DNA from: Bacillota bacterium
Lineage (GTDB): Bacteria > Bacillota > Sulfobacillia > Fermentithermobacillales > Fermentithermobacillaceae
NCBI GenBank assembly: GCA_033809515.1
Contig: JAPXLN010000001.1
Coordinates: forward strand, 158,101 to 222,100
DNA length: 64,000 nt
Direction of reading: 5' to 3'
This document shows positions 1 through 64,000 of this stretch, one piece after another. The notes beneath the pieces are model-generated. The model saw only the letters and a program-made list of their open reading frames with translations. It ran no database searches and had not been told where the DNA came from. A program made the position numbers and the translations under genes. Each line of letters begins with the position of its first letter. Position 1 is the stretch's first letter.

Positions 1-249
1 GGCACTGTATATCCAGTGTTCACGGCGCCTGCTGATGTTACCGACATGGACACGGCTGAAGTTCAGAATGCCCATGAGAAAGGCGCCGATACCCATGTAG
101 GTCATGGCGTAGCTTATCAGTGCGCGTACTTTCAAAGTGGTGCCGGGAACCAGCAAAGCTTCCACCGGGCCAATCCACTCAAACGCCCACCGCGCTATTA
201 TCATGATGATCATGATGATAAACGGAACTTCTCTTTTCAGCTCAGACAC
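1..249 (-). CDS. Cassette copy A, 220-aa-family polytopic membrane protein. Partial: N-terminal part only, truncated by the window edge.
   Basis: Positions 1-249 are identical to 7009-7257, the 5' part of the copy-C 220-aa gene. Hydrophobic N-terminus. Same frame as the copy-C gene. Confidence 0.7.
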   Translation of the reverse strand, partial: MSELKREVPFIIMIIMIIARWAFEWIGPVEALLVPGTTLKVRALISYAMTYMGIGAFLMGILNFSRVHVGNISRRREHWIYSA

Positions 250-281
250 CTCCCTTCAGTTGCCACTGTGAAGACCAAATC

Positions 282-1115
282 CTAGTAATTCAGCAAAGTC
301 TTGAGGAAGTTGTGCTCAGGAGCGAAAGTCTCAAGCAAGGTTCCGGCCACAATCATGACAAACACGGCCACACGGTAGATGTCCTGCGACACAACGCTGC
401 CGGTGATGACTGGCTCCTTGGAGATATACGCAGCGCCGGCAAACATTTCCTCGCCGATGAGAGTGTAGTCACACGTGGCAATGAAGAACGGAGTCTGGGA
501 AGTATTGTACTGGGCTGATACCTGGATAGCTCCTTCCAGACAACCTGCCTCAGCCAGGATAAGACACTCAGCGTAGAAGTAACCGATCAGGAACTGAGCT
601 GCAGGCTTCTCGCGAGCGATCATACCGGCCACTCCCATAGTCCAGGCAAACTGGGTGCCTGACAGATACCTGATGTCGTCTCTGTTGAACGCATCAGGGC
701 GTCCGGCCTCAAGAAATGCCTGCCTGACGATTTCCTGGTGTACCGCGTTGCACAGATAGCTGCTGTCGGTAACGATGATCCTGGTGTCATAGGATGCGCA
801 CAGCTTTGCAACGTGGGCCATATACGACCAATATGCGAAGGTACCCGAACCGCCAAGCCCTTCACTGTAGTTGGTCATATGGACCGGCCGACCCATTTCC
901 GTGGCACGTCCTACTGCCTCGTCGAAGGAATCCAGCCCGGGTATTCTGCGAATCTCCGGGAGAGGCAAACCCGCTCTTGCGCGATTTACGCCCCACCAAA
1001 TCAAGATCCCTTGAACAACGTAGAACAGACAGGCAAAGACCGCGTTCTTCTGGTTGATCACGAACCCCATCTTGTACTTAGGCGCTTCTGCCGCCAGGTA
1101 GAGCAGTTGAAACAT
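282..1115 (-). CDS. Cassette copy A, 277-aa membrane protein of unknown family. Topology: N-terminal TM, soluble domain of about 200 aa, C-terminal TM.
   Basis: Provided ORF. AGGAGG RBS 7 nt upstream of the ATG. One aa (I20V) differs from copy C (7290..8123). About 78% identical to copy B (3813..4646). Confidence 0.85.
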   Translation of the reverse strand: MFQLLYLAAEAPKYKMGFVINQKNAVFACLFYVVQGILIWWGVNRARAGLPLPEIRRIPGLDSFDEAVGRATEMGRPVHMTNYSEGLGGSGTFAYWSYMAHVAKLCASYDTRIIVTDSSYLCNAVHQEIVRQAFLEAGRPDAFNRDDIRYLSGTQFAWTMGVAGMIAREKPAAQFLIGYFYAECLILAEAGCLEGAIQVSAQYNTSQTPFFIATCDYTLIGEEMFAGAAYISKEPVITGSVVSQDIYRVAVFVMIVAGTLLETFAPEHNFLKTLLNY

Positions 1116-1300
1116 TCATTTCACCTCCTTCTGCATAAGATAGGCCGGTACTCATCTGCCGTACAGAACCAGTTGGATTGGTGCATCTAGTACTCCGTTG
1201 AAAAATAAGACCAAGTTTTGTCTGCCGGTTGAACAGCCCGTGCCTTCAATGCCTCTCTATTCTACATTTTTCTAAGAATTCCTTCTGCCTTAAATTTTTT

Positions 1301-1330
1301 ATTCTACACTAAAGCGAAACTTGTCGTCAA
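1301..1330 (-). promoter_or_regulatory. Sigma-A-type promoter for cassette copy A: TTGACG-18 nt-TAGAAT, read on the minus strand.
   Basis: Hexamers read directly. The -10 is at plus 1301-1306 and the -35 at 1325-1330. A homologous element with perfect consensus sits at 4844-4873. Confidence 0.5.
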
Positions 1331-1410
1331 ACCGCAAATATTGTCATATAGCCGGAGAGTCTTATTTCTCACCCTGTAAGCAGACTAACTGGCAATGCTC
1401 ACCGAAACGC

Positions 1411-1455
1411 AACGGAAATAAACGGGACCCGGGTCTTAAGTCCCGGGTCCCGTTT
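1411..1455 (-). terminator. Intrinsic terminator ending cassette copy B.
   Basis: Perfect 14-bp stem with an 8-nt loop at 1420-1455. On the transcribed minus strand it is followed by UUUAUUUCC. It lies about 100 nt after the 206-aa stop. The same hairpin is conserved at 4962-4997. Confidence 0.6.
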
Positions 1456-1556
1456 AACAACTCGTTAGGATACTACCGAGTATCCAACGTGAATCAGGCC
1501 TCTATCTTCAACCAGTCAGTCAGTAGCGCTGCAATAGTCCTCCGTCACCGGTAAGT

Positions 1557-2177
1557 CTAGCCTCTAGCAAACATAGGCTGTATCCAGTCGCGTAACAAGA
1601 ACTGCAGCCGGCCAAGGAACAACGATATCCGTCCCTCGATGGTGTTACCGAAAGCAGCGCCAAACCTAATCATCATGAAGTACCGTCCGATTTTGCCACA
1701 CGTAGCAACCGTCTTTGACGTCTTGCCTACCGTGAAGAAGAAGTACATCATGGCACAAACCCAGATTACGAGGAACAGCAAGTTCTCAAATTCTCTGAGG
1801 TTACGCATGTTATCGGCTATCTGTACCATGGTCGATCTGGCGCCTCGGGCAATACTATATCCTATGCTCCACCCCATGCCGATGCAAATGGGATACGAGG
1901 CAAGCCAGCCATACTTTCCGCCCCAGAAGCTCCTTGTATAGTATAATGCACCCATAGGGACCAGCAACAGGAACCACCACCGGCCATCCTCAACGACGTG
2001 AGTCTTGTAGTAAGGGATAATGCTCTGGTGCACGCTCAGACAAAGACCGCGGCCAATCACAAGAGCGATAAATGTGTGTTCCGCAAACCGGTAGAAAGGG
2101 TTCTCCTTGATCAGGTACGAGTAGACCGCAAGAGTAAGCAATGCCGCCACCCATATTTGAGGTCTGGTCCATTCCAC
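1557..2177 (-). CDS. Cassette copy B, 206-aa polytopic membrane protein of unknown family.
   Basis: Provided ORF. GAGGTG RBS. Several hydrophobic segments. About 75% identical to the copy-C paralog at 5036..5647. Confidence 0.8.
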   Translation of the reverse strand: MEWTRPQIWVAALLTLAVYSYLIKENPFYRFAEHTFIALVIGRGLCLSVHQSIIPYYKTHVVEDGRWWFLLLVPMGALYYTRSFWGGKYGWLASYPICIGMGWSIGYSIARGARSTMVQIADNMRNLREFENLLFLVIWVCAMMYFFFTVGKTSKTVATCGKIGRYFMMIRFGAAFGNTIEGRISLFLGRLQFLLRDWIQPMFARG

Positions 2178-2226
2178 AGAAGTTCACCTCGCTTTCACAA
2201 TTGCCGTCTCGAAGATGATGACGTAA

Positions 2227-3069
2227 TCACACGGCCCTTGCCCTGCCCTTTTGCTTCAGGAAGAACGACACGTTACCCAGTACCACAAGAATCATGATTA
2301 TCAAGTGGCCGAGGCTTTGTGCATCCATAAGGACAGTTGCCTCACCTTTGCGGCCCAGGAGTTTCTCATACTGGGCAGCACCGCTCATCCCTGCCATCAG
2401 TCCCTTAATCTGACCCGATCTCAGGACGCTCATCAACGCAGAGGCCTCAACCGCCAGTGAGCCAACATAGATTTCGCAGTCAGCCCACTCAACCAGATAT
2501 GTACCCACTCCAGGACTTCCTGCGTAGAAGTCGATCAAACCCTTGGAGGTTTCGGCATTCCACTTTTTCACCCTCTCCATTAAAGGCAAGGTAGAAAAGT
2601 GATTACCCCAGAAGTCAGTATTGCCGCAGGTTTTCCAAAAGTCCTCTCGCAGTTCGCGCCAGGTCATGCTCTTCCAGCCTACGAAAACCCAATCGACGCC
2701 GTACTCTGCATTGTAACCGTCAGCCTTGGCCTGCTTTGCCACTCTCTTGCAGACATCCCCTGCTATCATTGCTCCTGCGTTCCACTGAGCCAAACCCACA
2801 ACCTTGAGGTCTTTCTTCAGGCAATGGTAGAACCAGGCTTCCAGCTGCGGTGTCAACTCCGCATTAACTGCGGATCCGAAGGATGCGTCGAAGAACACTA
2901 TCTCTCCTGGCTGACTGTTTTCAATCCAATCAAACACGGACCTGGTCATCTCGCTAATCCCTAGGGGCATGCCAATCGGCTTAAGAACCGGGATTACCAG
3001 GGCCAGTGCCATAAGCAGATACACCATCCGCGGACTAATGTCCTCGAACCTTTCAAAAAACTGCCTCAC
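2227..3069 (-). CDS. Cassette copy B, 280-aa membrane protein of unknown family. Topology: N-terminal TM, soluble domain, C-terminal TM.
   Basis: Provided ORF. GGGAGGGG RBS. Paralog of 5695..6537. Confidence 0.8.
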   Translation of the reverse strand: MRQFFERFEDISPRMVYLLMALALVIPVLKPIGMPLGISEMTRSVFDWIENSQPGEIVFFDASFGSAVNAELTPQLEAWFYHCLKKDLKVVGLAQWNAGAMIAGDVCKRVAKQAKADGYNAEYGVDWVFVGWKSMTWRELREDFWKTCGNTDFWGNHFSTLPLMERVKKWNAETSKGLIDFYAGSPGVGTYLVEWADCEIYVGSLAVEASALMSVLRSGQIKGLMAGMSGAAQYEKLLGRKGEATVLMDAQSLGHLIIMILVVLGNVSFFLKQKGRARAV

Positions 3070-3125
3070 TCTTGTCCCCTCCCTTCACGACAAAGTGCAT
3101 TTCACAAAAACAAGGCTCGAACGCC

Positions 3126-3788
3126 CTATTGCTGCGTCAGATGACGCCTTTCTATGCCAAGGACCACCCTCCATGTACTGGCGATGCCTCCGAAGTACAC
3201 GCCAATACTGATGGCCCGCCCAACGGCTGCAGTGGGTATCTGTAACGCCCAATCCTTAATTCCGATGAACCCCCCCAACCAACCATCGGTGCCCCAGATG
3301 AACTGCCCAAAAGGAACGTTGGCCAGCATCACAATAAGGGCAAAGCCCATCATGACTGTGGCGTCCATGTTCCTCAGCCTAAAAGCCCTGTAGGCAGCTG
3401 AAGCGATATAGAAAGCAAGGAGCGAGAACATGGTTGAATCCAAGGGTACGCTCACAACCTGGAAGATTGCATCGAACAGTGGGTCGGTATTTGACTTCCA
3501 TATGCCGTATATGCCATAGCTCCAGGCTAAGACAACAGCCCATGCGCTGAATATCCAGTTCTCACGACGCTTTCTGACGTTATTCAAATGAACGCGACTG
3601 AAATTCACTGCGCCCAGACCGAAAGCGCCCAATCCCATGAAATCCAGGGCCCAGCTTATACACGTACGAACCTTCATCCCGTCGGCGAGCCTCATGGCCT
3701 CAGCCGGACCAATCCACTCAAGCCCCCAGCGAAGGATGATCATGATGATCATGAGGATAAACGGAATTTCCCTTTTCAAATCGTGCAC
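3126..3788 (-). CDS. Cassette copy B, 220-aa polytopic membrane protein of unknown family.
   Basis: Provided ORF. GAAGGGGGG RBS. Paralog of 6595..7257. Confidence 0.8.
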   Translation of the reverse strand: MHDLKREIPFILMIIMIILRWGLEWIGPAEAMRLADGMKVRTCISWALDFMGLGAFGLGAVNFSRVHLNNVRKRRENWIFSAWAVVLAWSYGIYGIWKSNTDPLFDAIFQVVSVPLDSTMFSLLAFYIASAAYRAFRLRNMDATVMMGFALIVMLANVPFGQFIWGTDGWLGGFIGIKDWALQIPTAAVGRAISIGVYFGGIASTWRVVLGIERRHLTQQ

Positions 3789-3812
3789 CCCCCTTCAAAC
3801 GGCACATGCTTG

Positions 3813-4646
3813 CTAGAAGTTGTAGAACCTCAGAAAGAAGTTATACTTAGGTGCAAACGTCTCCAGCAGCGCGCCGCAAAGAACCGAAACGAACACAACC
3901 ATACGGATAATGTCCTGGGATACAACACTACCGGTGATAACCGGCTCCTTGGACAGCCACGCAGCCCCGGCGTACAACTCCTCACCGATCATGACATAGT
4001 CACATGATGCAATTAGAAACGGAATCTGCGTCGTTGAACCCGTGGCAACAATCTGAATAGCTCCTGCCAGGGCACCTGCTTCCGCCACCAGAAGCGCTTC
4101 GGCCTGGAACCCCCCGATCAGAAACTGAGCCGCAGGCTTCTCACGAGCGATCATGCCGGTCACGGTCATGGCCCAGGAAAACTGGGAGCCTGTCACGTAC
4201 CTGATATCATCGCTGTTGAAGGCATCGGGCCGCCCGGCCTCGAGATATGCCTGTCTAACGAGGTCCTGATGAACTGCGTTGCACAGATAACTGCTGTCAC
4301 TTACGAGTATCCTGGTATCGTACGACGCACATAGCTTCGCAACGTGGGCCATATACGACCAGTAGGCGAAAGTTCCGGCACCTCCGAGACCTTCGCCGTA
4401 GTTGGCCATATGAACAGGCCGTCCCATCTCAGTAGCACGCCCTACTGCCTCGTCGAAGGAGTCCAATCCCGGTATCTTGCGGATATCCGGCAGCGGCAGA
4501 CCCGCTCTTGCACGGTTTACCGCAATGTACACCAGAACTCCCTGAACCAAGTAGAAAAGGCAGGCTGAAACAGCATTCCTCTGGTTGACCACGAAGCCCA
4601 TTTTGTACTTTGGCGCTTCTGCAGCCAGGTAGAGCAGTTGAAACAT
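3813..4646 (-). CDS. Cassette copy B, 277-aa membrane protein of unknown family.
   Basis: Provided ORF. AGGAGG RBS. About 78% aa identity to copies A and C. Confidence 0.85.
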   Translation of the reverse strand: MFQLLYLAAEAPKYKMGFVVNQRNAVSACLFYLVQGVLVYIAVNRARAGLPLPDIRKIPGLDSFDEAVGRATEMGRPVHMANYGEGLGGAGTFAYWSYMAHVAKLCASYDTRILVSDSSYLCNAVHQDLVRQAYLEAGRPDAFNSDDIRYVTGSQFSWAMTVTGMIAREKPAAQFLIGGFQAEALLVAEAGALAGAIQIVATGSTTQIPFLIASCDYVMIGEELYAGAAWLSKEPVITGSVVSQDIIRMVVFVSVLCGALLETFAPKYNFFLRFYNF

Positions 4647-4843
4647 TCATGTTCACCTCCTTCGGCGGAGAAGATAGGCCGGTACCCGCCCGCTGTACAG
4701 AACCAGTTGAACTGGCGCATCTGGTACTCCATTGAAAAACCAGACCAAGTTTTACCTGTCGGCTGAGAAGCCCGTGCCTTCGATGACTCTCCATTCGACA
4801 GTATTCGACATGTTTCTAGGGATTCCTCCCACGTAAAATTTTT

Positions 4844-4873
4844 ATTATACACTAAAGCAAAAACTGTTGTCAA
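4844..4873 (-). promoter_or_regulatory. Consensus sigma-A promoter for cassette copy B: TTGACA-18 nt-TATAAT.
   Basis: Perfect -35 at plus 4868-4873 and perfect -10 at plus 4844-4849, read on the minus strand. The leader from here to the start codon at 4646 is about 190 nt. Confidence 0.6.
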
Positions 4874-4952
4874 ACTAAAAATCTTGCCACCTGGCCGAAA
4901 AGTCTTATTATCACCCTGTAAGCAGCATGACTGGCCATGCTCGCCGAAACCC

Positions 4953-4997
4953 AGTGGAAATAAACGGGACCCGGGTTTTGAGTCCCGGGTCCCGTTT
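4953..4997 (-). terminator. Intrinsic terminator ending cassette copy C.
   Basis: Same 14-bp stem as 1420-1455, with a different loop (TTTTGAGT). A U-rich tract follows on the minus strand. Confidence 0.6.
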
Positions 4998-5035
4998 GAA
5001 AACTCGTTGGGATACTACCAAGTATCCAACATGAA

Positions 5036-5647
5036 TCAGGCCTTTATCTTCAACCAGTCAGTCAGCAAGAAACTCAAGCGACCAAGGAACAGGGAAATTC
5101 GACCCTGAATCGTGTTTGCAAAAGCTGCTCCAAATCTGAGCATCATGAAATAACGCCCTATCTTGCCACATGTGGCAATTGTCTTCGACTCTTTGCCCAC
5201 TGTGAAGAAGAAGTACATCATGGCACAAACCCAGATTGCGAAGAACAGCAAGTCGTCGAATTTCTTAAGATTGACCATTGTATCTGCCAGCTGTACTATT
5301 GTCGACCTGTATCCTCGTGCAAGATCGTATCCCAGATCCCATCCCATTGACAGACAGATAGGATACGATGAAAGCCACCCGTATTTCCCATCCCAAAAGT
5401 ATCTGGTGTAATACATGAGACCGATTGGTACCAAAAGGACAAACCACCAGCGACCGTCTTCGATGACGTGGGTCTTAGTATACGGAATCAACGTCTGATG
5501 TATGCTCATGGTTACACCATGACCCACGGCAAGGCCCACAAAAGTATGCTCAGCAAACCGGTACCAAGGATTCTCTTTCACCAGGTACGAGTAAACCCCA
5601 AGAGTCAGGAAAGCCGCCAGCCATATTTGAGGCCTAGTCCATTCCAC
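5036..5647 (-). CDS. Cassette copy C, 203-aa polytopic membrane protein of unknown family.
   Basis: Provided ORF. Paralog of 1557..2177. Confidence 0.8.
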   Translation of the reverse strand: MEWTRPQIWLAAFLTLGVYSYLVKENPWYRFAEHTFVGLAVGHGVTMSIHQTLIPYTKTHVIEDGRWWFVLLVPIGLMYYTRYFWDGKYGWLSSYPICLSMGWDLGYDLARGYRSTIVQLADTMVNLKKFDDLLFFAIWVCAMMYFFFTVGKESKTIATCGKIGRYFMMLRFGAAFANTIQGRISLFLGRLSFLLTDWLKIKA

Positions 5648-5694
5648 GAAAGTTCACCTCGCTTTCCTTTCCAATCCCAAGTAATAAGTCCGGC

Positions 5695-6537
5695 CTAGAC
5701 GGCACTTCCCCTGCTTTTTTGCTTCAGGAAGAACGACACGTTACCCAGTATGATAAGGATGATGATTATCAAATGGCCCAGGCTTTGCGCATCCATAAGC
5801 ACTGTTGCTTCGCTCGGACGGTTAAGAAGCTTCTCATACTGAGCGGCCCCACTCAAACCCACCATCATGCCCTTAATCTGACCTGATCTCAAAACCGACT
5901 GAAGGCCTGATGCCTGGACAGCTGCAGCACCAACATAGATATCATGTTCGGCCCAGTTGATCAGGTAGGTGCCTACGCCAGGGCTTCCGCTGTCAAACCC
6001 AAGGAACCCCTTGGAGGTTTCAACATCCCACTTCTTGACCCTTTCCATCAGAGGCAGGGTCGAAAAGTGATTTCCCCAGAAGTCCGTGTTGCCGCAAGTC
6101 TTCCAGAAATCCTCCCGCATTTCACGCCAGATCATAGACTTGTATCCCACAAAGACCCAGTCAACACCGTACTCGGCGTTGTACCCGTCTGCCTTGGCCT
6201 GCTCCGCCACTTTCTTGCATACGTCAGCAGCTATCATAGCTCCGGAACTCCACTGAGATATGTTGATTACCTTAACGTCCTTTTTCATGCAATGGTAGAA
6301 CCAGGCCGCAAGCTGTGGGTTCAGCTCTGACGAAGAACCGCCGCCGTAGGCTGAGTCGAAGAATACGATGTCACCCGGGTTGCTATTCTCAATCCAATCG
6401 AATATGACCCTCGTTGACTGATCGACCACTATGGGCATGCCAATAGGCTTGAGAACCGGGATTACCAGGGCCAGCGCCATGAGAAGATACACAATGCGGG
6501 GGTTGATATCTTCAAATCTCTCGAAGAACTGTCTCAT
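5695..6537 (-). CDS. Cassette copy C, 280-aa membrane protein of unknown family.
   Basis: Provided ORF. Paralog of 2227..3069. Confidence 0.8.
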   Translation of the reverse strand: MRQFFERFEDINPRIVYLLMALALVIPVLKPIGMPIVVDQSTRVIFDWIENSNPGDIVFFDSAYGGGSSSELNPQLAAWFYHCMKKDVKVINISQWSSGAMIAADVCKKVAEQAKADGYNAEYGVDWVFVGYKSMIWREMREDFWKTCGNTDFWGNHFSTLPLMERVKKWDVETSKGFLGFDSGSPGVGTYLINWAEHDIYVGAAAVQASGLQSVLRSGQIKGMMVGLSGAAQYEKLLNRPSEATVLMDAQSLGHLIIIILIILGNVSFFLKQKSRGSAV

Positions 6538-6594
6538 TTACGTTCCCCTCCCTTCACCCGAAACTGCGCTAAACTTCCAGATATGCCCGGGCCA

Positions 6595-7257
6595 TCACTG
6601 TCCCAGGTGACGCCTTTCTATTCCAAGGATTACCCTCCAGCTGCTTGCAATCTGACCGAACACTATACCAAGACTGATCGCCCGGCCAACAGCTGCCGTT
6701 GGGGTCTGCATTACCCAATCCCGTAGTCCCACAAATCCCCCTAAAGGGCCGCTGCTGCTCCATACGAACTCCCCCAGAGGAACGTTAGCCAGCATCACAA
6801 CGAGGGCAATGCCCATCATCAAAGTGGCCTCCACGTTTCTTAGCCTGAAAGCCCTGTAAGCGGCAGAGGCAATGTAGAACGCAAGAAGCGAGTACATAGT
6901 TGCGTCCAGCGTTGTAAAGACGACTTGATAGATGGAATCATACAGTGGATCCTTGTTGCTCTTCCACACACCGTACGCGGCATATCCCCAGGCGCATATA
7001 AGCGCCCAGGCACTGTATATCCAGTGTTCACGGCGCCTGCTGATGTTACCGACATGGACACGGCTGAAGTTCAGAATGCCCATGAGAAAGGCGCCGATAC
7101 CCATGTAGGTCATGGCGTAGCTTATCAGTGCGCGTACTTTCAAAGTGGTGCCGGGAACCAGCAAAGCTTCCACCGGGCCAATCCACTCAAACGCCCACCG
7201 CGCTATTATCATGATGATCATGATGATAAACGGAACTTCTCTTTTCAGCTCAGACAC
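6595..7257 (-). CDS. Cassette copy C, 220-aa polytopic membrane protein of unknown family.
   Basis: Provided ORF. Paralog of 3126..3788. Its 5' part is identical to 1-249. Confidence 0.8.
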   Translation of the reverse strand: MSELKREVPFIIMIIMIIARWAFEWIGPVEALLVPGTTLKVRALISYAMTYMGIGAFLMGILNFSRVHVGNISRRREHWIYSAWALICAWGYAAYGVWKSNKDPLYDSIYQVVFTTLDATMYSLLAFYIASAAYRAFRLRNVEATLMMGIALVVMLANVPLGEFVWSSSGPLGGFVGLRDWVMQTPTAAVGRAISLGIVFGQIASSWRVILGIERRHLGQ

Positions 7258-7289
7258 CTCCCTTCAGTTGCCACTGTGAAGACCAAATC

Positions 7290-8123
7290 CTAGTAATTCA
7301 GCAAAGTCTTGAGGAAGTTGTGCTCAGGAGCGAAAGTCTCAAGCAAGGTTCCGGCCACAATCATGACAAACACGGCCACACGGTAGATGTCCTGCGACAC
7401 AACGCTGCCGGTGATGACTGGCTCCTTGGAGATATACGCAGCGCCGGCAAACATTTCCTCGCCGATGAGAGTGTAGTCACACGTGGCAATGAAGAACGGA
7501 GTCTGGGAAGTATTGTACTGGGCTGATACCTGGATAGCTCCTTCCAGACAACCTGCCTCAGCCAGGATAAGACACTCAGCGTAGAAGTAACCGATCAGGA
7601 ACTGAGCTGCAGGCTTCTCGCGAGCGATCATACCGGCCACTCCCATAGTCCAGGCAAACTGGGTGCCTGACAGATACCTGATGTCGTCTCTGTTGAACGC
7701 ATCAGGGCGTCCGGCCTCAAGAAATGCCTGCCTGACGATTTCCTGGTGTACCGCGTTGCACAGATAGCTGCTGTCGGTAACGATGATCCTGGTGTCATAG
7801 GATGCGCACAGCTTTGCAACGTGGGCCATATACGACCAATATGCGAAGGTACCCGAACCGCCAAGCCCTTCACTGTAGTTGGTCATATGGACCGGCCGAC
7901 CCATTTCCGTGGCACGTCCTACTGCCTCGTCGAAGGAATCCAGCCCGGGTATTCTGCGAATCTCCGGGAGAGGCAAACCCGCTCTTGCGCGATTTACGCC
8001 CCACCAAATCAAGATCCCTTGAACAACGTAGAACAGACAGGCAAAGACCGCGTTCTTCTGGTTGACCACGAACCCCATCTTGTACTTAGGCGCTTCTGCC
8101 GCCAGATAGAGCAGTTGAAACAT
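7290..8123 (-). CDS. Cassette copy C, 277-aa membrane protein of unknown family.
   Basis: Provided ORF. Differs from copy A by one residue. Confidence 0.85.
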   Translation of the reverse strand: MFQLLYLAAEAPKYKMGFVVNQKNAVFACLFYVVQGILIWWGVNRARAGLPLPEIRRIPGLDSFDEAVGRATEMGRPVHMTNYSEGLGGSGTFAYWSYMAHVAKLCASYDTRIIVTDSSYLCNAVHQEIVRQAFLEAGRPDAFNRDDIRYLSGTQFAWTMGVAGMIAREKPAAQFLIGYFYAECLILAEAGCLEGAIQVSAQYNTSQTPFFIATCDYTLIGEEMFAGAAYISKEPVITGSVVSQDIYRVAVFVMIVAGTLLETFAPEHNFLKTLLNY

Positions 8124-8344
8124 TCATTTCACCTCCTTCTGTAAAAAATGTCGCACGACCGGACCCCGGCTACATAGCATTCTTGCGATGTAAGACCTGT
8201 TCATTACTGCGACTTAAGGGTTCATCCGTGCGACTTGCAACAGTATTACTATTCGATATATCTCACCAAAATCCTTCTTGATTCGCACAATATGTCGAAG
8301 TGTGTCGGCCGTCGGCGGTTTTGGCGGGCACGCCCGCAGCCCGT

Positions 8345-8389
8345 TCAAAAATCAAGGCCCCAGCCATGGCTTTTACCAGGCCGGGGCCT
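8345..8389 (-). terminator. Intrinsic terminator after the S9 peptidase gene.
   Basis: Imperfect GC-rich stem (AGGCCCCGGCCUGG...CCAUGGCUGGGGCCU) followed by UUGAUUUUUG on the minus strand. Confidence 0.5.
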
Positions 8390-8405
8390 GCAGCGTAATC
8401 AATGC

Positions 8406-9389
8406 CTACAAGCTCACAGGATAGGGCGGGTTCAGGTATCTGGCCAGAAACTCGTATATCTCCTTACGAGACTCTTTGGCAAGCCTAGTGTCTATCCTGT
8501 CAAACACATGTCCGCCGGGAGCGTTGTCGTAGATCTTGTACTCAAACTCCTTGCCCGCAGCCTTCAGCGACTTAATCAGATGCTCAACCTCCAGGACGTT
8601 CACATCCTCGTCGTTGGTGGTCGTATGAACTAGGAGAGGAGTCTCCAGCTTGTCAGCATGCCAGGCAGGTGAGCGTTTCCTGTACTCCTTGGGATCCTGA
8701 GCGGCGGTTCTCCCTATGTGATACGGCGCAGCAAAGAGCTCTTGATAGTAGGGCCCCTTGTACCCCATCCGGGCCACCAAATCGCTGACAGGAACCCCTG
8801 CATAAGCTACCTTATAAGCTTCAGGGTAACGGAAGATGTTGAAGAGAGTGATAAAGCCGCCGTGGCTCCATCCCATGATACCCACTCGATCAGAATCTAC
8901 CAGAGGCTCATTTTCGATCATGAAATTGCGCCCTTCCAGGCAATCCTCTACTTCCAGCCCACCGTAGTCAATAAACCTGTAGAACTGGCCACCGTAACCT
9001 GTACTTCCCCGGTAGTCAGGCGCCACAACTATGTACCCCTGGCTTACGAGCTCCTTAATTATGTGGGCCGAACCGGTGCTGAAATTGGAGTGCACTCCGC
9101 CGTGAACGAAAACCATGAGCGGGTACTTCTTGCTCATGTCTGCGTCTTTCGGCACGAAAGTATAGGCCCGGATCTTCAAGGGATTCCCCCTATCCTGGGA
9201 CGACTGCGCCGCCGGATTTGCAGGAGGAGGACCAATGTAGGTAACTTTGTCAACGATGGCTGTATCTTGCATCACCTGGAACCAATGTACGTCATCTATG
9301 GCCTTTGCCAAAGACGAAAACGTCTGGCCCAGGCCTGCCTGTTGTCGCTTGAGCTCCTCAATCTGCTTCTTGAGTTCCTCCATGAACAA
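8406..9389 (-). CDS. S9-family peptidase / alpha-beta hydrolase (prolyl oligopeptidase C-terminal fold).
   Basis: GWSHGG nucleophile elbow and the characteristic VHGG...PDYRGS region. Coiled-coil N-terminus. Confidence 0.7.
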   Translation of the reverse strand: MFMEELKKQIEELKRQQAGLGQTFSSLAKAIDDVHWFQVMQDTAIVDKVTYIGPPPANPAAQSSQDRGNPLKIRAYTFVPKDADMSKKYPLMVFVHGGVHSNFSTGSAHIIKELVSQGYIVVAPDYRGSTGYGGQFYRFIDYGGLEVEDCLEGRNFMIENEPLVDSDRVGIMGWSHGGFITLFNIFRYPEAYKVAYAGVPVSDLVARMGYKGPYYQELFAAPYHIGRTAAQDPKEYRKRSPAWHADKLETPLLVHTTTNDEDVNVLEVEHLIKSLKAAGKEFEYKIYDNAPGGHVFDRIDTRLAKESRKEIYEFLARYLNPPYPVSL

Positions 9390-9496
9390 ACAGCCCCCTT
9401 ACCGTATTTCCCATTAGATATTTCTTGTATCGAAATACTTCCACGAAACTGTTTGTTACTCCTGCCTGAATATTAGCTTGCACGTTCTCCAATCTG

Positions 9497-10765
9497 TTAA
9501 CCCAGGCGAGACTTTTCGCCCGGCATATACTTGCGCAGTACCTCCGGAACGGTGACGCTTCCGTCGGCATTCTGGTAGTTCTCAAGGATAGCTACCAGGG
9601 TCCTGCCGATAGCAATAGCGGTACCGTTCAGGGTGTGCACCAAAGCGGTTTTCCCGCCTGTAGCTTTCTTGTACCTCACGTTCAACCCTCTGGATTGAAA
9701 ATCCGTGCAGTTGCTGCAGGAAGTTATCTCCCGGTACACCCGGTCGGACGGCTTCCAGAATTCAAGATCATACTTCTTGTATGCCACAGGGCCTAAATCG
9801 CCTGCACATATGTTCACAACTCTGTAAGGTATCTCCAGTGTCTGGAAGATCCTCTCCTCAAGGGATACCATCCATTGGTGGGTTGCCTCTGAATCAGCTG
9901 GCTTGTCATACACAAACATCTCCAGTTTGTCAAAGTGGTGTGTGCGTATGAGTCCCCGAACATCCCTGCCTCCGGACCCTACTTCAGTCCTATAACACGG
10001 AGAGAACCCGGCGTACTTAAGGGGCAGATCCTCTTCCCGGAGGATCTCGCCGGCATGCATGGCGCCCAGGGGAATCTCGGAAGTACCGACTAAACCCAGA
10101 TTCTGGCCTTCAATCCGGTAGATCTGATCGCTGAAAAACGGCAGGTGCCTGGTTCCCAGAAGGACATCCTCTCTTACGACTATGGGCGGTATGACGGGCT
10201 GAAACCCTTCTGCAACCAGCAGATCCAGGCCAAACCGGACCAGGGCCAACTCAAGGTACACGGCATCGTTCATCAGGAAATAGGTCCTGGTGCCCCACAC
10301 CTTTGCACCCTTCCCGGTGTCTATAAGCCCCAGGGACTCTCCTATCTCAACATGATCCCTAACCGGGAAGTCAAAGGTTCTAGGCCGGCCCCACCGTCTC
10401 ACCTCAGCGTTTTCCGAATCATCCTTGCCTTCAGGGACATCGGGGGCCAGCAAGTTAGGAACCCAAATCACTATGTCATGGAGCTTCTTCTCAATCTCTG
10501 AAAGTCTTCCCTCTGTCTCAAGAACCTTCTCCCTCACAACCCTGCTTGCTAAGATAAGCTTTTCTCGCTCCTCAGGGTCGCTCTGCCTGCTGACCTTTGC
10601 CGTAATTCGGTTCCTTTCTTCTCTGAGGTCGTTGACCTGTCGAACAAGGGCAGAGCGCTCCTCGTCCAGCTGTAAAATGAGATCCAGGGGAGCTGTAGCC
10701 TTGCGCCTTCGCAGCATGTCTTCGACCAGAGGCCGGTTCTCACGCAAAATGCCTACGTCGAACAT
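9497..10765 (-). CDS. serS: Seryl-tRNA synthetase.
   Basis: Coiled-coil N-terminal arm plus class II aaRS core motifs. 422 aa. Preceded by a T-box leader. Confidence 0.9.
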   Translation of the reverse strand: MFDVGILRENRPLVEDMLRRRKATAPLDLILQLDEERSALVRQVNDLREERNRITAKVSRQSDPEEREKLILASRVVREKVLETEGRLSEIEKKLHDIVIWVPNLLAPDVPEGKDDSENAEVRRWGRPRTFDFPVRDHVEIGESLGLIDTGKGAKVWGTRTYFLMNDAVYLELALVRFGLDLLVAEGFQPVIPPIVVREDVLLGTRHLPFFSDQIYRIEGQNLGLVGTSEIPLGAMHAGEILREEDLPLKYAGFSPCYRTEVGSGGRDVRGLIRTHHFDKLEMFVYDKPADSEATHQWMVSLEERIFQTLEIPYRVVNICAGDLGPVAYKKYDLEFWKPSDRVYREITSCSNCTDFQSRGLNVRYKKATGGKTALVHTLNGTAIAIGRTLVAILENYQNADGSVTVPEVLRKYMPGEKSRLG

Positions 10766-11040
10766 AGTCTTCCCTCCTTAAAATAAAGGAGCAGGTCGTC
10801 TCAAGGACGAGACAACCTGCTCTCGTGGTGCCACCTTGTTTTGCGTAGTCCAGGATGGCCTGGAACCCGCCTCGTCTGCCGTAACGGGGCTTACCGGCAC
10901 AGCATACTCAGGCCTGTATTGTCAAGCCCTTTGTGCAGCGCACCTCCGGGGTGCTCTCAACAGGGTGCCGGGCGCCGCCTCGCACCGGCCGGCAGCTCTC
11001 TTTGGCCCGTAGACCTGTCTATCTGTCCCCTTCAACGGTT
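10766..11040 (-). promoter_or_regulatory. T-box riboswitch leader of serS.
   Basis: On the minus strand the T-box sequence AACAAGGUGGCACCACG (plus 10822-10842) sits immediately 5' of a 14-bp terminator hairpin (10789-10822) followed by CUUUAUUUU, then the AAGGAGGG RBS and the start codon. The UGGC bulge predicts discriminator G, as in tRNA-Ser. A candidate promoter TTAACT-17-TGaTATAGT lies at 11047-11075. Confidence 0.6.
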
Positions 11041-11110
11041 TCAAAGACTATATCATAGGCTGCGCCAAAAGTTAAACCGCATTCCTCGTCACAACCGCAT
11101 TAGAACCACG

Positions 11111-12331
11111 CTAGAACCGCAATGCCTTTACCCAGAGATGCATGACCAGGCGGAGGTTTGGATCTTCCAGGTCCGCTCCGGTAATCTCCTGAATTCGTCT
11201 GACTCTGTAGTCCAGGGTATTGGCATGTATATCCAGCCTTAAGGCGGCCTCCTTGCGCTTGCCGTAAAAATCAAGGTAAGCTTCAAGGGTGGCAAAAAGG
11301 TCGGTACCCCGGTGACTGTCGTAATCTCTGACCTTCTCTACAAGACGCCTGCCGAAGTAGGGCGAAGTCGGACAAGTAGCCATGCATGAGACAAGCTCAT
11401 AAGCAGCTAGTGTGCTGTAGTCGAAACATGGTCCCCGGGAGCCCAACTTGATTCCGATGTTGATAGCTCTTGAAGACTCCAGGTAACACGCTCGCACGTC
11501 AGAAAGACTCTCTCCCGGAGTGCCCATTCCCACAGCAAAAACAAGGCGCCGGGCTTGCCCCGGCTCCTCGCCTGGCTCACCCATATCCCGGTCCCAGGCT
11601 CCCGCCTTTTCGGCCAGCTTGCTTGCCTCCGAAGCGCTTATGCCGCTCACAACGAAAACCGTCTCGCTCTCAAAGGTGCCTCTGACAAAGCTTACCCCAT
11701 GCTTCTGCAAGCTCTCTTCAAAAGCATTTGCGCACCGGAGGACCGGCTCAAGGTCAGCCCCGGATACGGCCCTAACGGTAACTACATAAATGGGCCGGGA
11801 AGGATACCATCCAAGAGCTTTCGCCCTGAGGTCAAGCGCTTCACCAAGATCATTAAGGTCGCCGGGCTCAGCAGCAATAAGGTCCCTGACAAGTCCGTTT
11901 TGCAGTTCATCCCGGCGCAGCCATGCCGAGTCTCTGCGCAATAGGGCTGATGCCAGTGCCTGACATGCCCGCAAGAACGCCTCTTCGATCCTGGCAGGTA
12001 TTATTGATTCATCATACACGGCCCAAAGGTAACCGAGCACCTTACCCTTGGCCTTTACCGGTGCGCAGATCCGCGGGCCGAACCCTATTTCCGGAATGGC
12101 AGCCACCCGAGCAATGCCAGTGGCAGAGTCCACACATTCATAGACACCCCTTCTCCTCAGGGCGTCAAGGGTGTTGAGAGATGCCCCTTTTCTTAGAAGG
12201 GTTTCCATGCGGACATTATCAACCGGTTCCTCGTGAACCGAGTATGCTATGAGCCTTCCAACTGCATCCTCTACTGTTATCGGGCGTTTGACAATGCGGG
12301 CCAGTTCATCCACGATAGACTGAAATTCCAT
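11111..12331 (-). CDS. PucR-family transcriptional regulator.
   Basis: C-terminal PucR-type HTH (LRLDIHANTLDYRVRRIQEITG). It directly follows the oxidoreductase operon. Confidence 0.7.
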   Translation of the reverse strand: MEFQSIVDELARIVKRPITVEDAVGRLIAYSVHEEPVDNVRMETLLRKGASLNTLDALRRRGVYECVDSATGIARVAAIPEIGFGPRICAPVKAKGKVLGYLWAVYDESIIPARIEEAFLRACQALASALLRRDSAWLRRDELQNGLVRDLIAAEPGDLNDLGEALDLRAKALGWYPSRPIYVVTVRAVSGADLEPVLRCANAFEESLQKHGVSFVRGTFESETVFVVSGISASEASKLAEKAGAWDRDMGEPGEEPGQARRLVFAVGMGTPGESLSDVRACYLESSRAINIGIKLGSRGPCFDYSTLAAYELVSCMATCPTSPYFGRRLVEKVRDYDSHRGTDLFATLEAYLDFYGKRKEAALRLDIHANTLDYRVRRIQEITGADLEDPNLRLVMHLWVKALRF

Positions 12332-12419
12332 GCCATGTCACCACCTCAGTCAGGCAAAGAACATCCAAAGGCCCGATACGACTGTTCGTCATGTTCCCGG
12401 CATTATCCTGCAAAAGCGC

Positions 12420-13568
12420 CTAGACCACCGAAGGTTCGACCATTAGTTCTCCACGCTTGAACCTGTCCAGATTCAGACCGCTGATGTCAAGGGAAGTCTC
12501 CTGCCCCAGGATCAGTTGGGCCATGAGCCGGCCGGTGATAGGAGCAAGCATGAATCCGTGTCCGCTGAATCCAACTGACTGGTAGTAACCTTGGACTCCC
12601 GGGACATCTCCCAGAATTGGGTGTGCGTCGGGCGTAACCGTGTACAGACCCGACCACTGCCTGACCACCCGGATACCTCTCAACGCAGGCAGCACAGGGC
12701 ACATGACCCTTGCCATTTCCTGTAGGAAATGCCATGAGTGGCCAATGTCATATCCCAGAGGTTCGTTAGGGTTCCCCATACCCATCACAAAAGAGCCTTC
12801 AGGGCCCTGCTGGCAGTAGTAGTTTCTCGAGAACGACATGAGCATTGGGTCCAAAATCCATCCAACAGGCTCAGTGGCAAGGATCTGGTGGCGCTGGGTA
12901 AATAACGGCAGTTCCACTCCGACCATCGCAGCTACAGGGGCCGCCCATGGTCCCGCTGCGTTGATGACTATGGGTGTGCTTATTCCTCCCCTGTCAGTGG
13001 TGACTCTTTGCACCTGGCCACCGGATACGTCAATTCCCGTTACCCTGGTGAAGAAACTTGCTTCGCCGCCTAACCTCCGAAAAGCTTGTAGATATGCCCT
13101 GGTAGTTTGAAATGGGTTGGCGTGGCCATCCCGGGCATTGAAGGTAGCTCCATAGAGGCCTTCTACGCTTACAGGCGGGAAAGTGTTTTTCACATCGTCA
13201 GGAGTCATGATTACCGACTTGATGCCCAAGCGGTTCTGAAGAGCTACGTTCTTTTGAAACTGATCCCACTCTTTCTCTGTGTAGGCCATCATAAGGTAGC
13301 CTTTCTCCAGAAACTCAATGTCTCTGTCAGCCTGAAGCTCTTCCGGAAGCTGCTCGAAGATATCAATGGCCGCCTTGGCGAGCAAGCAATTGCCTTCTCT
13401 GCCCCATTGCTCTCTGACGCCGGCACCGCACCTTCCTGTAGAACCGTTTGCAAAAGTATTCTTCTCGCAGAGCACCACATTCTTCATGCCCAACTTGAGA
13501 AGGTTGTAGGCAATTGACGCACCCTGCACACCGCCACCGATAACTACGGCATCGGCACTCTTTCTCAT
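12420..13568 (-). CDS. FAD-dependent oxidoreductase, D-amino-acid-oxidase (DAO) superfamily. Sarcosine oxidase beta / HcnC / OoxB-like.
   Basis: N-terminal VVIGGGVQG dinucleotide-binding motif. 382 aa. Confidence 0.8.
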   Translation of the reverse strand: MRKSADAVVIGGGVQGASIAYNLLKLGMKNVVLCEKNTFANGSTGRCGAGVREQWGREGNCLLAKAAIDIFEQLPEELQADRDIEFLEKGYLMMAYTEKEWDQFQKNVALQNRLGIKSVIMTPDDVKNTFPPVSVEGLYGATFNARDGHANPFQTTRAYLQAFRRLGGEASFFTRVTGIDVSGGQVQRVTTDRGGISTPIVINAAGPWAAPVAAMVGVELPLFTQRHQILATEPVGWILDPMLMSFSRNYYCQQGPEGSFVMGMGNPNEPLGYDIGHSWHFLQEMARVMCPVLPALRGIRVVRQWSGLYTVTPDAHPILGDVPGVQGYYQSVGFSGHGFMLAPITGRLMAQLILGQETSLDISGLNLDRFKRGELMVEPSVV

Positions 13569-13999
13569 GATCCCTTCACCTCCGCCGCCTTACCCTTGTC
13601 GCTGGCCTTCTCTGACTCTTGGCCGCCTTCTTCCATGTCCCTTTGACCGGCTGGAAAAGCGGCCCTCTCCAGATCCCCCATCTGCACGGCCTTGGACGGA
13701 GGTCTGCAAGTGGAAGGCAGTATTTCGGCAACGTTCTTGCCCAGAGCTCTGGCCAGTTCAGAAGCAATGAGCAGGCGGCACGTACGTCCCTGGCATGGTC
13801 CCATGCCCGCCCTGGTGGTACGCCTTATCTCGTCCATGGTGGTTGCGCCTTCCCGAATAACCTTTCGGATCTCCTCCAGGGTAACGTCTTCGCACCTGCA
13901 AACGATGATGTCACCGTCAAGTTCAGGCATGATCACCACTCCTCGCATATTCGAAAGTGCCTGGCAACTGTAGACAGATCCTTGGGAGCTCTTACCCAT
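13565..13999 (-). CDS. BFD-like (2Fe-2S)-binding protein. The true start is probably internal, near 13930.
   Basis: CRCEDV...C...C motif typical of the BFD-like [2Fe-2S] domain. The longest ORF overlaps the upstream gene by 67 nt. Confidence 0.55.
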   Translation of the reverse strand: MGKSSQGSVYSCQALSNMRGVVIMPELDGDIIVCRCEDVTLEEIRKVIREGATTMDEIRRTTRAGMGPCQGRTCRLLIASELARALGKNVAEILPSTCRPPSKAVQMGDLERAAFPAGQRDMEEGGQESEKASDKGKAAEVKGS

Positions 14000-14439
14000 A
14001 CAACAGGTGTGCCCTGAGGCTTCTTGCCGGAAATGACCCTTTCCACCGAACCTCTGCCTGCGATGCTCCCGGATCTATCAAGCAAGGTCACCTTCTGGCC
14101 CTTTTCTGGCAGGGGGCAGAACTCATAGGGCATGGCTATTAGGCACTCTGTATCGCTGAAAGTATCGTCGATGACGAAAATGGCCAGCCCAGGACAAGCT
14201 GCGACACATGCGCCGCAGCCGGTACACTTATCCCAGTCAGCCACAGGAATGTCGTTAATGTCGTGAAACTCAGGGATGCCTCCAAAGCGACAGCTGTGAT
14301 GGCAAGGGTCGCAGGGTATCTTCTGAAAGCATTCAATCATCACGTAGGGTCCTTTTGCCCTTCTCTCTTTGGAGGGTATTTTCCGTGAAAGATCCTCCTG
14401 AGAGGGCACCCCTGACGAGAGCAATGAGTTCTCCGTCAT
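13933..14439 (-). CDS. 4Fe-4S dicluster ferredoxin-domain protein.
   Basis: CDPCHHSC and CTGCGACVAACP cysteine motifs. Confidence 0.65.
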   Translation of the reverse strand: MTENSLLSSGVPSQEDLSRKIPSKERRAKGPYVMIECFQKIPCDPCHHSCRFGGIPEFHDINDIPVADWDKCTGCGACVAACPGLAIFVIDDTFSDTECLIAMPYEFCPLPEKGQKVTLLDRSGSIAGRGSVERVISGKKPQGTPVVWVRAPKDLSTVARHFRICEEW

Positions 14440-15590
14440 GATTCAGCCCTCCTCTCAGACAGTTCCTTCAGTCTCGCCAATCCCTGACGTATCTTTTCAC
14501 CTGTAGGTCCTGCTCTCAGAGACTCCAGTTCGGACGAGATATCCTGCCGCGCCTTGAAAAAGTCGTTTTCGTCCATCTTTGCCAGACTGTAGGCAGCTGA
14601 GAGTCCCGCAAGCTTTCCGGCGGCCATAGCCGTAGAAGCTTCCTCGATGCCCGCTGCATCGCCTGCTACGTAGACGCCTTCAGCTGTGGTCTCCATGTTC
14701 TCATCGTAGACGGGAACGAACCCTCCGAGCTGTGGCACGTACCTCATCTCAGATCCTGCCTGCCACAGAAGCTCCCCAAGAGGCGTCAGGCCCGTGGCCA
14801 GACATACGACATCGACTCTGAGATCCTTTTCGGTTCCGGGCACTCCCTTCCACCGCTCATCCAGCTGCCATATGACTGCGCCTTCGACCTGGACGTCCCC
14901 GTATACTTCCTTGACGCTGTGGCGTGTTAGGACAGGGATGCCAAGGCGCCTGATCTTAGCAGCGTGCACTGCGTACCCACCTATTGACGGCATGGCCTCA
15001 ACCAGACATGCGACTTTCACGCCGGCCTGAGCCAGCTGGTAGCTGACAATGAGCCCGATGTTCCCCGAACCTACCATTAGGACAGATTGTCCGGGCCGTA
15101 TGCCGTAAACATTCATAAGTGTCTGAACGGCACCTGCACCGTAAACTCCGGGAAGATCGTTGCCCGGGAAAAGCAGCATCTTCTCAAGTGCCCCTGTGGC
15201 AATCAGAAGACGCTGGCTGCGAAGATGCTCTATGCCGTCCGGGGTCTCAAGCAAAAGGACTCCGTCCTGGTAATATCCCAAAGCTTCTGTGGACCCCAGG
15301 AACCTAATGCCAGGTTCCGACATCACCTGGTCAGCCAGGCGCTGAGCAATGACAATACCGCGTGTGCCTGCTGACTTTTGATGCCATCCAAAAAACTTGT
15401 GAGTTTGCTTAATCAGCTGACCACCCGGGTAATCACTGCGGTCAATAAGGGTGACCTTGACCCCGTGTGAAGCAGCTTCAAGAGCTCCGCATATCCCGGC
15501 AGGTCCTGCCCCAACTATGGCCAGTTCAGCCTCTATCAAGATCGTCACTCCCCCATCCAGGGGCCGGTCCGGCACCCACCTGCATTTCAA
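14436..15590 (-). CDS. NAD(P)/FAD-dependent pyridine nucleotide-disulfide oxidoreductase. HcnB / OoxA / PDH-alpha-like.
   Basis: IVGAGPAG FAD-binding motif and a second Rossmann motif (VGSGNIG). ATGA overlap with the downstream gene. Confidence 0.75.
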   Translation of the reverse strand: MKCRWVPDRPLDGGVTILIEAELAIVGAGPAGICGALEAASHGVKVTLIDRSDYPGGQLIKQTHKFFGWHQKSAGTRGIVIAQRLADQVMSEPGIRFLGSTEALGYYQDGVLLLETPDGIEHLRSQRLLIATGALEKMLLFPGNDLPGVYGAGAVQTLMNVYGIRPGQSVLMVGSGNIGLIVSYQLAQAGVKVACLVEAMPSIGGYAVHAAKIRRLGIPVLTRHSVKEVYGDVQVEGAVIWQLDERWKGVPGTEKDLRVDVVCLATGLTPLGELLWQAGSEMRYVPQLGGFVPVYDENMETTAEGVYVAGDAAGIEEASTAMAAGKLAGLSAAYSLAKMDENDFFKARQDISSELESLRAGPTGEKIRQGLARLKELSERRAES

Positions 15591-16005
15591 CTCTGATTCC
15601 TTCTCTCACCTTCTCAGTGCAAGCCCTGACGTTGGGAACGCCATCAACGACAACCAGGCATGAGGAACAGTTTCCTATGGCACAAAAGAACCCCCGCGGC
15701 CTATCAAGTTTCAGACTCTTGTGAAGGACCTTGATGCCTGCCGCATGAAGCGCAGCCGCTATGGGCTCCCCCTCATACCCCCAGACTTCCTCGTCTTGCC
15801 AGAAGAACCGCACTCTCTTCCTCTCAGGGAAGTCCAGCACCGGATGATCTCGGACGCGTGATTCCAAAGCTAAGACCCCTCCTTTTGAGCATCTGGAGAA
15901 TCCTATCCCTTGGTCAATACTTATCACTGCCTTGTGGAAAGGGCATTGTGTTCTGCCGCCAAACCCCTTCGTGAGACGAACACTAATGCATAGGCCAAAG
16001 CTCAA
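15526..16005 (-). CDS. (2Fe-2S)-binding subunit. HcnA-like. The start is probably internal.
   Basis: C-terminal CAIGNCSSC...C motif. The long N-terminal extension is not supported. Confidence 0.5.
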   Translation of the reverse strand: MSFGLCISVRLTKGFGGRTQCPFHKAVISIDQGIGFSRCSKGGVLALESRVRDHPVLDFPERKRVRFFWQDEEVWGYEGEPIAAALHAAGIKVLHKSLKLDRPRGFFCAIGNCSSCLVVVDGVPNVRACTEKVREGIRVEMQVGAGPAPGWGSDDLDRG

Positions 16006-16076
16006 AGAGGAAAGATTATCCTTGAACGATTTCGGGCAATTTCTGCCGGTTATGCCATATGTGGGGGAGATAGCTG

Positions 16077-17750
16077 TTGCTTAAGAACGCCGTCAGACTT
16101 CTTTCCCGGCTGGGGAAAACACGAAACAGGTCGCAGGTCAGACCCAGCATGACAAAAAGGTCAAGGCTGCCCCAAGTGCCTTCAGGGGCAGACCTGACAT
16201 CCCTTGTCCTCTCCGGGGAGCTATCAGTCGATACTAGACGCATCAAAGAGGCTTCGGGCAACAGCTCCGACCTGGTTGTCAGGGAACTCACTGTTGGAAA
16301 CGGCGCCGGAGAGCCTATCCCTGTGGTTCTTATTCATATTGATGGTCTCATAGACAACAAGACAGTCTCTGACATGCTGCTCATGGGCGTTTCCGACCAG
16401 TCCTCTGACTGGCAAGCTCCTGCTCAAGCTTATGCAGGGTTCAAAGAGCAACTTGTCATGATTGGCAATACCAGGGAAGTCACATCCATTAATGCTCTCT
16501 TTCACCTCATGGCCAGCGGACACTGCGCAGTTTTGGTTGACGGCATTCGGGGAGCTCTTGTGTGCGATGTCCGCGGGTGGGAAGAAAGAAGCATTTCTGA
16601 ACCAACGACAGAAGTTACAGTCCGCGGACCTAAGGAAGGGTTTGCAGAAACCCTTCGCGTAAACACCAGCTTACTCAGGCGCAGGATCAAAGACCGGAGG
16701 CTCTGCGTCGAACAGCTCACCATCGGAAGGGTAAGCCAGACCGAAGTCGCTGTGGTCTACATATCGGGCATAGCTAACAGTAGAACCGTTGATGAAGTGA
16801 GAACCAGGCTAAAGAAGATCGACGTAGCTAGCATTCAGGAAAGCGGTCATCTTGAAGAGTACATTGAAGATGCGCCGTTTTCCCCTTTTCCAACGACACT
16901 GCGCACAGAACGTCCTGACAAGGTGGCCGGCAATCTCATAGAGGGAAGAATTGCAATTCTTACAGACGGCACCCCCTTCGTTCTCATTGTACCTGCCACC
17001 TTTACTATGTTTCTTACTACGCCCGAAGACTACTTCGAAAGGTCCTATGCCGGAACAGCAATACGAGCGCTTCGCTACTTTGCGTTTTCTGTCTCACTCA
17101 CGCTGCCTGCCCTATACGTGGCCATAACCACCTTCCACCAGGAAATGCTCCCCACGCCCCTTATACTCAGCATTGCCTCTCAAAGAGAGAGGATTCCCTT
17201 TCCCGCCATGGTGGAAGCGCTTCTGATGGAACTCGTCTTTGAGGTTCTGCGGGAAGCCGGACTCCGGTTGCCAAGAATAGTGGGTCAAGCTGTCAGCATT
17301 ATCGGTGCACTGGTAGTAGGCGAGGCGGCTATGCGGGCAGGCCTTGTATCCGGAGCTATGGTGGTAGTGGTAGCAGGGACAGGCATAGCTTCCTTTGCCA
17401 CCCCTGCTTTCAGCATGGCAATCTCTGCCCGCCTGTTGCGCTTCCCGCTCATCTTCTTAGGAGGCAGCCTGGGTCTGTTCGGAGTAAGCGGAGGCCTTAT
17501 GATGCTTTTGATTCACCTAACAGCTCTACGGTCCTTCGGGGTTCCCTACTTGGAGCCTTTCTTTCCGGTAGTTCTGCGTGACCTCAAGGATGCAGTCGCG
17601 CGGGTTCCCTGGTGGGCCATGGGTACCCGGCCACGCCTTGTAGCTCCCATCAATCAGGAAAGGGAAGCTCCGGACATGCTGCCACAACCACCGCCTGCCG
17701 GAAAGCGAAAACTCCGGCGCAAGCCTGTAAGGCAGGTGACGGAAAAATGA
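16077..17750 (+). CDS. gerAA: Spore germination protein, GerA family A subunit.
   Basis: GerA-family signature region (ILTDGTPFVLIVPATF) and C-terminal TM segments. TTG start with a GGGGGAG RBS. Confidence 0.85.
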   Translation: MLKNAVRLLSRLGKTRNRSQVRPSMTKRSRLPQVPSGADLTSLVLSGELSVDTRRIKEASGNSSDLVVRELTVGNGAGEPIPVVLIHIDGLIDNKTVSDMLLMGVSDQSSDWQAPAQAYAGFKEQLVMIGNTREVTSINALFHLMASGHCAVLVDGIRGALVCDVRGWEERSISEPTTEVTVRGPKEGFAETLRVNTSLLRRRIKDRRLCVEQLTIGRVSQTEVAVVYISGIANSRTVDEVRTRLKKIDVASIQESGHLEEYIEDAPFSPFPTTLRTERPDKVAGNLIEGRIAILTDGTPFVLIVPATFTMFLTTPEDYFERSYAGTAIRALRYFAFSVSLTLPALYVAITTFHQEMLPTPLILSIASQRERIPFPAMVEALLMELVFEVLREAGLRLPRIVGQAVSIIGALVVGEAAMRAGLVSGAMVVVVAGTGIASFATPAFSMAISARLLRFPLIFLGGSLGLFGVSGGLMMLLIHLTALRSFGVPYLEPFFPVVLRDLKDAVARVPWWAMGTRPRLVAPINQEREAPDMLPQPPPAGKRKLRRKPVRQVTEK

Positions 17751-18871
17751 CCCCTGTTGAAGAAGGCAAGATCTCCTCAGCTCAGATGCTGGGACTCCTG
17801 GTGGTTGCACGTCTGACCCCGCTCACCATCGGGGTGCCTTTTCTAACCGGAGTGGAGGTTCCCCAGGATGCCTGGATCGGAGCCTTAGTAGGGGCAGCCC
17901 TGTCAATTCCGCCTCTTCTCTTAGTCGCTCACCTGGGAAGCAAGTATCCCGGCCAGACAATCATCGAGTACAGCCAAAAACTTCTAGGCGCCTATCCGGG
18001 AAAGGCTCTCGGGCTTGTCTTAGTATGGTATTGGCTGGGAGGGGCTGCAGTGACCGCCAGATCCACCGGGGAAGCCTACGCCGTTGGAGTACTCAGCCGG
18101 ACCCCGCTCATCGTGGTCACAGGAGCAATGGTTCTCATAAGCGCCCAGTCAGCCAGATGCGGCCTTGAGGTTACTGCCCGAATAGGCCAAACTGTAGCAA
18201 TAGCAGTTCTGGGCATATTGCTGCTTATCACCCCGCTCCCATATTCTACCATGCACCCGGAGAACCTCCTGCCTGTTCTGCCCAAAGGCTTTGGCACAGT
18301 TATAGACTCGGCAGCGACAAATCTGGCCTTCTATATGCAGCTTATCATATCAGGTATGTTAATCCCCTACACCTCCAGGCCGAAGGAGGCCGGTCGCGTC
18401 ATTTGCTTTGCTGTTCTCATTACGAGTCTGCTTGCAGTGATTCTAACAACAAGCGTAGTGCTGGTTTTCGGCCCCACTGCGCCAACGCTGGTTCTGCCTA
18501 CCCTCAGTCTGGCAAGGCAGATAAGCATCGGCCAGTTTCTCGAAAGGGTTGAGGTGATCTCCTTGACAGCATGGACCGTCACCTCAGCGTTGAAGACCTC
18601 CCTCTTTCTGTGGGCAAGCGCCACGGGGCTAGCTCAGATCTTTGGCCTCAAGCGCTTTCAGCCGCTTGTTTACCCGCTGGCATCGTTGGTCCTAACCTTC
18701 AGCATTGTATTCTTTCAGAGTCTCCTTGAGGTCCACCTGTATTTCAAGAGCATCTGGACGGTCTACTCGCCTGTGGTAGCTTCCGGCAGCATTCTGATTC
18801 TTGTTGCTGCTCATGCAATATCCTCTAGGTCTGGCCCCTTCGCTGGGAAAGCCAGAGGGCCCGGAAAATGA
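17747..18871 (+). CDS. gerAB: Spore germination protein, GerAB family (APC-type permease).
   Basis: Polytopic membrane protein. Its ATG overlaps the gerAA stop (ATGA). The 17612 start in the provided ORF is upstream read-through. Confidence 0.8.
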   Translation: MTPVEEGKISSAQMLGLLVVARLTPLTIGVPFLTGVEVPQDAWIGALVGAALSIPPLLLVAHLGSKYPGQTIIEYSQKLLGAYPGKALGLVLVWYWLGGAAVTARSTGEAYAVGVLSRTPLIVVTGAMVLISAQSARCGLEVTARIGQTVAIAVLGILLLITPLPYSTMHPENLLPVLPKGFGTVIDSAATNLAFYMQLIISGMLIPYTSRPKEAGRVICFAVLITSLLAVILTTSVVLVFGPTAPTLVLPTLSLARQISIGQFLERVEVISLTAWTVTSALKTSLFLWASATGLAQIFGLKRFQPLVYPLASLVLTFSIVFFQSLLEVHLYFKSIWTVYSPVVASGSILILVAAHAISSRSGPFAGKARGPGK

Positions 18872-20103
18872 CGAGCACGCCGAGACTCTGGGTCAAACTT
18901 GCGCTGACGGCAATCACAATAGCTGCGTTGGCGGTAACCCTAACAGGCTGTTGGGATAGGGCGGAAATCGAGACTCTGGGATTTGTCACCGCCATAGGAA
19001 TAGACGAAGCTCAAGAAGAAGGGAAAATACTGATCACCCTGCAGGTGGCAAGACCGGCGAGCATCAGCCGTGGCTCAGAAGGAGGTCCCTCTCAGGAGAG
19101 AGCTTTTTGGGTTGTGGAAAGCACAGGCACTACCATATACGAAGCTCTCAGGAATCTGAACGCTGTATCTCCTCGTCGCATCTACTTCCCTCATTGCCGC
19201 CTTGTCCTCTTCGGCCAGGAGTTTGCCCAAAATGGCGTTGGCAGAGCTATTGATTGGTTCGACCGGAGTTCCGAGGCCAGAAGGCTCATGCACGTTGTGG
19301 TGGCCAAAGGAACCGCATGGGAGATGATGCAGGCAGAGTTCGAGCTTGAGCCTATGGCAGCTGAAGGGCTAGAGCGGTTAACCATGAACGCTCATGCCCG
19401 GCTTTCTACAGCCCTGCCATCAACCCTAAACGATTTTCTTCAGGCACTGGAACGCGAAGGCATGGACCCTGCAGGGATCGGCGCAATGATCGCTGTTAAG
19501 AAACCAGATCCTGCTATAACAGGCCAGCTGAAACGAGAAGAGGTCAGATCCTCCCCGGTGATATCAGGAACCGCTGTCTTCAAAGATGATAGGCTGGTCG
19601 GATGGCTCGAGCCCAATGAAACCCGGGGATTCAGCTGGCTGGTGTCTAAGGCAAAAGGAAGCCTCATAGTCATAGAGCAACCCGATTCCGGAAGCAAAAA
19701 GACCGCTTTTGCGTCAATAGAGGTCCTTCGGTCCAAGCGCACGGTCAAGGTGCAGACCAACCAGGAGAAGGTCTCGTTTACAGTGACCCTGGATATCGAA
19801 GGTAACCTGGGGGAGGTCCAGGGGTTCATGGATCCGCTGAAAAACCCCGGTATCTGGACAGAAATGGAACGCCGGATGGCTGAGCGTATTCTTCAGGATG
19901 CCGAATCGGCGCTGCACAAAGCTCAGGAACTGGGTGCCGACATATTTGGTTTCGGCGCAGAGGTGTACCGAAAATCCCCCAAACTCTGGGAAGAGATCAA
20001 AGATAGGTGGGATAGTGAGTTCCCGGTCCTGGACGTGAAGATCGAAGTAAAAGCTAAGCTTCGAACGCTGGGACTAACCATACGTCCGGCGAAGATCAAG
20101 TAA
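18868..20103 (+). CDS. gerAC: Spore germination lipoprotein, GerAC family.
   Basis: Lipobox LTGC near the N-terminus. GerxC-like. ATGA overlap with gerAB. Confidence 0.8.
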   Translation: MTSTPRLWVKLALTAITIAALAVTLTGCWDRAEIETLGFVTAIGIDEAQEEGKILITLQVARPASISRGSEGGPSQERAFWVVESTGTTIYEALRNLNAVSPRRIYFPHCRLVLFGQEFAQNGVGRAIDWFDRSSEARRLMHVVVAKGTAWEMMQAEFELEPMAAEGLERLTMNAHARLSTALPSTLNDFLQALEREGMDPAGIGAMIAVKKPDPAITGQLKREEVRSSPVISGTAVFKDDRLVGWLEPNETRGFSWLVSKAKGSLIVIEQPDSGSKKTAFASIEVLRSKRTVKVQTNQEKVSFTVTLDIEGNLGEVQGFMDPLKNPGIWTEMERRMAERILQDAESALHKAQELGADIFGFGAEVYRKSPKLWEEIKDRWDSEFPVLDVKIEVKAKLRTLGLTIRPAKIK

Positions 20104-20128
20104 GGGGGAGACCTTCACGCATACCTTT

Positions 20129-20335
20129 TTGGTCATACTCAGCTTCTTTCTGGTCGTTTTGTGTGAAGCTCCCGGCATAATCAGAAACAAAGAGTGGAAG
20201 ACACTAGCTGTGGTTATGGTCCTGATAGCTGCAGGACTGACTCTTGCCTTGCTTCAAACCATTACCGGAAGCGCGCCCAATCCCATGAAGGTCATCGCCT
20301 TTCTGGTGGAAAGCCTTAAATCTGTGTTTCGATAG
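20129..20335 (+). CDS. Small membrane protein, possible fourth gene of the germinant operon.
   Basis: 68-aa ORF with two hydrophobic helices. TTG start. The RBS is distant. Confidence 0.3.
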   Translation: MVILSFFLVVLCEAPGIIRNKEWKTLAVVMVLIAAGLTLALLQTITGSAPNPMKVIAFLVESLKSVFR

Positions 20336-20376
20336 CTAAAGACTCAAAGAATCTTACCCCTCACACAGATTACCCC

Positions 20377-21237
20377 TTACACAGCTGCTTGCAGAACAAT
20401 ACTGTCCTCTCCCAGAACGCTGACGAGATTCCTTCTGAAAACCATAGGGTCGCCTGAACAAAAGAACTTGTACTCCGGTTCCCCTTTGCGCTTTGACAGA
20501 AGCTCTCTTTCCTCTAGCATGGCCTTCATGGTCATGACTGTTTGAACCGCCGGATCGATGAGTTCAACCCCAGGCAGCGCTTCCTCAATATACCCTGCAA
20601 GCAGCGGAAAATGAGTGCAGCCCATAATCAGAACATCCACAGGGGACTCATGGAAAACCTTCATGTACCTTCTCGCAGCGTCTCTGACGGCGGTCTCGTC
20701 AAACTGCCCGGCCTCCACCAGCATGACAAAGTCGGGACATGCCTGTTTCAGCGGCCCGTTCCTCAAGCCAAGGTGGGCAAGCTCCTGGTCGTATACTCCG
20801 CTTGCTACAGTGGCCTCAGTAGCGATGAGTCCCACTCTGGAACCGGAACCTCCCACTGCCATGGCAGCTTCTGATCCGGGACGTATGACCCCTACAACAG
20901 GACCGGGGAAACTGGACTGAACCGCCCCAAGCCCGGCAGCCGTAGCAGTATTGCAGGCTATAACGATAGCTTTGGCCCCTTGAGCTAACAGAAACTCGGA
21001 TATTTCAACTGAAAACCGGGAGATCTGAGACTGAGGTCTCGTGCCGTAGGGTAGACGACCGGTATCGGCAAAATACAGCACGCTTTCGTTAGGAAGAATC
21101 CTTCTGATTTCCCTCACCACTGTAAGGCCGCCGGAACCTGAATCGAAAACGCCAATGGGGGCATCAGCACCTAGACTACAAACCCCTTCGTATCTGCAGA
21201 TGCGTCTTGTCACTTTTCGATCACGCCTTTGCAGCAT
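20377..21237 (-). CDS. murI: Glutamate racemase.
   Basis: IGVFDSGSGGLTV and CNTA motifs. The start is trimmed to an internal ATG because the longest ORF (to 21333) adds an unsupported 32-aa extension. Confidence 0.8.
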   Translation of the reverse strand: MLQRRDRKVTRRICRYEGVCSLGADAPIGVFDSGSGGLTVVREIRRILPNESVLYFADTGRLPYGTRPQSQISRFSVEISEFLLAQGAKAIVIACNTATAAGLGAVQSSFPGPVVGVIRPGSEAAMAVGGSGSRVGLIATEATVASGVYDQELAHLGLRNGPLKQACPDFVMLVEAGQFDETAVRDAARRYMKVFHESPVDVLIMGCTHFPLLAGYIEEALPGVELIDPAVQTVMTMKAMLEERELLSKRKGEPEYKFFCSGDPMVFRRNLVSVLGEDSIVLQAAV

Positions 21238-21421
21238 GGTCTTTCCCGGTGAACCGACGTTTCTGGTATGGTGAAAAGTCTGTAAAGCCTGAGTAGATTG
21301 ATTATAGCATACCCTGGAAATCTCGGATAGCATGCCCTATACTGGAAAGGCTGAGTTCGTGCACCAGCGTCTGTGTTTGTGTATTATCTATTCGGGCATG
21401 TGCATCTCAGGAAACCGGGTG

Positions 21422-22675
21422 ATGAGAATCAGTCTGTTCAGGTTCCAGCGCAACGCTAACCTCTACCTCATGAGCATTTCAATGAGATCTCTGGCTCAGG
21501 GTGCGTTTGGCGTGATTCAGGGGTTATATATCCTATCGCTTGGGTTCGACGAAACCGTTCTGGGCACTATCCTTTCTGCACGCATGCTATCTGCAGCCGT
21601 CGCTTCTTTGCCGGCAGGAATACTCTCTGACCGGATAGGCCGCAGACCGGTCCTGGTCACGGCAGGGGTGATGACCACCGTAGGCTACCTAGGGATGGCA
21701 GTATCATCCAGTCCCGCAATGATGGTTCTTTTCTCATGTGTCAACGGCATTGCCATGGCTTGCCAGGCAACCTCCGGAGCGCCGCTCCTGGCAGAGTCAA
21801 GCACGCCTGCTGACAGAGCCAGGCTGTTCGGAGTCAACTTCTCCCTAAGCATGGCTGCGACCATGATTGGAAGCCTTGTGGGAGGCGTGCTTCCGGGCAA
21901 GCTTCTTTTCCTGGGGGAATCCTCATCTTTTCGCTGGTCGTTGCTTGTTTTCGCCGCTATCACTCTGGGGGGAGTCTGGCCTGCACGGAGAATCGAGGAG
22001 GATCCCCCGAGCAGGCCCGAACCGGCAGAGCCTTCCGCCAAACCCATCTCAGTGCTTACCCACGAGCTTCGTTCATTGACCGAGACCGCAAGAGAAAAGG
22101 ACATACTCTGTCTTTTGACCTATGGCGTGCTCATAGGCTTTGGGGCAGGTCTGGTGGTTCCGTTCTTCAACGTTTTCCTTTCACAAAAACTAGGCATCCA
22201 GACGGCCACCATAGGCCTGATAATGTCAGTCTGCAACGGAGCTACAGCTATAGCAGGACTGGTAGCTCCTGTGTTGGCTGAAAAATACGGCCCGGTTGCC
22301 ACAGTGGTGGGAACACAAATCGCATCTATCCCGTTTTTGATGCTCATAGCTCTTCCTCCTAACGTTTACCTAGTATCCGTAGCTCTTTTCATGCGTTCGG
22401 CCCTCATGAATATGTCGAGTCCGGTAGCGTCCACTGTCTCTATGGAGCTTGCCGGTCCTGACCGGAGAGGCAGAATCTCAAGCCTCATGCGAATTGCCGA
22501 CAACGTGGCCAGAGCTCTCAGCGCAGTAGCGGCAGGTTATATCATGTCAAAGTGGGGCTATGAGGTTCCCTATTTCTTCACCGCTGTTCTCTACTTCGCA
22601 GCCAGCATTGTCTACTGGAAAGCTTTTCGGGACAGGGATAAGCATAGGAGGGGATCTATGTGGACTCCACAATGA
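21422..22675 (+). CDS. MFS transporter.
   Basis: 12-TM pattern and the MFS loop motif (SDRIGRRP). Start placed at the in-frame ATG with an AGGAAA RBS. The longest ORF starts at 21332. Confidence 0.7.
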   Translation: MRISLFRFQRNANLYLMSISMRSLAQGAFGVIQGLYILSLGFDETVLGTILSARMLSAAVASLPAGILSDRIGRRPVLVTAGVMTTVGYLGMAVSSSPAMMVLFSCVNGIAMACQATSGAPLLAESSTPADRARLFGVNFSLSMAATMIGSLVGGVLPGKLLFLGESSSFRWSLLVFAAITLGGVWPARRIEEDPPSRPEPAEPSAKPISVLTHELRSLTETAREKDILCLLTYGVLIGFGAGLVVPFFNVFLSQKLGIQTATIGLIMSVCNGATAIAGLVAPVLAEKYGPVATVVGTQIASIPFLMLIALPPNVYLVSVALFMRSALMNMSSPVASTVSMELAGPDRRGRISSLMRIADNVARALSAVAAGYIMSKWGYEVPYFFTAVLYFAASIVYWKAFRDRDKHRRGSMWTPQ

Positions 22676-23250
22676 CCCTTGCAGAGCTCCGGAAACGAGT
22701 AAGCAGTGCCGCAAAGGCCATGAGCCAGCTCGGGCTTGCTCGCATGACATCGGGAAACGTCTCGGGAAGACATCCCCCAACAGGGCTGATAGCTATTACA
22801 CCTTCAGGCTTTCCCTACGATCTGCTAAAGCCGGAAGACATAGTCCTGATAGATGCCGGCGGAAATGTGGCAGACGGAAAGCATGAGCCGTCATCTGAAA
22901 CCCCCATGCATACGCTCATCTACCGCAGCAATCCTGAGGTTAACGGAATTGTCCATACTCACTCGGTTTACGCCACAGTCTTTGCCGTTCTAAACCGGGA
23001 GCTTCCTGCTGTGACGGTTCCGCTTGCATCCTTTGGCCCTGTTTTGGTCGCTCCGTTTCAGCCCCCAGGGTCCTTAGAGTTAGCGCAAGAGGTAGTCCGG
23101 CGCCTCAAGCAATGCCCTGGCGCGGTGCTAATGCAGAACCACGGGGCAGTATGCGCTGCAGATACAGTGGAATCAGCACTGGAAACTGCTGTTTATCTGG
23201 AAGAAGGCGCACAGGTCGCACTTCTGGCCTTGCTGGCAGGCCGTCCATGA
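22660..23250 (+). CDS. Class II aldolase/adducin-family protein.
   Basis: Conserved HTHS and E...H metal-binding region. Strong GGAGGGG RBS. Confidence 0.7.
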   Translation: MDSTMTLAELRKRVSSAAKAMSQLGLARMTSGNVSGRHPPTGLIAITPSGFPYDLLKPEDIVLIDAGGNVADGKHEPSSETPMHTLIYRSNPEVNGIVHTHSVYATVFAVLNRELPAVTVPLASFGPVLVAPFQPPGSLELAQEVVRRLKQCPGAVLMQNHGAVCAADTVESALETAVYLEEGAQVALLALLAGRP

Positions 23251-23986
23251 GTTCCGCAAGTTCTTCCGGCTCCAGCCGGAAATGAGCCAGAACGCCTCCG
23301 GGCCAGTAACCCAGGGCATTGTCCTCACTTGGGTACCTGGAACCGTGATGCAGTATCTTGGGCACTCCGTTGCGATACCTCGAATCAGAGACAATACCTA
23401 TATGATCGTGGTTGGCGCCAAGTATCACTATGTCCCCGGGCTGCCATTCTTTCAGATTCTCAGGATCCCACGGCTTCACTTCGTTGGTCATGGTTATGGC
23501 ATGGCGCTTGAGAAACACATAGAGGTTGGGAACGCGGCGAAAATCGATGTTGGAGTCGGGGTGACCCTCAACCCTGGGATACTCCTTAAGGGCCGAAGCG
23601 ATGTCTTTGTCCAGCATGGATTTTAGGTCATAGCCTGCGTATTGAAAGGCGCGCCAAACCAGGTCCGTGCAGACTCCTTCGCTGTCAGGGGGATAGCCCC
23701 CGGCATAGTACGCACTTCTGTACAACGGCTTGCGGTCAACCTGGACCCTGGCGCCCTCTACGAGGTCAAGGGCGTCATCCTTCCCGTTGCCGTTTTGGTC
23801 GTGGTCAAGCAGGCTTGTTTGCACGTTAAGGGGAGGCCTCAGCCACATGCCTAGCCACCCGAGACCCTGTCCCCTCAGATGCGGCACGCACCAAACGACC
23901 AACCATGCAACCGCGATAAGGCCCATGACCCAAGCCATAGCAGGGAGAGGACCCCGCAATCTCCTACCCCTTGCGAGACGACCCAC
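23105..23986 (-). CDS. DUF1287-like secreted or membrane-anchored protein.
   Basis: N-terminal hydrophobic segment. Central YAGGYPPDSEGVCTDLVWRAF region consistent with my recollection of DUF1287. The 3' tail overlaps the aldolase gene by 146 bp on the opposite strand. Confidence 0.45.
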   Translation of the reverse strand: MGRLARGRRLRGPLPAMAWVMGLIAVAWLVVWCVPHLRGQGLGWLGMWLRPPLNVQTSLLDHDQNGNGKDDALDLVEGARVQVDRKPLYRSAYYAGGYPPDSEGVCTDLVWRAFQYAGYDLKSMLDKDIASALKEYPRVEGHPDSNIDFRRVPNLYVFLKRHAITMTNEVKPWDPENLKEWQPGDIVILGANHDHIGIVSDSRYRNGVPKILHHGSRYPSEDNALGYWPGGVLAHFRLEPEELAELMDGLPARPEVRPVRLLPDKQQFPVLIPLYLQRILPRGSALAPRQGIA

Positions 23987-24229
23987 CGGCCTACTGTACC
24001 TCCTTATCTCCTGTAGCCATAATGGCCTTCATAAGCTCCCTGAGGGTCTGGTCGTCCATGTCGGGGCCGGGCTTGAACAGAATCTTGGCTGGCCTTCGCC
24101 CTTTCGAATCCCTATGCGTCTTGTCAGGAGACTTCGACATAAACAATCACACCCCCACTGCAGTAATAGGGAGATTCTGATAAGAGAATCCCGGATTTGG
24201 CCGCTTTCGAAGGTTGCGCCTGCTGAAAG

Positions 24230-24317
24230 TGGTGCCGGGGGCGGGAGTCGAACCCGCACGGGGGGTCACCCCACGCGATTTTGAGTCGCGCATGACTGCC
24301 TATTCCATCACCCCGGC
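24230..24317 (-). tRNA. tRNA-Leu (anticodon CAA).
   Basis: Manual cloverleaf. Acceptor GCCGGGG/CCCCGGC. Anticodon stem CGCGA/TCGCG with loop CTCAAAA. Long variable arm GGGG-TGA-CCCC. T-arm GCGGG-TTCGACT-CCCGC. Discriminator A and an encoded CCA. Confidence 0.85.
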
Positions 24318-24419
24318 ACTCGCAAAAATCATTGTAGCACGAATGCCACCGCAGCAACAAGCTGAGAGTAAGCTGATCCGGGTACTCAATCCCAAGGGTC
24401 CTGAGAATCCCGAGCGCTG

Positions 24420-24812
24420 TCAATAGTTGATCAAGATGAACTTCCGTATCCATCGCTTGATAGCTGTGCGAAACAGAGAGCGAGTGGGACTCAGCATTAG
24501 GACTACCCCGGTAACATCAGTAATCACACCGGGGGTAATGAGTAACAAAGCGCCAATCACCACAAGAACCCCGTCGATGATCTCATCTTCAGGAATGTGC
24601 CCCAGGGAGATCTCTTCTTTCGCGCGCCTAATGACCCCATATCCCTCAGCTGTCAGGAGAGTCCCTCCCAGGAGTGCGGTTCCAATAACCAGGCAAACTG
24701 TCGAAAACGTGCCAATACGGCGACCAATCTCGATGAGAAGAGCTATCTCAAGGATGGGGATTGCTGTAAAGACAAGGAAACCAACTATCCCCAGGCGAGT
24801 CTTCCATCTCAC
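24420..24812 (-). CDS. fxsA: FxsA-family cytoplasmic membrane protein.
   Basis: N-terminal helices plus the conserved EIALLIE...TPG region. Confidence 0.7.
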   Translation of the reverse strand: MRWKTRLGIVGFLVFTAIPILEIALLIEIGRRIGTFSTVCLVIGTALLGGTLLTAEGYGVIRRAKEEISLGHIPEDEIIDGVLVVIGALLLITPGVITDVTGVVLMLSPTRSLFRTAIKRWIRKFILINY

Positions 24813-24952
24813 TGACTGTCACCTCGCTGGCGAGAAGTCCCTGTAGCCGAGCCGACATACTGATACCTCAGAAGCCTTCGGAACTCCTCTTTGCAGACAA
24901 ACATTCCTTCCTACCCCGCCGCCCTCGCCTGGCCGCCCTTGCTTGGCCGCCA

Positions 24953-25072
24953 TTACTGTTCCTTATCCTTGACCAGCATGTGAATTGTGGCGCAGAGAAT
25001 CGCCATGACCACGAAAGTAGCTGCCATAGAGGTGGCGCTTATCTTCAGTGTCTCCCTGAGCAAAGCTCCCAT
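24953..25072 (-). CDS. Candidate 39-aa single-TM peptide downstream of oadB. Not in the supplied ORF track.
   Basis: ATG preceded by a GAGGGGGAT RBS. One hydrophobic helix. Below the 60-aa cutoff of the track. Confidence 0.3.
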   Translation of the reverse strand: MGALLRETLKISATSMAATFVVMAILCATIHMLVKDKEQ

Positions 25073-25110
25073 CCTTGTATCCCCCTCCCGATTGACCTTG
25101 ACGCCCTTTC

Positions 25111-26211
25111 CTACTTGACAAGAGTCAAGATCATAGCCCCGGCAAGAACTGACGCTATCTGCCCTGCCACGTTAGCTCCGACAGCCTGCATAAGAACGAA
25201 GTTTCCGGGCTCTTCTTCCTGAGCCATACGCTGGATTACCCTGGCCGACATGGGAAACGCTGATATGCCGCAAGCGCCTATCATAGGGTTTATTTTCTTC
25301 TTCAGAAACAGATTGATAAACCTCGCAAACAATACTCCGACAGCGGTATCAAGAGCAAACGCGAACAGGCCCATTGCAATGATCTTCAGCGTCGCAGGCT
25401 GCAGAAACTGGTCAGCGGTCATGGTGGAACCTATGGTGATCCCCAGAAGCAGCGAAACAAGGTTCACAAGCTCATTCTGCGCAGTCCTTGAAAGCACGTC
25501 CACAACTCCTGATTCCCGAAGAAGATTGCCGAACATGAGCGAACCAACCAGGGCCAGGCTGATGGGCGCCACCATGCCTGCCACAGCAGTGACCACCAGA
25601 GGAAAGAGTATCCGAGTTCTTCTGGGAAGAACTGACTGAGGCACAGGCTCCATCCTTATTCGTCTTTCCTCAGACGTGGTTAGCGTTCTCACAATCGGCG
25701 GCTGTATAATCGGAACCAGGGCCATGTAGGAGTAAGCAGCCACCGAAATGGGAGCTAGAAGGTGCCTGGCAAACCGGGTAGATACGTAGATGGCAGTAGG
25801 CCCGTCGGCAGCGCCGATGATACCTATGGCCGCTGCCTCCCGAAGGTCGAAACCGAACAAGACAGCCAGTCCCATTGTCAGGAATATACCCATTTGGGCA
25901 GCTGCCCCCAAAAAGAGCATGAAAGGCTGATCCAGGAGCGGGCCGAAATCTATCATAGCTCCGATTCCTATGAAGATCAAAATAGGAAAAAGCTCAGTGA
26001 TAATGCCCGCCTCATAGAGCCTGGTCAAAAACCCGTTAGGACCCACCGCCGAAGAACCGGGGAAGTTGGAGATGATAGCTCCAAATCCTATAGGCAAGAG
26101 CAATACAGGCTCGTAGTTCTTTTTGATAGCAAGGTAAATGAGAATCGATCCAACGCCCATCATGGTCGCTTGCTGCCATGTCATGTCAAGCAGACCTGAA
26201 AACAGACCCAA
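25111..26211 (-). CDS. oadB: Sodium-ion-translocating decarboxylase beta subunit. OadB / GcdB / MmdB family.
   Basis: Family-typical N-terminus (MGLFSGLLDMTWQQ...) and polytopic architecture. 366 aa. Confidence 0.75.
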   Translation of the reverse strand: MGLFSGLLDMTWQQATMMGVGSILIYLAIKKNYEPVLLLPIGFGAIISNFPGSSAVGPNGFLTRLYEAGIITELFPILIFIGIGAMIDFGPLLDQPFMLFLGAAAQMGIFLTMGLAVLFGFDLREAAAIGIIGAADGPTAIYVSTRFARHLLAPISVAAYSYMALVPIIQPPIVRTLTTSEERRIRMEPVPQSVLPRRTRILFPLVVTAVAGMVAPISLALVGSLMFGNLLRESGVVDVLSRTAQNELVNLVSLLLGITIGSTMTADQFLQPATLKIIAMGLFAFALDTAVGVLFARFINLFLKKKINPMIGACGISAFPMSARVIQRMAQEEEPGNFVLMQAVGANVAGQIASVLAGAMILTLVK

Positions 26212-26479
26212 TTGAGTACCCTCCCCTCAAAATCAGAAACCTCTATCCCGCCAATAGGGATAAAGGTCTCACTAGTCAAGGTCCGCCGGGTCATCAGACC
26301 GTGTTGACGGCGGATACCCCCGGAACGTTCTCTAAGATGCAAACGCCTGTTCCGGGAAGTTACTCCCCTTTACCTCCGAGCACTGTGCTGACGCGTCTCG
26401 GCTGTTAAGGTAATCCTACAGTCAAACCAGGCAATGTGCAAGCTCATACCGCACACATCCTATGATGCCCATCACACAG

Positions 26480-27436
26480 CTACCGTGCAAGATCCTGAGC
26501 CAGGTCATAAAGGTCCATGTCAATAGCTTTCTTATGGCTCAAGACCTGCCCAACCGGAGTGGAAACGACCGCATCGCCCTTGATACCCATGACCAGGTCA
26601 GCCCCTCCGGCCAAAAGCGAGTCCACAGCTTTTGCCCCAAGCCTCGAGGCAATAAGCCTGTCAAAAGCAGTGGGAGCTCCTCCTCGCTGAACGTGCCCAA
26701 GGACGGTTACCCGGGTTTCAAGCCCCATGTGCCTCTCAATGTCCTTGGCCACTTCGAAACCGCTTACCGCCCCCTCGGCAACCACTATGATGCTGTGAAC
26801 CTTTCCACGGTCCAGCCCCCTGCGAAGCCTTTTGCACACTTCCTCCATGTCAGGCCTAAACTCAGGAACCAGGATAGCTTCAGCGCCTCCGGCGACTCCT
26901 ACAGCCAAAGCCAAATGCCCGGAATGACGCCCCATTGTCTCAATCACAAAGATCCGCTCATGAGAAGTGGCAGTATCTCTCAGGCGGTTAACAGCTTCGG
27001 TACCCGTATTCACCGCTGTATCAAAACCAATGCAAAAACCCGTATAAGCTATGTCATTGTCTATGGTGGCAGGGACTCCTATGGCCCTTACGTTGCGCTT
27101 ACACAGCTGTGCCATACCTCGAAGACTGCCCTCTCCGCCAATGACCACAAGCCCGTTAAGTCCTGCTCCGCGAACTCTTGCCGCGGCTAAATCCAATCCT
27201 TCAGGGTGCAGCATCCTTTCAGAACGGGCCGTATGCAGAATAGTCCCTCCGCGATGAATAATGTCCCCGACTGACTCCACACCCATCTTGACCATATCGC
27301 CGTCCAGAAGCCCGTCATATCCCCTCCTTATACCGAATATCCGGAGTTCCAGGGATATAGCCCGGCGCACCACAGCTCGAATGGCTGCATTCATGCCAGG
27401 TGCATCGCCGCCGCTTGTGAGAACTCCTATGTTCAT
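26480..27436 (-). CDS. pfkA: ATP-dependent 6-phosphofructokinase.
   Basis: GVLTSGGDAPGMNAAIR N-terminal motif. 318 aa. Confidence 0.9.
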   Translation of the reverse strand: MNIGVLTSGGDAPGMNAAIRAVVRRAISLELRIFGIRRGYDGLLDGDMVKMGVESVGDIIHRGGTILHTARSERMLHPEGLDLAAARVRGAGLNGLVVIGGEGSLRGMAQLCKRNVRAIGVPATIDNDIAYTGFCIGFDTAVNTGTEAVNRLRDTATSHERIFVIETMGRHSGHLALAVGVAGGAEAILVPEFRPDMEEVCKRLRRGLDRGKVHSIIVVAEGAVSGFEVAKDIERHMGLETRVTVLGHVQRGGAPTAFDRLIASRLGAKAVDSLLAGGADLVMGIKGDAVVSTPVGQVLSHKKAIDMDLYDLAQDLAR

Positions 27437-27437
27437 G

Positions 27438-27713
27438 CTATGCCTTAACAGCTCCTACCAGCTGCATTATCAGAGAGTGTGCCTCCTGCGCCTCGCTCTT
27501 GGGAACGAGTAGTTCCACGTGCCTTGACGAGCTGTCACAACCTGCACCATTACTTCGTAACATGACTAAGAGACCTTCTTGAGATAGCCTGTTCTTCATG
27601 GTTTCAGCTTGACGCCAGCCTGACGCAACATACACCACCGTCCACACAGGCAGGCCCATGCGCCCCGGAACCGGGGCTGCGGGCTTCCCTCCTTCCGCTA
27701 CCTGGTATTTCAC
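27438..27713 (-). CDS. Hypothetical 91-aa protein between dnaE and pfkA.
   Basis: ORF only. Tightly packed between the flanking genes. Confidence 0.4.
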   Translation of the reverse strand: MKYQVAEGGKPAAPVPGRMGLPVWTVVYVASGWRQAETMKNRLSQEGLLVMLRSNGAGCDSSSRHVELLVPKSEAQEAHSLIMQLVGAVKA

Positions 27714-27715
27714 CG

Positions 27716-30700
27716 CTAGGCTTCTTGACCCTGGGTGAGATACGTTTCAGCCTCTACGACATTGTTTGCCAATACCCGCCGGGTATCCTCCTGCTCTTCA
27801 AGGGTACCCTGAACAAACACTACGCTCTCCATAACCAGAAACCCTCTTACCCTCTGCCATAACCGGGGAAACACGATAACCTCCACAGACCCGAAATCAT
27901 CTTCAAGGGTCACGAAGCTCATTTCCTGACCCGTCCTTGTCCGGACTCTCTTCAGCGACGTAACAGAGCCCCCAACAGTCACCTCTCCCTTATCTTGCAC
28001 AGTATCGAGATCCGCTATTGGAAGGGCGTAGAGTCTAAGCGCTTCCTTATATTTCTCCAGAGGGTGACCGCTGAGATACATGCCGAGAAGCTCCCGTTCC
28101 CACGAAAGGCGAACATCCAAAGACACTTCCTGTTCCGTCTGCTTCGCCTGCCGCCCCGAAAACGCAACGTCGCCGTCGCCGAACAAAGAGGGCTGGTTGC
28201 GGGCAAAGACCGGGCGCGCCTTCATCACCTTATCGACTTGCTCCAGGTTCCAGTATCTTGTTCCAAAACAGTCACACGCCCCGCACTGTATCAAGCTTTC
28301 AAGGGCCTTCATGGTAAGCTGCTTCCCGTCAAGTCGCGCCGCCATATCCTCCAGGGAGGAAAACAAGCCTCTGGCTGTCCTTTCAGCAACCAGGGCACGG
28401 GCAAGCCCCTGGCCTACGTTCTTTATGCCTCCAAGGCCGTATCTGATACCATCCCCCTGAACAGAAAACTCGGTGTCGCTTCTATTGACATCGGGTCTGA
28501 ACACGTCCAGACCCAACCTCCTTGCCTCCTGAAGATAGACACCTACTTTGCCCTGAATTCCCGCTACCGACGACAAAAGCGCGGCTATAAATTGGCCCGG
28601 GTAGTTAGCTTTGAGGTAAGCTGTCTGGTATGCAACAAGAGCATAGGGCGCCGCGTGGTTCTTGTTGAAACCGTAGTCTGCAAATTTCAGTATGAGGTCG
28701 TATATTCGGTGGGCTGTGTCTAAAGGCAGCCCTTTTTGGCAGGCCCCTTCGATAAACTTCTCCTCCATGGTTATGAGCAAGTCGCGTTTTTTCTTACCCA
28801 CAGCGTGCCTCAAGACATCAGCCTGGCCCATGGTAAAACCGGCCACGTGAGAGGCTATCTTGAGTATCTGTTCCTGATAGACAAGAACACCGTAAGTCTC
28901 CTTTAGCACAGGCTCAAGAACCGGATGAAGGTACTCAGGCTCTCCGAACCGGGCCCTTATGAACTCAGGAATCTGCTCCATAGGACCGGGCCTGCACAGG
29001 GCAACAGCCGCAATGATATCTTTGAACTCAGCCGGTTTGAGTTCCTTGAGAAAGTCCCTGACCCATGACGACTCAAGCTGAAACACGCCAACAGATTCGC
29101 CCCCGGCAAGCATGTGGTAAGTCTTCCTGTCATCAAGAGGGATGTTGTCAATATCCAGACTCCCACAGCCCCTGTTCACCATGTCAACGGTCTTTTGTAT
29201 CACAGTTAAGGTCCGCAGGGCCAGAAAATCCATCTTTAGCAGGCCCAGGCTTTCCAGGTCCTCCATTGGGTACTGGGTGGTAATGGCCCCCTCCCCTGTC
29301 CTGGCCAGGGGGACAGAATCCCAGAGGGGCCCCTTGCCTATGACAATGCCGGCAGCATGGACCGAAGAATGCCTGGGCATCCCCTCCAGCTCCATGGCAG
29401 CCTCCAAAAGGTCCCCGAAATCCCCTGTACGCATTTGGGAGAGTTCGGGCGTCATCTCCAGAGCCTTTTCAATGGTCATGCCCGGCTGGTATGGGATCAT
29501 CTTGGCAATCCGGTCTACGTCTCCGTAGGGAAGCCCCAGGGCTCGTCCGACATCTCGCACTGCAGCCCTGGCTGCCATAGTCCCGAAGGTAATGACCTGC
29601 GCAACCCTGTCTTTTCCGTATCTCCTGCGGACATACTCGATTACTTCGTCTCTTCTGTCATCCTGAAAATCAATGTCAATGTCCGGCATGGTTACCCGAT
29701 CTGGGTTAAGAAACCTCTCAAAAACAAGATCATTTTGGATAGGGTCTATGTTCGTGATGCCCAGAGAGTAGGCGACCAGGCTGCCTGCGGCAGATCCCCT
29801 GCCAGGCCCCACTGCAATCCCTTGGGACCTGGCGTAATTCACGAAATCTGAGACTATAAGAAAATACGATGAATACCCCATTCGCTCAATCATCTGAAGC
29901 TCATGTTCCAGTCGCTCTCTTTGCAGGCTGCCAATCTTTCCGCAGGTCCTGGCCTCAAGTCCCCGGGTAGCCAGTTCCCGCAGGAAAGAGGCGGGCGTCA
30001 GACCCGGGCCAAGGGGGTACTCGGGCAAGCGAACTTGGTTGAATTCCAGTTTGACATGGCACATATCCGCAATCCGCAGCGTATTGCTGACGGCATCAGG
30101 CAGATCATTAAACACTGCTTCCATCTCCTGAGGCGTCTTAAGGTAGAACTCATCCCCCGGAAACGTAAGCCTTCTGGGGTCCTCGAGAGTGGTGCCTGTC
30201 TGTATGGCCAGTAGAATCTCATGGTATTTGGCATCAGATCTGTCCAGGTAGTGACAGTCGTTGGTCGCCACCAGAGGAACCTTCATGCGCCGCGAAAGCT
30301 CTACAAGACCTGCGTTTATCTTCTCCTGGCCAGGAACGGCGTTTCGCTGTATCTCCAGGAACACATTTCCTTGTCCGAAGACATCTAAATACCTTCCCAG
30401 GCTCTCTGCAGCCTTCCCCGGCAAGCCGTTAGCCAGGTACCAGGGGACTTCTCCGTCCAGGCACGCCGTAAGAGCGAGAAGGCCCTTTGAGTGCTCATTG
30501 AGCACCTCCAGGTCCACCCTGGGCTTGTAGTAGAACCCTTCCAGGAAGCCCCGGGAAACGATTTTCATGAGGTTTCTGTACCCGGTATCATCTTTGGCCA
30601 GAAGGACCAGGTGGAAGGGTCTGTCAGCGGTTCCGCCCGTCCGGACATTCCGTGATTCCCTGGCCACGTAGACCTCACACCCTATGATCGGGCGGATCCC

Positions 30701-30871
30701 AACGCCTTGGCAAGCCTGGTAAAACTGAACCCCACCGTACATTGTCCCGTGGTCGGTTATGGCCAGGGAATCCATGCCTAGCTCCCGTGTGCGGGAGCAG
30801 AGATCCTTGATCTTACAGGCGCCATCCAGAAGACTCCATTCTGTGTGTACATGCAGATGCACAAAGCTCAT
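27716..30871 (-). CDS. dnaE: DNA polymerase III alpha subunit.
   Basis: PHP domain (HLHVHTEWSLLDG) followed by polymerase core motifs. Start placed at the internal Met (MSFVHLHVH). The longest ORF extends to 30991. Confidence 0.85.
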   Translation of the reverse strand: MSFVHLHVHTEWSLLDGACKIKDLCSRTRELGMDSLAITDHGTMYGGVQFYQACQGVGIRPIIGCEVYVARESRNVRTGGTADRPFHLVLLAKDDTGYRNLMKIVSRGFLEGFYYKPRVDLEVLNEHSKGLLALTACLDGEVPWYLANGLPGKAAESLGRYLDVFGQGNVFLEIQRNAVPGQEKINAGLVELSRRMKVPLVATNDCHYLDRSDAKYHEILLAIQTGTTLEDPRRLTFPGDEFYLKTPQEMEAVFNDLPDAVSNTLRIADMCHVKLEFNQVRLPEYPLGPGLTPASFLRELATRGLEARTCGKIGSLQRERLEHELQMIERMGYSSYFLIVSDFVNYARSQGIAVGPGRGSAAGSLVAYSLGITNIDPIQNDLVFERFLNPDRVTMPDIDIDFQDDRRDEVIEYVRRRYGKDRVAQVITFGTMAARAAVRDVGRALGLPYGDVDRIAKMIPYQPGMTIEKALEMTPELSQMRTGDFGDLLEAAMELEGMPRHSSVHAAGIVIGKGPLWDSVPLARTGEGAITTQYPMEDLESLGLLKMDFLALRTLTVIQKTVDMVNRGCGSLDIDNIPLDDRKTYHMLAGGESVGVFQLESSWVRDFLKELKPAEFKDIIAAVALCRPGPMEQIPEFIRARFGEPEYLHPVLEPVLKETYGVLVYQEQILKIASHVAGFTMGQADVLRHAVGKKKRDLLITMEEKFIEGACQKGLPLDTAHRIYDLILKFADYGFNKNHAAPYALVAYQTAYLKANYPGQFIAALLSSVAGIQGKVGVYLQEARRLGLDVFRPDVNRSDTEFSVQGDGIRYGLGGIKNVGQGLARALVAERTARGLFSSLEDMAARLDGKQLTMKALESLIQCGACDCFGTRYWNLEQVDKVMKARPVFARNQPSLFGDGDVAFSGRQAKQTEQEVSLDVRLSWERELLGMYLSGHPLEKYKEALRLYALPIADLDTVQDKGEVTVGGSVTSLKRVRTRTGQEMSFVTLEDDFGSVEVIVFPRLWQRVRGFLVMESVVFVQGTLEEQEDTRRVLANNVVEAETYLTQGQEA

Positions 30872-30956
30872 ACCAGATTTTGCCCCCAAGCTATACCAAT
30901 CATGACAACCTTCATGTAGAATGAAAACCAGACCACAATCAAGAAGGTGAAAGAGC

Positions 30957-31151
30957 GTGCCCTGGAAATTTTGCCCTCGATGCAAGGACATATCCTACAG
31001 TGCTGCTACCCAATACGAGTCGTGGCCATGCCCTCACTGCGGAACTAACCTCAAAACTGAGCCTGAATACGATATCCATGAAGCAAGAGCTCTGCGTGAA
31101 AGAACCGCAACAGATAAGCCACAGGAGCAGCGCGAAAAGCAGGCTCCATAG
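30957..31151 (+). CDS. Small zinc-ribbon protein (CxxC...CxxC).
   Basis: GTG start with an AAGGTGA RBS. Two CxxC pairs. 64 aa. Confidence 0.45.
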   Translation: MPWKFCPRCKDISYSAATQYESWPCPHCGTNLKTEPEYDIHEARALRERTATDKPQEQREKQAP

Positions 31152-31233
31152 GCTTTCATAGCATCGCAGCCGTAAACTATGGAAACGCACCGTCAGACGC
31201 ATTGTCAAACGCAGCCTCCTATAACCCCGTTCG

Positions 31234-31896
31234 CTATGAAGGGCCAGAGTCCTTCCTTGCGTTACGGAGATGGCAGCTGCCTGCAAGCGGGCAGCAGGAG
31301 CACCTGGGATTAGACGCTTTGCACAGCTTTCGTCCATGCTCAACCAGGAGAAGATGCAACGGAAGCTTCATGTGATCAGGAACCAGCATCTCCAGTTCCA
31401 TCTGGGCCCGAGCTGCCGAAGCCGTTTGCGAAACCAGCCCCAGCCTTCCACACACCCGGAGAACATGGGTATCAACAGGGAAAGCAGGCTGTCCTAACCC
31501 GAAAACCTGGACACAAGCGGCCGTCTTGGGACCAACACCTGTCAATGAAGTAAGATAGTCAAAGGCCTTTTCGGGCGTGACCGACCGAAGAGGCTCGAGG
31601 GAAAGCTCGCCAAAATCCCTCTTTATCGTCGCAAAAGCTGCACGAATTGACCGCGTCTTCTGGCGCTGAAGGCCGCATACGGATATTTCCTTTTCAATCT
31701 CAGACTCCTTGCTGCATAACAGGTCTTCCCATGACGTATACCGCTTTTTGAGATTCTGAAAAGCTCGCAGGCTGAGATTGTCGCCGGTGTTTTGAGACAA
31801 GATGGTTGCGATCAATACTTCCAAAGGATTTCCCCCAAGGGGCTCCAGGAGCTGTGAGCGAACCGAAGGATAGATTCGTTCAAGAGCTTTCATCAC
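31234..31896 (-). CDS. nth: Endonuclease III (HhH-GPD family with a 4Fe-4S loop).
   Basis: HhH-GPD region (GVGPKTAACV) and the C-terminal C-x6-C-x2-C-x5-C cluster. Confidence 0.85.
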   Translation of the reverse strand: MMKALERIYPSVRSQLLEPLGGNPLEVLIATILSQNTGDNLSLRAFQNLKKRYTSWEDLLCSKESEIEKEISVCGLQRQKTRSIRAAFATIKRDFGELSLEPLRSVTPEKAFDYLTSLTGVGPKTAACVQVFGLGQPAFPVDTHVLRVCGRLGLVSQTASAARAQMELEMLVPDHMKLPLHLLLVEHGRKLCKASNPRCSCCPLAGSCHLRNARKDSGPS

Positions 31897-31918
31897 ATCG
31901 ATGAGCTGTATGGCATGG

Positions 31919-33358
31919 TCACCTCAATCTCTCCACTGCAGCCTTAAACGCCCTTCCTCGCTCCTCAAAGTTGGGGAACATATCGAAACTGGCACACGCA
32001 GGGGAAAGAGCTACTGAGAAACCCGGCTGCGCCTCTGCTGTTGCTATGGATACGGCATCCTCCAGGGAAACAGCTCTCGTCAGATCCGGACGGCGCCCCC
32101 GGCGGCATTCGGCCCAAGCTCTTCCTATGGCTTCTTCTATCTTTTTTGCCGTGCTGCCCAGGGTAACTACAACACAGCCTCTAGAGACAATCTCGCGAGC
32201 CAAGTCGTCAAAGGGCAGCCCCTTGTCGTAGCCCCCGAGAATAAGGACCAGAGGGCCTTGCACCGCATCCATCAGGGCAAGCGTACGATCGGGCGAGGTG
32301 GCAATAGAATCGTTGTAGAAATTGACCCCTCTCAAAGTCCTAACCAGCTCTATTCTGTGTTCAACGCCTCTAAAAGCTTTGACGGCCCGCCTGATGCCTT
32401 CAGGAGTAGCGCCTGCAAGACCTGCCACAAGAGCGGCCCCTAGCACGTTGGAGACGTTATGTAAGCCAGGCACCTGAAAATCAGACCTTGAGGCCACCGC
32501 TGCAAGGTCTGGCCACACAGCGCTTACCACCAGATCCTCACCGTCAAGCCAGGCTCCTACCCCTTCTGGGTACCGGGCAAGAGCCTGGCTTACAGCTTCT
32601 GCGTCAAGGGAAAAAAAGCCGACTCGGCCAGGGCATTGAGGTGCGAATCCCCTGGTCTTGGGATCATCCAGGTTAAGGATACACCGATCATGTTGCCCTT
32701 GAAACCGGAATATGCGCTTCTTGGCAGCCACGTAATCTTCAAAAGTCTCGTGCACATCCAGATGATTGGGCCTTACGTTCAGAACCAGCGCTATAGAGGG
32801 GCTCACCGTGGCAAGCTCCAACTGAAAGCTAGAAAGCTCCAGGACCACTATGGCATCCTCTTCAATCTCATCTACATTCTCTATAAGGACCGACCCGATA
32901 TTGCCGCCGACATACACAGGACGGTCCAAAAAACTCTCTTTCAGCATCATGCCGAGCACGGTAGTCGCAGTGGTCTTGCCGGCGCTTCCGGTCACGCCAA
33001 CTACCTTGCCCCTGCATCTTCGCATGAGAAGGTCTGTCTCACAGGATACGACGGCACCGTTTGCCCTGGCCCGGGCAATCTCAGGAAGGTTTTTCTTCAT
33101 GCCGGGCGTAAGGAATATCTCCTTGTACTCAGGCAATGAACAGAGGTACCCCGGCCCAAGGCTCCACGAGACTCCCAGGGCACTGAGTTCCTCAAAGGTC
33201 TGCCCCAACTCATCCCGACTCTTTCGGTCGAAGCAACTTACTCGGGCTCCTTTTTTTGCCAGGTACCTACAAAGAGCTTTGTTGGATTTCCCCACACCCA
33301 CTACCGCCACACGGCGGCCCTGAAAACTGCCTGAGCCAATGCCTGTCGTATCACTCAC
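31919..33358 (-). CDS. murD: UDP-N-acetylmuramoyl-L-alanine--D-glutamate ligase.
   Basis: N-terminal VGVGKSN Rossmann motif and GVTGSAGKTT P-loop. 479 aa. Confidence 0.8.
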   Translation of the reverse strand: MSDTTGIGSGSFQGRRVAVVGVGKSNKALCRYLAKKGARVSCFDRKSRDELGQTFEELSALGVSWSLGPGYLCSLPEYKEIFLTPGMKKNLPEIARARANGAVVSCETDLLMRRCRGKVVGVTGSAGKTTATTVLGMMLKESFLDRPVYVGGNIGSVLIENVDEIEEDAIVVLELSSFQLELATVSPSIALVLNVRPNHLDVHETFEDYVAAKKRIFRFQGQHDRCILNLDDPKTRGFAPQCPGRVGFFSLDAEAVSQALARYPEGVGAWLDGEDLVVSAVWPDLAAVASRSDFQVPGLHNVSNVLGAALVAGLAGATPEGIRRAVKAFRGVEHRIELVRTLRGVNFYNDSIATSPDRTLALMDAVQGPLVLILGGYDKGLPFDDLAREIVSRGCVVVTLGSTAKKIEEAIGRAWAECRRGRRPDLTRAVSLEDAVSIATAEAQPGFSVALSPACASFDMFPNFEERGRAFKAAVERLR

Positions 33359-33377
33359 TCCCTCCTATGCAATGCTG

Positions 33378-34568
33378 CTACTCTAGGGTCTCCAGCAGCT
33401 TGCCAAGACGGTTCAGCCCCTCTTCTATCTTGGCCATTGAGGTGGCGTAGGAGAATCTGAGGTTGCCGGCCGTACCGAACCCTGCTCCCGGCACCACAGC
33501 TATCCGGCCGTCGTCAAGAAGAATGTCTGCCAGATCAACGTCACTGGATATGACCTTGCCCGCCAGTTTCTTTCCAAACAGACCTGTGACGTCAGGGTAG
33601 ACGTAGAACGCGCCGGGCGGAGTCAGGCACTTGAACCCGGGCATCTCGTTAAGGCGCTTTACCATATAGTCGCGCCTCTTCTTGAACTCAAGGCGCATGG
33701 CCTCCAGGGGTTCCTGAGGTCCGGTAAGCCCGGCTACGGCAGCTTTTTGCGAAATCGACGTTGGGTTAGATGTGGAATGGCTCTGCACGTTAGACATGGC
33801 GGATATGACATCCTGGGGGCCTGCGGCGTACCCAATGCGCCAGCCTGTCATGGCATAGGCCTTTGATACACCGTTGACTGTGACGGTTATATCTTTGGCC
33901 TCCGGCCCCAGAGCTGCAAAGGACACGTGCTCGCCTTCATAGATAAGCTTCTCGTATATCTCGTCCGACACTACAGCGATGTCATGCTTTAAGCATACCT
34001 CAGCTATCCCTTCAAGCTCCCGGCGAGTGTAGACAGCGCCTGTAGGGTTTGACGGTGTATTGAGAATGAGAAGTGACGTCTTGGGCGTAACTGCGTTTTC
34101 CAGGGCCTTTGGGGTAATCTTGAACCCAGACTCAATGCCCCCGGGCACGACAACAGGGTTTCCTCCGGCAAACCGAACCATCTCCGGGTAGCTCACCCAG
34201 TAAGGCGCCGGTATGAGAACATCGTCTCCCTGGTCACACAAAGCTACAACAGCGTTAAAAATAGAGTGTTTGGCCCCGGCCGATACAAGGACCTCTTTCG
34301 GGGTGTAGTCAAGACCATTGTCTCGCCGGAACTTGTCACATACTGCCTCTTTCAGCTCAGGGATCCCTGATGACGGCGTATACTTGGTAAACCCTGATTG
34401 GATAGCTTCTTTGCCTGCTTCCTTGATGTGGGCCGGTGTGTCAAAATCAGGCTCACCGACACCAAAACTGACAATGTCTACACCGGCTCGCTGAAGACTC
34501 TTGGTTTTGGCATCCAGTGCCAAAGTCGGTGATTGCCTTATGGATCTGGCGCGAAACGACAACCTCAT
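33378..34568 (-). CDS. Class I PLP-dependent aminotransferase (aspartate aminotransferase-like).
   Basis: SKAYAMTGWRIGY lysine region. 396 aa. Confidence 0.85.
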   Translation of the reverse strand: MRLSFRARSIRQSPTLALDAKTKSLQRAGVDIVSFGVGEPDFDTPAHIKEAGKEAIQSGFTKYTPSSGIPELKEAVCDKFRRDNGLDYTPKEVLVSAGAKHSIFNAVVALCDQGDDVLIPAPYWVSYPEMVRFAGGNPVVVPGGIESGFKITPKALENAVTPKTSLLILNTPSNPTGAVYTRRELEGIAEVCLKHDIAVVSDEIYEKLIYEGEHVSFAALGPEAKDITVTVNGVSKAYAMTGWRIGYAAGPQDVISAMSNVQSHSTSNPTSISQKAAVAGLTGPQEPLEAMRLEFKKRRDYMVKRLNEMPGFKCLTPPGAFYVYPDVTGLFGKKLAGKVISSDVDLADILLDDGRIAVVPGAGFGTAGNLRFSYATSMAKIEEGLNRLGKLLETLE

Positions 34569-34738
34569 ATGTAACCCTCCATAGAATATAGATGGTAGAA
34601 TTAATATAGCCTATATATCGGCTCTGTGGCGAATCTTCTCCGAGTCACCAGGTGAGGTTTCTTGAAGCGGTCGAACAAAACCTTCTTTTTGAGTCACCAA
34701 TATCATACTTGAGGGTCTAGGGAAACCCAGGTGAGGCA

Positions 34739-34954
34739 ATGAAGCGAAACCGGTCCTACATGGGATTCGTATCCATACTAGGGTTTGGCCTGTTGGTGAC
34801 AACATCAGCCCTTGTGGGCCTGTACGTTGGCACCCTTCTTGACAGACGCTCGGGAAAAACCATTTTTGCCCCCTTGTTCCTTTTGGCCGGCTTACTGGCA
34901 GGATTCCACCGTGCCTACATAAGCATTAAATCCGTTCTCAACAAGGACAGATAG
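34739..34954 (+). CDS. Small two-helix membrane protein, possibly AtpZ/AtpI-like.
   Basis: 71 aa with two hydrophobic helices. There is no adjacent atp operon, so the assignment is weak. Confidence 0.35.
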   Translation: MKRNRSYMGFVSILGFGLLVTTSALVGLYVGTLLDRRSGKTIFAPLFLLAGLLAGFHRAYISIKSVLNKDR

Positions 34955-35041
34955 CACCTCAAAGGGAATAGCTTAATCTTTGTAGAATGTAGCCGTAAAT
35001 CGCGCCTGCGGCTTTTCCCAGGATATTGGAGGGATAGTACC

Positions 35042-37615
35042 TTGATCTTGACCGGATCCCTGTCACGGTTCAGGAAGGCACGGACCTGTGTCCCTGGCTC
35101 CTACCGGAAACTGGGCGCTCTTGCCCTAATTGCAGCTACGATTCTGATGTTAGGAACAATCCTGGTGCCGTCCAAAACCGTTCGGGTCCTGGCCGCTCAA
35201 GCAGAAGACTTTCCGACCCCGAGTCAACTGGCCAGCGAAATAAGAAGCAAGTTTCCTGACAGGAAGACAGGAACGCCCGCATGCAGGGATTTCCTTCAGT
35301 CAGCCTCTTTATTCCTGCGGGAATACGGGTGGTTTACAGACGGGATGAGCTACTCTGTTATGATGAGATCTCAGGATCATAAAGGAACCGACATCACCTT
35401 CATGAAGGTTTCCGGAGACAACCTTCTTGCCACAAGGGTTCCGGCAGCTTCCATAGAAATCATTGACTTGCTGGTGGTCGCTCCCTACGATACTCTTTTT
35501 GCCGAAAACCCTCATGAAGGCATTTACCCTTCCCATACTTGTGGTGCAGCCGGCATCCTGCTAGCGCTGGCCGGACAGCCAAATGGGGCCAAAGACGGCA
35601 TAGCGCTGGCCTTAGTCTCAGGCCATCACCAGTATGGGGCAGGCATTGAGAGCCTCCTTTACGACCTTGTTAGCAGGCGAGGCATACGAATCAACGCTGC
35701 CATGGTCATAGGAGATGTTTGGACAACCCACGGCGTAGCGCTGGTGCCAAACGGAAACCCTCCTGCCGGCATGGTTGCTCAGGTCTATAATGCATGCCGC
35801 CAGGCGGGCCTGTCGGTCTTTCTGGCCGGGGAAAAGTGGCGGAGTGCATGGTACCTGGAAAGCACCAGGCCGCCTGTGACCTACCCTATTCCACAAGCCT
35901 TTCTGGACAAAGGAGATTTCCTGGGTGAAGGCGAGTCCATAGCTAAGGTAGGCATACCGACCGTTACCGTCGGGCTTCCGAGATCATACCGGCCGTTCCC
36001 CTCCCAGGACAGGGTCGTCGAGACCAAAACCGCAGGGATCGCCCAAGCTTTTGATCTGCTCCTTGCTCCGTCTTCGTTGGACCAGAGCCTGACCTGTGAC
36101 GGCCCGGGCGCCCTCGATATGGTGCTTGTCCCTTTCATGGGCAAGCTTCTGATTGTCCCAGCCGTCTCGGCCAGAACAGCCGCTGCCGTTGTATTTGGTG
36201 TCGGCCTTTTGGTACTGTTTTTCTGCCGGGATATCCTTCAGGAACTTGGCAGGCTAGCTCTGCTCGCCGGTGCCTTTCTCGCCTGCCTCCTGGCACACAT
36301 GATAAGAGCTCTTTGCCTGGCAATCGGAAACACCCGGTACCCCTCCTTAGCTTACCCGGGCAGATCCATCATGCTATATGTCTTGTTGGTCGCCCTCCTT
36401 ATTCTGCTGGGGTTTTTGCGGATCTGGAGCGTAAGAACACGGATATACAATTTGCACACAGGCGCCGAAACAGCGGTAACTGCAGCGCCCCGGGGGGCAA
36501 GCGGCAAAGAGCACTTTGCCCTTGGGAATGCCTGGGGGCTGGCGGTAATGACCGCTGTTCTTGCAGGGTTGACTATAGCCGGCCCGCAGCTGGCTCCGTT
36601 TGCATGTGTTTCGGTCCTGGCTTTGTGCATAGGCCTTGTCCTTGAGGCTCACCAGAGGACCCTGGGCAAGCTTTCAACCGGCGTACTGTGGCTGGAAAGA
36701 GTTCTGGGGTTGGTGCCCGCAGTCATGTTTTTCACCTGGGCGGGGCTTCCCTGGAATCCGGACTCACAAGCTGCCTACCTGAGCACATGGCAGCGGCTGA
36801 GCCCTGAAAACATGTCTCTTACCCTGGCCTTTGCCGTTTCAATATGCTGTTTCCTCTCTACACTGAAGTTTCCCCGGCCTCTCCCCAAATCTAGGCAGGG
36901 TGTACTACGTATGTCAGAGGTCATGGCGCTGGCATGTCTGCTATGTGCATGTGGTTTTTTTCCAAAGTCCCTTCCGGCTAACGTACCGGTCAGCGCTCTT
37001 GTGCAGGAATTTGCCGGCAGCGATACTCAAGTGACCGTCACTGCCATGCGCCCCCTGGGAAACCTCGCCCTGGAGGTTCAGCCTTCGCCCTCAAGCAGCG
37101 AGAGCGCCAGGAACGTTCAGGACCGAACCGGTTCGGTATCCCTGAGACTGCCCGGTGTCAACACAACTAAGCTAACAAGCCTGTCCCACTCCCTATCTTT
37201 GAAGGAAGACCGTAACACTTCAAAGAGCGAAGTTCTTGAGGCCAGGGTCCAGGCAAGTTTCCCGCAATTGCCTACCTTCTATGTCCTGAGTCTGAAAGAC
37301 TCGCCATACGGACGAGGAACTCAGTCTCCCTTCATGCTGGAAGACGTAACCCAGATTCTCGGAGAAACCGAAATGCCATCTGAAGACAGCTTCGGGATTG
37401 TGCCCAAACCAGGCTATTCCTTAAGAGTGGTATGGTGGCAGCCTGCAGAAGAAGACATGGTCACCCTGTTTAGTTTCAGAAGCGGCCTGGGGTCCAGGGC
37501 AGTCATTACCTCTCAGGCAGTCTACCTTGACAATCCAATGGTTGATCTTTCTTTGGAGGCTGAGAATGCTGCCTTCTTCCGGGCATCGATGGTAACTGCC
37601 CAATCCTCGAGGTAG
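35042..37615 (+). CDS. Large (857 aa) polytopic membrane protein of unknown function. The N-terminal extracytoplasmic domain has weak M28-peptidase-like features.
   Basis: At least 8 predicted TM helices in the C-terminal half. The N-terminal domain follows a signal-anchor. No confident family assignment. Confidence 0.6.
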   Translation: MILTGSLSRFRKARTCVPGSYRKLGALALIAATILMLGTILVPSKTVRVLAAQAEDFPTPSQLASEIRSKFPDRKTGTPACRDFLQSASLFLREYGWFTDGMSYSVMMRSQDHKGTDITFMKVSGDNLLATRVPAASIEIIDLLVVAPYDTLFAENPHEGIYPSHTCGAAGILLALAGQPNGAKDGIALALVSGHHQYGAGIESLLYDLVSRRGIRINAAMVIGDVWTTHGVALVPNGNPPAGMVAQVYNACRQAGLSVFLAGEKWRSAWYLESTRPPVTYPIPQAFLDKGDFLGEGESIAKVGIPTVTVGLPRSYRPFPSQDRVVETKTAGIAQAFDLLLAPSSLDQSLTCDGPGALDMVLVPFMGKLLIVPAVSARTAAAVVFGVGLLVLFFCRDILQELGRLALLAGAFLACLLAHMIRALCLAIGNTRYPSLAYPGRSIMLYVLLVALLILLGFLRIWSVRTRIYNLHTGAETAVTAAPRGASGKEHFALGNAWGLAVMTAVLAGLTIAGPQLAPFACVSVLALCIGLVLEAHQRTLGKLSTGVLWLERVLGLVPAVMFFTWAGLPWNPDSQAAYLSTWQRLSPENMSLTLAFAVSICCFLSTLKFPRPLPKSRQGVLRMSEVMALACLLCACGFFPKSLPANVPVSALVQEFAGSDTQVTVTAMRPLGNLALEVQPSPSSSESARNVQDRTGSVSLRLPGVNTTKLTSLSHSLSLKEDRNTSKSEVLEARVQASFPQLPTFYVLSLKDSPYGRGTQSPFMLEDVTQILGETEMPSEDSFGIVPKPGYSLRVVWWQPAEEDMVTLFSFRSGLGSRAVITSQAVYLDNPMVDLSLEAENAAFFRASMVTAQSSR

Positions 37616-37700
37616 ATAAACGGAGGACAGAATCCCTGTCCTCCGTCTAGACTTACCTTAATGGATTTGCCGGATCCGCTCCGTCTTGTCCTGGTCTCTT

Positions 37701-39593
37701 TCAGCTCTCGTGAGCAGGCGCTATCCTGGGCACCGGCTGCCTCAGGCCTCTTGCATCCTTTGCTTCCTCTTCGCCCTCAGCTTCTTCGCTGCCGGTTCGG
37801 AGAGGGTCACCCGAGAACTGCTTCTGGTACAGTGTGGCATAAAGACCGCCTTTTGCAATAAGCTCGTCGTGACTGCCTGATTCTTTGATTTCGCCCTGGT
37901 CTATCACATAGATCCTGTCGGCATTGCGAATAGTTGACAGCCTGTGGGCAATCACTACGGATGTACGTCCCTCGAACAGCTCCTTGAGGGCATTTTGGAT
38001 AAGAAGCTCGGTGTAAGCATCAACCGAAGAGGTAGCTTCGTCCAGTATGAGTATTCTGGGATCCGAGATCAAGGCCCTGGCAAAGGCCAGCAGCTGTCGC
38101 TGCCCTACCGAAAGACGGGAACCCCTTTCCCGTACTTCAGTGTCATACCCCTGCGGCAGTCTTTCGATGAACTCGTGAGCTCCAACAATCCTGGCAGCCT
38201 GTTCAACTTCCTCATCAGTGGCGTCAAGGCGACCGTATCTAATGTTGTCTCTGATTGTACCCGAGAAGATAAATGTGTCCTGGAGCACAATGCCGAGGTT
38301 CTCACGCAGCGACTCGAGAGTCACGTCACAGATATCCTTGTCATCAACAAGGATCCTGCCCTCTTGGGGATCGTAGAACCGGCTAAGCAAGTTGATAATT
38401 GAGCTCTTTCCTGCGCCTGTAGGACCTACAAGGGCGATAGTCTCGTCGGGCTTCGCTTCCAGTGTAATACTGTGGAGCACAGGCTGGTTCGGGTTGTAAC
38501 CAAATGTAACGTTCTCAAACCGGACATGTCCTTCAATGTACTCCAGAACTTCGGATCCTTCTTTGTTGGCTACGTTTGGAACCGTATCCAGGACTTCAAA
38601 TACTCGTTCCGCAGATACGCTGGCCTGAAGCAGTTGGTTATAGACTTGAGACAGGTTTCTGATAGGCCAGAAGAACCTGTTCACATAGTTCAGGTACGCC
38701 ATAAGGGTTCCCACGGTAACAGTGGTGTCTCCCCATGACATGCGAAGGCCACCGTAGTACACCACCAGAGCGGAGCCAATTGCCCCAATCACGTCAATCA
38801 ACGGGAAGAACACAGCATTGAGCCGGGCGGCCTGCAAGTTTGCTTCAAAGTTCTGTATGTTAGTCTCGTTAAACTTGCCGGCGTTTACGTCCTCCCTGGA
38901 AAACGCCTGTGTAATCTTCATCCCTGAAATGGTCTCCTGAAGGTTGGCGGCCACATCAGCTGAACGCCGTCTGACGTTGTGGTAGGCCCTGATCATCCGC
39001 GTCTGCATAGCCCATACCACGATAAAAAGGACAGGAACGGTGATGAAAGTAACAAGGGCCAACTTAACGTTCATCCTCAACATGACAACAACAATGCCCG
39101 CCAGAGTGACAATGTCACTCAAGATATTCAACACGCCCGACGATATCATGTTGTTTATCGATTCCACATCCCCGGTCACCCGGGACATTATCCGTCCTGC
39201 TTGAAGCTTGTCGTAGAAGTCCAACCCCAGATCCTGAAGATGCCCAAAAACTCTCTTCCTGATGCTATACAGCATCTGCTGTCCTGTCCACGACATTACA
39301 TACGTCTGTGCGAACCTGCATACGGCTATAAGAATCTGCAGCCCCATATACATGGCAACTGTAACGTACAGGCCTTTGACATCGACTGCCGGTATATTCA
39401 CGTCCACTGCTCGCCTCATCAAGAGCGGACCTTGCAGCCCAAGAAGGGACAGGGCTATCACCAGCACAATGGCAAACGCCATTTGAGGAAGGAAAGGTAC
39501 CACGAATTCCTTGAGTCTGGGCATGTGCTTAAAGTCTACTGATTTCCCTTCTATGTCGTCTAGGTCAATGCCTCTGAAACGATGACCCATCAA
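37701..39593 (-). CDS. ABC transporter permease/ATP-binding protein (exporter type, fused TMD-NBD).
   Basis: Walker A GPTGAGKS, LSVGQRQ signature and Walker B. Acidic C-terminal tail. Confidence 0.85.
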   Translation of the reverse strand: MMGHRFRGIDLDDIEGKSVDFKHMPRLKEFVVPFLPQMAFAIVLVIALSLLGLQGPLLMRRAVDVNIPAVDVKGLYVTVAMYMGLQILIAVCRFAQTYVMSWTGQQMLYSIRKRVFGHLQDLGLDFYDKLQAGRIMSRVTGDVESINNMISSGVLNILSDIVTLAGIVVVMLRMNVKLALVTFITVPVLFIVVWAMQTRMIRAYHNVRRRSADVAANLQETISGMKITQAFSREDVNAGKFNETNIQNFEANLQAARLNAVFFPLIDVIGAIGSALVVYYGGLRMSWGDTTVTVGTLMAYLNYVNRFFWPIRNLSQVYNQLLQASVSAERVFEVLDTVPNVANKEGSEVLEYIEGHVRFENVTFGYNPNQPVLHSITLEAKPDETIALVGPTGAGKSSIINLLSRFYDPQEGRILVDDKDICDVTLESLRENLGIVLQDTFIFSGTIRDNIRYGRLDATDEEVEQAARIVGAHEFIERLPQGYDTEVRERGSRLSVGQRQLLAFARALISDPRILILDEATSSVDAYTELLIQNALKELFEGRTSVVIAHRLSTIRNADRIYVIDQGEIKESGSHDELIAKGGLYATLYQKQFSGDPLRTGSEEAEGEEEAKDARGLRQPVPRIAPAHES

Positions 39594-41365
39594 ATATCAC
39601 CGCCTTCGGCCAGAGCAACTTGCTGGTTAAACTCTTCTGCCTCCTGGCTCCTGAACTGAAGATTGTAAATAGCTGTGTAGATGCCGTCCCTGGCCAGCAG
39701 GGTCTCGTGGGTTCCCACTTCGGCAATTCTCCCCTTGTCAAGGACAATGATCCTGTCTGCATTCCGTATTGTAGACAGCCTCTGCGCAATGATGAAGGAA
39801 GTCCGGTTTTGCAGGAGCTTCCCAAAAGCTTCCTGAATCTTCATCTCCGTATCCACGTCTACGCTAGACGTAGACTCATCCAAAAGAAGAATTCTGGCAT
39901 CCATAAGAAGCGCTCTGGCTATAGCTACCCTCTGCTTTTGCCCACCCGACAGGCCCACGCCTCGTTCACCGATTACTGTGTCGTAGCCTTTGGGCAGGCT
40001 GCCTATGAAATCATCAATATGGGCAGCCTTAGCGGCAGCCCTAACTTCCTCATCGGTGGCATGAGGCTTTCCATATGCAATGTTGTCACGCAATGACGAC
40101 GAAAACAGGAATGTCTCCTGAGTGACTATTCCGATTTGCCGTCTGAGGCTCTCAACGGTGACATCCCTGATATCCAGGCCATCTATAAGAATCCTGCCTT
40201 TATTTACATCATAGAAGCGAGGGATCAGGTTTATCAGGGTGCTCTTTCCGGAACCGGTTCCGCCGAGTACAGCGATAGTCTCACCCGGCTTAGCTGAAAG
40301 GTTGATGTCTTCAAGAACCATGTGGCTTCCGTCATATGAGAAGCTCACATCCTCGAAGACCACACCTCCTTCAATCTTGGGCATGAGCTTCGCATCGGGA
40401 GCATCAGTCACTTCAGCCTGAGTATCTAGGATCTCGAAGATCCTGTCGCCTGAAGCAATAGCTTGCTGGGCAGAACTGACCCACCATCCCATCATTCTGA
40501 TAGGTCGTATAAGCTGCAAGAGAAGCTGGTTGAAAGCAAACAGCGCTCCCACTGTCATAGCGCCTGCCATGACGTCATGGCCACCCCACAGCAATATGAT
40601 CGCAAGAGAACTCTCGGTAAGCAGCGACATGAAAGACTCATTTAAAGCTGAAAGCCGGCTGGTCCGCACTCTTCTTTCCAGAAGGTTCATGTTATCGGTC
40701 TCAAACTTCTGCATCTCGTGAGCCTTGCGGGAAAAAGCCTTGACCACCCTCTGGCCTGTAATGTTTTCCTGAAGGGTTACGGTTAGGATCGCAAGCTGCT
40801 CTTGGTTCTCTCTGAACAACGGACGTATCTTCTGTGAGTAGACCTGCACACGCCAGGCCAGGAAGGGCACAGGGATCATGGCAAGCAAAGTGAGTTTCAG
40901 GTTCTTGCTGGCCATGAGAGCAAAGGTGGCTACAAGCGTCACCAAGCTTGATATGATGTCGATCATGCCTCCCGTGATAAACCGCTGTGCGGTCTCAACG
41001 TCTGAGGTGACCCTTGACATGAGCTGGCCCGTCTGCGTCTCATCGTAGAAACTGTATGACAACTGCTGCAGATGCTGGTATATGCGATTCCGGATATCGT
41101 AAATAATGCTTTGACCTGCATAAGACATGCCATAGCGCTGCAGGTATCTCAGAAACGATGACAAGAGCGCCGTACCCACTATGGCAAGTGCTCCGTATAT
41201 GAGCAGGTCGAAACGCCTTGTCTCAAGGATCCCGTCAACAATCCATTCGGTTACCAGGGGTTGAACCAAGCCCAAACCTGCCGCACACAGGACCAACACA
41301 AACCTTGTGAGGAAGAGTTTCCAGTAGGGCAATGCGAACCCCATTAGCCTACGTAACGTTTGCAA
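39590..41365 (-). CDS. ABC transporter permease/ATP-binding protein. Partner half of a heterodimeric exporter.
   Basis: Walker A GGTGSGKST and LSGGQKQR signature. Overlaps its partner by 4 nt. Confidence 0.85.
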   Translation of the reverse strand: MQTLRRLMGFALPYWKLFLTRFVLVLCAAGLGLVQPLVTEWIVDGILETRRFDLLIYGALAIVGTALLSSFLRYLQRYGMSYAGQSIIYDIRNRIYQHLQQLSYSFYDETQTGQLMSRVTSDVETAQRFITGGMIDIISSLVTLVATFALMASKNLKLTLLAMIPVPFLAWRVQVYSQKIRPLFRENQEQLAILTVTLQENITGQRVVKAFSRKAHEMQKFETDNMNLLERRVRTSRLSALNESFMSLLTESSLAIILLWGGHDVMAGAMTVGALFAFNQLLLQLIRPIRMMGWWVSSAQQAIASGDRIFEILDTQAEVTDAPDAKLMPKIEGGVVFEDVSFSYDGSHMVLEDINLSAKPGETIAVLGGTGSGKSTLINLIPRFYDVNKGRILIDGLDIRDVTVESLRRQIGIVTQETFLFSSSLRDNIAYGKPHATDEEVRAAAKAAHIDDFIGSLPKGYDTVIGERGVGLSGGQKQRVAIARALLMDARILLLDESTSSVDVDTEMKIQEAFGKLLQNRTSFIIAQRLSTIRNADRIIVLDKGRIAEVGTHETLLARDGIYTAIYNLQFRSQEAEEFNQQVALAEGGDI

Positions 41366-41378
41366 AAAGCCGACCCTC

Positions 41379-41633
41379 CTACACTCTTTCTTTCTCCGGT
41401 TTTGCAGACTCTTCTACCATTTTGCCAAGCTGCTCTATGGTCTCCGAAAGAATCCGCGTAACCTGATCCGCCTTAATCACCACTAATCCGTTGTTGCGGT
41501 GATTCAGAAAGACCAACACCTTATCGCCGATCTCAAGCCCATACTCTTTTCGGGCTTCAGCGGGGATCACAATCTGACCTCTCTCGCCCAGAGTAGCAGC
41601 ACCGCAGAATCTGCCCCTGAGGATGTGCCCCAA
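41379..41633 (-). CDS. AbrB/MazE/SpoVT-type DNA-binding protein.
   Basis: SpoVT_AbrB swapped-hairpin region (GERGQIVIPAEARKEYGLEIGDKVLV). Start placed at the TTG with an AAAGGAGG RBS. The longest ORF's GTG at 41654 has no RBS. Confidence 0.65.
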   Translation of the reverse strand: MGHILRGRFCGAATLGERGQIVIPAEARKEYGLEIGDKVLVFLNHRNNGLVVIKADQVTRILSETIEQLGKMVEESAKPEKERV

Positions 41634-41846
41634 ATTATCGCCTCCTTTGGGCACGATGTAAATAACTCATGTAGATCATCCTAATCATGTATGTATGAGT
41701 TATTATACTTCGTCTACCGAATAGAATCGTAGCACATATTCCTTCGGGTTACAAGTATATCGCCACACGAAACTTTAACTTTCCTGACAGAAAATCCTGA
41801 GACCTCACGATCATATAGGAAAAGAAACACAGAAGGTTTCAGGTCC

Positions 41847-42623
41847 ATGTCCAAAGAAACTGATCTACCGGTGATTTCATCATTGATGTTATCGTTCATC
41901 ACATTAGGCAGCAACACAGAGACAGTTGAGTCACAGGTACGTCAAGCCAGAGACGGCCATAAGGCTGCCAGAGAGGCTTTGATAAGTGACTATACACCGT
42001 TCATACTGAAAACCGCGGCTTCGGCTGCCAGGAAGTATCTAGTGGTCGGGCGGGATGAAGAAGTGAGCGTTGCACTTATGGCGTTTAATGAAGCTATAGA
42101 CGCCTATACGAGCCCAAAACCTGGGTTCTTAGCTTTTGCAGCTACCGTAATCCGCCGGAGAATCGTAGACCATTTCAGACACAAAGCAAGGTGCCAGGAG
42201 ATACCGTTCTCATCGGTTCAAACCCAGGACGGGGATAGAACGTGGCTGCCGGACTATGCAGTCCCTGCAGCCCAGGACATAGATTGGCAGAGACTCCTTG
42301 ACCGGAGAGATGAGATCGAGAGATGGAACCATACCCTTCAGGACTATGGCCTTTCACTGAGGGACGTAGTGAGATCTACGCCAAAGCACGCCGATGCCAG
42401 GGCTCGGGCAATGAACATTGCATCTTTTGTCGCAAGGGATCCCTCATTGAAAGGGGTGTTCCTCAGCCAGCGGCGCTTACCGCTGGACAGTATCTTGTGC
42501 CGTATTCCCCAGGAACTCAAAGTGTCGCGCAAGACTCTGGAACGACAAAAGATTTACATTACAGCTATCGCTGTGGTCCTGGTCTACGATTTCCCTGCTA
42601 TCTGCGAATTTCTCGACGCGTAG
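41847..42623 (+). CDS. sigI: RNA polymerase sigma factor SigI.
   Basis: N-terminal region aligns by eye with B. subtilis SigI (..YTPFILKTAASAARKY.. / ALMAFNEAIDAY). Followed by an rsgI-like gene. Confidence 0.7.
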   Translation: MSKETDLPVISSLMLSFITLGSNTETVESQVRQARDGHKAAREALISDYTPFILKTAASAARKYLVVGRDEEVSVALMAFNEAIDAYTSPKPGFLAFAATVIRRRIVDHFRHKARCQEIPFSSVQTQDGDRTWLPDYAVPAAQDIDWQRLLDRRDEIERWNHTLQDYGLSLRDVVRSTPKHADARARAMNIASFVARDPSLKGVFLSQRRLPLDSILCRIPQELKVSRKTLERQKIYITAIAVVLVYDFPAICEFLDA

Positions 42624-42653
42624 CTTACAGAGAAGGAAAAGCGAGGGATTCCT

Positions 42654-43706
42654 ATGGACGAAACAAGAGGGCTGGTACTTAACCGCCGGGGTAGGCGCTT
42701 AACCGTGCTTACCCCTGCAGGGAGATTCATAACCATGAGATCACCCCGAAAGGATATTATGCCCGGCGAAGAGATAGCTCTGACGCCCCCCGGGGTTTCG
42801 TGGATTCTGGCCAACCGCCTGGGGCCTGCGCTGGCCCTGTCAGCGTTGTTGCTGATCGCCTCTATGTTCGGGTGGAATAGTTACCTATCGGCAAGACCTG
42901 CCCTGGCTTATGTTACCTTTGACTCTACCTCAAGCATAGAACTGGAGGTAAATGACAGAGGGCTGGTTACATCAGCCACCAGTTTTGACAAAGGTGGAGC
43001 ATCCCTGCTCTCGGGAATTGACTATCGTCTGAAACCTGCCGGACAGGTCATAGCTGCACTGGCCGGCGCCCAGAAAGACAGCGGTTCCGAACCTCCTGAA
43101 GGCGTGATCCTGGGTATTGTCCCTGCAATGGGAGAGTCATCATCGAAGACTCTTTCCAAGCTTGATAAGATCGAACGGAAAATCATTAAGGAACTGGAAA
43201 AACTAAGCTCCGCAAGAAACGATCCTTCGCCTGACGCCCCAGGAAAACCTATTCTCCCCATAACATCTCTCAGGCTCGATATGGAGACCCGCGAAGACGC
43301 AAAAAAACTGGGCATATCTGCAGGCAGGGCTGCCTCGTGGGCCCTTTCAAAGGAACAAGCAAGACAAGTCGGACAGGATACGAAGCCCGGAGACGCAACG
43401 CCTGGACATGCAAGCACTCAGCCCGGCAGCTCTCCCTCTAAGACACCGGGAAAAGACCGGGCAACTGACGACCCTCTGACGAAGATCAAGAAGAATGTTC
43501 CTTCGGTGAATCTGGATGAGTCTATCACCGAGAAAGACGTCAAGGAACAGGCGAAGATCATAAAGGACCGCACCAAGCAATGGGTTGACCAGGTCCTTAA
43601 GGAAATGTCCAAAGACCAGAAGAACCGAAAGGACTCCAAGACCAACAAGGACAACAAGGCAGGCAAGGATAACAAGAGCTCGAAGAACAGGAAGCACACT
43701 CCTTGA
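42654..43706 (+). CDS. rsgI: Anti-sigma-I factor RsgI-like protein with a lysine-rich low-complexity C-terminal tail.
   Basis: RsgI_N-like N-terminus (RRLTVLTPAGRFITM...GEEIAL), a single TM, then an extracytoplasmic region ending in a KD/KN-rich tail. Confidence 0.65.
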   Translation: MDETRGLVLNRRGRRLTVLTPAGRFITMRSPRKDIMPGEEIALTPPGVSWILANRLGPALALSALLLIASMFGWNSYLSARPALAYVTFDSTSSIELEVNDRGLVTSATSFDKGGASLLSGIDYRLKPAGQVIAALAGAQKDSGSEPPEGVILGIVPAMGESSSKTLSKLDKIERKIIKELEKLSSARNDPSPDAPGKPILPITSLRLDMETREDAKKLGISAGRAASWALSKEQARQVGQDTKPGDATPGHASTQPGSSPSKTPGKDRATDDPLTKIKKNVPSVNLDESITEKDVKEQAKIIKDRTKQWVDQVLKEMSKDQKNRKDSKTNKDNKAGKDNKSSKNRKHTP

Positions 43707-43765
43707 GTTTGCACGACCCTTCCCCATCCTTGTAGAATTAGGATGGTGCGCCTTACAAGAAGACA

Positions 43766-45904
43766 GTGGCGCCGGGAGGGAGTTTCTTCTTGCATGAAAG
43801 GATGAACGATCCCGTCAAGGATCCCGCTTTAGACGTGGATCCTGCAGGCTTGGATCTCTCAGATCAAGATGGCGGCCAGTTCCTTGCCTCAGCCTTTGCA
43901 GCCGGCGGTCTGGCCTCAAAAGTTATCCCCGACTTCGAGGAACGACAGGAACAGATCAACATGGCCCTTGCCGTTTGGGAAACCATAGGCTCAAGCGGGC
44001 GCCTCTTAGTTGAAGCAGGCACAGGAACCGGCAAGTCTCTCGCATACCTTCTCCCTTGTGCCATCTGGTCGCTCAAGGCCAGAAAACGCGCCGTCATTTC
44101 TACCTATACCGTCAACCTTCAGGAACAACTGGTAAGCAAGGATTTGCCTATTGTAAGACGACTTCTTGAAGAGGCAGGACTCAGTCTGGAGTACGACCTC
44201 CTGAAAGGGAGAAACCATTATCTTTGTATCAGGCGGTGGAACCAGGCCTATGGCGAGACTGCCAGAACAACTTCCCTGGTGGTGGCCAGTCATGAGGAGA
44301 AGATCATAGAATCTCTCTTCGACCTGATAGAAGGAGGAGACTGGACAGGCGAAAGGACCGCCCTCCCTGAGCCTGTGCCGGATCAGGTCTGGCAGACTGT
44401 GTCTTCTGACAGCGAAAGATGCATGTCGTCTAAATGCCCCTATAAAGACAGATGCTTTTACCAAAATCAGAGGAAGCGTCTGGAACAGTGTAATTTGATA
44501 GTTGTCAACCACTCACTCCTGGCCGCCCATTATCTGGTATCGCAAGAAACCGGAGGCCAGGTGCGTATTATTCCTCAGTTTGACTGTATCGTCGTAGATG
44601 AGTCCCATCATCTGGAAGACGTTACGCGAAAAAGCCTCGGGGCTGAAGTGAGTCTTTCGAGATTCAGACGCTTGGTTGACGACACTGTCAGAACCGCTTC
44701 GGGAGGAACCCTCGGGGCATCGCTGGAAAGCAAGGATAGAAAAAACCTGAGAAACAAGCTGGACGAGATCTCAGCCGACCTTAGCCGGATTTTGCTCGAC
44801 ATAAGCTCTATTATTCCACGGGGAAAAGACAAGGCCAGGCAAAGGAAACCGAACGCCATAGACTCAAGCCTTATCACACGCTTAAGGTCTCTGGCAAGGG
44901 AAATGAAAGACTGGATGGATCTAAACCTGTCTGACGAGGAACGCTTTGAGGTACAGGCTCTTCAAAGACGTCTGATTGCCCTGACTATGGATATAGAGAG
45001 TGTGAACAATCTTGAAGGTGACGGAGATTCCTTCGTCTACTGGGCTGAATCAGTGACAGGACCTCGAAAAGGTCCGGTGGTTCTGAAACGATCACCCCTG
45101 GAAGTAGGACCGTATCTTCAAGAAGTCGCCTGGATACCCCTGAATTCGGCCATTTTTACCTCAGCGACCCTTGCCACCGGAGGGAATTTCGATTATCTGA
45201 AGGAAATGCTTGGCCTAGAAGATGCCAGAGAGATGATCCTGGGATCTCCCTTTGACTATGAAAACCAGGCATGCCTGTGCCTTCCTTCAAGCGGACATGA
45301 CGGAGACGTCAACAGCAATGCGTTCACCGAATACGTTGCATCACAGGTACTGGATATTGTCGATCTGACCTATGGAAGGGCATTCATCCTGTTTACAAAC
45401 AAAAGATCCCTCCACACAGTCGCAGAGCTGATTCAGGACAAGATTGAGGAGAAAGGGTATCCAGTGCTGAAGCAGGGAGACGCGCCCCGAGAAATCCTGC
45501 TGGAAGAGTTCAGGTCTCAAGGCAAGGCAGTCCTGTTCGGCCTTGATTCGTTCTGGGAGGGCGTGGATGTTCCGGGCGATGCCCTTTCCTGCGTTGTCCT
45601 TGTGAAACTCCCCTTTCCCGTACCTGACGACCCGGTCATGGAGGCACGGGAGGAGATATGGAAATCCAAAGGCCTTTCGCCTTTTACCCACTACAGCCTC
45701 CCGGTCACCGCGCTCAAACTCAAGCAAGGATTCGGACGTCTGATCCGCACCCGAACAGACCGGGGAGCGGTTGTGCTGCTGGACCCCCGGGTGCTGAGTC
45801 GTTCCTACGGCAAGTTCATTCTGAAAAGCCTTCCACCTGCAAGAATCACCAGAGACTTAGATGACGTAGCCAGGGCTGTATCTAAACCCCGGTCCCTCCC
45901 ATAA
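43766..45904 (+). CDS. DinG/Rad3-family ATP-dependent DNA helicase.
   Basis: Walker A AGTGTGKSLAYLLP, DESH box (VVDESHHL) and Fe-S cysteines in the DEAD_2 region. 712 aa. Confidence 0.75.
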   Translation: MAPGGSFFLHERMNDPVKDPALDVDPAGLDLSDQDGGQFLASAFAAGGLASKVIPDFEERQEQINMALAVWETIGSSGRLLVEAGTGTGKSLAYLLPCAIWSLKARKRAVISTYTVNLQEQLVSKDLPIVRRLLEEAGLSLEYDLLKGRNHYLCIRRWNQAYGETARTTSLVVASHEEKIIESLFDLIEGGDWTGERTALPEPVPDQVWQTVSSDSERCMSSKCPYKDRCFYQNQRKRLEQCNLIVVNHSLLAAHYLVSQETGGQVRIIPQFDCIVVDESHHLEDVTRKSLGAEVSLSRFRRLVDDTVRTASGGTLGASLESKDRKNLRNKLDEISADLSRILLDISSIIPRGKDKARQRKPNAIDSSLITRLRSLAREMKDWMDLNLSDEERFEVQALQRRLIALTMDIESVNNLEGDGDSFVYWAESVTGPRKGPVVLKRSPLEVGPYLQEVAWIPLNSAIFTSATLATGGNFDYLKEMLGLEDAREMILGSPFDYENQACLCLPSSGHDGDVNSNAFTEYVASQVLDIVDLTYGRAFILFTNKRSLHTVAELIQDKIEEKGYPVLKQGDAPREILLEEFRSQGKAVLFGLDSFWEGVDVPGDALSCVVLVKLPFPVPDDPVMEAREEIWKSKGLSPFTHYSLPVTALKLKQGFGRLIRTRTDRGAVVLLDPRVLSRSYGKFILKSLPPARITRDLDDVARAVSKPRSLP

Positions 45905-46982
45905 TATGAATGAGGTCTTTTAGGGCAGACGCTGCAGCTCCCACCACGTCAGACGCTCCGCCGGAAACGACAATGTCTCCCATCTCTTGGCTGCGGAACC
46001 TGATGGCCTTGGCAGTTCCGGGAAGGAACCTGAACGAGTGATCTGAGGAAACTGGCTCAGGCCCTACCGAAAGGCTTACGGTTCTCGTGCAATCCTTTCC
46101 GGGCTTTCCCGGGACATCTGTACACAGACCCGCCCTGGCCCTGGCAATAAGCCTTACAGGAGTGCCGTTTGCAGCCTGACGAACCACTTCCGCCGCCTCG
46201 AGACCGGTGATTCCCTGCCTCGTGACACTGTCAAGTTTCTCTCCGGTCTTCCATATGGAATTGGCGATAATCAAGATCTTAGCAGCTGAGTCATACCCTT
46301 CAACATCAAGAACCGGGTTAGCTTCTGCAACGCCCATGGCCTGAGCTTCAACAAGCGCCTCCCGGTACGATCTCCCGCAGGCCATACGGTTCAGTATCAA
46401 GTTCGTGGTGCCGTTCAATACGGCCTCAATCTCAAGTATTCGTGTACCTGCCATGCAGTACAACGCAGTATCAACCGTAGGCAAAGCTGCTGCTACAGCA
46501 CCGCTGTATCTCAAGACAGGGCCTTTCTCCCGGGAAAGTTTCAAAAGCTCCTCCATGGCCACAACAAGGGGGCCCTTGGCCAGGGTTACGGCAGAAAACC
46601 CCAGATTCATAGCCTTAATGAGGTGGCTGAGCCCCGGTTCGCCCGTAAACAGATCTGTGGGGGTGGCCTCAACTACCACGCCGGGGTGAGACATTTCGCA
46701 AGCAACCCTGCTAAGAACCGGCTCATAAGGTGCATTTCCAAGAGCCTTGCTGTGATCCGCATAGCTTGTGGCACCGGTTTCCCGCCAGCGCACAACTTCC
46801 TCCCAGGAAAGCCCCTGCAAAGAGACGAGGGAGCCGGTCCTCCCTCGCACTGCCACAAGAACCGGCTCCTTCCCTGTCTTCTCTGCTATGTAGGCAGCTT
46901 TTTCGTACAATAGCCTTGCGAAACTCATGCCCACCTTACCGGGGCCGTTAAGAAGAACCGGGACCTTCTGCCTGGCACTCAT
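45882..46982 (-). CDS. Homoserine dehydrogenase-family NAD-binding protein.
   Basis: NGTTN motif (LNGTTNLILNRM) and N-terminal NAD-binding fold. Confidence 0.55.
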   Translation of the reverse strand: MSARQKVPVLLNGPGKVGMSFARLLYEKAAYIAEKTGKEPVLVAVRGRTGSLVSLQGLSWEEVVRWRETGATSYADHSKALGNAPYEPVLSRVACEMSHPGVVVEATPTDLFTGEPGLSHLIKAMNLGFSAVTLAKGPLVVAMEELLKLSREKGPVLRYSGAVAAALPTVDTALYCMAGTRILEIEAVLNGTTNLILNRMACGRSYREALVEAQAMGVAEANPVLDVEGYDSAAKILIIANSIWKTGEKLDSVTRQGITGLEAAEVVRQAANGTPVRLIARARAGLCTDVPGKPGKDCTRTVSLSVGPEPVSSDHSFRFLPGTAKAIRFRSQEMGDIVVSGGASDVVGAAASALKDLIHIMGGTGV

Positions 46983-47902
46983 CTGATCACCCGGAGGTTC
47001 AGCTCCAGAAGGGTCTGCCTTATCTCTTCTTTGGGACCATCCTCAAGAGGAAGCATGGGACGTCTGGGCTCTCCGCCGAAGTAGCCTATCATATCAAGGG
47101 CCGCCTTGAGTCCCGCCACTCCGTACCTGGCTGTGACAAGTGAGTTGAGCTTAAGGATGCTCTTTTGCACGGTGCGGGCTTCCTCAAACTTGCCATTATT
47201 GACCAATTCGTAGATTCTAACGCACAGATCAGGAACAACGTTGGCCGATGCCAGAGTTCCGCCCTTAGCCCCCATCACCAAAGCTGGCATAAGGAAACTG
47301 GCTGAGCCTGCGAAGACAGCAAAGTCCCGGGGAACATCCCTCAGGATTTCGGAAATCTGGACTATGTTGCCGCTTGAATCCTTAATCCCCCTGATATTGG
47401 GATGGGTGCATAACCTCTTCACCAGGGAAGGAGTCATGTTCAGCCCTGTATTTCCAGGCATGTTGTAAAGAAGCACAGGTATGGGCGATTTGTCGGCCAC
47501 GTCACTGTAGTACTGTTCCAGGGCAGGTTCTTTCATGCTGGCTTTGAAGTAATGAGGGGAGATTATAAGGGCTGCTTGCGCTCCGGCATCAGCAGCTTTC
47601 TTAGTGAGCCGGACAGTAGCTCTTGTGCTTTCACACCCTGTGCCCGCAATGACCATTTTGTCTTTCGGGAAATGCTTGCGCGCGAAAGCCCAGAGTTCTA
47701 CTTTCTCGTCCTCATCGACATACGGCTGTTCACCGTTTGAGCCCAGAACAACGATCCCCGAAAGACCGGTGCTTCCCCATCTGGCAAGGTTTTCTTCCAG
47801 TCTGCCATAAGCAATCTCCTCTTCTGCAAACGGGGTCGGAATAGGAGCAAAGATGCCTCTGAACATGCGGACCTCTCCTTTCATCGCCGGTTGTCTCACC
47901 AC
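46979..47902 (-). CDS. Dihydrodipicolinate synthase (DapA)-family lyase.
   Basis: DapA-family fold with the conserved GSNGE motif region. 307 aa. Confidence 0.7.
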   Translation of the reverse strand: MVRQPAMKGEVRMFRGIFAPIPTPFAEEEIAYGRLEENLARWGSTGLSGIVVLGSNGEQPYVDEDEKVELWAFARKHFPKDKMVIAGTGCESTRATVRLTKKAADAGAQAALIISPHYFKASMKEPALEQYYSDVADKSPIPVLLYNMPGNTGLNMTPSLVKRLCTHPNIRGIKDSSGNIVQISEILRDVPRDFAVFAGSASFLMPALVMGAKGGTLASANVVPDLCVRIYELVNNGKFEEARTVQKSILKLNSLVTARYGVAGLKAALDMIGYFGGEPRRPMLPLEDGPKEEIRQTLLELNLRVIR

Positions 47903-47949
47903 GGTTACCTCTCCACGATTACCCCCACTGTTGCCTCTGCACGGTTACC

Positions 47950-50900
47950 TCAGCATTCGCTATACCCGCACGCCAGACACTTTAGACACCCTTCTATGTG
48001 GACCAAGTTCCAGGTGCCGCAAGACGGGCAGAGGCTGAACTTTTTCCCTGGAAGAAAAGGCAGCTCGTCCTGACGGGGGTGAGATTCCTCTTCAGACTCG
48101 CCCTCGGGTTTCCTTATGTGGTTGACATACTCGTCAATAAACTGGCCTATTGCATCGGGGACCGAGCGAACTCTGTTCGGGCCGAATCCTATGCTTCTTG
48201 AACCGCCTATACCCATAAGCTGGTCAGCGATTTCCTGGGGCTCGATTCCTGACCTCAGAGCTATTGATATCATCCTTGCAATCGCTTCGGTAAAAGCTGC
48301 CACATCGCTGCCTGCCTTGCCGATCTGGGCGAAGAGCTCTACCGGGTGCCCCTTAAGAGTGTTCAGGGTAAGGAACAGCTTACCAACGGGAGTCTCCTTG
48401 GCTGTTGTGAATCCCTCAAGGGTATCAGGGCGTTCGATTGGTCTAATCCTACCCCATACTCCGTTTACCCGGGCGGCCTTGCCGCCTGAACCGGTTTCGT
48501 CTTGCCCGTGCTCAGAATCTCCCACTCCCGGAGTCGCGTCACCCTTTGAGTCAACCCTGGCACCTACAGTCAAGACCTGCTCTTCCCGGCTGCCGTCTCT
48601 GTAGACAGTAACCCCCTTGCACCCAAGCTCATAAGCCCGAAGGAATACATCCTTCACATCTTCCCTTGTAGCTTCGCGACTGAAGTTGACCGTTTTCGAG
48701 ACGGCATTATGGGTGAACTTCTGAAAAGCTGCCTGCATCTGAACATGCCAATGAGGAGTGATCTCATGGGCCGTAACGAAAACACGGCGTACGCGTTCAG
48801 GCACTTCAGAAATGTCGTGTACAGCGCCGTGTTCGGCGATCTTCTCCATTAGCTCATCAGTGTGGAAGTTCAGTGCCCTGGCTACCCTTTCGAACCTCGG
48901 GTTTGCTTCCACCAGTTTCTTGTTGTCCAGCACGTTTCTGGTAAACGCTATGCTGAACAAAGGCTCTATTCCTGACGAAGCGCCGGCTATCATGCTGATA
49001 GTGCCGGTAGGAGCAATAGTCGTGGCAGTAGCGTTTCGAACCTTAACGCCCTTTTCGGCATAGATGCTCTTTTCGTAGTTAGCAAACACACCCCGGGTTG
49101 TCGCAAGTTCCTCAGACGCTTCGACCGCCTTCTTCTCGACAAACTCCATGACCCTCTCAGCAAGGTCCACAGCTTCCTGGGAGCTATATGGAACCCCAAG
49201 GTCCAGCAGCATATCAGCCCAACCCATTACTCCAAGGCCGATTTTCCTGTTGCCGTGAGCCATATCAGCTATCTCAGTCAGGGGGTATTTATTTGCATCT
49301 ATGAGGTTATCCAGGAAATGAACGCCGGTCTTTACCGTGCAGGCCATAGCCTCCCAATCCACAAGGCTCTCCGGCTTGATATCGCCCGAATCCTCCAATT
49401 CCCAAACAGGTTTTGTGAAGGCCCCCAGGTTGATAGAACCGAGACAGCATGCCTCGTATGGAAGCAACGGCTGTTCCCCACAGTTGGATACAACAAACCC
49501 GTTAGCAATGAACGAATGGCTGTAAGGAACTGTCAGGTCAAATACCTCTTTCTGACCGCAGGGCTCAACAAGATCGACTAGGTCGGCAGACTGCTGATAG
49601 TAGAAACCGCGCTTTCTTCGATCTAGTGCTTCCGCTGGATTCGAATACCTGTCGTCCAGAAACCCGATTATCTCAAGATACCGCTCTAGGTTATCACCGC
49701 TTATTTGCAGTTCAGAACACGTACCGTCTGACTCGTAGAATCGAGTAGAACCATTAATGCTCTGATAGGAGAAGTTCCTCCTTGGGGACCTGCTTCTATC
49801 ATATACTGAAGACCGAATTCCCAGGAAAAGCAGAAGTCTCTGAACATCCTCTACAAGTTGTCTAGACTTGGATGTTAGCCTAACGTAGGCGGTGTTATTC
49901 TCAGAAACAGCCATAGTGCCATTGGCCGTGAACAAACCCTTCAAGAAACCAACCACGGCTTCTTCAGTTGCCCGAAGTATGCTCTCAGGAACTCGCTTAT
50001 GCTCCGCGGAAACCGGCAACACGCCTAATCTCATGAAAAACTCCGCCAGCCAGCGTGAATGATAGCTCAGATGCCAAACACCGTTCTTTCTCCTAACCGC
50101 CTTGACGCTTCTACCGTACCATTCATCCAAGCATTCCTTGATAATCTGCATCACGTGACTATCAGTCTTGGAAAAAGCGAAACCCACGCGACTGTTCCTT
50201 TCGTCGTATCTGAGCCAACCATCCCCTACAAGCCATCCTAAGACCACACCCAAACCAGCTGACCATTCATTGGGCAGGTTCAGCTCGTAGACTCTGCCGT
50301 TTGCTCCCATGGGGCAGTTGTCTACCTTGAAGGGTAACACTGCTTGCTCTGAAAATGTGCATCTACCAGACTGAAGAAGCACCCTATCTTTCCCGGGCCT
50401 AAGTTTCTCTGCAGGCACCCAGCCTCGTGTAGTCATCATCCGGTGATCGGGAGTCACTTCGACGGCAAAACCATGTTTGGTCGTGATCTTGACTACATCC
50501 TTGACACCTGTACGAAATGCTCTCGAAATGGGCGTCAGCTCAATGCCCGAAGCAGACAGAGCAGCCATACCTGTGGTGCCCTCCAAAGAGGAGCTGTTTA
50601 CCGTTCTGGTATCGATGGCAACACTCAGGCCGCCGTCACACCATTTCTCTGCGATCTCCTGTATTGGCACTAGCCCAAGTTCTGTAGACACCAGTGCGTC
50701 TCCAACCACGCAAGGATTGGTGCTTTCAATCTCGCCTATCTCAGGCGTAGGGTTGTCCCTGTTCAGGCGGTCGAGGAACACAATCCCGGGTTCACCGTTC
50801 TGCCACGCCTGGTCAACGACTTTCTCAAATACCTCTCTGGCGTTGAGTTTTCCGGTGACCTTGCCATTCCTGGGATTGACCAGCTCATACTCTTCACCTG

Positions 50901-51879
50901 CTCCAACCGCTTCCATGAATCTCTCTGTGATGCCAACGGATATGTTGAAATTCGTAAGCTCTTTTGTATCTGTCTTGCAGGTGATGAACTCCAGTATGTC
51001 CGGATGGTCCACCCGGAGAATCCCCATGTTGGCGCCCCGGCGAACGCCGCCTTGTTTGACCGCTTCGGTAGCGGCATTAAAGACCTTCATGAAAGAAACA
51101 GGGCCTGACGCCACGCCTCCGGTGGAACGGACAACGTCGTTCTTAGGCCTTAGCCTGCTGAAACTGAAGCCTGTACCGCCTCCTGACTGGTGAATGAGTG
51201 CGGCATTTTTCAGCGAATCAAAAATGCTTGCCATAGAGTCGTCAACAGGCAGCACGAAACACGCGGAAAGCTGCTGAAGCTCCCTTCCTGCGTTTATCAG
51301 TGCAGGCGAGTTTGGCAGGAACTTACCCCGGGTCATGGTTTCATAGAATCTTTCCGCCGTCTCGGCCAGCTTATCCTTACTCATTTCCACCTGAGCCTTA
51401 AGCTCATCCCAGGTGCATCTCATCACATTCTCTTCTGAAAGCCTTTCAAAACCGGTTTTTAGAGTAGCCCAATCCCACTCGGTGACTTCAAAATCCCGGC
51501 AGGAGCCAGAGATCTCACAGGCCTGCTCGCTGCCGGTTTGCTCGCCGCCGGTTTGCTCACCGCAAACCCGGGTTCCGTCATCCTGGTCACAACCGGCCAC
51601 TTGCCTGCGCCCCATGTAAACCGCCGGATGGTACAAGACATCCATAAGTGCGATGTTCTTAGCAACACGCCAGAACATCTCCTCAGGCGATTCAAGGATC
51701 TTTCCTTCTTCGTCTTTGCAAAGATAACGTTTTTCAAGAACAGTAAGTGCGCTCTCGGTCAACGGAAGCGAAGTGCGAGCACTAATCTCGGACACAAATA
51801 TTCCCCCTGGTTGCCTCATGGCCATATACTCTGAATCTCCGCTTGGGTACACTCGCCCAACAGGCCTAAGTTCAGACAC
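47950..51879 (-). CDS. nrdJ: Adenosylcobalamin-dependent ribonucleotide reductase (class II, NrdJ) interrupted by an intein.
   Basis: Class II N-terminus (LEKRYL...MFWRVA), active-site NPC/GEQ split by the intein, and a C-terminal Cys4 ribbon. 1309 aa including the intein. Confidence 0.85.
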   Translation of the reverse strand: MSELRPVGRVYPSGDSEYMAMRQPGGIFVSEISARTSLPLTESALTVLEKRYLCKDEEGKILESPEEMFWRVAKNIALMDVLYHPAVYMGRRQVAGCDQDDGTRVCGEQTGGEQTGSEQACEISGSCRDFEVTEWDWATLKTGFERLSEENVMRCTWDELKAQVEMSKDKLAETAERFYETMTRGKFLPNSPALINAGRELQQLSACFVLPVDDSMASIFDSLKNAALIHQSGGGTGFSFSRLRPKNDVVRSTGGVASGPVSFMKVFNAATEAVKQGGVRRGANMGILRVDHPDILEFITCKTDTKELTNFNISVGITERFMEAVGAGEEYELVNPRNGKVTGKLNAREVFEKVVDQAWQNGEPGIVFLDRLNRDNPTPEIGEIESTNPCVVGDALVSTELGLVPIQEIAEKWCDGGLSVAIDTRTVNSSSLEGTTGMAALSASGIELTPISRAFRTGVKDVVKITTKHGFAVEVTPDHRMMTTRGWVPAEKLRPGKDRVLLQSGRCTFSEQAVLPFKVDNCPMGANGRVYELNLPNEWSAGLGVVLGWLVGDGWLRYDERNSRVGFAFSKTDSHVMQIIKECLDEWYGRSVKAVRRKNGVWHLSYHSRWLAEFFMRLGVLPVSAEHKRVPESILRATEEAVVGFLKGLFTANGTMAVSENNTAYVRLTSKSRQLVEDVQRLLLFLGIRSSVYDRSRSPRRNFSYQSINGSTRFYESDGTCSELQISGDNLERYLEIIGFLDDRYSNPAEALDRRKRGFYYQQSADLVDLVEPCGQKEVFDLTVPYSHSFIANGFVVSNCGEQPLLPYEACCLGSINLGAFTKPVWELEDSGDIKPESLVDWEAMACTVKTGVHFLDNLIDANKYPLTEIADMAHGNRKIGLGVMGWADMLLDLGVPYSSQEAVDLAERVMEFVEKKAVEASEELATTRGVFANYEKSIYAEKGVKVRNATATTIAPTGTISMIAGASSGIEPLFSIAFTRNVLDNKKLVEANPRFERVARALNFHTDELMEKIAEHGAVHDISEVPERVRRVFVTAHEITPHWHVQMQAAFQKFTHNAVSKTVNFSREATREDVKDVFLRAYELGCKGVTVYRDGSREEQVLTVGARVDSKGDATPGVGDSEHGQDETGSGGKAARVNGVWGRIRPIERPDTLEGFTTAKETPVGKLFLTLNTLKGHPVELFAQIGKAGSDVAAFTEAIARMISIALRSGIEPQEIADQLMGIGGSRSIGFGPNRVRSVPDAIGQFIDEYVNHIRKPEGESEEESHPRQDELPFLPGKKFSLCPSCGTWNLVHIEGCLKCLACGYSEC
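49483..50712 (-). mobile_element. Intein (410 aa) with a LAGLIDADG homing-endonuclease domain inside nrdJ.
   Basis: Begins with Cys after ..IESTNP, ends ..VVSN and is followed by the +1 Cys of CGEQ. Two LAGLIDADG-like motifs (LGWLVGDGWL and FLKGLFTANGTM). Confidence 0.8.
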
Positions 51880-51907
51880 GGCGGTGAGCTGCTATCTTCC
51901 CATGTCT

Positions 51908-52387
51908 CTACAGGCTGCGCTTGTCAATGCACCCTTTTTCCCTCAGGATCTGCTCGAGTTCCTCACGGAATCCGGCCAGATCCTGAAACTCCCTATACAC
52001 TGATGCAAACCTTACGTAAGCAACGTCGTCAATGGCCCGGAGCTTGGCCATGACTGCCTCACCGATTTCCGTCGATGTGACCTCTCCTCTCCCGGTCTCT
52101 CGAAGCGCCCTCTCAACCTCGGACGATGCCCTTTCCAAAACCTCAAGGGCAATTGGTCGTTTCTCGCATGCCTTGAGCATCCCCGAAAGGATTTTCTGTC
52201 TGGAGAACATTTCCCGGCGCCTGTCCTTCTTCACAACAAGCAAAGGCGTTTCTTCAACTCGTTCGTAAGTGGTGAACCGGCGACTGCATTCCGGACACTC
52301 GCGCCGCCGGCGTATGGCGGTAACGTCTTCTGTAGGGCGAGATTCGAGAACGCGCGAATCAAGGTACCCGCAAAAAGGGCATTTCAA
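51908..52387 (-). CDS. nrdR: Transcriptional repressor NrdR.
   Basis: N-terminal zinc ribbon (CPFC...CPEC) and ATP-cone. Probable TTG start. The longest ORF runs to 52447. Confidence 0.8.
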
Positions 52388-52475
52388 AGGAAAGACCCGC
52401 CTTTCGTGGAATTCCTTGCCAGACCTGCATCCGGTCACACCGAACATTTGTTGGCCCCATATCTAGGTCTGGTCC

Positions 52476-52892
52476 CTATCCTTCTACGCTATCCCTGGGT
52501 TCTCCTGCCTTCCACCGAGCTTTTTCAACGAATTTCTCCTTTGCTACTAAGAAGCGTTCATGGGTGCCATAGCCAACCTGCTCAACACTGTCATGTACCT
52601 GAACGTCAAACACCAACCGCCTGCCGTCCCGGGAAATCAGCCTTGACGTGGCGGTCACTTGGAGACCAGGGGGAGTAGGCGCAACATGATGGATGTTGAT
52701 AAGAGTGCCAACGGTGGTCTCACCTTCTTCCAGAAAAGGTCTCACTGCGTCAACTGCAGCTTCTTCAACAAGCAACACCAGAGTGGGAGTAGAGAATACC
52801 TCAACCTCTCCGCTTCCTGTAGTACAAGCAAGGTTGTCACGGGTCACTGTACAAGACGCACGTCCCGAAACACCCACGGGAATGTTTTTCAT
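52476..52892 (-). CDS. Hotdog-fold thioesterase-family protein.
   Basis: About 138 aa with a hotdog-like sequence pattern. Confidence 0.45.
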   Translation of the reverse strand: MKNIPVGVSGRASCTVTRDNLACTTGSGEVEVFSTPTLVLLVEEAAVDAVRPFLEEGETTVGTLINIHHVAPTPPGLQVTATSRLISRDGRRLVFDVQVHDSVEQVGYGTHERFLVAKEKFVEKARWKAGEPRDSVEG

Positions 52893-53077
52893 GGCTTTTC
52901 AGCAGGCCAAAGCATATGGAACACAGACCTGCCAGAACTCACCTCCAAAAGATCAGTATAAGCAAAACCGCTCAAATCTGTCCGGGTGAAATCTTTGATG
53001 TTTCTGTGTAAGATCAATAGGACCGATTGGATCATATAGGCCAATGCCCAATAAGGAAAGCAGGGGATCATAAGAGC

Positions 53078-53680
53078 ATGTCCGGAGCATATGCAGAAAA
53101 CACCCTTCCGCGCTCTTTCTACTCAAAGCGTGCGCTTGAAGTCGCCCCTCTTCTCCTGGGATGCATACTCGTATGCAATTCACCGGAAGGCGTCACAGCA
53201 GGGATTATTTCAGAAACCGAAGCTTACGAGGGACCCGAAGACCGGGCCTGCCATGCCTTCAACGGTCGCCGGACACCCAGAAACGAGGTTATGTACGGAC
53301 CTCCGGGATACGCCTATGTGTATTTCACTTACGGCATGCATTACATGCTCAACGCAGTGACAGCTCCGGAAGGGACTCCTCACGCAGTCCTGATACGGTC
53401 AGTAATACCTGTTGCCGGGCAAGCCATCATGCGCGCAAGACGCCTGGGAAGGGAGCCTTTATCCCAGGGCCCCGGAAGACTCACCCAGGCAATGGGCATA
53501 ACCGGATATCACAACGGCGCTGACCTAGCCGGAAATAGCCTGTTTATCGCGTTTCCTAGGGGGAGGCTCCATGAAAAGCCCCAATACGATGTCACGTCCA
53601 GGATCGGGGTGGATTACTCCGGGGAAGCTAAGGACTACCCCTGGCGATTTATCTTGCGCAACATGGGAAGGGAGGCCTAA
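53078..53680 (+). CDS. DNA-3-methyladenine glycosylase (Mpg/AAG family).
   Basis: Conserved ETEAY and GPPGYAYVY regions. Start trimmed to an internal ATG. The longest ORF starts at 53027. Confidence 0.75.
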   Translation: MSGAYAENTLPRSFYSKRALEVAPLLLGCILVCNSPEGVTAGIISETEAYEGPEDRACHAFNGRRTPRNEVMYGPPGYAYVYFTYGMHYMLNAVTAPEGTPHAVLIRSVIPVAGQAIMRARRLGREPLSQGPGRLTQAMGITGYHNGADLAGNSLFIAFPRGRLHEKPQYDVTSRIGVDYSGEAKDYPWRFILRNMGREA

Positions 53681-53685
53681 CCCTC

Positions 53686-54390
53686 GTGCCTGAGCGAACC
53701 ATACTCATCGCCGATGACGAGGATCACATAAGGCAACTTATCTGGCTTTACCTGACCAACGAAGGGTTCTCGGTGATCGAGGCTCAAACGGGCTCAGAAG
53801 CTCTCAGAATGTGGCGCGAACAGCCTCTTGGACTGATCATCCTGGACATCATGATGCCTGAGGCAGACGGATGGGAAGTCCTCAAGCAGATCCGCAAGGA
53901 GCGGAAGACCCCTGTTATCATGCTAACAGCCAAAGACGCCGAGATGGACAAAGTGTCCGGGCTGGAACTTGGGGCTGACGACTACGTCACAAAGCCGTTT
54001 AGCCCTCGGGAACTGGTCTCCAGAGTGAAAGCCGTGCTCCGCAGAGCTGAAGAGCCGGTAATGCAAGCAGTATCGTACCCAGGGCTTTCCATTGATCGGG
54101 AATCCCGGGAAGTCACGGTAGCAGGCCGGATAATGAGCCTTCCGCCAAAGGAGTTTGAGCTGCTCTGGCTGTTGGCGAGTAACCCAAATAAGGTGTTTAC
54201 CAGGGAATACCTTCTTGAGACGGTGTGGGAATACGCATACTTCGGGGATATTCGGACGGTGGATGTCCATGTGAGGCGCCTGCGCCAGAAGATCGAGAAA
54301 GACCCTGATAACCCGGAGTACATCAAAACTGCCTGGGGAGTGGGGTATAAGTTCGAATATCGCCAGCATATTCAAAGGAGCGAAACTTAG
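53686..54390 (+). CDS. OmpR-family response regulator.
   Basis: Receiver domain (DDEDHIRQ...D) and a winged-helix C-terminus. 234 aa. Confidence 0.85.
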   Translation: MPERTILIADDEDHIRQLIWLYLTNEGFSVIEAQTGSEALRMWREQPLGLIILDIMMPEADGWEVLKQIRKERKTPVIMLTAKDAEMDKVSGLELGADDYVTKPFSPRELVSRVKAVLRRAEEPVMQAVSYPGLSIDRESREVTVAGRIMSLPPKEFELLWLLASNPNKVFTREYLLETVWEYAYFGDIRTVDVHVRRLRQKIEKDPDNPEYIKTAWGVGYKFEYRQHIQRSET

Positions 54391-54393
54391 CGG

Positions 54394-55548
54394 ATGTCGC
54401 TTCGAGGAAGGCTAATGGCGGCGTTTGTCGTCATCATCTTGATTGTTGGCCTCGTAATGGGCGCTTATCAAGCTCGCCTTCTGGATAGTTTCTTCCGCCG
54501 CTCGGCTAAGAACCAACTGGTCCAGCAAGCCCGCAGCATGGAAGCGATAATTGGAAGGCTGAGGACCAGTCCGTCTTCCGACACGACGATAACCAGGAAC
54601 CTTGTCAGCGTCGCCAGTTCAGTGACGGGGTCAAGAGTCCTGGTGACTAACGCTCACGGAATGATCCTTGTGGACTCAGAAAACGACCAACTCCTGGGCC
54701 AAACGGTATCTTCAGACTATCTGTCAGCGACTCTGCGAAACGGCTTGACCGAAACGTTCGACTTCCCATCCGCAGGCACCGGTGCTGTAGGCGCCGCCGT
54801 TCCATGGCGCACCGGCGCACACGTCACCGGGGCTCTCATTTTCATCAAGCCCCTGGCGACCTTGCCCAAGCTATGAACTCCATGTCTCACGAGATCTCCG
54901 TCCTGGTCGACAACCTAACGCGTGAAAAGGAGAAACTTCAGACGCTGGCTGAAGAACGCCAGAACATGATGTCGGACATATCCCACGACCTCCGGACGCC
55001 TGTCACCTCAATCAAGGGATTCATTGAAGCCTTGCAAGACGGCGTCATTAAGGGTGAAGATGAGCAGCGGCGGACCCTGGCCATTATCCACGACGAATCC
55101 GAAAGACTGGCCCGTCTTGTCGAGGATCTCTTCTACCTTGCCAGACTTGAGGCCGGTGAAATCCCTGTGGAGATGGCGAGAGTTGATCTAGCGGATGTCG
55201 TCCGCAGCAGCATGGATGCAATTCGTCCCCTAGCGCTTGAGAAACGCATTGATCTTCGACTATCGACAGACGAATCCACCTGCGCAGGGAGGGCGGTGGT
55301 GACCGGTTCTGCCGACAGGCTGACGAGGGCAATCCTGAACCTCCTGGATAACGCCATAAAGTACTGATCTTCCCCACCTTTTTGACCGGTTTCACCGGGG
55401 AGACAAATCCCGCGCCCGGATGAAAGCTAGCGCAGGTCTGGGTCTATCCATCGCCCAGCTCATAGTGAAGCAGCATAACGGGCGTCTGTGGGTCACAAGC
55501 AAGCCGGGCCGAGGTTCCTGTTTCGGCATGGTTCTTCCGCTGGCATGA
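54394..55548 (+). pseudogene. Degraded sensor histidine kinase. Two frameshifts or deletions remove TM2/HAMP and the G1 ATP-binding box.
   Basis: Three consecutive reading frames. The first carries TM1 and the sensor region. The second carries HAMP-tail, HisKA (SHDLRTPVTSI) and the N-box (NAIKY), then a stop. The third carries F-box/G2 (FDRFHRGD...GLGLSIA). Only 13 nt separate the N-box frame from the F-box frame. Confidence 0.6.
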
Positions 55549-55664
55549 CACGGCTGGCCCCAACAGTTAATCAATCGTTAATACTCCCTCCATTGTGCGT
55601 TAACACTTTTCGGCGAGAATTAGGTGCAGAAACGCGATGGTGTTCTGAAAGGGGGGAATGTCAT

Positions 55665-56141
55665 ATGATCCAATCCAGGAAACGCCTGCTTGGCGTACTT
55701 GCCGGTGCCCTGTGTATTGTTGTCGGATTAGCCTCCATCGCCTTTGCCAAGGGCGGTCTGCACAGTGTCGTAACCGGCGGTCTGGGCATGGAATCGCGGG
55801 CTCCTAAAGACACCGGAGGCAAAGGGATAAGGGCAGGCAAGGAAACAATGGACTGCCAGGGCTCCATGGCCACCATGTCGGTTGAACGCCTTGAAGCAGC
55901 CATCGCTCGCATGACGGTAAACAGAGAGAGGCTGGCCAAGCAAATCGAGGAGTTTGAGGCCAAAATCCCTGAGCGTGAAAGCAAGATCGCGGATATCGAA
56001 GATGAGACCCTCAGGGAGTTCGCCGCCAGGCGTTCTGAAATCATGAAGCAGCGTCACAGACTCAGCCAAGAGCACCTCTCTATTATTGAGCAAAAGCTCC
56101 ATCTCCTTCAGGACGCGCTTGCCTACGCCAAATCGAGGTAA
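55665..56141 (+). CDS. Secreted coiled-coil protein of unknown function.
   Basis: Signal peptide (MIQSRKRLLGVLAGALCIVVGLASIAFA) with a GGGGGAA RBS. Start trimmed from the 55488 ORF. Confidence 0.5.
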   Translation: MIQSRKRLLGVLAGALCIVVGLASIAFAKGGLHSVVTGGLGMESRAPKDTGGKGIRAGKETMDCQGSMATMSVERLEAAIARMTVNRERLAKQIEEFEAKIPERESKIADIEDETLREFAARRSEIMKQRHRLSQEHLSIIEQKLHLLQDALAYAKSR

Positions 56142-56206
56142 GTCGAATATCATCCATGAAAACGCAGCCGGCACCATGGTACCGGCTGCGTTCTCCTTTA
56201 ACCTCG

Positions 56207-57643
56207 TTACTTTGTGGGATCGCCGCCCAGGATAAAGGCATGCATGTCATCGGTTACGGCTTTGATATTCTCTTCACCCAAGTATGTCATGTGACCTGCT
56301 TCGTACCCCTTGACAAAAACCCGGTCCATGGGCAGGCCCGAGTGATTCAGAGTGTAGTACAGAATGCCTATCTGAGTGCAGATATCATACCAACCATTGA
56401 TGAAGAATACGCGCATGGTAGGTGTCCGGCGCATGGCGGCGCTTAGGCTTTGGGAGGTATTCCGGCCCTTAATATTGTAGTTCCAACTGGACCACAGAGA
56501 GTGAGAGTTAACGAAGTTGCGGTCCCACTGAATGCCAAGCAAGGGGAAGACCTCACCGCAAAGCACAGACTGGAAGAAGGCATTGTACTTTCCTTCCGCC
56601 GCGTCATCGCCGGTGCCCCATTGTTGCTCGTACAACAAAGGCGTATATAGGGGACGGGTGATTCGTCCATCCAAACGGGCTACCGCACGGCCCTTGTTAC
56701 GCGCGACCTGACTGCGATACTCTGTACTCTCTATAAACAGCGCCCGTTTCTCCAGGTATTCCCGGGAAACCCCGGTATAGTAGATGACCCGTTCAATAAT
56801 ATGTTCCCGGTTTGTTCCTTCAAGAGATTCCCCTTGATACAAAGCTAACAGATACTCAGTATCAGCAAACCGCTTGGCTTCGGCCACGAATTCCTCCACG
56901 GTTTGCTCAGAAGGACGGTTATGGTACCAGTTGACCGCGGCCAGAGTCGGGAATGCCAGAACCGCCGAGTAAACCGGAGCCCTATCGCCGAAGGATCGCC
57001 CCACGGTGACTGTGTTCCCAATCATGATTATGCCGTCAAAGGTGACGCTGTAAGCGCGGTCGGAACCGGATAGGGAGCCCATTCCTGCAACCGTGCTGGC
57101 CCGGGTACAGCCGTAGCTCTCGCCCATCAGGTATTTTGGGCTTTGCCACCGGTTATAACGGGCTAACCAAGCTTGGATAAAGGTGAGGATAGCTTCGGCA
57201 TCCTGTTCGACCCCGTAGAACATGTCTTTCTTGGACTCATCCAGCAAGCGACCGAAACCGGTACCTACGGGATCCACCAGCACCAGATCGGCAATATCCA
57301 ACAGACATTGGTCGTTATCGCAAGACTCATAAGGAGGAAGCGGCAAACCATCGCCATCGACTTCTCCATATTTCACACGCTTGGTGCCCAAAAGACCGGC
57401 ATGTACCATCATGGAAGACGTGCCCGGGCCACCGTTAAAACCAAACAGGACCGGACGTGACTTTACATCGTCCACATCAGAACGGAAATATGAGTACGAG
57501 AAGATTGAAGCAATGGGTTTCCCGTCATCATCATAAAGAACATTATCTTCACTAACGGTATGATACGGTATTTTTGCGCCGCGCAAGGTAATGCTTCCTT
57601 CTCCGGCAAAGCGAGAAGGAGCAAAAACGTCGGTTTTCAGCAT
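56207..57643 (-). CDS. S10-family serine carboxypeptidase-like protein.
   Basis: FNGGPGTSS and GESYG active-site motifs. Confidence 0.6.
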   Translation of the reverse strand: MLKTDVFAPSRFAGEGSITLRGAKIPYHTVSEDNVLYDDDGKPIASIFSYSYFRSDVDDVKSRPVLFGFNGGPGTSSMMVHAGLLGTKRVKYGEVDGDGLPLPPYESCDNDQCLLDIADLVLVDPVGTGFGRLLDESKKDMFYGVEQDAEAILTFIQAWLARYNRWQSPKYLMGESYGCTRASTVAGMGSLSGSDRAYSVTFDGIIMIGNTVTVGRSFGDRAPVYSAVLAFPTLAAVNWYHNRPSEQTVEEFVAEAKRFADTEYLLALYQGESLEGTNREHIIERVIYYTGVSREYLEKRALFIESTEYRSQVARNKGRAVARLDGRITRPLYTPLLYEQQWGTGDDAAEGKYNAFFQSVLCGEVFPLLGIQWDRNFVNSHSLWSSWNYNIKGRNTSQSLSAAMRRTPTMRVFFINGWYDICTQIGILYYTLNHSGLPMDRVFVKGYEAGHMTYLGEENIKAVTDDMHAFILGGDPTK

Positions 57644-57683
57644 AGATAGTCCCTCCTCTAGGACAGTTGATTGATTTCGGAGA

Positions 57684-60491
57684 TTAGGGGATGTCTAGCA
57701 ATGTGTGTTCCAGGCCCATCTTTTGAGCAATCTCTACCTCCCTTCCGTGGGTGAACATCACTATCTGGTGACTGGATGCAAGGGAAGCAAGGATCTGCAG
57801 AGCACCCTCAAGTCTCTTGTCATCATACTGAACAAACGAATCGTCCAGAAAAAACGGGAAGCTACTCTTCCTCAACACAGCCTCAGCTAACGCAACTCTC
57901 AAGGCGAAATAGCATTGATCGACGGTCCCACCTGAAAGTGAAGTCACAGGAACCTGGTTTCCCCCCTCGGGGTGGACCAAGCTTAGCTCAAGGTCAGGAG
58001 ATACCTTGACCTCAATGTACCTGTCTCCGGTCAGCGTGGAAATAATGCTGCTGACCCTCGAACTCAGAACCGGGGCAAAACTCCTTCTCACATGCCTTGA
58101 TAGCTCATCCAGAGTACAGTAGGCAAGGTCCAGTCCGTCACGTACAAGCTCCAAGTCCCCGGCAGCTTCCCTGGCCCGGTCCAGATCCTCCTGAATCTCG
58201 GCCGAAGACCGTCCCTGACTGCTTTTCATGCTTATGCTGTTTTCGATCACCAAGAGTTTGGAATCAATCTGACCCAGATCATTCCTTAAGCTTTCTACCT
58301 GCTTGCGTTTCTCCTCAAGCTCTTTCTCAGTAACCTGGAACCCTTGGATAGACCCATCCACATGATCTAGCTCATGGTCCACTTTGGAAAGAAGCGCCTT
58401 CACTTCCTCCTGGACTTCCCGACAATCCCTTCCGGACAGCAATGCACTCTTCCTGGCCAAAGTCTCACTGAGGGCCTTTGAAGCTTGATCGTAAGCTCTC
58501 TGGGCCCGGGCCTTGTTCTGGAACTCTCGGGCTGAAGCTACACCCGCCATATCGAAAATCGCCTTTTGCCGGGCTTCAGCCTCCAGCTGATTGGCGGCGA
58601 GTCTGTTGCATAGGTCCTCCATCTCACTGTCCCGCTCATCCAAAAGCTTGAGCGTTCTTTCCAGAGACTGTATCTCAGCTAGTTTCTTCTTGAGGGCATC
58701 AACTGCTCCGTCTGCTATGGCCTCACCAACTTTCAGACAGCCTGACGAGTAGAGAATAGCTGCCAGTTCCTTTTCGGCAACTGAAAACTCCTGAGAAGCT
58801 TCGAACCAGTTGCCATGGGCCACCTCGTAGTTGCCTTGTGCATGCCTAAGTCTGACCCTGTAGTCCTCGACTTCCCGGGCCAGAATACGCAACTGTGAAG
58901 TGGAACTGACACCCAGTGTAGACAGGAATTCACTTAGAACCTGCTGGGCGCTTTCTACCACAAGCGCTTGCTGTTGGACTTCCTTCACCCTAGCATCTGC
59001 AAGCTCTTGCTCCTGTGCTTTGGCCTGCCATATCTTCCTGTACCTGTAGCTCCCTGCAGCAAATATTGCCAGGGCGACTCCGAACAAGTAAAGGCTTGGG
59101 GGCCAGCCCATGACTGTCAGCACTACGGCCATGCCCACAATGCCAAGAGCCAGTGCATACAGCCATCCGGAAGCACTGCTCGGGTTTATGGATAGCACTG
59201 CCGCTCTTGATTTCTCCGCTTCTAGCTCCAGAAGACTTTTCTGTGATTCTGCCATGCGGCAAGTCTCCATATACTCGTCAGCGGTCTTCAGGAGCCCTTG
59301 ATCGATTTCTGCGTCTTTCAAACCTTTGGAGAGGCCCTCTTCTTCTATCTCACGGAGGGCGCGCCGGGCATCGTTGGCGGCCCTTCCAGCTTTGGCAGCG
59401 GCGGCTTTGGCTGCAAGAAAACGAGCATAAAGCGATGCTACACCTGCCTCATCCCACCCTGCAACCGTAGAACTCTCAAGGTCTTCAAGACTTAAGCGAA
59501 GGGCAGCCCTCTTCTCAGAAGCTGCGTCAAGTTCCTCTCTGAGGTGACTCAGCCGGAGAGATGCTGAATCTATCTCCTGATTGGCCCGGGCAAACCCATC
59601 TTCCAGGTCGGTGGGGAAATCCTTGGCCCAGAAGGTCTCGCTGACAACGCTTCTGTAGATTTCAGCCTGCTCCTCAAGGTCGTCGATCTGAGCAAGAATC
59701 CCTTTCAGAAACCTGTACCTAGCAAGTTCAAGCTCGGCCTCGCCCTTTTGGAGTTCATCCTGGAGAAGGCCCTTTTTTTTCCTGCATTCGCTGGCCTCAA
59801 CAAGCCATTCCCTGATCTCTGCTTCCCCGGCCATAGCGTGGGCTGCTTCTCCTTCAAGATCCTCAACAGACCTGAGAACCAAGTCCAACTCAGCCTTGGT
59901 GCTGCGCGGACTCTTGATGCGGTTTCTCGCCTCAATAAGCACCCCCAGAGCTTTTCCCAGCGCAACATCCTCGGTGCCTCCGTAAACAATACTCTCCAGC
60001 TTCCCCTGGATCTCAGGCCCCAGACCAGCCTCCTGAACGCTCCCTAACTGCTCCACCCAAACCGTATTGCGGAACTCCTTCTGAGAAAGGCCTAGATGCT
60101 CTGCCACAAAGTCGTACTCTTTCCTGGTGTCCTGGGAAAAGGACCGTGTCAGGTCCTCACCTGTGCTGTCATCATAGATCCTCACCACGTCCGGGTCGAA
60201 GGATCGCTCAAGCCTAAACCTTTGGCCATCATTTTCATAAACCATGACCCCCCGGTACTCCTTACCTTTCCAGGGCCTGTATCTCTCATACTCAGGAGTG
60301 CGATATACCCTTGTAACACCTTCTTTCTTGAATCCATATAGCATCCCAAGTATGAATGCTCCCAGGGTTGACTTCCCTGCCTCATTTTCGCCCATAATGA
60401 TGTTCAGTCCGTCTGAAAGGACAAGGGGCTCATCAGAACTGAACTTTCCAAAAGCTACGGGCATAAGCCATACCAGCTTCAACCCGAGCAC
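57684..60491 (-). CDS. YhaN/SbcC-like AAA ATPase with long coiled coils.
   Basis: N-terminal Walker A (GENEAGKST), an extensive coiled coil with one TM insertion, and a C-terminal ABC signature/D-loop region. Overlaps the upstream nuclease gene. Confidence 0.7.
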   Translation of the reverse strand: MLGLKLVWLMPVAFGKFSSDEPLVLSDGLNIIMGENEAGKSTLGAFILGMLYGFKKEGVTRVYRTPEYERYRPWKGKEYRGVMVYENDGQRFRLERSFDPDVVRIYDDSTGEDLTRSFSQDTRKEYDFVAEHLGLSQKEFRNTVWVEQLGSVQEAGLGPEIQGKLESIVYGGTEDVALGKALGVLIEARNRIKSPRSTKAELDLVLRSVEDLEGEAAHAMAGEAEIREWLVEASECRKKKGLLQDELQKGEAELELARYRFLKGILAQIDDLEEQAEIYRSVVSETFWAKDFPTDLEDGFARANQEIDSASLRLSHLREELDAASEKRAALRLSLEDLESSTVAGWDEAGVASLYARFLAAKAAAAKAGRAANDARRALREIEEEGLSKGLKDAEIDQGLLKTADEYMETCRMAESQKSLLELEAEKSRAAVLSINPSSASGWLYALALGIVGMAVVLTVMGWPPSLYLFGVALAIFAAGSYRYRKIWQAKAQEQELADARVKEVQQQALVVESAQQVLSEFLSTLGVSSTSQLRILAREVEDYRVRLRHAQGNYEVAHGNWFEASQEFSVAEKELAAILYSSGCLKVGEAIADGAVDALKKKLAEIQSLERTLKLLDERDSEMEDLCNRLAANQLEAEARQKAIFDMAGVASAREFQNKARAQRAYDQASKALSETLARKSALLSGRDCREVQEEVKALLSKVDHELDHVDGSIQGFQVTEKELEEKRKQVESLRNDLGQIDSKLLVIENSISMKSSQGRSSAEIQEDLDRAREAAGDLELVRDGLDLAYCTLDELSRHVRRSFAPVLSSRVSSIISTLTGDRYIEVKVSPDLELSLVHPEGGNQVPVTSLSGGTVDQCYFALRVALAEAVLRKSSFPFFLDDSFVQYDDKRLEGALQILASLASSHQIVMFTHGREVEIAQKMGLEHTLLDIP

Positions 60492-61669
60492 CTCCTCCGC
60501 AAAAGGACCTTGCCCTGCCTCAAGGTGTCAAGGCCGTAATAGATGGCTAGCTCTGCAGCCTTGGCCCCTCTCACATCACCGGAGGTTTCCCGGTCAGAAA
60601 TGATAGATTGCATGCGCCTGACAAACCGGGCCTCCAGCGTATCCTTGCCGCCTGCAACTTCATCCAGGTCATAGCCGGGCAGATACTCGGGAACGAGCCG
60701 CAGGTAGAAAAACTCTCTCTCCATGTCCCGCTCCAGACCGGCTGTATCGATCTCCAGCTCCGGCGCCAGGACTCCGGTGAGATTGACAGACCAGAAATCC
60801 CGCTGTCGCGCTTCCTCAGTATCAAGGCTCAGGACTCTGTTCATGATCTGTTCGCTCGTATCGAAACCTGAAATATCAACATTTACAGTCCGCATCTGCC
60901 TTTGACACAGGGGGATGAATCGCGGTTCCACTGTATATCTTTCTTGCAGGTTCCGTTCTGCAGTTACAAGGTATATACCTCGTTCTCCGCTGTCTCCGAA
61001 ATCAAGAGGTTCCGGACACCCGGGATAAACTGCAATCGCCTCCCCGATCTGCACTGCCGCAGGTGCATGAACATGCCCAAGAGCTACGTAGTCAGCTCCG
61101 AAATCCCGGATATCGCCGTAGGGAATGGGCAAGTACTGGAATGCCGAAGCAACCGGGTCTGCCGGTGCAGGAACCAGTTGGCCGTGAATAACCAGTATGT
61201 TCAGTAGATCCTTGCATCGAACGGTGCATCCTTGCAGAACCCGGTCTCTCTCAACGAAAGATGCCCACCCAAACCCGTAGACTGCTGCTCCCAGTTCACT
61301 CAAAACGACCTCTTCCAGGGCCGGAGAGCGGAAGATCCTTACGTTTTCCGGCCAGGTAAGGCTGTGGTACAGGGAATCCCTTACAATAGGGTCATGATTG
61401 CCCGGAGATATGAACACCTTTGTACCCGGAATTGTCGAAAACAGGGCCGCCGCCTGACGAACCCAAGCGGGACCGGTGTACAGATGCTCAAACAAATCTC
61501 CTGCGACAAGAAGAATATGGGCTCGTTCTTCATGGGTTATCTCAACAATGCGTTCCAGGCTCTTCTCAATCTCCCAGCGCCTTAGTGACGCTTTCTCCCG
61601 GCTAAGCGAGGCCGGCGCCGGACGCCCCGCATGGACATCGGCACAGTGTATGATCTTGAGCATGCTCAA
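60479..61669 (-). CDS. YhaO/SbcD-like metallophosphoesterase (DNA repair exonuclease).
   Basis: Calcineurin-like motifs (CADVHAG, GDLFE, GNHD, GHVH). Confidence 0.7.
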   Translation of the reverse strand: MSMLKIIHCADVHAGRPAPASLSREKASLRRWEIEKSLERIVEITHEERAHILLVAGDLFEHLYTGPAWVRQAAALFSTIPGTKVFISPGNHDPIVRDSLYHSLTWPENVRIFRSPALEEVVLSELGAAVYGFGWASFVERDRVLQGCTVRCKDLLNILVIHGQLVPAPADPVASAFQYLPIPYGDIRDFGADYVALGHVHAPAAVQIGEAIAVYPGCPEPLDFGDSGERGIYLVTAERNLQERYTVEPRFIPLCQRQMRTVNVDISGFDTSEQIMNRVLSLDTEEARQRDFWSVNLTGVLAPELEIDTAGLERDMEREFFYLRLVPEYLPGYDLDEVAGGKDTLEARFVRRMQSIISDRETSGDVRGAKAAELAIYYGLDTLRQGKVLLRRRCSG

Positions 61670-61754
61670 TCCTCCGGAATGCTTCCATGTGTTTCTATGT
61701 GACCTTACACTTCTACTGTGCCCTGTTCATATCCTTCACGCTGGTCTTTAATGT

Positions 61755-62768
61755 CTAGCAAGATGAGCAACGTTCTCTGGAAGCTCCTGGCGACAGCTGC
61801 GACAGATCTGCCCACTTCCCGCACCTTGAGCCCCACCTGGCCACAGGACAGTCATCAATGAGGATCTCTTGTATCTCGCACGAATTGGCGCAATCGCCGC
61901 ATTCAAACCCCTGGCTTCTTGCAGAAAATGCAGCGATTCTTGCGACACCTTTGAACCCGGTGCCCGGGTAGGCTGCTCCCTGAGCCTTCTCCGCTGCAAG
62001 GATCGCTGCTCCCCAGGCTCCCATGACTTTGTAGTGGGGAGGCACCGTGATGGGTAAGCCCAAACTCGTTTCGAGGGCCCGCAATATACCGGCGTTAGCA
62101 GCTACTCCTCCTTGAAACAGGACTCTGGGCTTAATAACCTTTCCCCGGGCTACATTGGTTATGTAGTTGGTGGCAAGCGCGTTGCACAGGCCGGCGACAA
62201 GATCCTCTTTTCTGTAGCCCATCTGCTGTTTGTGAATAAGGTCGGACTCAGCGAAGACTCCGCACCGGCCGGCGATTCGTGCAGGAGCTTTAGACCTTAG
62301 GGCCCAGCTGCCGAATTCCTCAATGGGTATTCCTAGACGGGCCGCCTGGTGATCGAGGAAGGAACCCGTTCCCGCAGCACATACCGTGTTCATGTTAAAG
62401 CCGGTAGGGTACCCATCCTGGAAGAACACGATCTTAGAATCTTGTCCCCCTATGTCAATGAGAGTGCCCACGTCAGGAAACAGGTGCGATGCAGCACGGG
62501 CATGACATGAGATCTCGTTCTTGACCACGTCCGCCCCTACGATTACTGAGGCCAGTTCCCGTCCTGAACCCGTGACTCCACATGCCCTTACACGGTCAAG
62601 AAACCCCTCCCGCTGCAGATCTCTGAAAGCTTCTTGCAGCGCCCAAATAGGACCTCCTTCATTGCGAAGGTAGTCCTCGAAGACAATGCGCGAATCTGCC
62701 GTCGTCAAAACCAGTTTGGTGGTGACGCTTCCAACGTCAATTCCAAGGAATCTCCCTTCTCTGTCCAT
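61755..62768 (-). CDS. BadF/BadG/BcrA/BcrD-type ATPase (CoA-substrate-specific enzyme activase, HgdC-like) with a Cys-rich C-terminal extension.
   Basis: N-terminal GIDVGSVTTKLVL actin-fold ATPase motif. C-terminal cysteine cluster. Confidence 0.65.
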   Translation of the reverse strand: MDREGRFLGIDVGSVTTKLVLTTADSRIVFEDYLRNEGGPIWALQEAFRDLQREGFLDRVRACGVTGSGRELASVIVGADVVKNEISCHARAASHLFPDVGTLIDIGGQDSKIVFFQDGYPTGFNMNTVCAAGTGSFLDHQAARLGIPIEEFGSWALRSKAPARIAGRCGVFAESDLIHKQQMGYRKEDLVAGLCNALATNYITNVARGKVIKPRVLFQGGVAANAGILRALETSLGLPITVPPHYKVMGAWGAAILAAEKAQGAAYPGTGFKGVARIAAFSARSQGFECGDCANSCEIQEILIDDCPVARWGSRCGKWADLSQLSPGASRERCSSC

Positions 62769-62770
62769 GG

Positions 62771-63982
62771 TTAGCTCCTCGCCTGTCTCCTTCCAGCAAG
62801 TAGATCACAAAAAGCTTCAAGTCTCGTAATAAATCCTGCCCGGGCAGTCTGCTCAGAGATCATCAAAGACATCACCGGGAAATCAAGATCACTGGAGACT
62901 CTCATGAGAATACTCTGGGCGATAATCTCGGGCATGCATGTAAACGGGAAAAGGTGTATTGCACCGTCAAAGCTACGTCTCCTGGCTAAGACAACCTCTC
63001 CCACTGATTCCTGACCGTGACCGCCAACATTGACCCCCAGGTACCGGGAAGCAGCTTCAGTAACAGTACGGTAGACTCTCGCTCCTCCTGGGGTCTTAAT
63101 CAAGTGACTGGTGACCCATCCTGTTACGTCCAGACTCCTATATACCCGAACTCTGTGCTCCAGAGAACCCAGGAGTTTCTCTACGCTCTTGTTGACAAAA
63201 GGCTCGTTAAGCACATATATCTCGCCGACCAAGGCTACTCGCAGCGGTGCAACTTCGACCAGGGGTATGTCCTTCAGATCCTTTGTGAACCGCTTGAGAG
63301 CTCTAACGCAGGAACTGACGGAAGATGCCAACTCTATCTCCTTCAGAAACCGGTCGTGCAGGATTTCGCTCTCACCTCGCCGCATCTCCCTGGCCCGCAT
63401 TTCCCTGAGTATGTCGGCAGCCCGATCTATGGCAGCTAGTTTGGTAAGGGCAAGCCCCGCAGCTTTCAGCAGTGACCCCGGCCCATACCTCCCTCCAAGC
63501 TCACGGCCACGCTCCATGAACTCCTTGCCCTTCTCCTTCCAGGGAAACGGTGAATCAAAAGCTACGATCCGAATATCGTAACCGTTTCGCTGCAGTATGC
63601 TTTCCATTGCTTGAGCATACCAGCCAAGGCGACAACGCCCTTTGCCCTGAACCATAAGGATCCGCCTGATTCCTTTTTCCGCCATGACCCTTATTTGGCC
63701 CAACAGAGTAACCATGGGATAACAGATGAACTCAGGGGCAATCTGTTTTCCCAGATCCACCACTTCGTCACTAAGGGCCGGAGGCAAGGCTATTTCAACA
63801 TCGACGCCTTGCAGAAGCGAGGCAATGGGAATGCCCAAGTTCCCCATGTCAACCAACCCCAGTGGATCAGGAGAACCTCTCCCGTTTGCAGACCTGCCGG
63901 AAGGGCTAGCTACAGAACTGCTGCGTTCTCTAGCTTTCTTCTTTGTACCGGTTCTCTGAACAGAGTCAAGGAATGCCTCCAC
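62771..63982 (-). CDS. Activase-associated DUF2229-like protein (2-hydroxyacyl-CoA dehydratase-related). The N-terminus may lie beyond the window.
   Basis: Adjacent to the activase ATPase. Sequence pattern consistent with the activase-associated uncharacterised domain. The ORF runs to within 18 nt of the window end. Confidence 0.45.
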   Translation of the reverse strand: MEAFLDSVQRTGTKKKARERSSSVASPSGRSANGRGSPDPLGLVDMGNLGIPIASLLQGVDVEIALPPALSDEVVDLGKQIAPEFICYPMVTLLGQIRVMAEKGIRRILMVQGKGRCRLGWYAQAMESILQRNGYDIRIVAFDSPFPWKEKGKEFMERGRELGGRYGPGSLLKAAGLALTKLAAIDRAADILREMRAREMRRGESEILHDRFLKEIELASSVSSCVRALKRFTKDLKDIPLVEVAPLRVALVGEIYVLNEPFVNKSVEKLLGSLEHRVRVYRSLDVTGWVTSHLIKTPGGARVYRTVTEAASRYLGVNVGGHGQESVGEVVLARRRSFDGAIHLFPFTCMPEIIAQSILMRVSSDLDFPVMSLMISEQTARAGFITRLEAFCDLLAGRRQARS

Positions 63983-64000
63983 CCTTGTAACAAGCCCTGC

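Follow-up and report, generated by a model that had tools for sequence, protein, structure and literature searches.

What do the repeated four-gene units at one end of this 64-kb stretch of DNA (the window) encode, and does their tandem array reflect the real genome? An earlier note on the sequence had described three copies of a cassette of membrane proteins of unrecognised family. We asked how the copies are related, how they may be expressed and what their products may do.

Organization of the cassettes

We found every open reading frame of the three-fold cassette where the earlier note had placed it. All genes are on the minus strand in the order A-B-C-D, with cassette C at 8123-5036, cassette B at 4646-1557 and cassette A running from 1115 to the window edge. 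In this order the proteins have 277, 220, 280 and 203-206 aa. Cassette C consists of gene A (7290-8123, 277 aa), gene B (6595-7257, 220 aa), gene C (5695-6537, 280 aa) and gene D (5036-5647). The D product has 203 aa, not the 206 aa first given; the other sizes fit. Cassette B has the same layout (gene A, 3813-4646, 277 aa; gene B, 3126-3788, 220 aa; gene C, 2227-3069, 280 aa; gene D, 1557-2177, 206 aa). Cassette A includes a complete gene A (282-1115, 277 aa) and the start of gene B (1-249), the rest of which lies beyond the window edge. Gaps between genes inside the cassettes are 24-57 bp, as first described.

Paralogy and copy number

Cassettes B and C have 73% DNA identity and 67-77% protein identity (A, 76.9%; B, 66.8%; C, 76.8%; D, 72.3%), lower than the 75-80% that had been estimated for the proteins. 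Strong purifying selection acts on B and C alike, the two divergent copies in the window (dN/dS 0.04-0.16, saturated dS of 1.3-4). The claim of genuine paralogy holds for this pair. Cassettes A and C are a different case: their A proteins are one residue apart, the first 83 codons of gene B are the same in both, and positions 1-1141 pair with 7009-8149 at 99.56% DNA identity. These arms are 100% identical over 1-1057, and all five differences fall at 1058-1139. The near-identity of the two copies marks the pair as the product of a very recent event (duplication or gene conversion) rather than as old paralogs. Cassette C is the ortholog of a single cassette at the same locus in a sister species. 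Cassette C is the ancestral unit of the array; B is an old paralog, and A is a copy of C made very recently.

Dosage selection and functional diversification had been offered as explanations for the multiple copies, and each gained some support. Diversification fits cassette B, whose differences from C are concentrated on the outer face (B protein, 63% identity in outer loops vs 76% in inner loops; C protein, 74% in the outer domain vs 90% in the transmembrane (TM) helices). Dosage fits the A/C pair.

Three conspecific contigs from other samples (L084, L085 and L086) match the window at 99.4-99.6% identity between positions 18123 and 4958. Each has a single cassette at the locus, followed by rimP-nusA; L084 departs from the window at 4958, just past a predicted terminator. 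Together with the 100% identity of copies A and C over 1,057 bp and the single cassette of the sister species, these contigs raise the alternative that the array of three was created in assembly and that the real genome has one cassette here. We consider this very unlikely. The inter-cassette junctions (5035-4647 and 1556-1116) are distinct and only 76-91% alike, so they were not made by duplicating one stretch, and cassette B is both divergent and under selection. The one-cassette contigs pass both repeat boundaries unbroken, and no B-type protein is on record from their samples, as would be expected of genuine single-copy strains. Arrays of two or three cassettes are also common in other phyla, chromosome-level assemblies included. 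Since nearly identical contigs hold one cassette at the locus, copy number is probably polymorphic and the three-copy state strain-specific.

Promoter-like sites and terminators

The earlier view that these units are transcribed independently is supported by strong predicted terminators downstream of cassettes C and B and by promoter-like sites in front of all three cassettes. On the minus strand, intrinsic terminators were predicted at 4965-4987 (after cassette C) and 1419-1456 (after cassette B; 15-bp stem, 10 GC pairs). Sigma-70-type promoter-like sites precede cassette B (4844-4873, TTGACA-18-TATAAT, 12/12 matches) and cassette A (1301-1330, TTGACG-18-TAGAAT, 10/12 matches). All three cassettes have a sigma-H-type site 120-160 nt upstream of the gene A start: 8251-8275 for C (AGGATTT-N11-ATCGAAT, conserved in related Bacillota loci), 4803-4827 for B (AGGAATC-N11-GTCGAAT) and 1259-1283 for A (AGGAATT-N11-GTAGAAT). 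The sigma-H consensus is (A/G)(A/C)AGG(A/G)WWW - N11-12 - (A/G)(A/G)(A/C)GAA(A/T) (PMC4754846). The sigma-H pattern had four matches in the 64 kb, three of them in the cassette leaders (0.23 expected; 0 of 100 shuffles reached four), and in seven related Bacillota loci the motif occurs 82-177 nt upstream of gene A.

The window contains a GerA/B/C operon, so the host is a spore-former. Because every cassette has a sigma-H-type promoter in a spore-forming host, we predict expression at the stationary-phase transition or the onset of sporulation; sigma-H dependence here is a consensus match. We did not observe an RNA element in the leaders: no Rfam family reached its gathering score in 1-8500, the cassette leaders folded no better than shuffles (z of -1.1 and +1.0), and RNAalifold gave 0 conserved pairs on 10 leaders.

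Families and folds of the four proteins

The A proteins of cassettes C and B matched the Pfam family PF20539 (DUF6754) at 272.7 and 269.3 bits (E = 3e-81 and 3.5e-80; gathering score 27 bits) over 243 of 257 profile positions, and in each cassette protein A belongs to this family over its full length. This entry is a sequence family with no assigned function and is silent on the three partners, the operon and the topology; no paper in the library searched mentioned DUF6754. Proteins B, C and D matched no family in Pfam or NCBIfam, and 72 B members and 69 D members gave no consistent weak family match. The Pfam search suggested in the earlier note therefore matched only protein A, and no known complex. 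Its view that all four families are unrecognised stands for B, C and D, and no characterised family was found; protein A was already catalogued. Characterised transporter families (ABC, MFS, TRAP, TTT, ECF, PTS, Mrp and others) were rejected as assignments on the lack of a Pfam or NCBIfam match for B, C and D and on PDB profile searches, which were empty. PADLOC models of anti-phage defence systems did not match the four proteins or the accessory proteins described below.

Proteins A and C were each modelled as two TM helices around a confident Rossmann-like alpha/beta domain (pLDDT 90.9 and 91.5). Foldseek searches of these models against solved structures gave nothing at E <= 1e-3. Of the structure checks proposed earlier, comparison of the AlphaFold models of A and C returned only generic Rossmann-like matches, with 1kjn common to both lists. 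The domains of MTH0777 (PDB 1kjn), sirtuin and transhydrogenase dIII are <15% identical to the cassette domains, which have no conserved cofactor-binding motif, and thousands of Rossmann-like chains give similar scores.

Predicted topology and conservation

All four products are predicted membrane proteins. Topology analysis agreed with the earlier description of the 277- and 280-aa proteins as a soluble domain between TM helices and of the 220- and 206-aa proteins as polytopic. We used positive-inside charge counts, signal-peptide-bearing N-terminal extensions on some A homologs (one with a BamB-like propeller) and a C-like domain inserted in an outer loop of B at one locus (L031) to orient the subunits. 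From these, protein A would have both termini outside and its extremely conserved domain in the cytoplasm. Protein C would be its mirror image, with the domain outside. Protein B (6 TM) would begin inside and protein D (~6 TM) outside. With these orientations, the assembled complex would have ~16 TM helices and be conserved on its inner face and variable on its outer face.

Conservation scores were 0.56-0.68 for inner parts and 0.32-0.50 for outer parts. The cytoplasmic domain of A is very highly conserved, with many invariant acidic residues. A single near-invariant Cys was found in the A alignment; invariant and near-invariant columns of B, C and D contain none. No subunit has a Cys cluster, and no nucleotide-binding motif was recognised in the alignments, consistent with what had been noted from the sequence.

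A complex with a variable outer face, a conserved inner face and an A subunit that bears variable extracellular modules could also be a transmembrane signalling or sensing device, in which C and the A extensions sense a ligand and the cytoplasmic domain of A relays the signal. We regard this as unlikely: no kinase, cyclase, HAMP, PAS or receiver domain was found in the cassette or recurrently beside it, and ~16 TM helices are heavy for a sensor.

Distribution and accessory genes

The cassette belongs to a very widespread family, with 2,441 representatives of the A protein at 50% identity. Following the earlier suggestion to survey phyletic distribution, we found the cassette in >15 phyla and recurrent multi-cassette arrays. 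The A-B-C-D order was kept, with essentially no exceptions, at ~80 unrelated loci from Bacillota, Planctomycetota, Nitrospira, Methylomirabilis, Cloacimonadota, Zixibacteria, Latescibacterota, WOR-3 and other groups, so the arrangement is more than chance. Arrays of two or three cassettes occur at related loci (L020, L023, L026, L039, L046, L059, L061, L065 and L070). No A homolog was found in 72,556 plasmid records or 50,697 phage records.

In about 30 of the 80 loci, the cassette is part of a same-strand order G-E-GlmL-like-F-A-B-C-D. An ATPase of ~610 aa co-encoded with the cassette in ~20 of the 80 matches PF13941 (E = 3e-125), the family of GlmL/MutL-type ASKHA ATPases that are accessories of glutamate mutase and ornithine degradation. 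However, it scored 233 bits where the GlmL equivalog requires 475 and 210 bits where the Or-4 equivalog requires 600 (both NCBIfam cutoffs), is ~150 aa longer than these ATPases and never adjoins mutase genes in related loci. Of 19 members of the accessory protein F family, 15 match RnfC_N (best E = 1.2e-7) and 4 match NQRA_N; F has no Fe-S or FMN part. A tblastn search for the GlmL-type PF13941 ATPase gave no match within the 64-kb window, nor did we find F or the small proteins E and G there; the accessory ATPase module is also absent from the flanks of the closest relatives. Opp-type ABC genes are interleaved with the cassette at three loci only (L081, L040 and L033).

In diderm phyla, A homologs have outside extensions of 100-1000 aa with signal peptides, and some have CBM-like or coiled-coil C-terminal tails. 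These modules, with the BamB-like beta-propeller, would fit a cell-envelope machine, in place of a solute transporter, that anchors, assembles or remodels an extracytoplasmic polymer or surface structure. The A extensions would contact the envelope, and the cytoplasmic ATPase would act in a cytoskeletal or assembly-like role. The A extension at one locus (L027) looks Fn3-like by eye, though Pfam gave no such domain there. The co-encoded ATPase belongs to the actin-like ASKHA superfamily, and sigma-H regulons include division and envelope genes. We consider this reading possible but doubtful. Bacillota A proteins, window copies included, lack the extension, tandem arrays of paralogs are seen more typically in substrate-specific systems, and no polysaccharide, peptidoglycan or lipid biosynthesis genes recur near related loci.

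Proposed function

We tentatively propose that the four genes of each cassette form an operon and that their products assemble into an integral membrane complex, which may work as a translocase or transporter of a new type. Expression under sigma-H is predicted, and the copy number of the array would vary between strains. The path through the membrane would be formed by proteins B and D, with C as an outward-facing binding or gating domain and A as a conserved cytoplasmic coupling domain. In many lineages, the GlmL-type ASKHA ATPase, the RnfC_N-like F and the small proteins E and G may power or assemble the complex. Paralogous cassettes would differ in outward specificity.

Our confidence in transport as the mechanism is low. 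Because sequence searches with the proteins and fold searches with A and C gave no homolog or specific fold likeness among known transporters, channels or pumps, the case for transport comes entirely from architecture and context. The conservation of the cytoplasmic domain of A and its many invariant acidic residues would suit an enzyme too, and it is unusual for a small-solute transporter to have large variable extensions on the outside. The accessory ATPase module is missing from both the window and the flanks of its closest relatives, and the Opp link is confined to the three loci.

Comparison with known systems

The cassette resembles Rnf and Na+-NQR: B and D are two small subunits (~200-220 aa, ~6 TM) predicted to lie in opposite orientations, a bitopic subunit carries a domain on the outside, and other genomes encode, together with the cassette, a protein with a barrel-sandwich domain of the RnfC_N/NqrA_N type. 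An energy-converting, ion-translocating complex loosely analogous to these systems or to transhydrogenase, with F as the peripheral subunit, could be drawn from this likeness and from the RnfC_N and NQRA_N matches of F. We judge it highly improbable. B and D members did not match the Rnf-Nqr family (RnfA/E, NqrD/E) at E <= 0.5, the cassette has no Fe-S, FMN or NADH motifs, Cys cluster or recognised nucleotide-binding motif, F is missing from the window, and the fold matches are generic. By eye, the C consensus has no flavinylation-type S/T motif; its conserved GLxGAAxYE segment lacks the S/T acceptor of that motif.

The cassette also resembles, in outline, multi-subunit transporters whose binding domain is tethered or separate, such as TRAP, TTT and ABC importers with a fused SBP. 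Like these, it combines several membrane subunits with an outward alpha/beta domain, occurs as tandem paralogous operons and is occasionally embedded among Opp-type ABC genes. Neither the sequence searches nor the fold searches with A and C linked it to any subunit of these transporters. The outward domain of the cassette differs from theirs in being TM-anchored at both ends, and the cassette adds a second, mirror-image subunit with a cytoplasmic domain.

Gene content and history of the three cassettes

We observed that the ORFs of the three tandem units lie exactly where the earlier note had placed them, all on the minus strand (cassettes and genes are lettered separately). Cassette C comprises genes A (7290-8123, 277 aa), B (6595-7257, 220 aa), C (5695-6537, 280 aa) and D (5036-5647, 203 aa). 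Cassette B comprises genes A (3813-4646, 277 aa), B (3126-3788, 220 aa), C (2227-3069, 280 aa) and D (1557-2177, 206 aa). Cassette A contributes gene A (282-1115, 277 aa) and the first 83 codons of gene B (249 to 1); its genes C and D lie off the window. Gaps between genes inside the cassettes were 24-57 bp, and an invariant ribosome-binding site, AGGAGGTGAA, precedes every A gene.

Protein identity between cassettes B and C was 76.9% for A, 66.8% for B, 76.8% for C and 72.3% for D, and the 75-80% previously given for copy B was thus slightly too high. The genuine paralogy proposed for that copy held up: dS was saturated (1.3-4) and dN/dS was low (0.04-0.16), which indicates that cassettes B and C are old paralogs, both functional. 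Copies A and C, in a relationship the earlier note had missed, were nearly identical in DNA (99.56% between 1-1141 and 7009-8149). They matched at 100% over 1-1057, and all five differences fell at 1058-1139, beside the repeat boundary. Copy A arose from C very recently, by duplication or gene conversion.

A sister species (L090; SerRS identity 81%) carries a single cassette at the same locus, in the order PucR, serS, S9 peptidase, cassette, rimP, nusA, infB. Cassette C is the ortholog of this single cassette, and cassette B stands further from both. Both a conspecific contig (L084, 13329-15580) and the sister species (L090, 11571-20710) have the cluster rimP-nusA-ylxR-infB-rbfA-truB-rpsO-pnp after the cassette. 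Left of the window edge, the remainder of cassette A is presumably followed by this cluster.

Three conspecific contigs from other samples (L084, L085 and L086) matched the window at 99.4-99.6% identity between 18123 and 4958, which lies just past the cassette C terminator. Past 4958 they run straight into rimP-nusA and hold one cassette only. This speaks for the three-copy array being an assembly artefact, but the window's two inter-cassette junctions differ in sequence (76-91% alike), and we consider an artefact very unlikely. Because L084-L086 cross both repeat boundaries unbroken and no B-type protein is on record for their samples, we read them as real single-copy strains and not as assembly collapse. 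Recombination between A and C would convert the three-copy state to exactly the L084-type arrangement.

A B-type cassette with 95% DNA identity to cassette B of the window occurs in another sample (L088). There, at 3326-3519, an extra terminator-like hairpin and ~100 nt are inserted after gene D, similarity to the inter-cassette junction of the window then resumes, and the contig stops inside the junction hairpin.

Transcription and regulation

Strong intrinsic terminators follow cassette C (4987-4965, minus strand) and cassette B (1456-1419, minus strand, 15-bp stem). Past the first lies a sigma-70-type site at 4873-4844 (minus strand; TTGACA-18-TATAAT, 12/12 matches), and past the second another at 1330-1301 (minus strand; TTGACG-18-TAGAAT, 10/12 matches). 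Just downstream, all three cassettes and their closest relatives elsewhere share the motif RNAGGAWWW, 11 nt, RNNGAAT. With their own terminators, promoter-like sites and leader motifs, the cassettes are independent transcription units, as had been suggested on first reading.

The shared motif corresponds to the sigma-H (Spo0H) promoter consensus, (A/G)(A/C)AGG(A/G)WWW-N11-12-(A/G)(A/G)(A/C)GAA(A/T), and is practically identical to mapped Listeria sigma-H examples such as GAAGGATTT / GTCGAAT (PMC4754846). The pattern AGGAWW-N12-RNNGAAT occurred 4 times in 64 kb against 0.23 expected, and 4 occurrences were reached in 0 of 100 shuffles. Three of the four sit in the cassette leaders (1259-1283, 4803-4827 and 8251-8275, minus strand). 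Across seven Bacillota loci, the sigma-H-like motif was found 82-177 nt upstream of gene A (background, 0.03 per kb per strand). The window also encodes a GerA / spore-permease (GerB-type) / GerC germinant-receptor operon (16077-20103, plus strand), so the host is an endospore-forming Bacillota and should have sigma-H. From these sequence matches, we infer with good support that sigma-H controls the cassettes.

The fourth match (52388-52412, plus strand) lies inside an opposite-strand nrdR-like gene (51908-52447) with no gene downstream and was taken as probably due to chance. A riboswitch or leader RNA in the 120-160-nt leaders was rejected; there was no Rfam match and no excess stability, and ten leaders showed no conserved or covarying pairs.

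Protein families and structure models

Protein A belongs to Pfam DUF6754 (E 3e-81), and B, C and D had no match in Pfam or NCBIfam. The family described earlier as unrecognised is therefore so for B, C and D, while A was already catalogued. Individual Pfam scans of all 72 B-family and all 69 D-family members gave scattered hydrophobic noise and no consistent weak match. None of the PADLOC models matched the four proteins, and membership of a known family was rejected apart from DUF6754. Profile searches of all PDB sequences with the four families were empty.

AlphaFold models of A and C were confident (pLDDT 90.9 and 91.5) and share one order: a TM helix, a six-stranded alpha/beta (Rossmann-like) domain and a second TM helix. 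Foldseek against the whole PDB returned no match with E <= 1e-3. A characterised complex to which all four proteins fit, named earlier as the outcome that would overturn the idea of a new system, did not emerge from the HMM searches or from Foldseek with the A and C models. In the literature searched, we found no paper naming DUF6754, PF20539 or PF13941, and nothing relevant on GlmL membrane gene clusters.

Topology and conservation by face

Topology was predicted from alignment-averaged hydropathy and Lys+Arg counts. A is predicted to have both termini outside and its domain inside (the 30 flanking residues carry 5.8 K/R), and C to have both termini inside and its domain outside. B is predicted to have 6 TM helices with both termini inside, and D ~6 with the N-terminus outside. 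Three independent observations agree with this topology. A natural fusion (L031, 1255-2598) has a C-like soluble domain inserted in the third, outer loop of B, which places the C-type domain outside. In diderm phyla, N-terminal extensions of A (100-1000 aa) open with signal peptides, and one holds a BamB-like propeller. Lastly, a few A proteins have extra domains past TM2.

The A extensions contain almost no Pfam domains. In Cloacimonadota (L053, L063, L068, L054, L035, L055 and L049), A reaches 950-1010 aa; it bears a signal peptide, and its outside extension of ~700 aa has no Pfam domain. In another locus (L079, 6306-8765), the outside extension is a BamB-like PQQ beta-propeller. Fusions were dropped as a clue to function; where A proteins extend further at the C-terminus, the added sequence is not B, C or D.

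In the predicted topology, A and C are mirror images, and likewise B and D. This symmetry suggests that a two-gene unit was duplicated long ago with its orientation inverted. Internal duplication (A with C, B with D) was not significant by BLASTP or hhalign. The hhalign P for A-C was 0.014 over 230 collinear columns, and the mismatched control A-D nearly equalled it (P 0.025). We therefore rejected duplication as a sequence-level claim and keep it solely as an argument from architecture and topology.

The cytoplasmic face was the most conserved part of the system. Conservation scores were 0.68 for the A domain, 0.62 for the B inner loops and 0.56 for the D inner loops, compared to 0.32-0.50 for outside parts. 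The paralogous cassettes B and C also diverge most on the outside.

Distribution and synteny

A profile of A retrieved 2,441 representatives at 50% identity; clustered at 90% identity, the family exceeds 7,000 clusters. When one genome was scanned per species, at least 589 loci were confirmed. The best 80 of these represent Bacillota, Planctomycetota (including Scalindua and Brocadiaceae), Nitrospira, Methylomirabilis, Cloacimonadota, Zixibacteria, Latescibacterota, WOR-3, Eisenbacteria, Sumerlaeota, Poribacteria, Ignavibacteria and other groups. C also has an archaeal homolog. By tblastn, the order A-B-C-D was kept in essentially every one of these best 80 of at least 589 loci.

Multiplication of the cassette recurs elsewhere, as three-cassette arrays (L046, L059), two-cassette arrays (L020, L023, L026, L039, L061, L065, L070) and inverted pairs (L008, L037). 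One single cassette has tandem C genes (L045, 9409-10242 and 10242-11114). The family was absent from plasmid and phage records, and a mobile-element or defence reading was rejected for lack of any plasmid, phage or PADLOC match.

Accessory module and neighbourhood

In ~30 of the best 80 of at least 589 loci, the cassette sits within a longer same-strand cluster with four accessory genes. These encode G (a membrane protein of ~150-180 aa), E (~120 aa), a GlmL/MutL-type ASKHA ATPase (~610 aa; PF13941 at E 3e-125) and F (~375 aa). Of 19 F members, 15 have an RnfC_N-type barrel-sandwich domain, and a KOW-like tail occurs in some of the family. Against GlmL and Or-4, the ATPase scored far under the equivalog cut-offs. 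The accessory genes lie upstream of A (L033, L044, L064, L067, L034, L041, L077) or downstream of D (L012, L014, L016, L025, L050), and arrays with as many as three cassettes have just one module (L046, L059). All four genes are absent from the window.

Opp/Dpp-type oligopeptide ABC genes (SBP_bac_5, two permeases, two ATPases) were interleaved with or appended to the cluster in two Latescibacterota genomes and one Sumerlaeota genome (L081, 2062-6372 and 11182-12198; L040, 2032-5246 and 11142-13191; L033, 11366-15155). In the window, the immediate upstream neighbour of cassette C is an S9 peptidase gene. Together, these hint at a link with peptides.

Further upstream, the seryl-tRNA synthetase gene (9497-10765, minus strand) is preceded by a T-box leader (10800-11044, minus strand; Rfam RF00230 at 95.7 bits, exceeding the gathering score). 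On the minus strand at 11111-16000, a PucR-type regulator (11111-12331) neighbours genes for a DAO oxidoreductase (12420-13568) and for a Pyr_redox_2 protein (14436-15590), with small Fer2_4, Fer4 and SO_alpha_A3 genes in between in the conspecific contig L084. The whole set looks like a sarcosine/opine-oxidase-like or HcnABC-like cluster.

Discussion

The cassette encodes a conserved four-subunit membrane system. We tentatively prefer to view this system as a new kind of translocase, because of its architecture, its conserved inside and variable outside, the repeated occurrence of paralogs in tandem and the Opp genes sometimes found nearby. B and D would form the path through the membrane, C would serve as an outward binding or gating domain, and A would act as the conserved cytoplasmic coupling domain. 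Where present, the GlmL-type ATPase module might supply energy or assist assembly, and multiplication of the cassette may yield differing outward specificities.

The complete lack of transporter homology, the enzyme-like conservation of the A domain and the large outside extensions count against a translocase. The same three features keep alive a cell-envelope machine, which we judge rather unlikely. A role as a sensor is weaker still and improbable, and an Rnf-like energy converter is the least probable of these.

That a strictly syntenic four-subunit complex in thousands of lineages and >15 phyla has no homology to anything characterised exposes a considerable gap in what is known of bacterial membranes. 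Its hosts include the environmentally important anammox Planctomycetota, Nitrospira, Methylomirabilis and Cloacimonadota; because classic model organisms lack the family, it escaped study. A set of hypothetical membrane proteins becomes a defined system with subunits, a predicted topology, a conserved inner and variable outer face, and candidate accessory proteins. In spore-forming Bacillota, it also comes with a specific regulatory prediction, sigma-H. These features make the system directly approachable by structure determination and genetics, and the triplicated, apparently polymorphic array offers a natural experiment in complex diversification and dosage.

Relative to the searched literature, the composition, synteny, topology, accessory module, regulation and array polymorphism of the system are new, and one DUF of the four families was known. 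The system has no detectable relationship to any known kind. In its fullest form, our proposal is more doubtful than the translocase reading itself: A-B-C-D, in many cases joined by a GlmL-type ASKHA ATPase, an RnfC_N-like protein and two small proteins, might be a class of membrane translocation machinery not recognised before. Its two halves (A+B and C+D) would be inverted relative to each other, and its conservation would extend from Bacillota to Planctomycetota, Nitrospira and many candidate phyla, with cassette copies providing different outward specificities on a conserved cytoplasmic core, and its mechanism would be unrelated to those of ABC, MFS, TRAP, ECF and Rnf-type systems.
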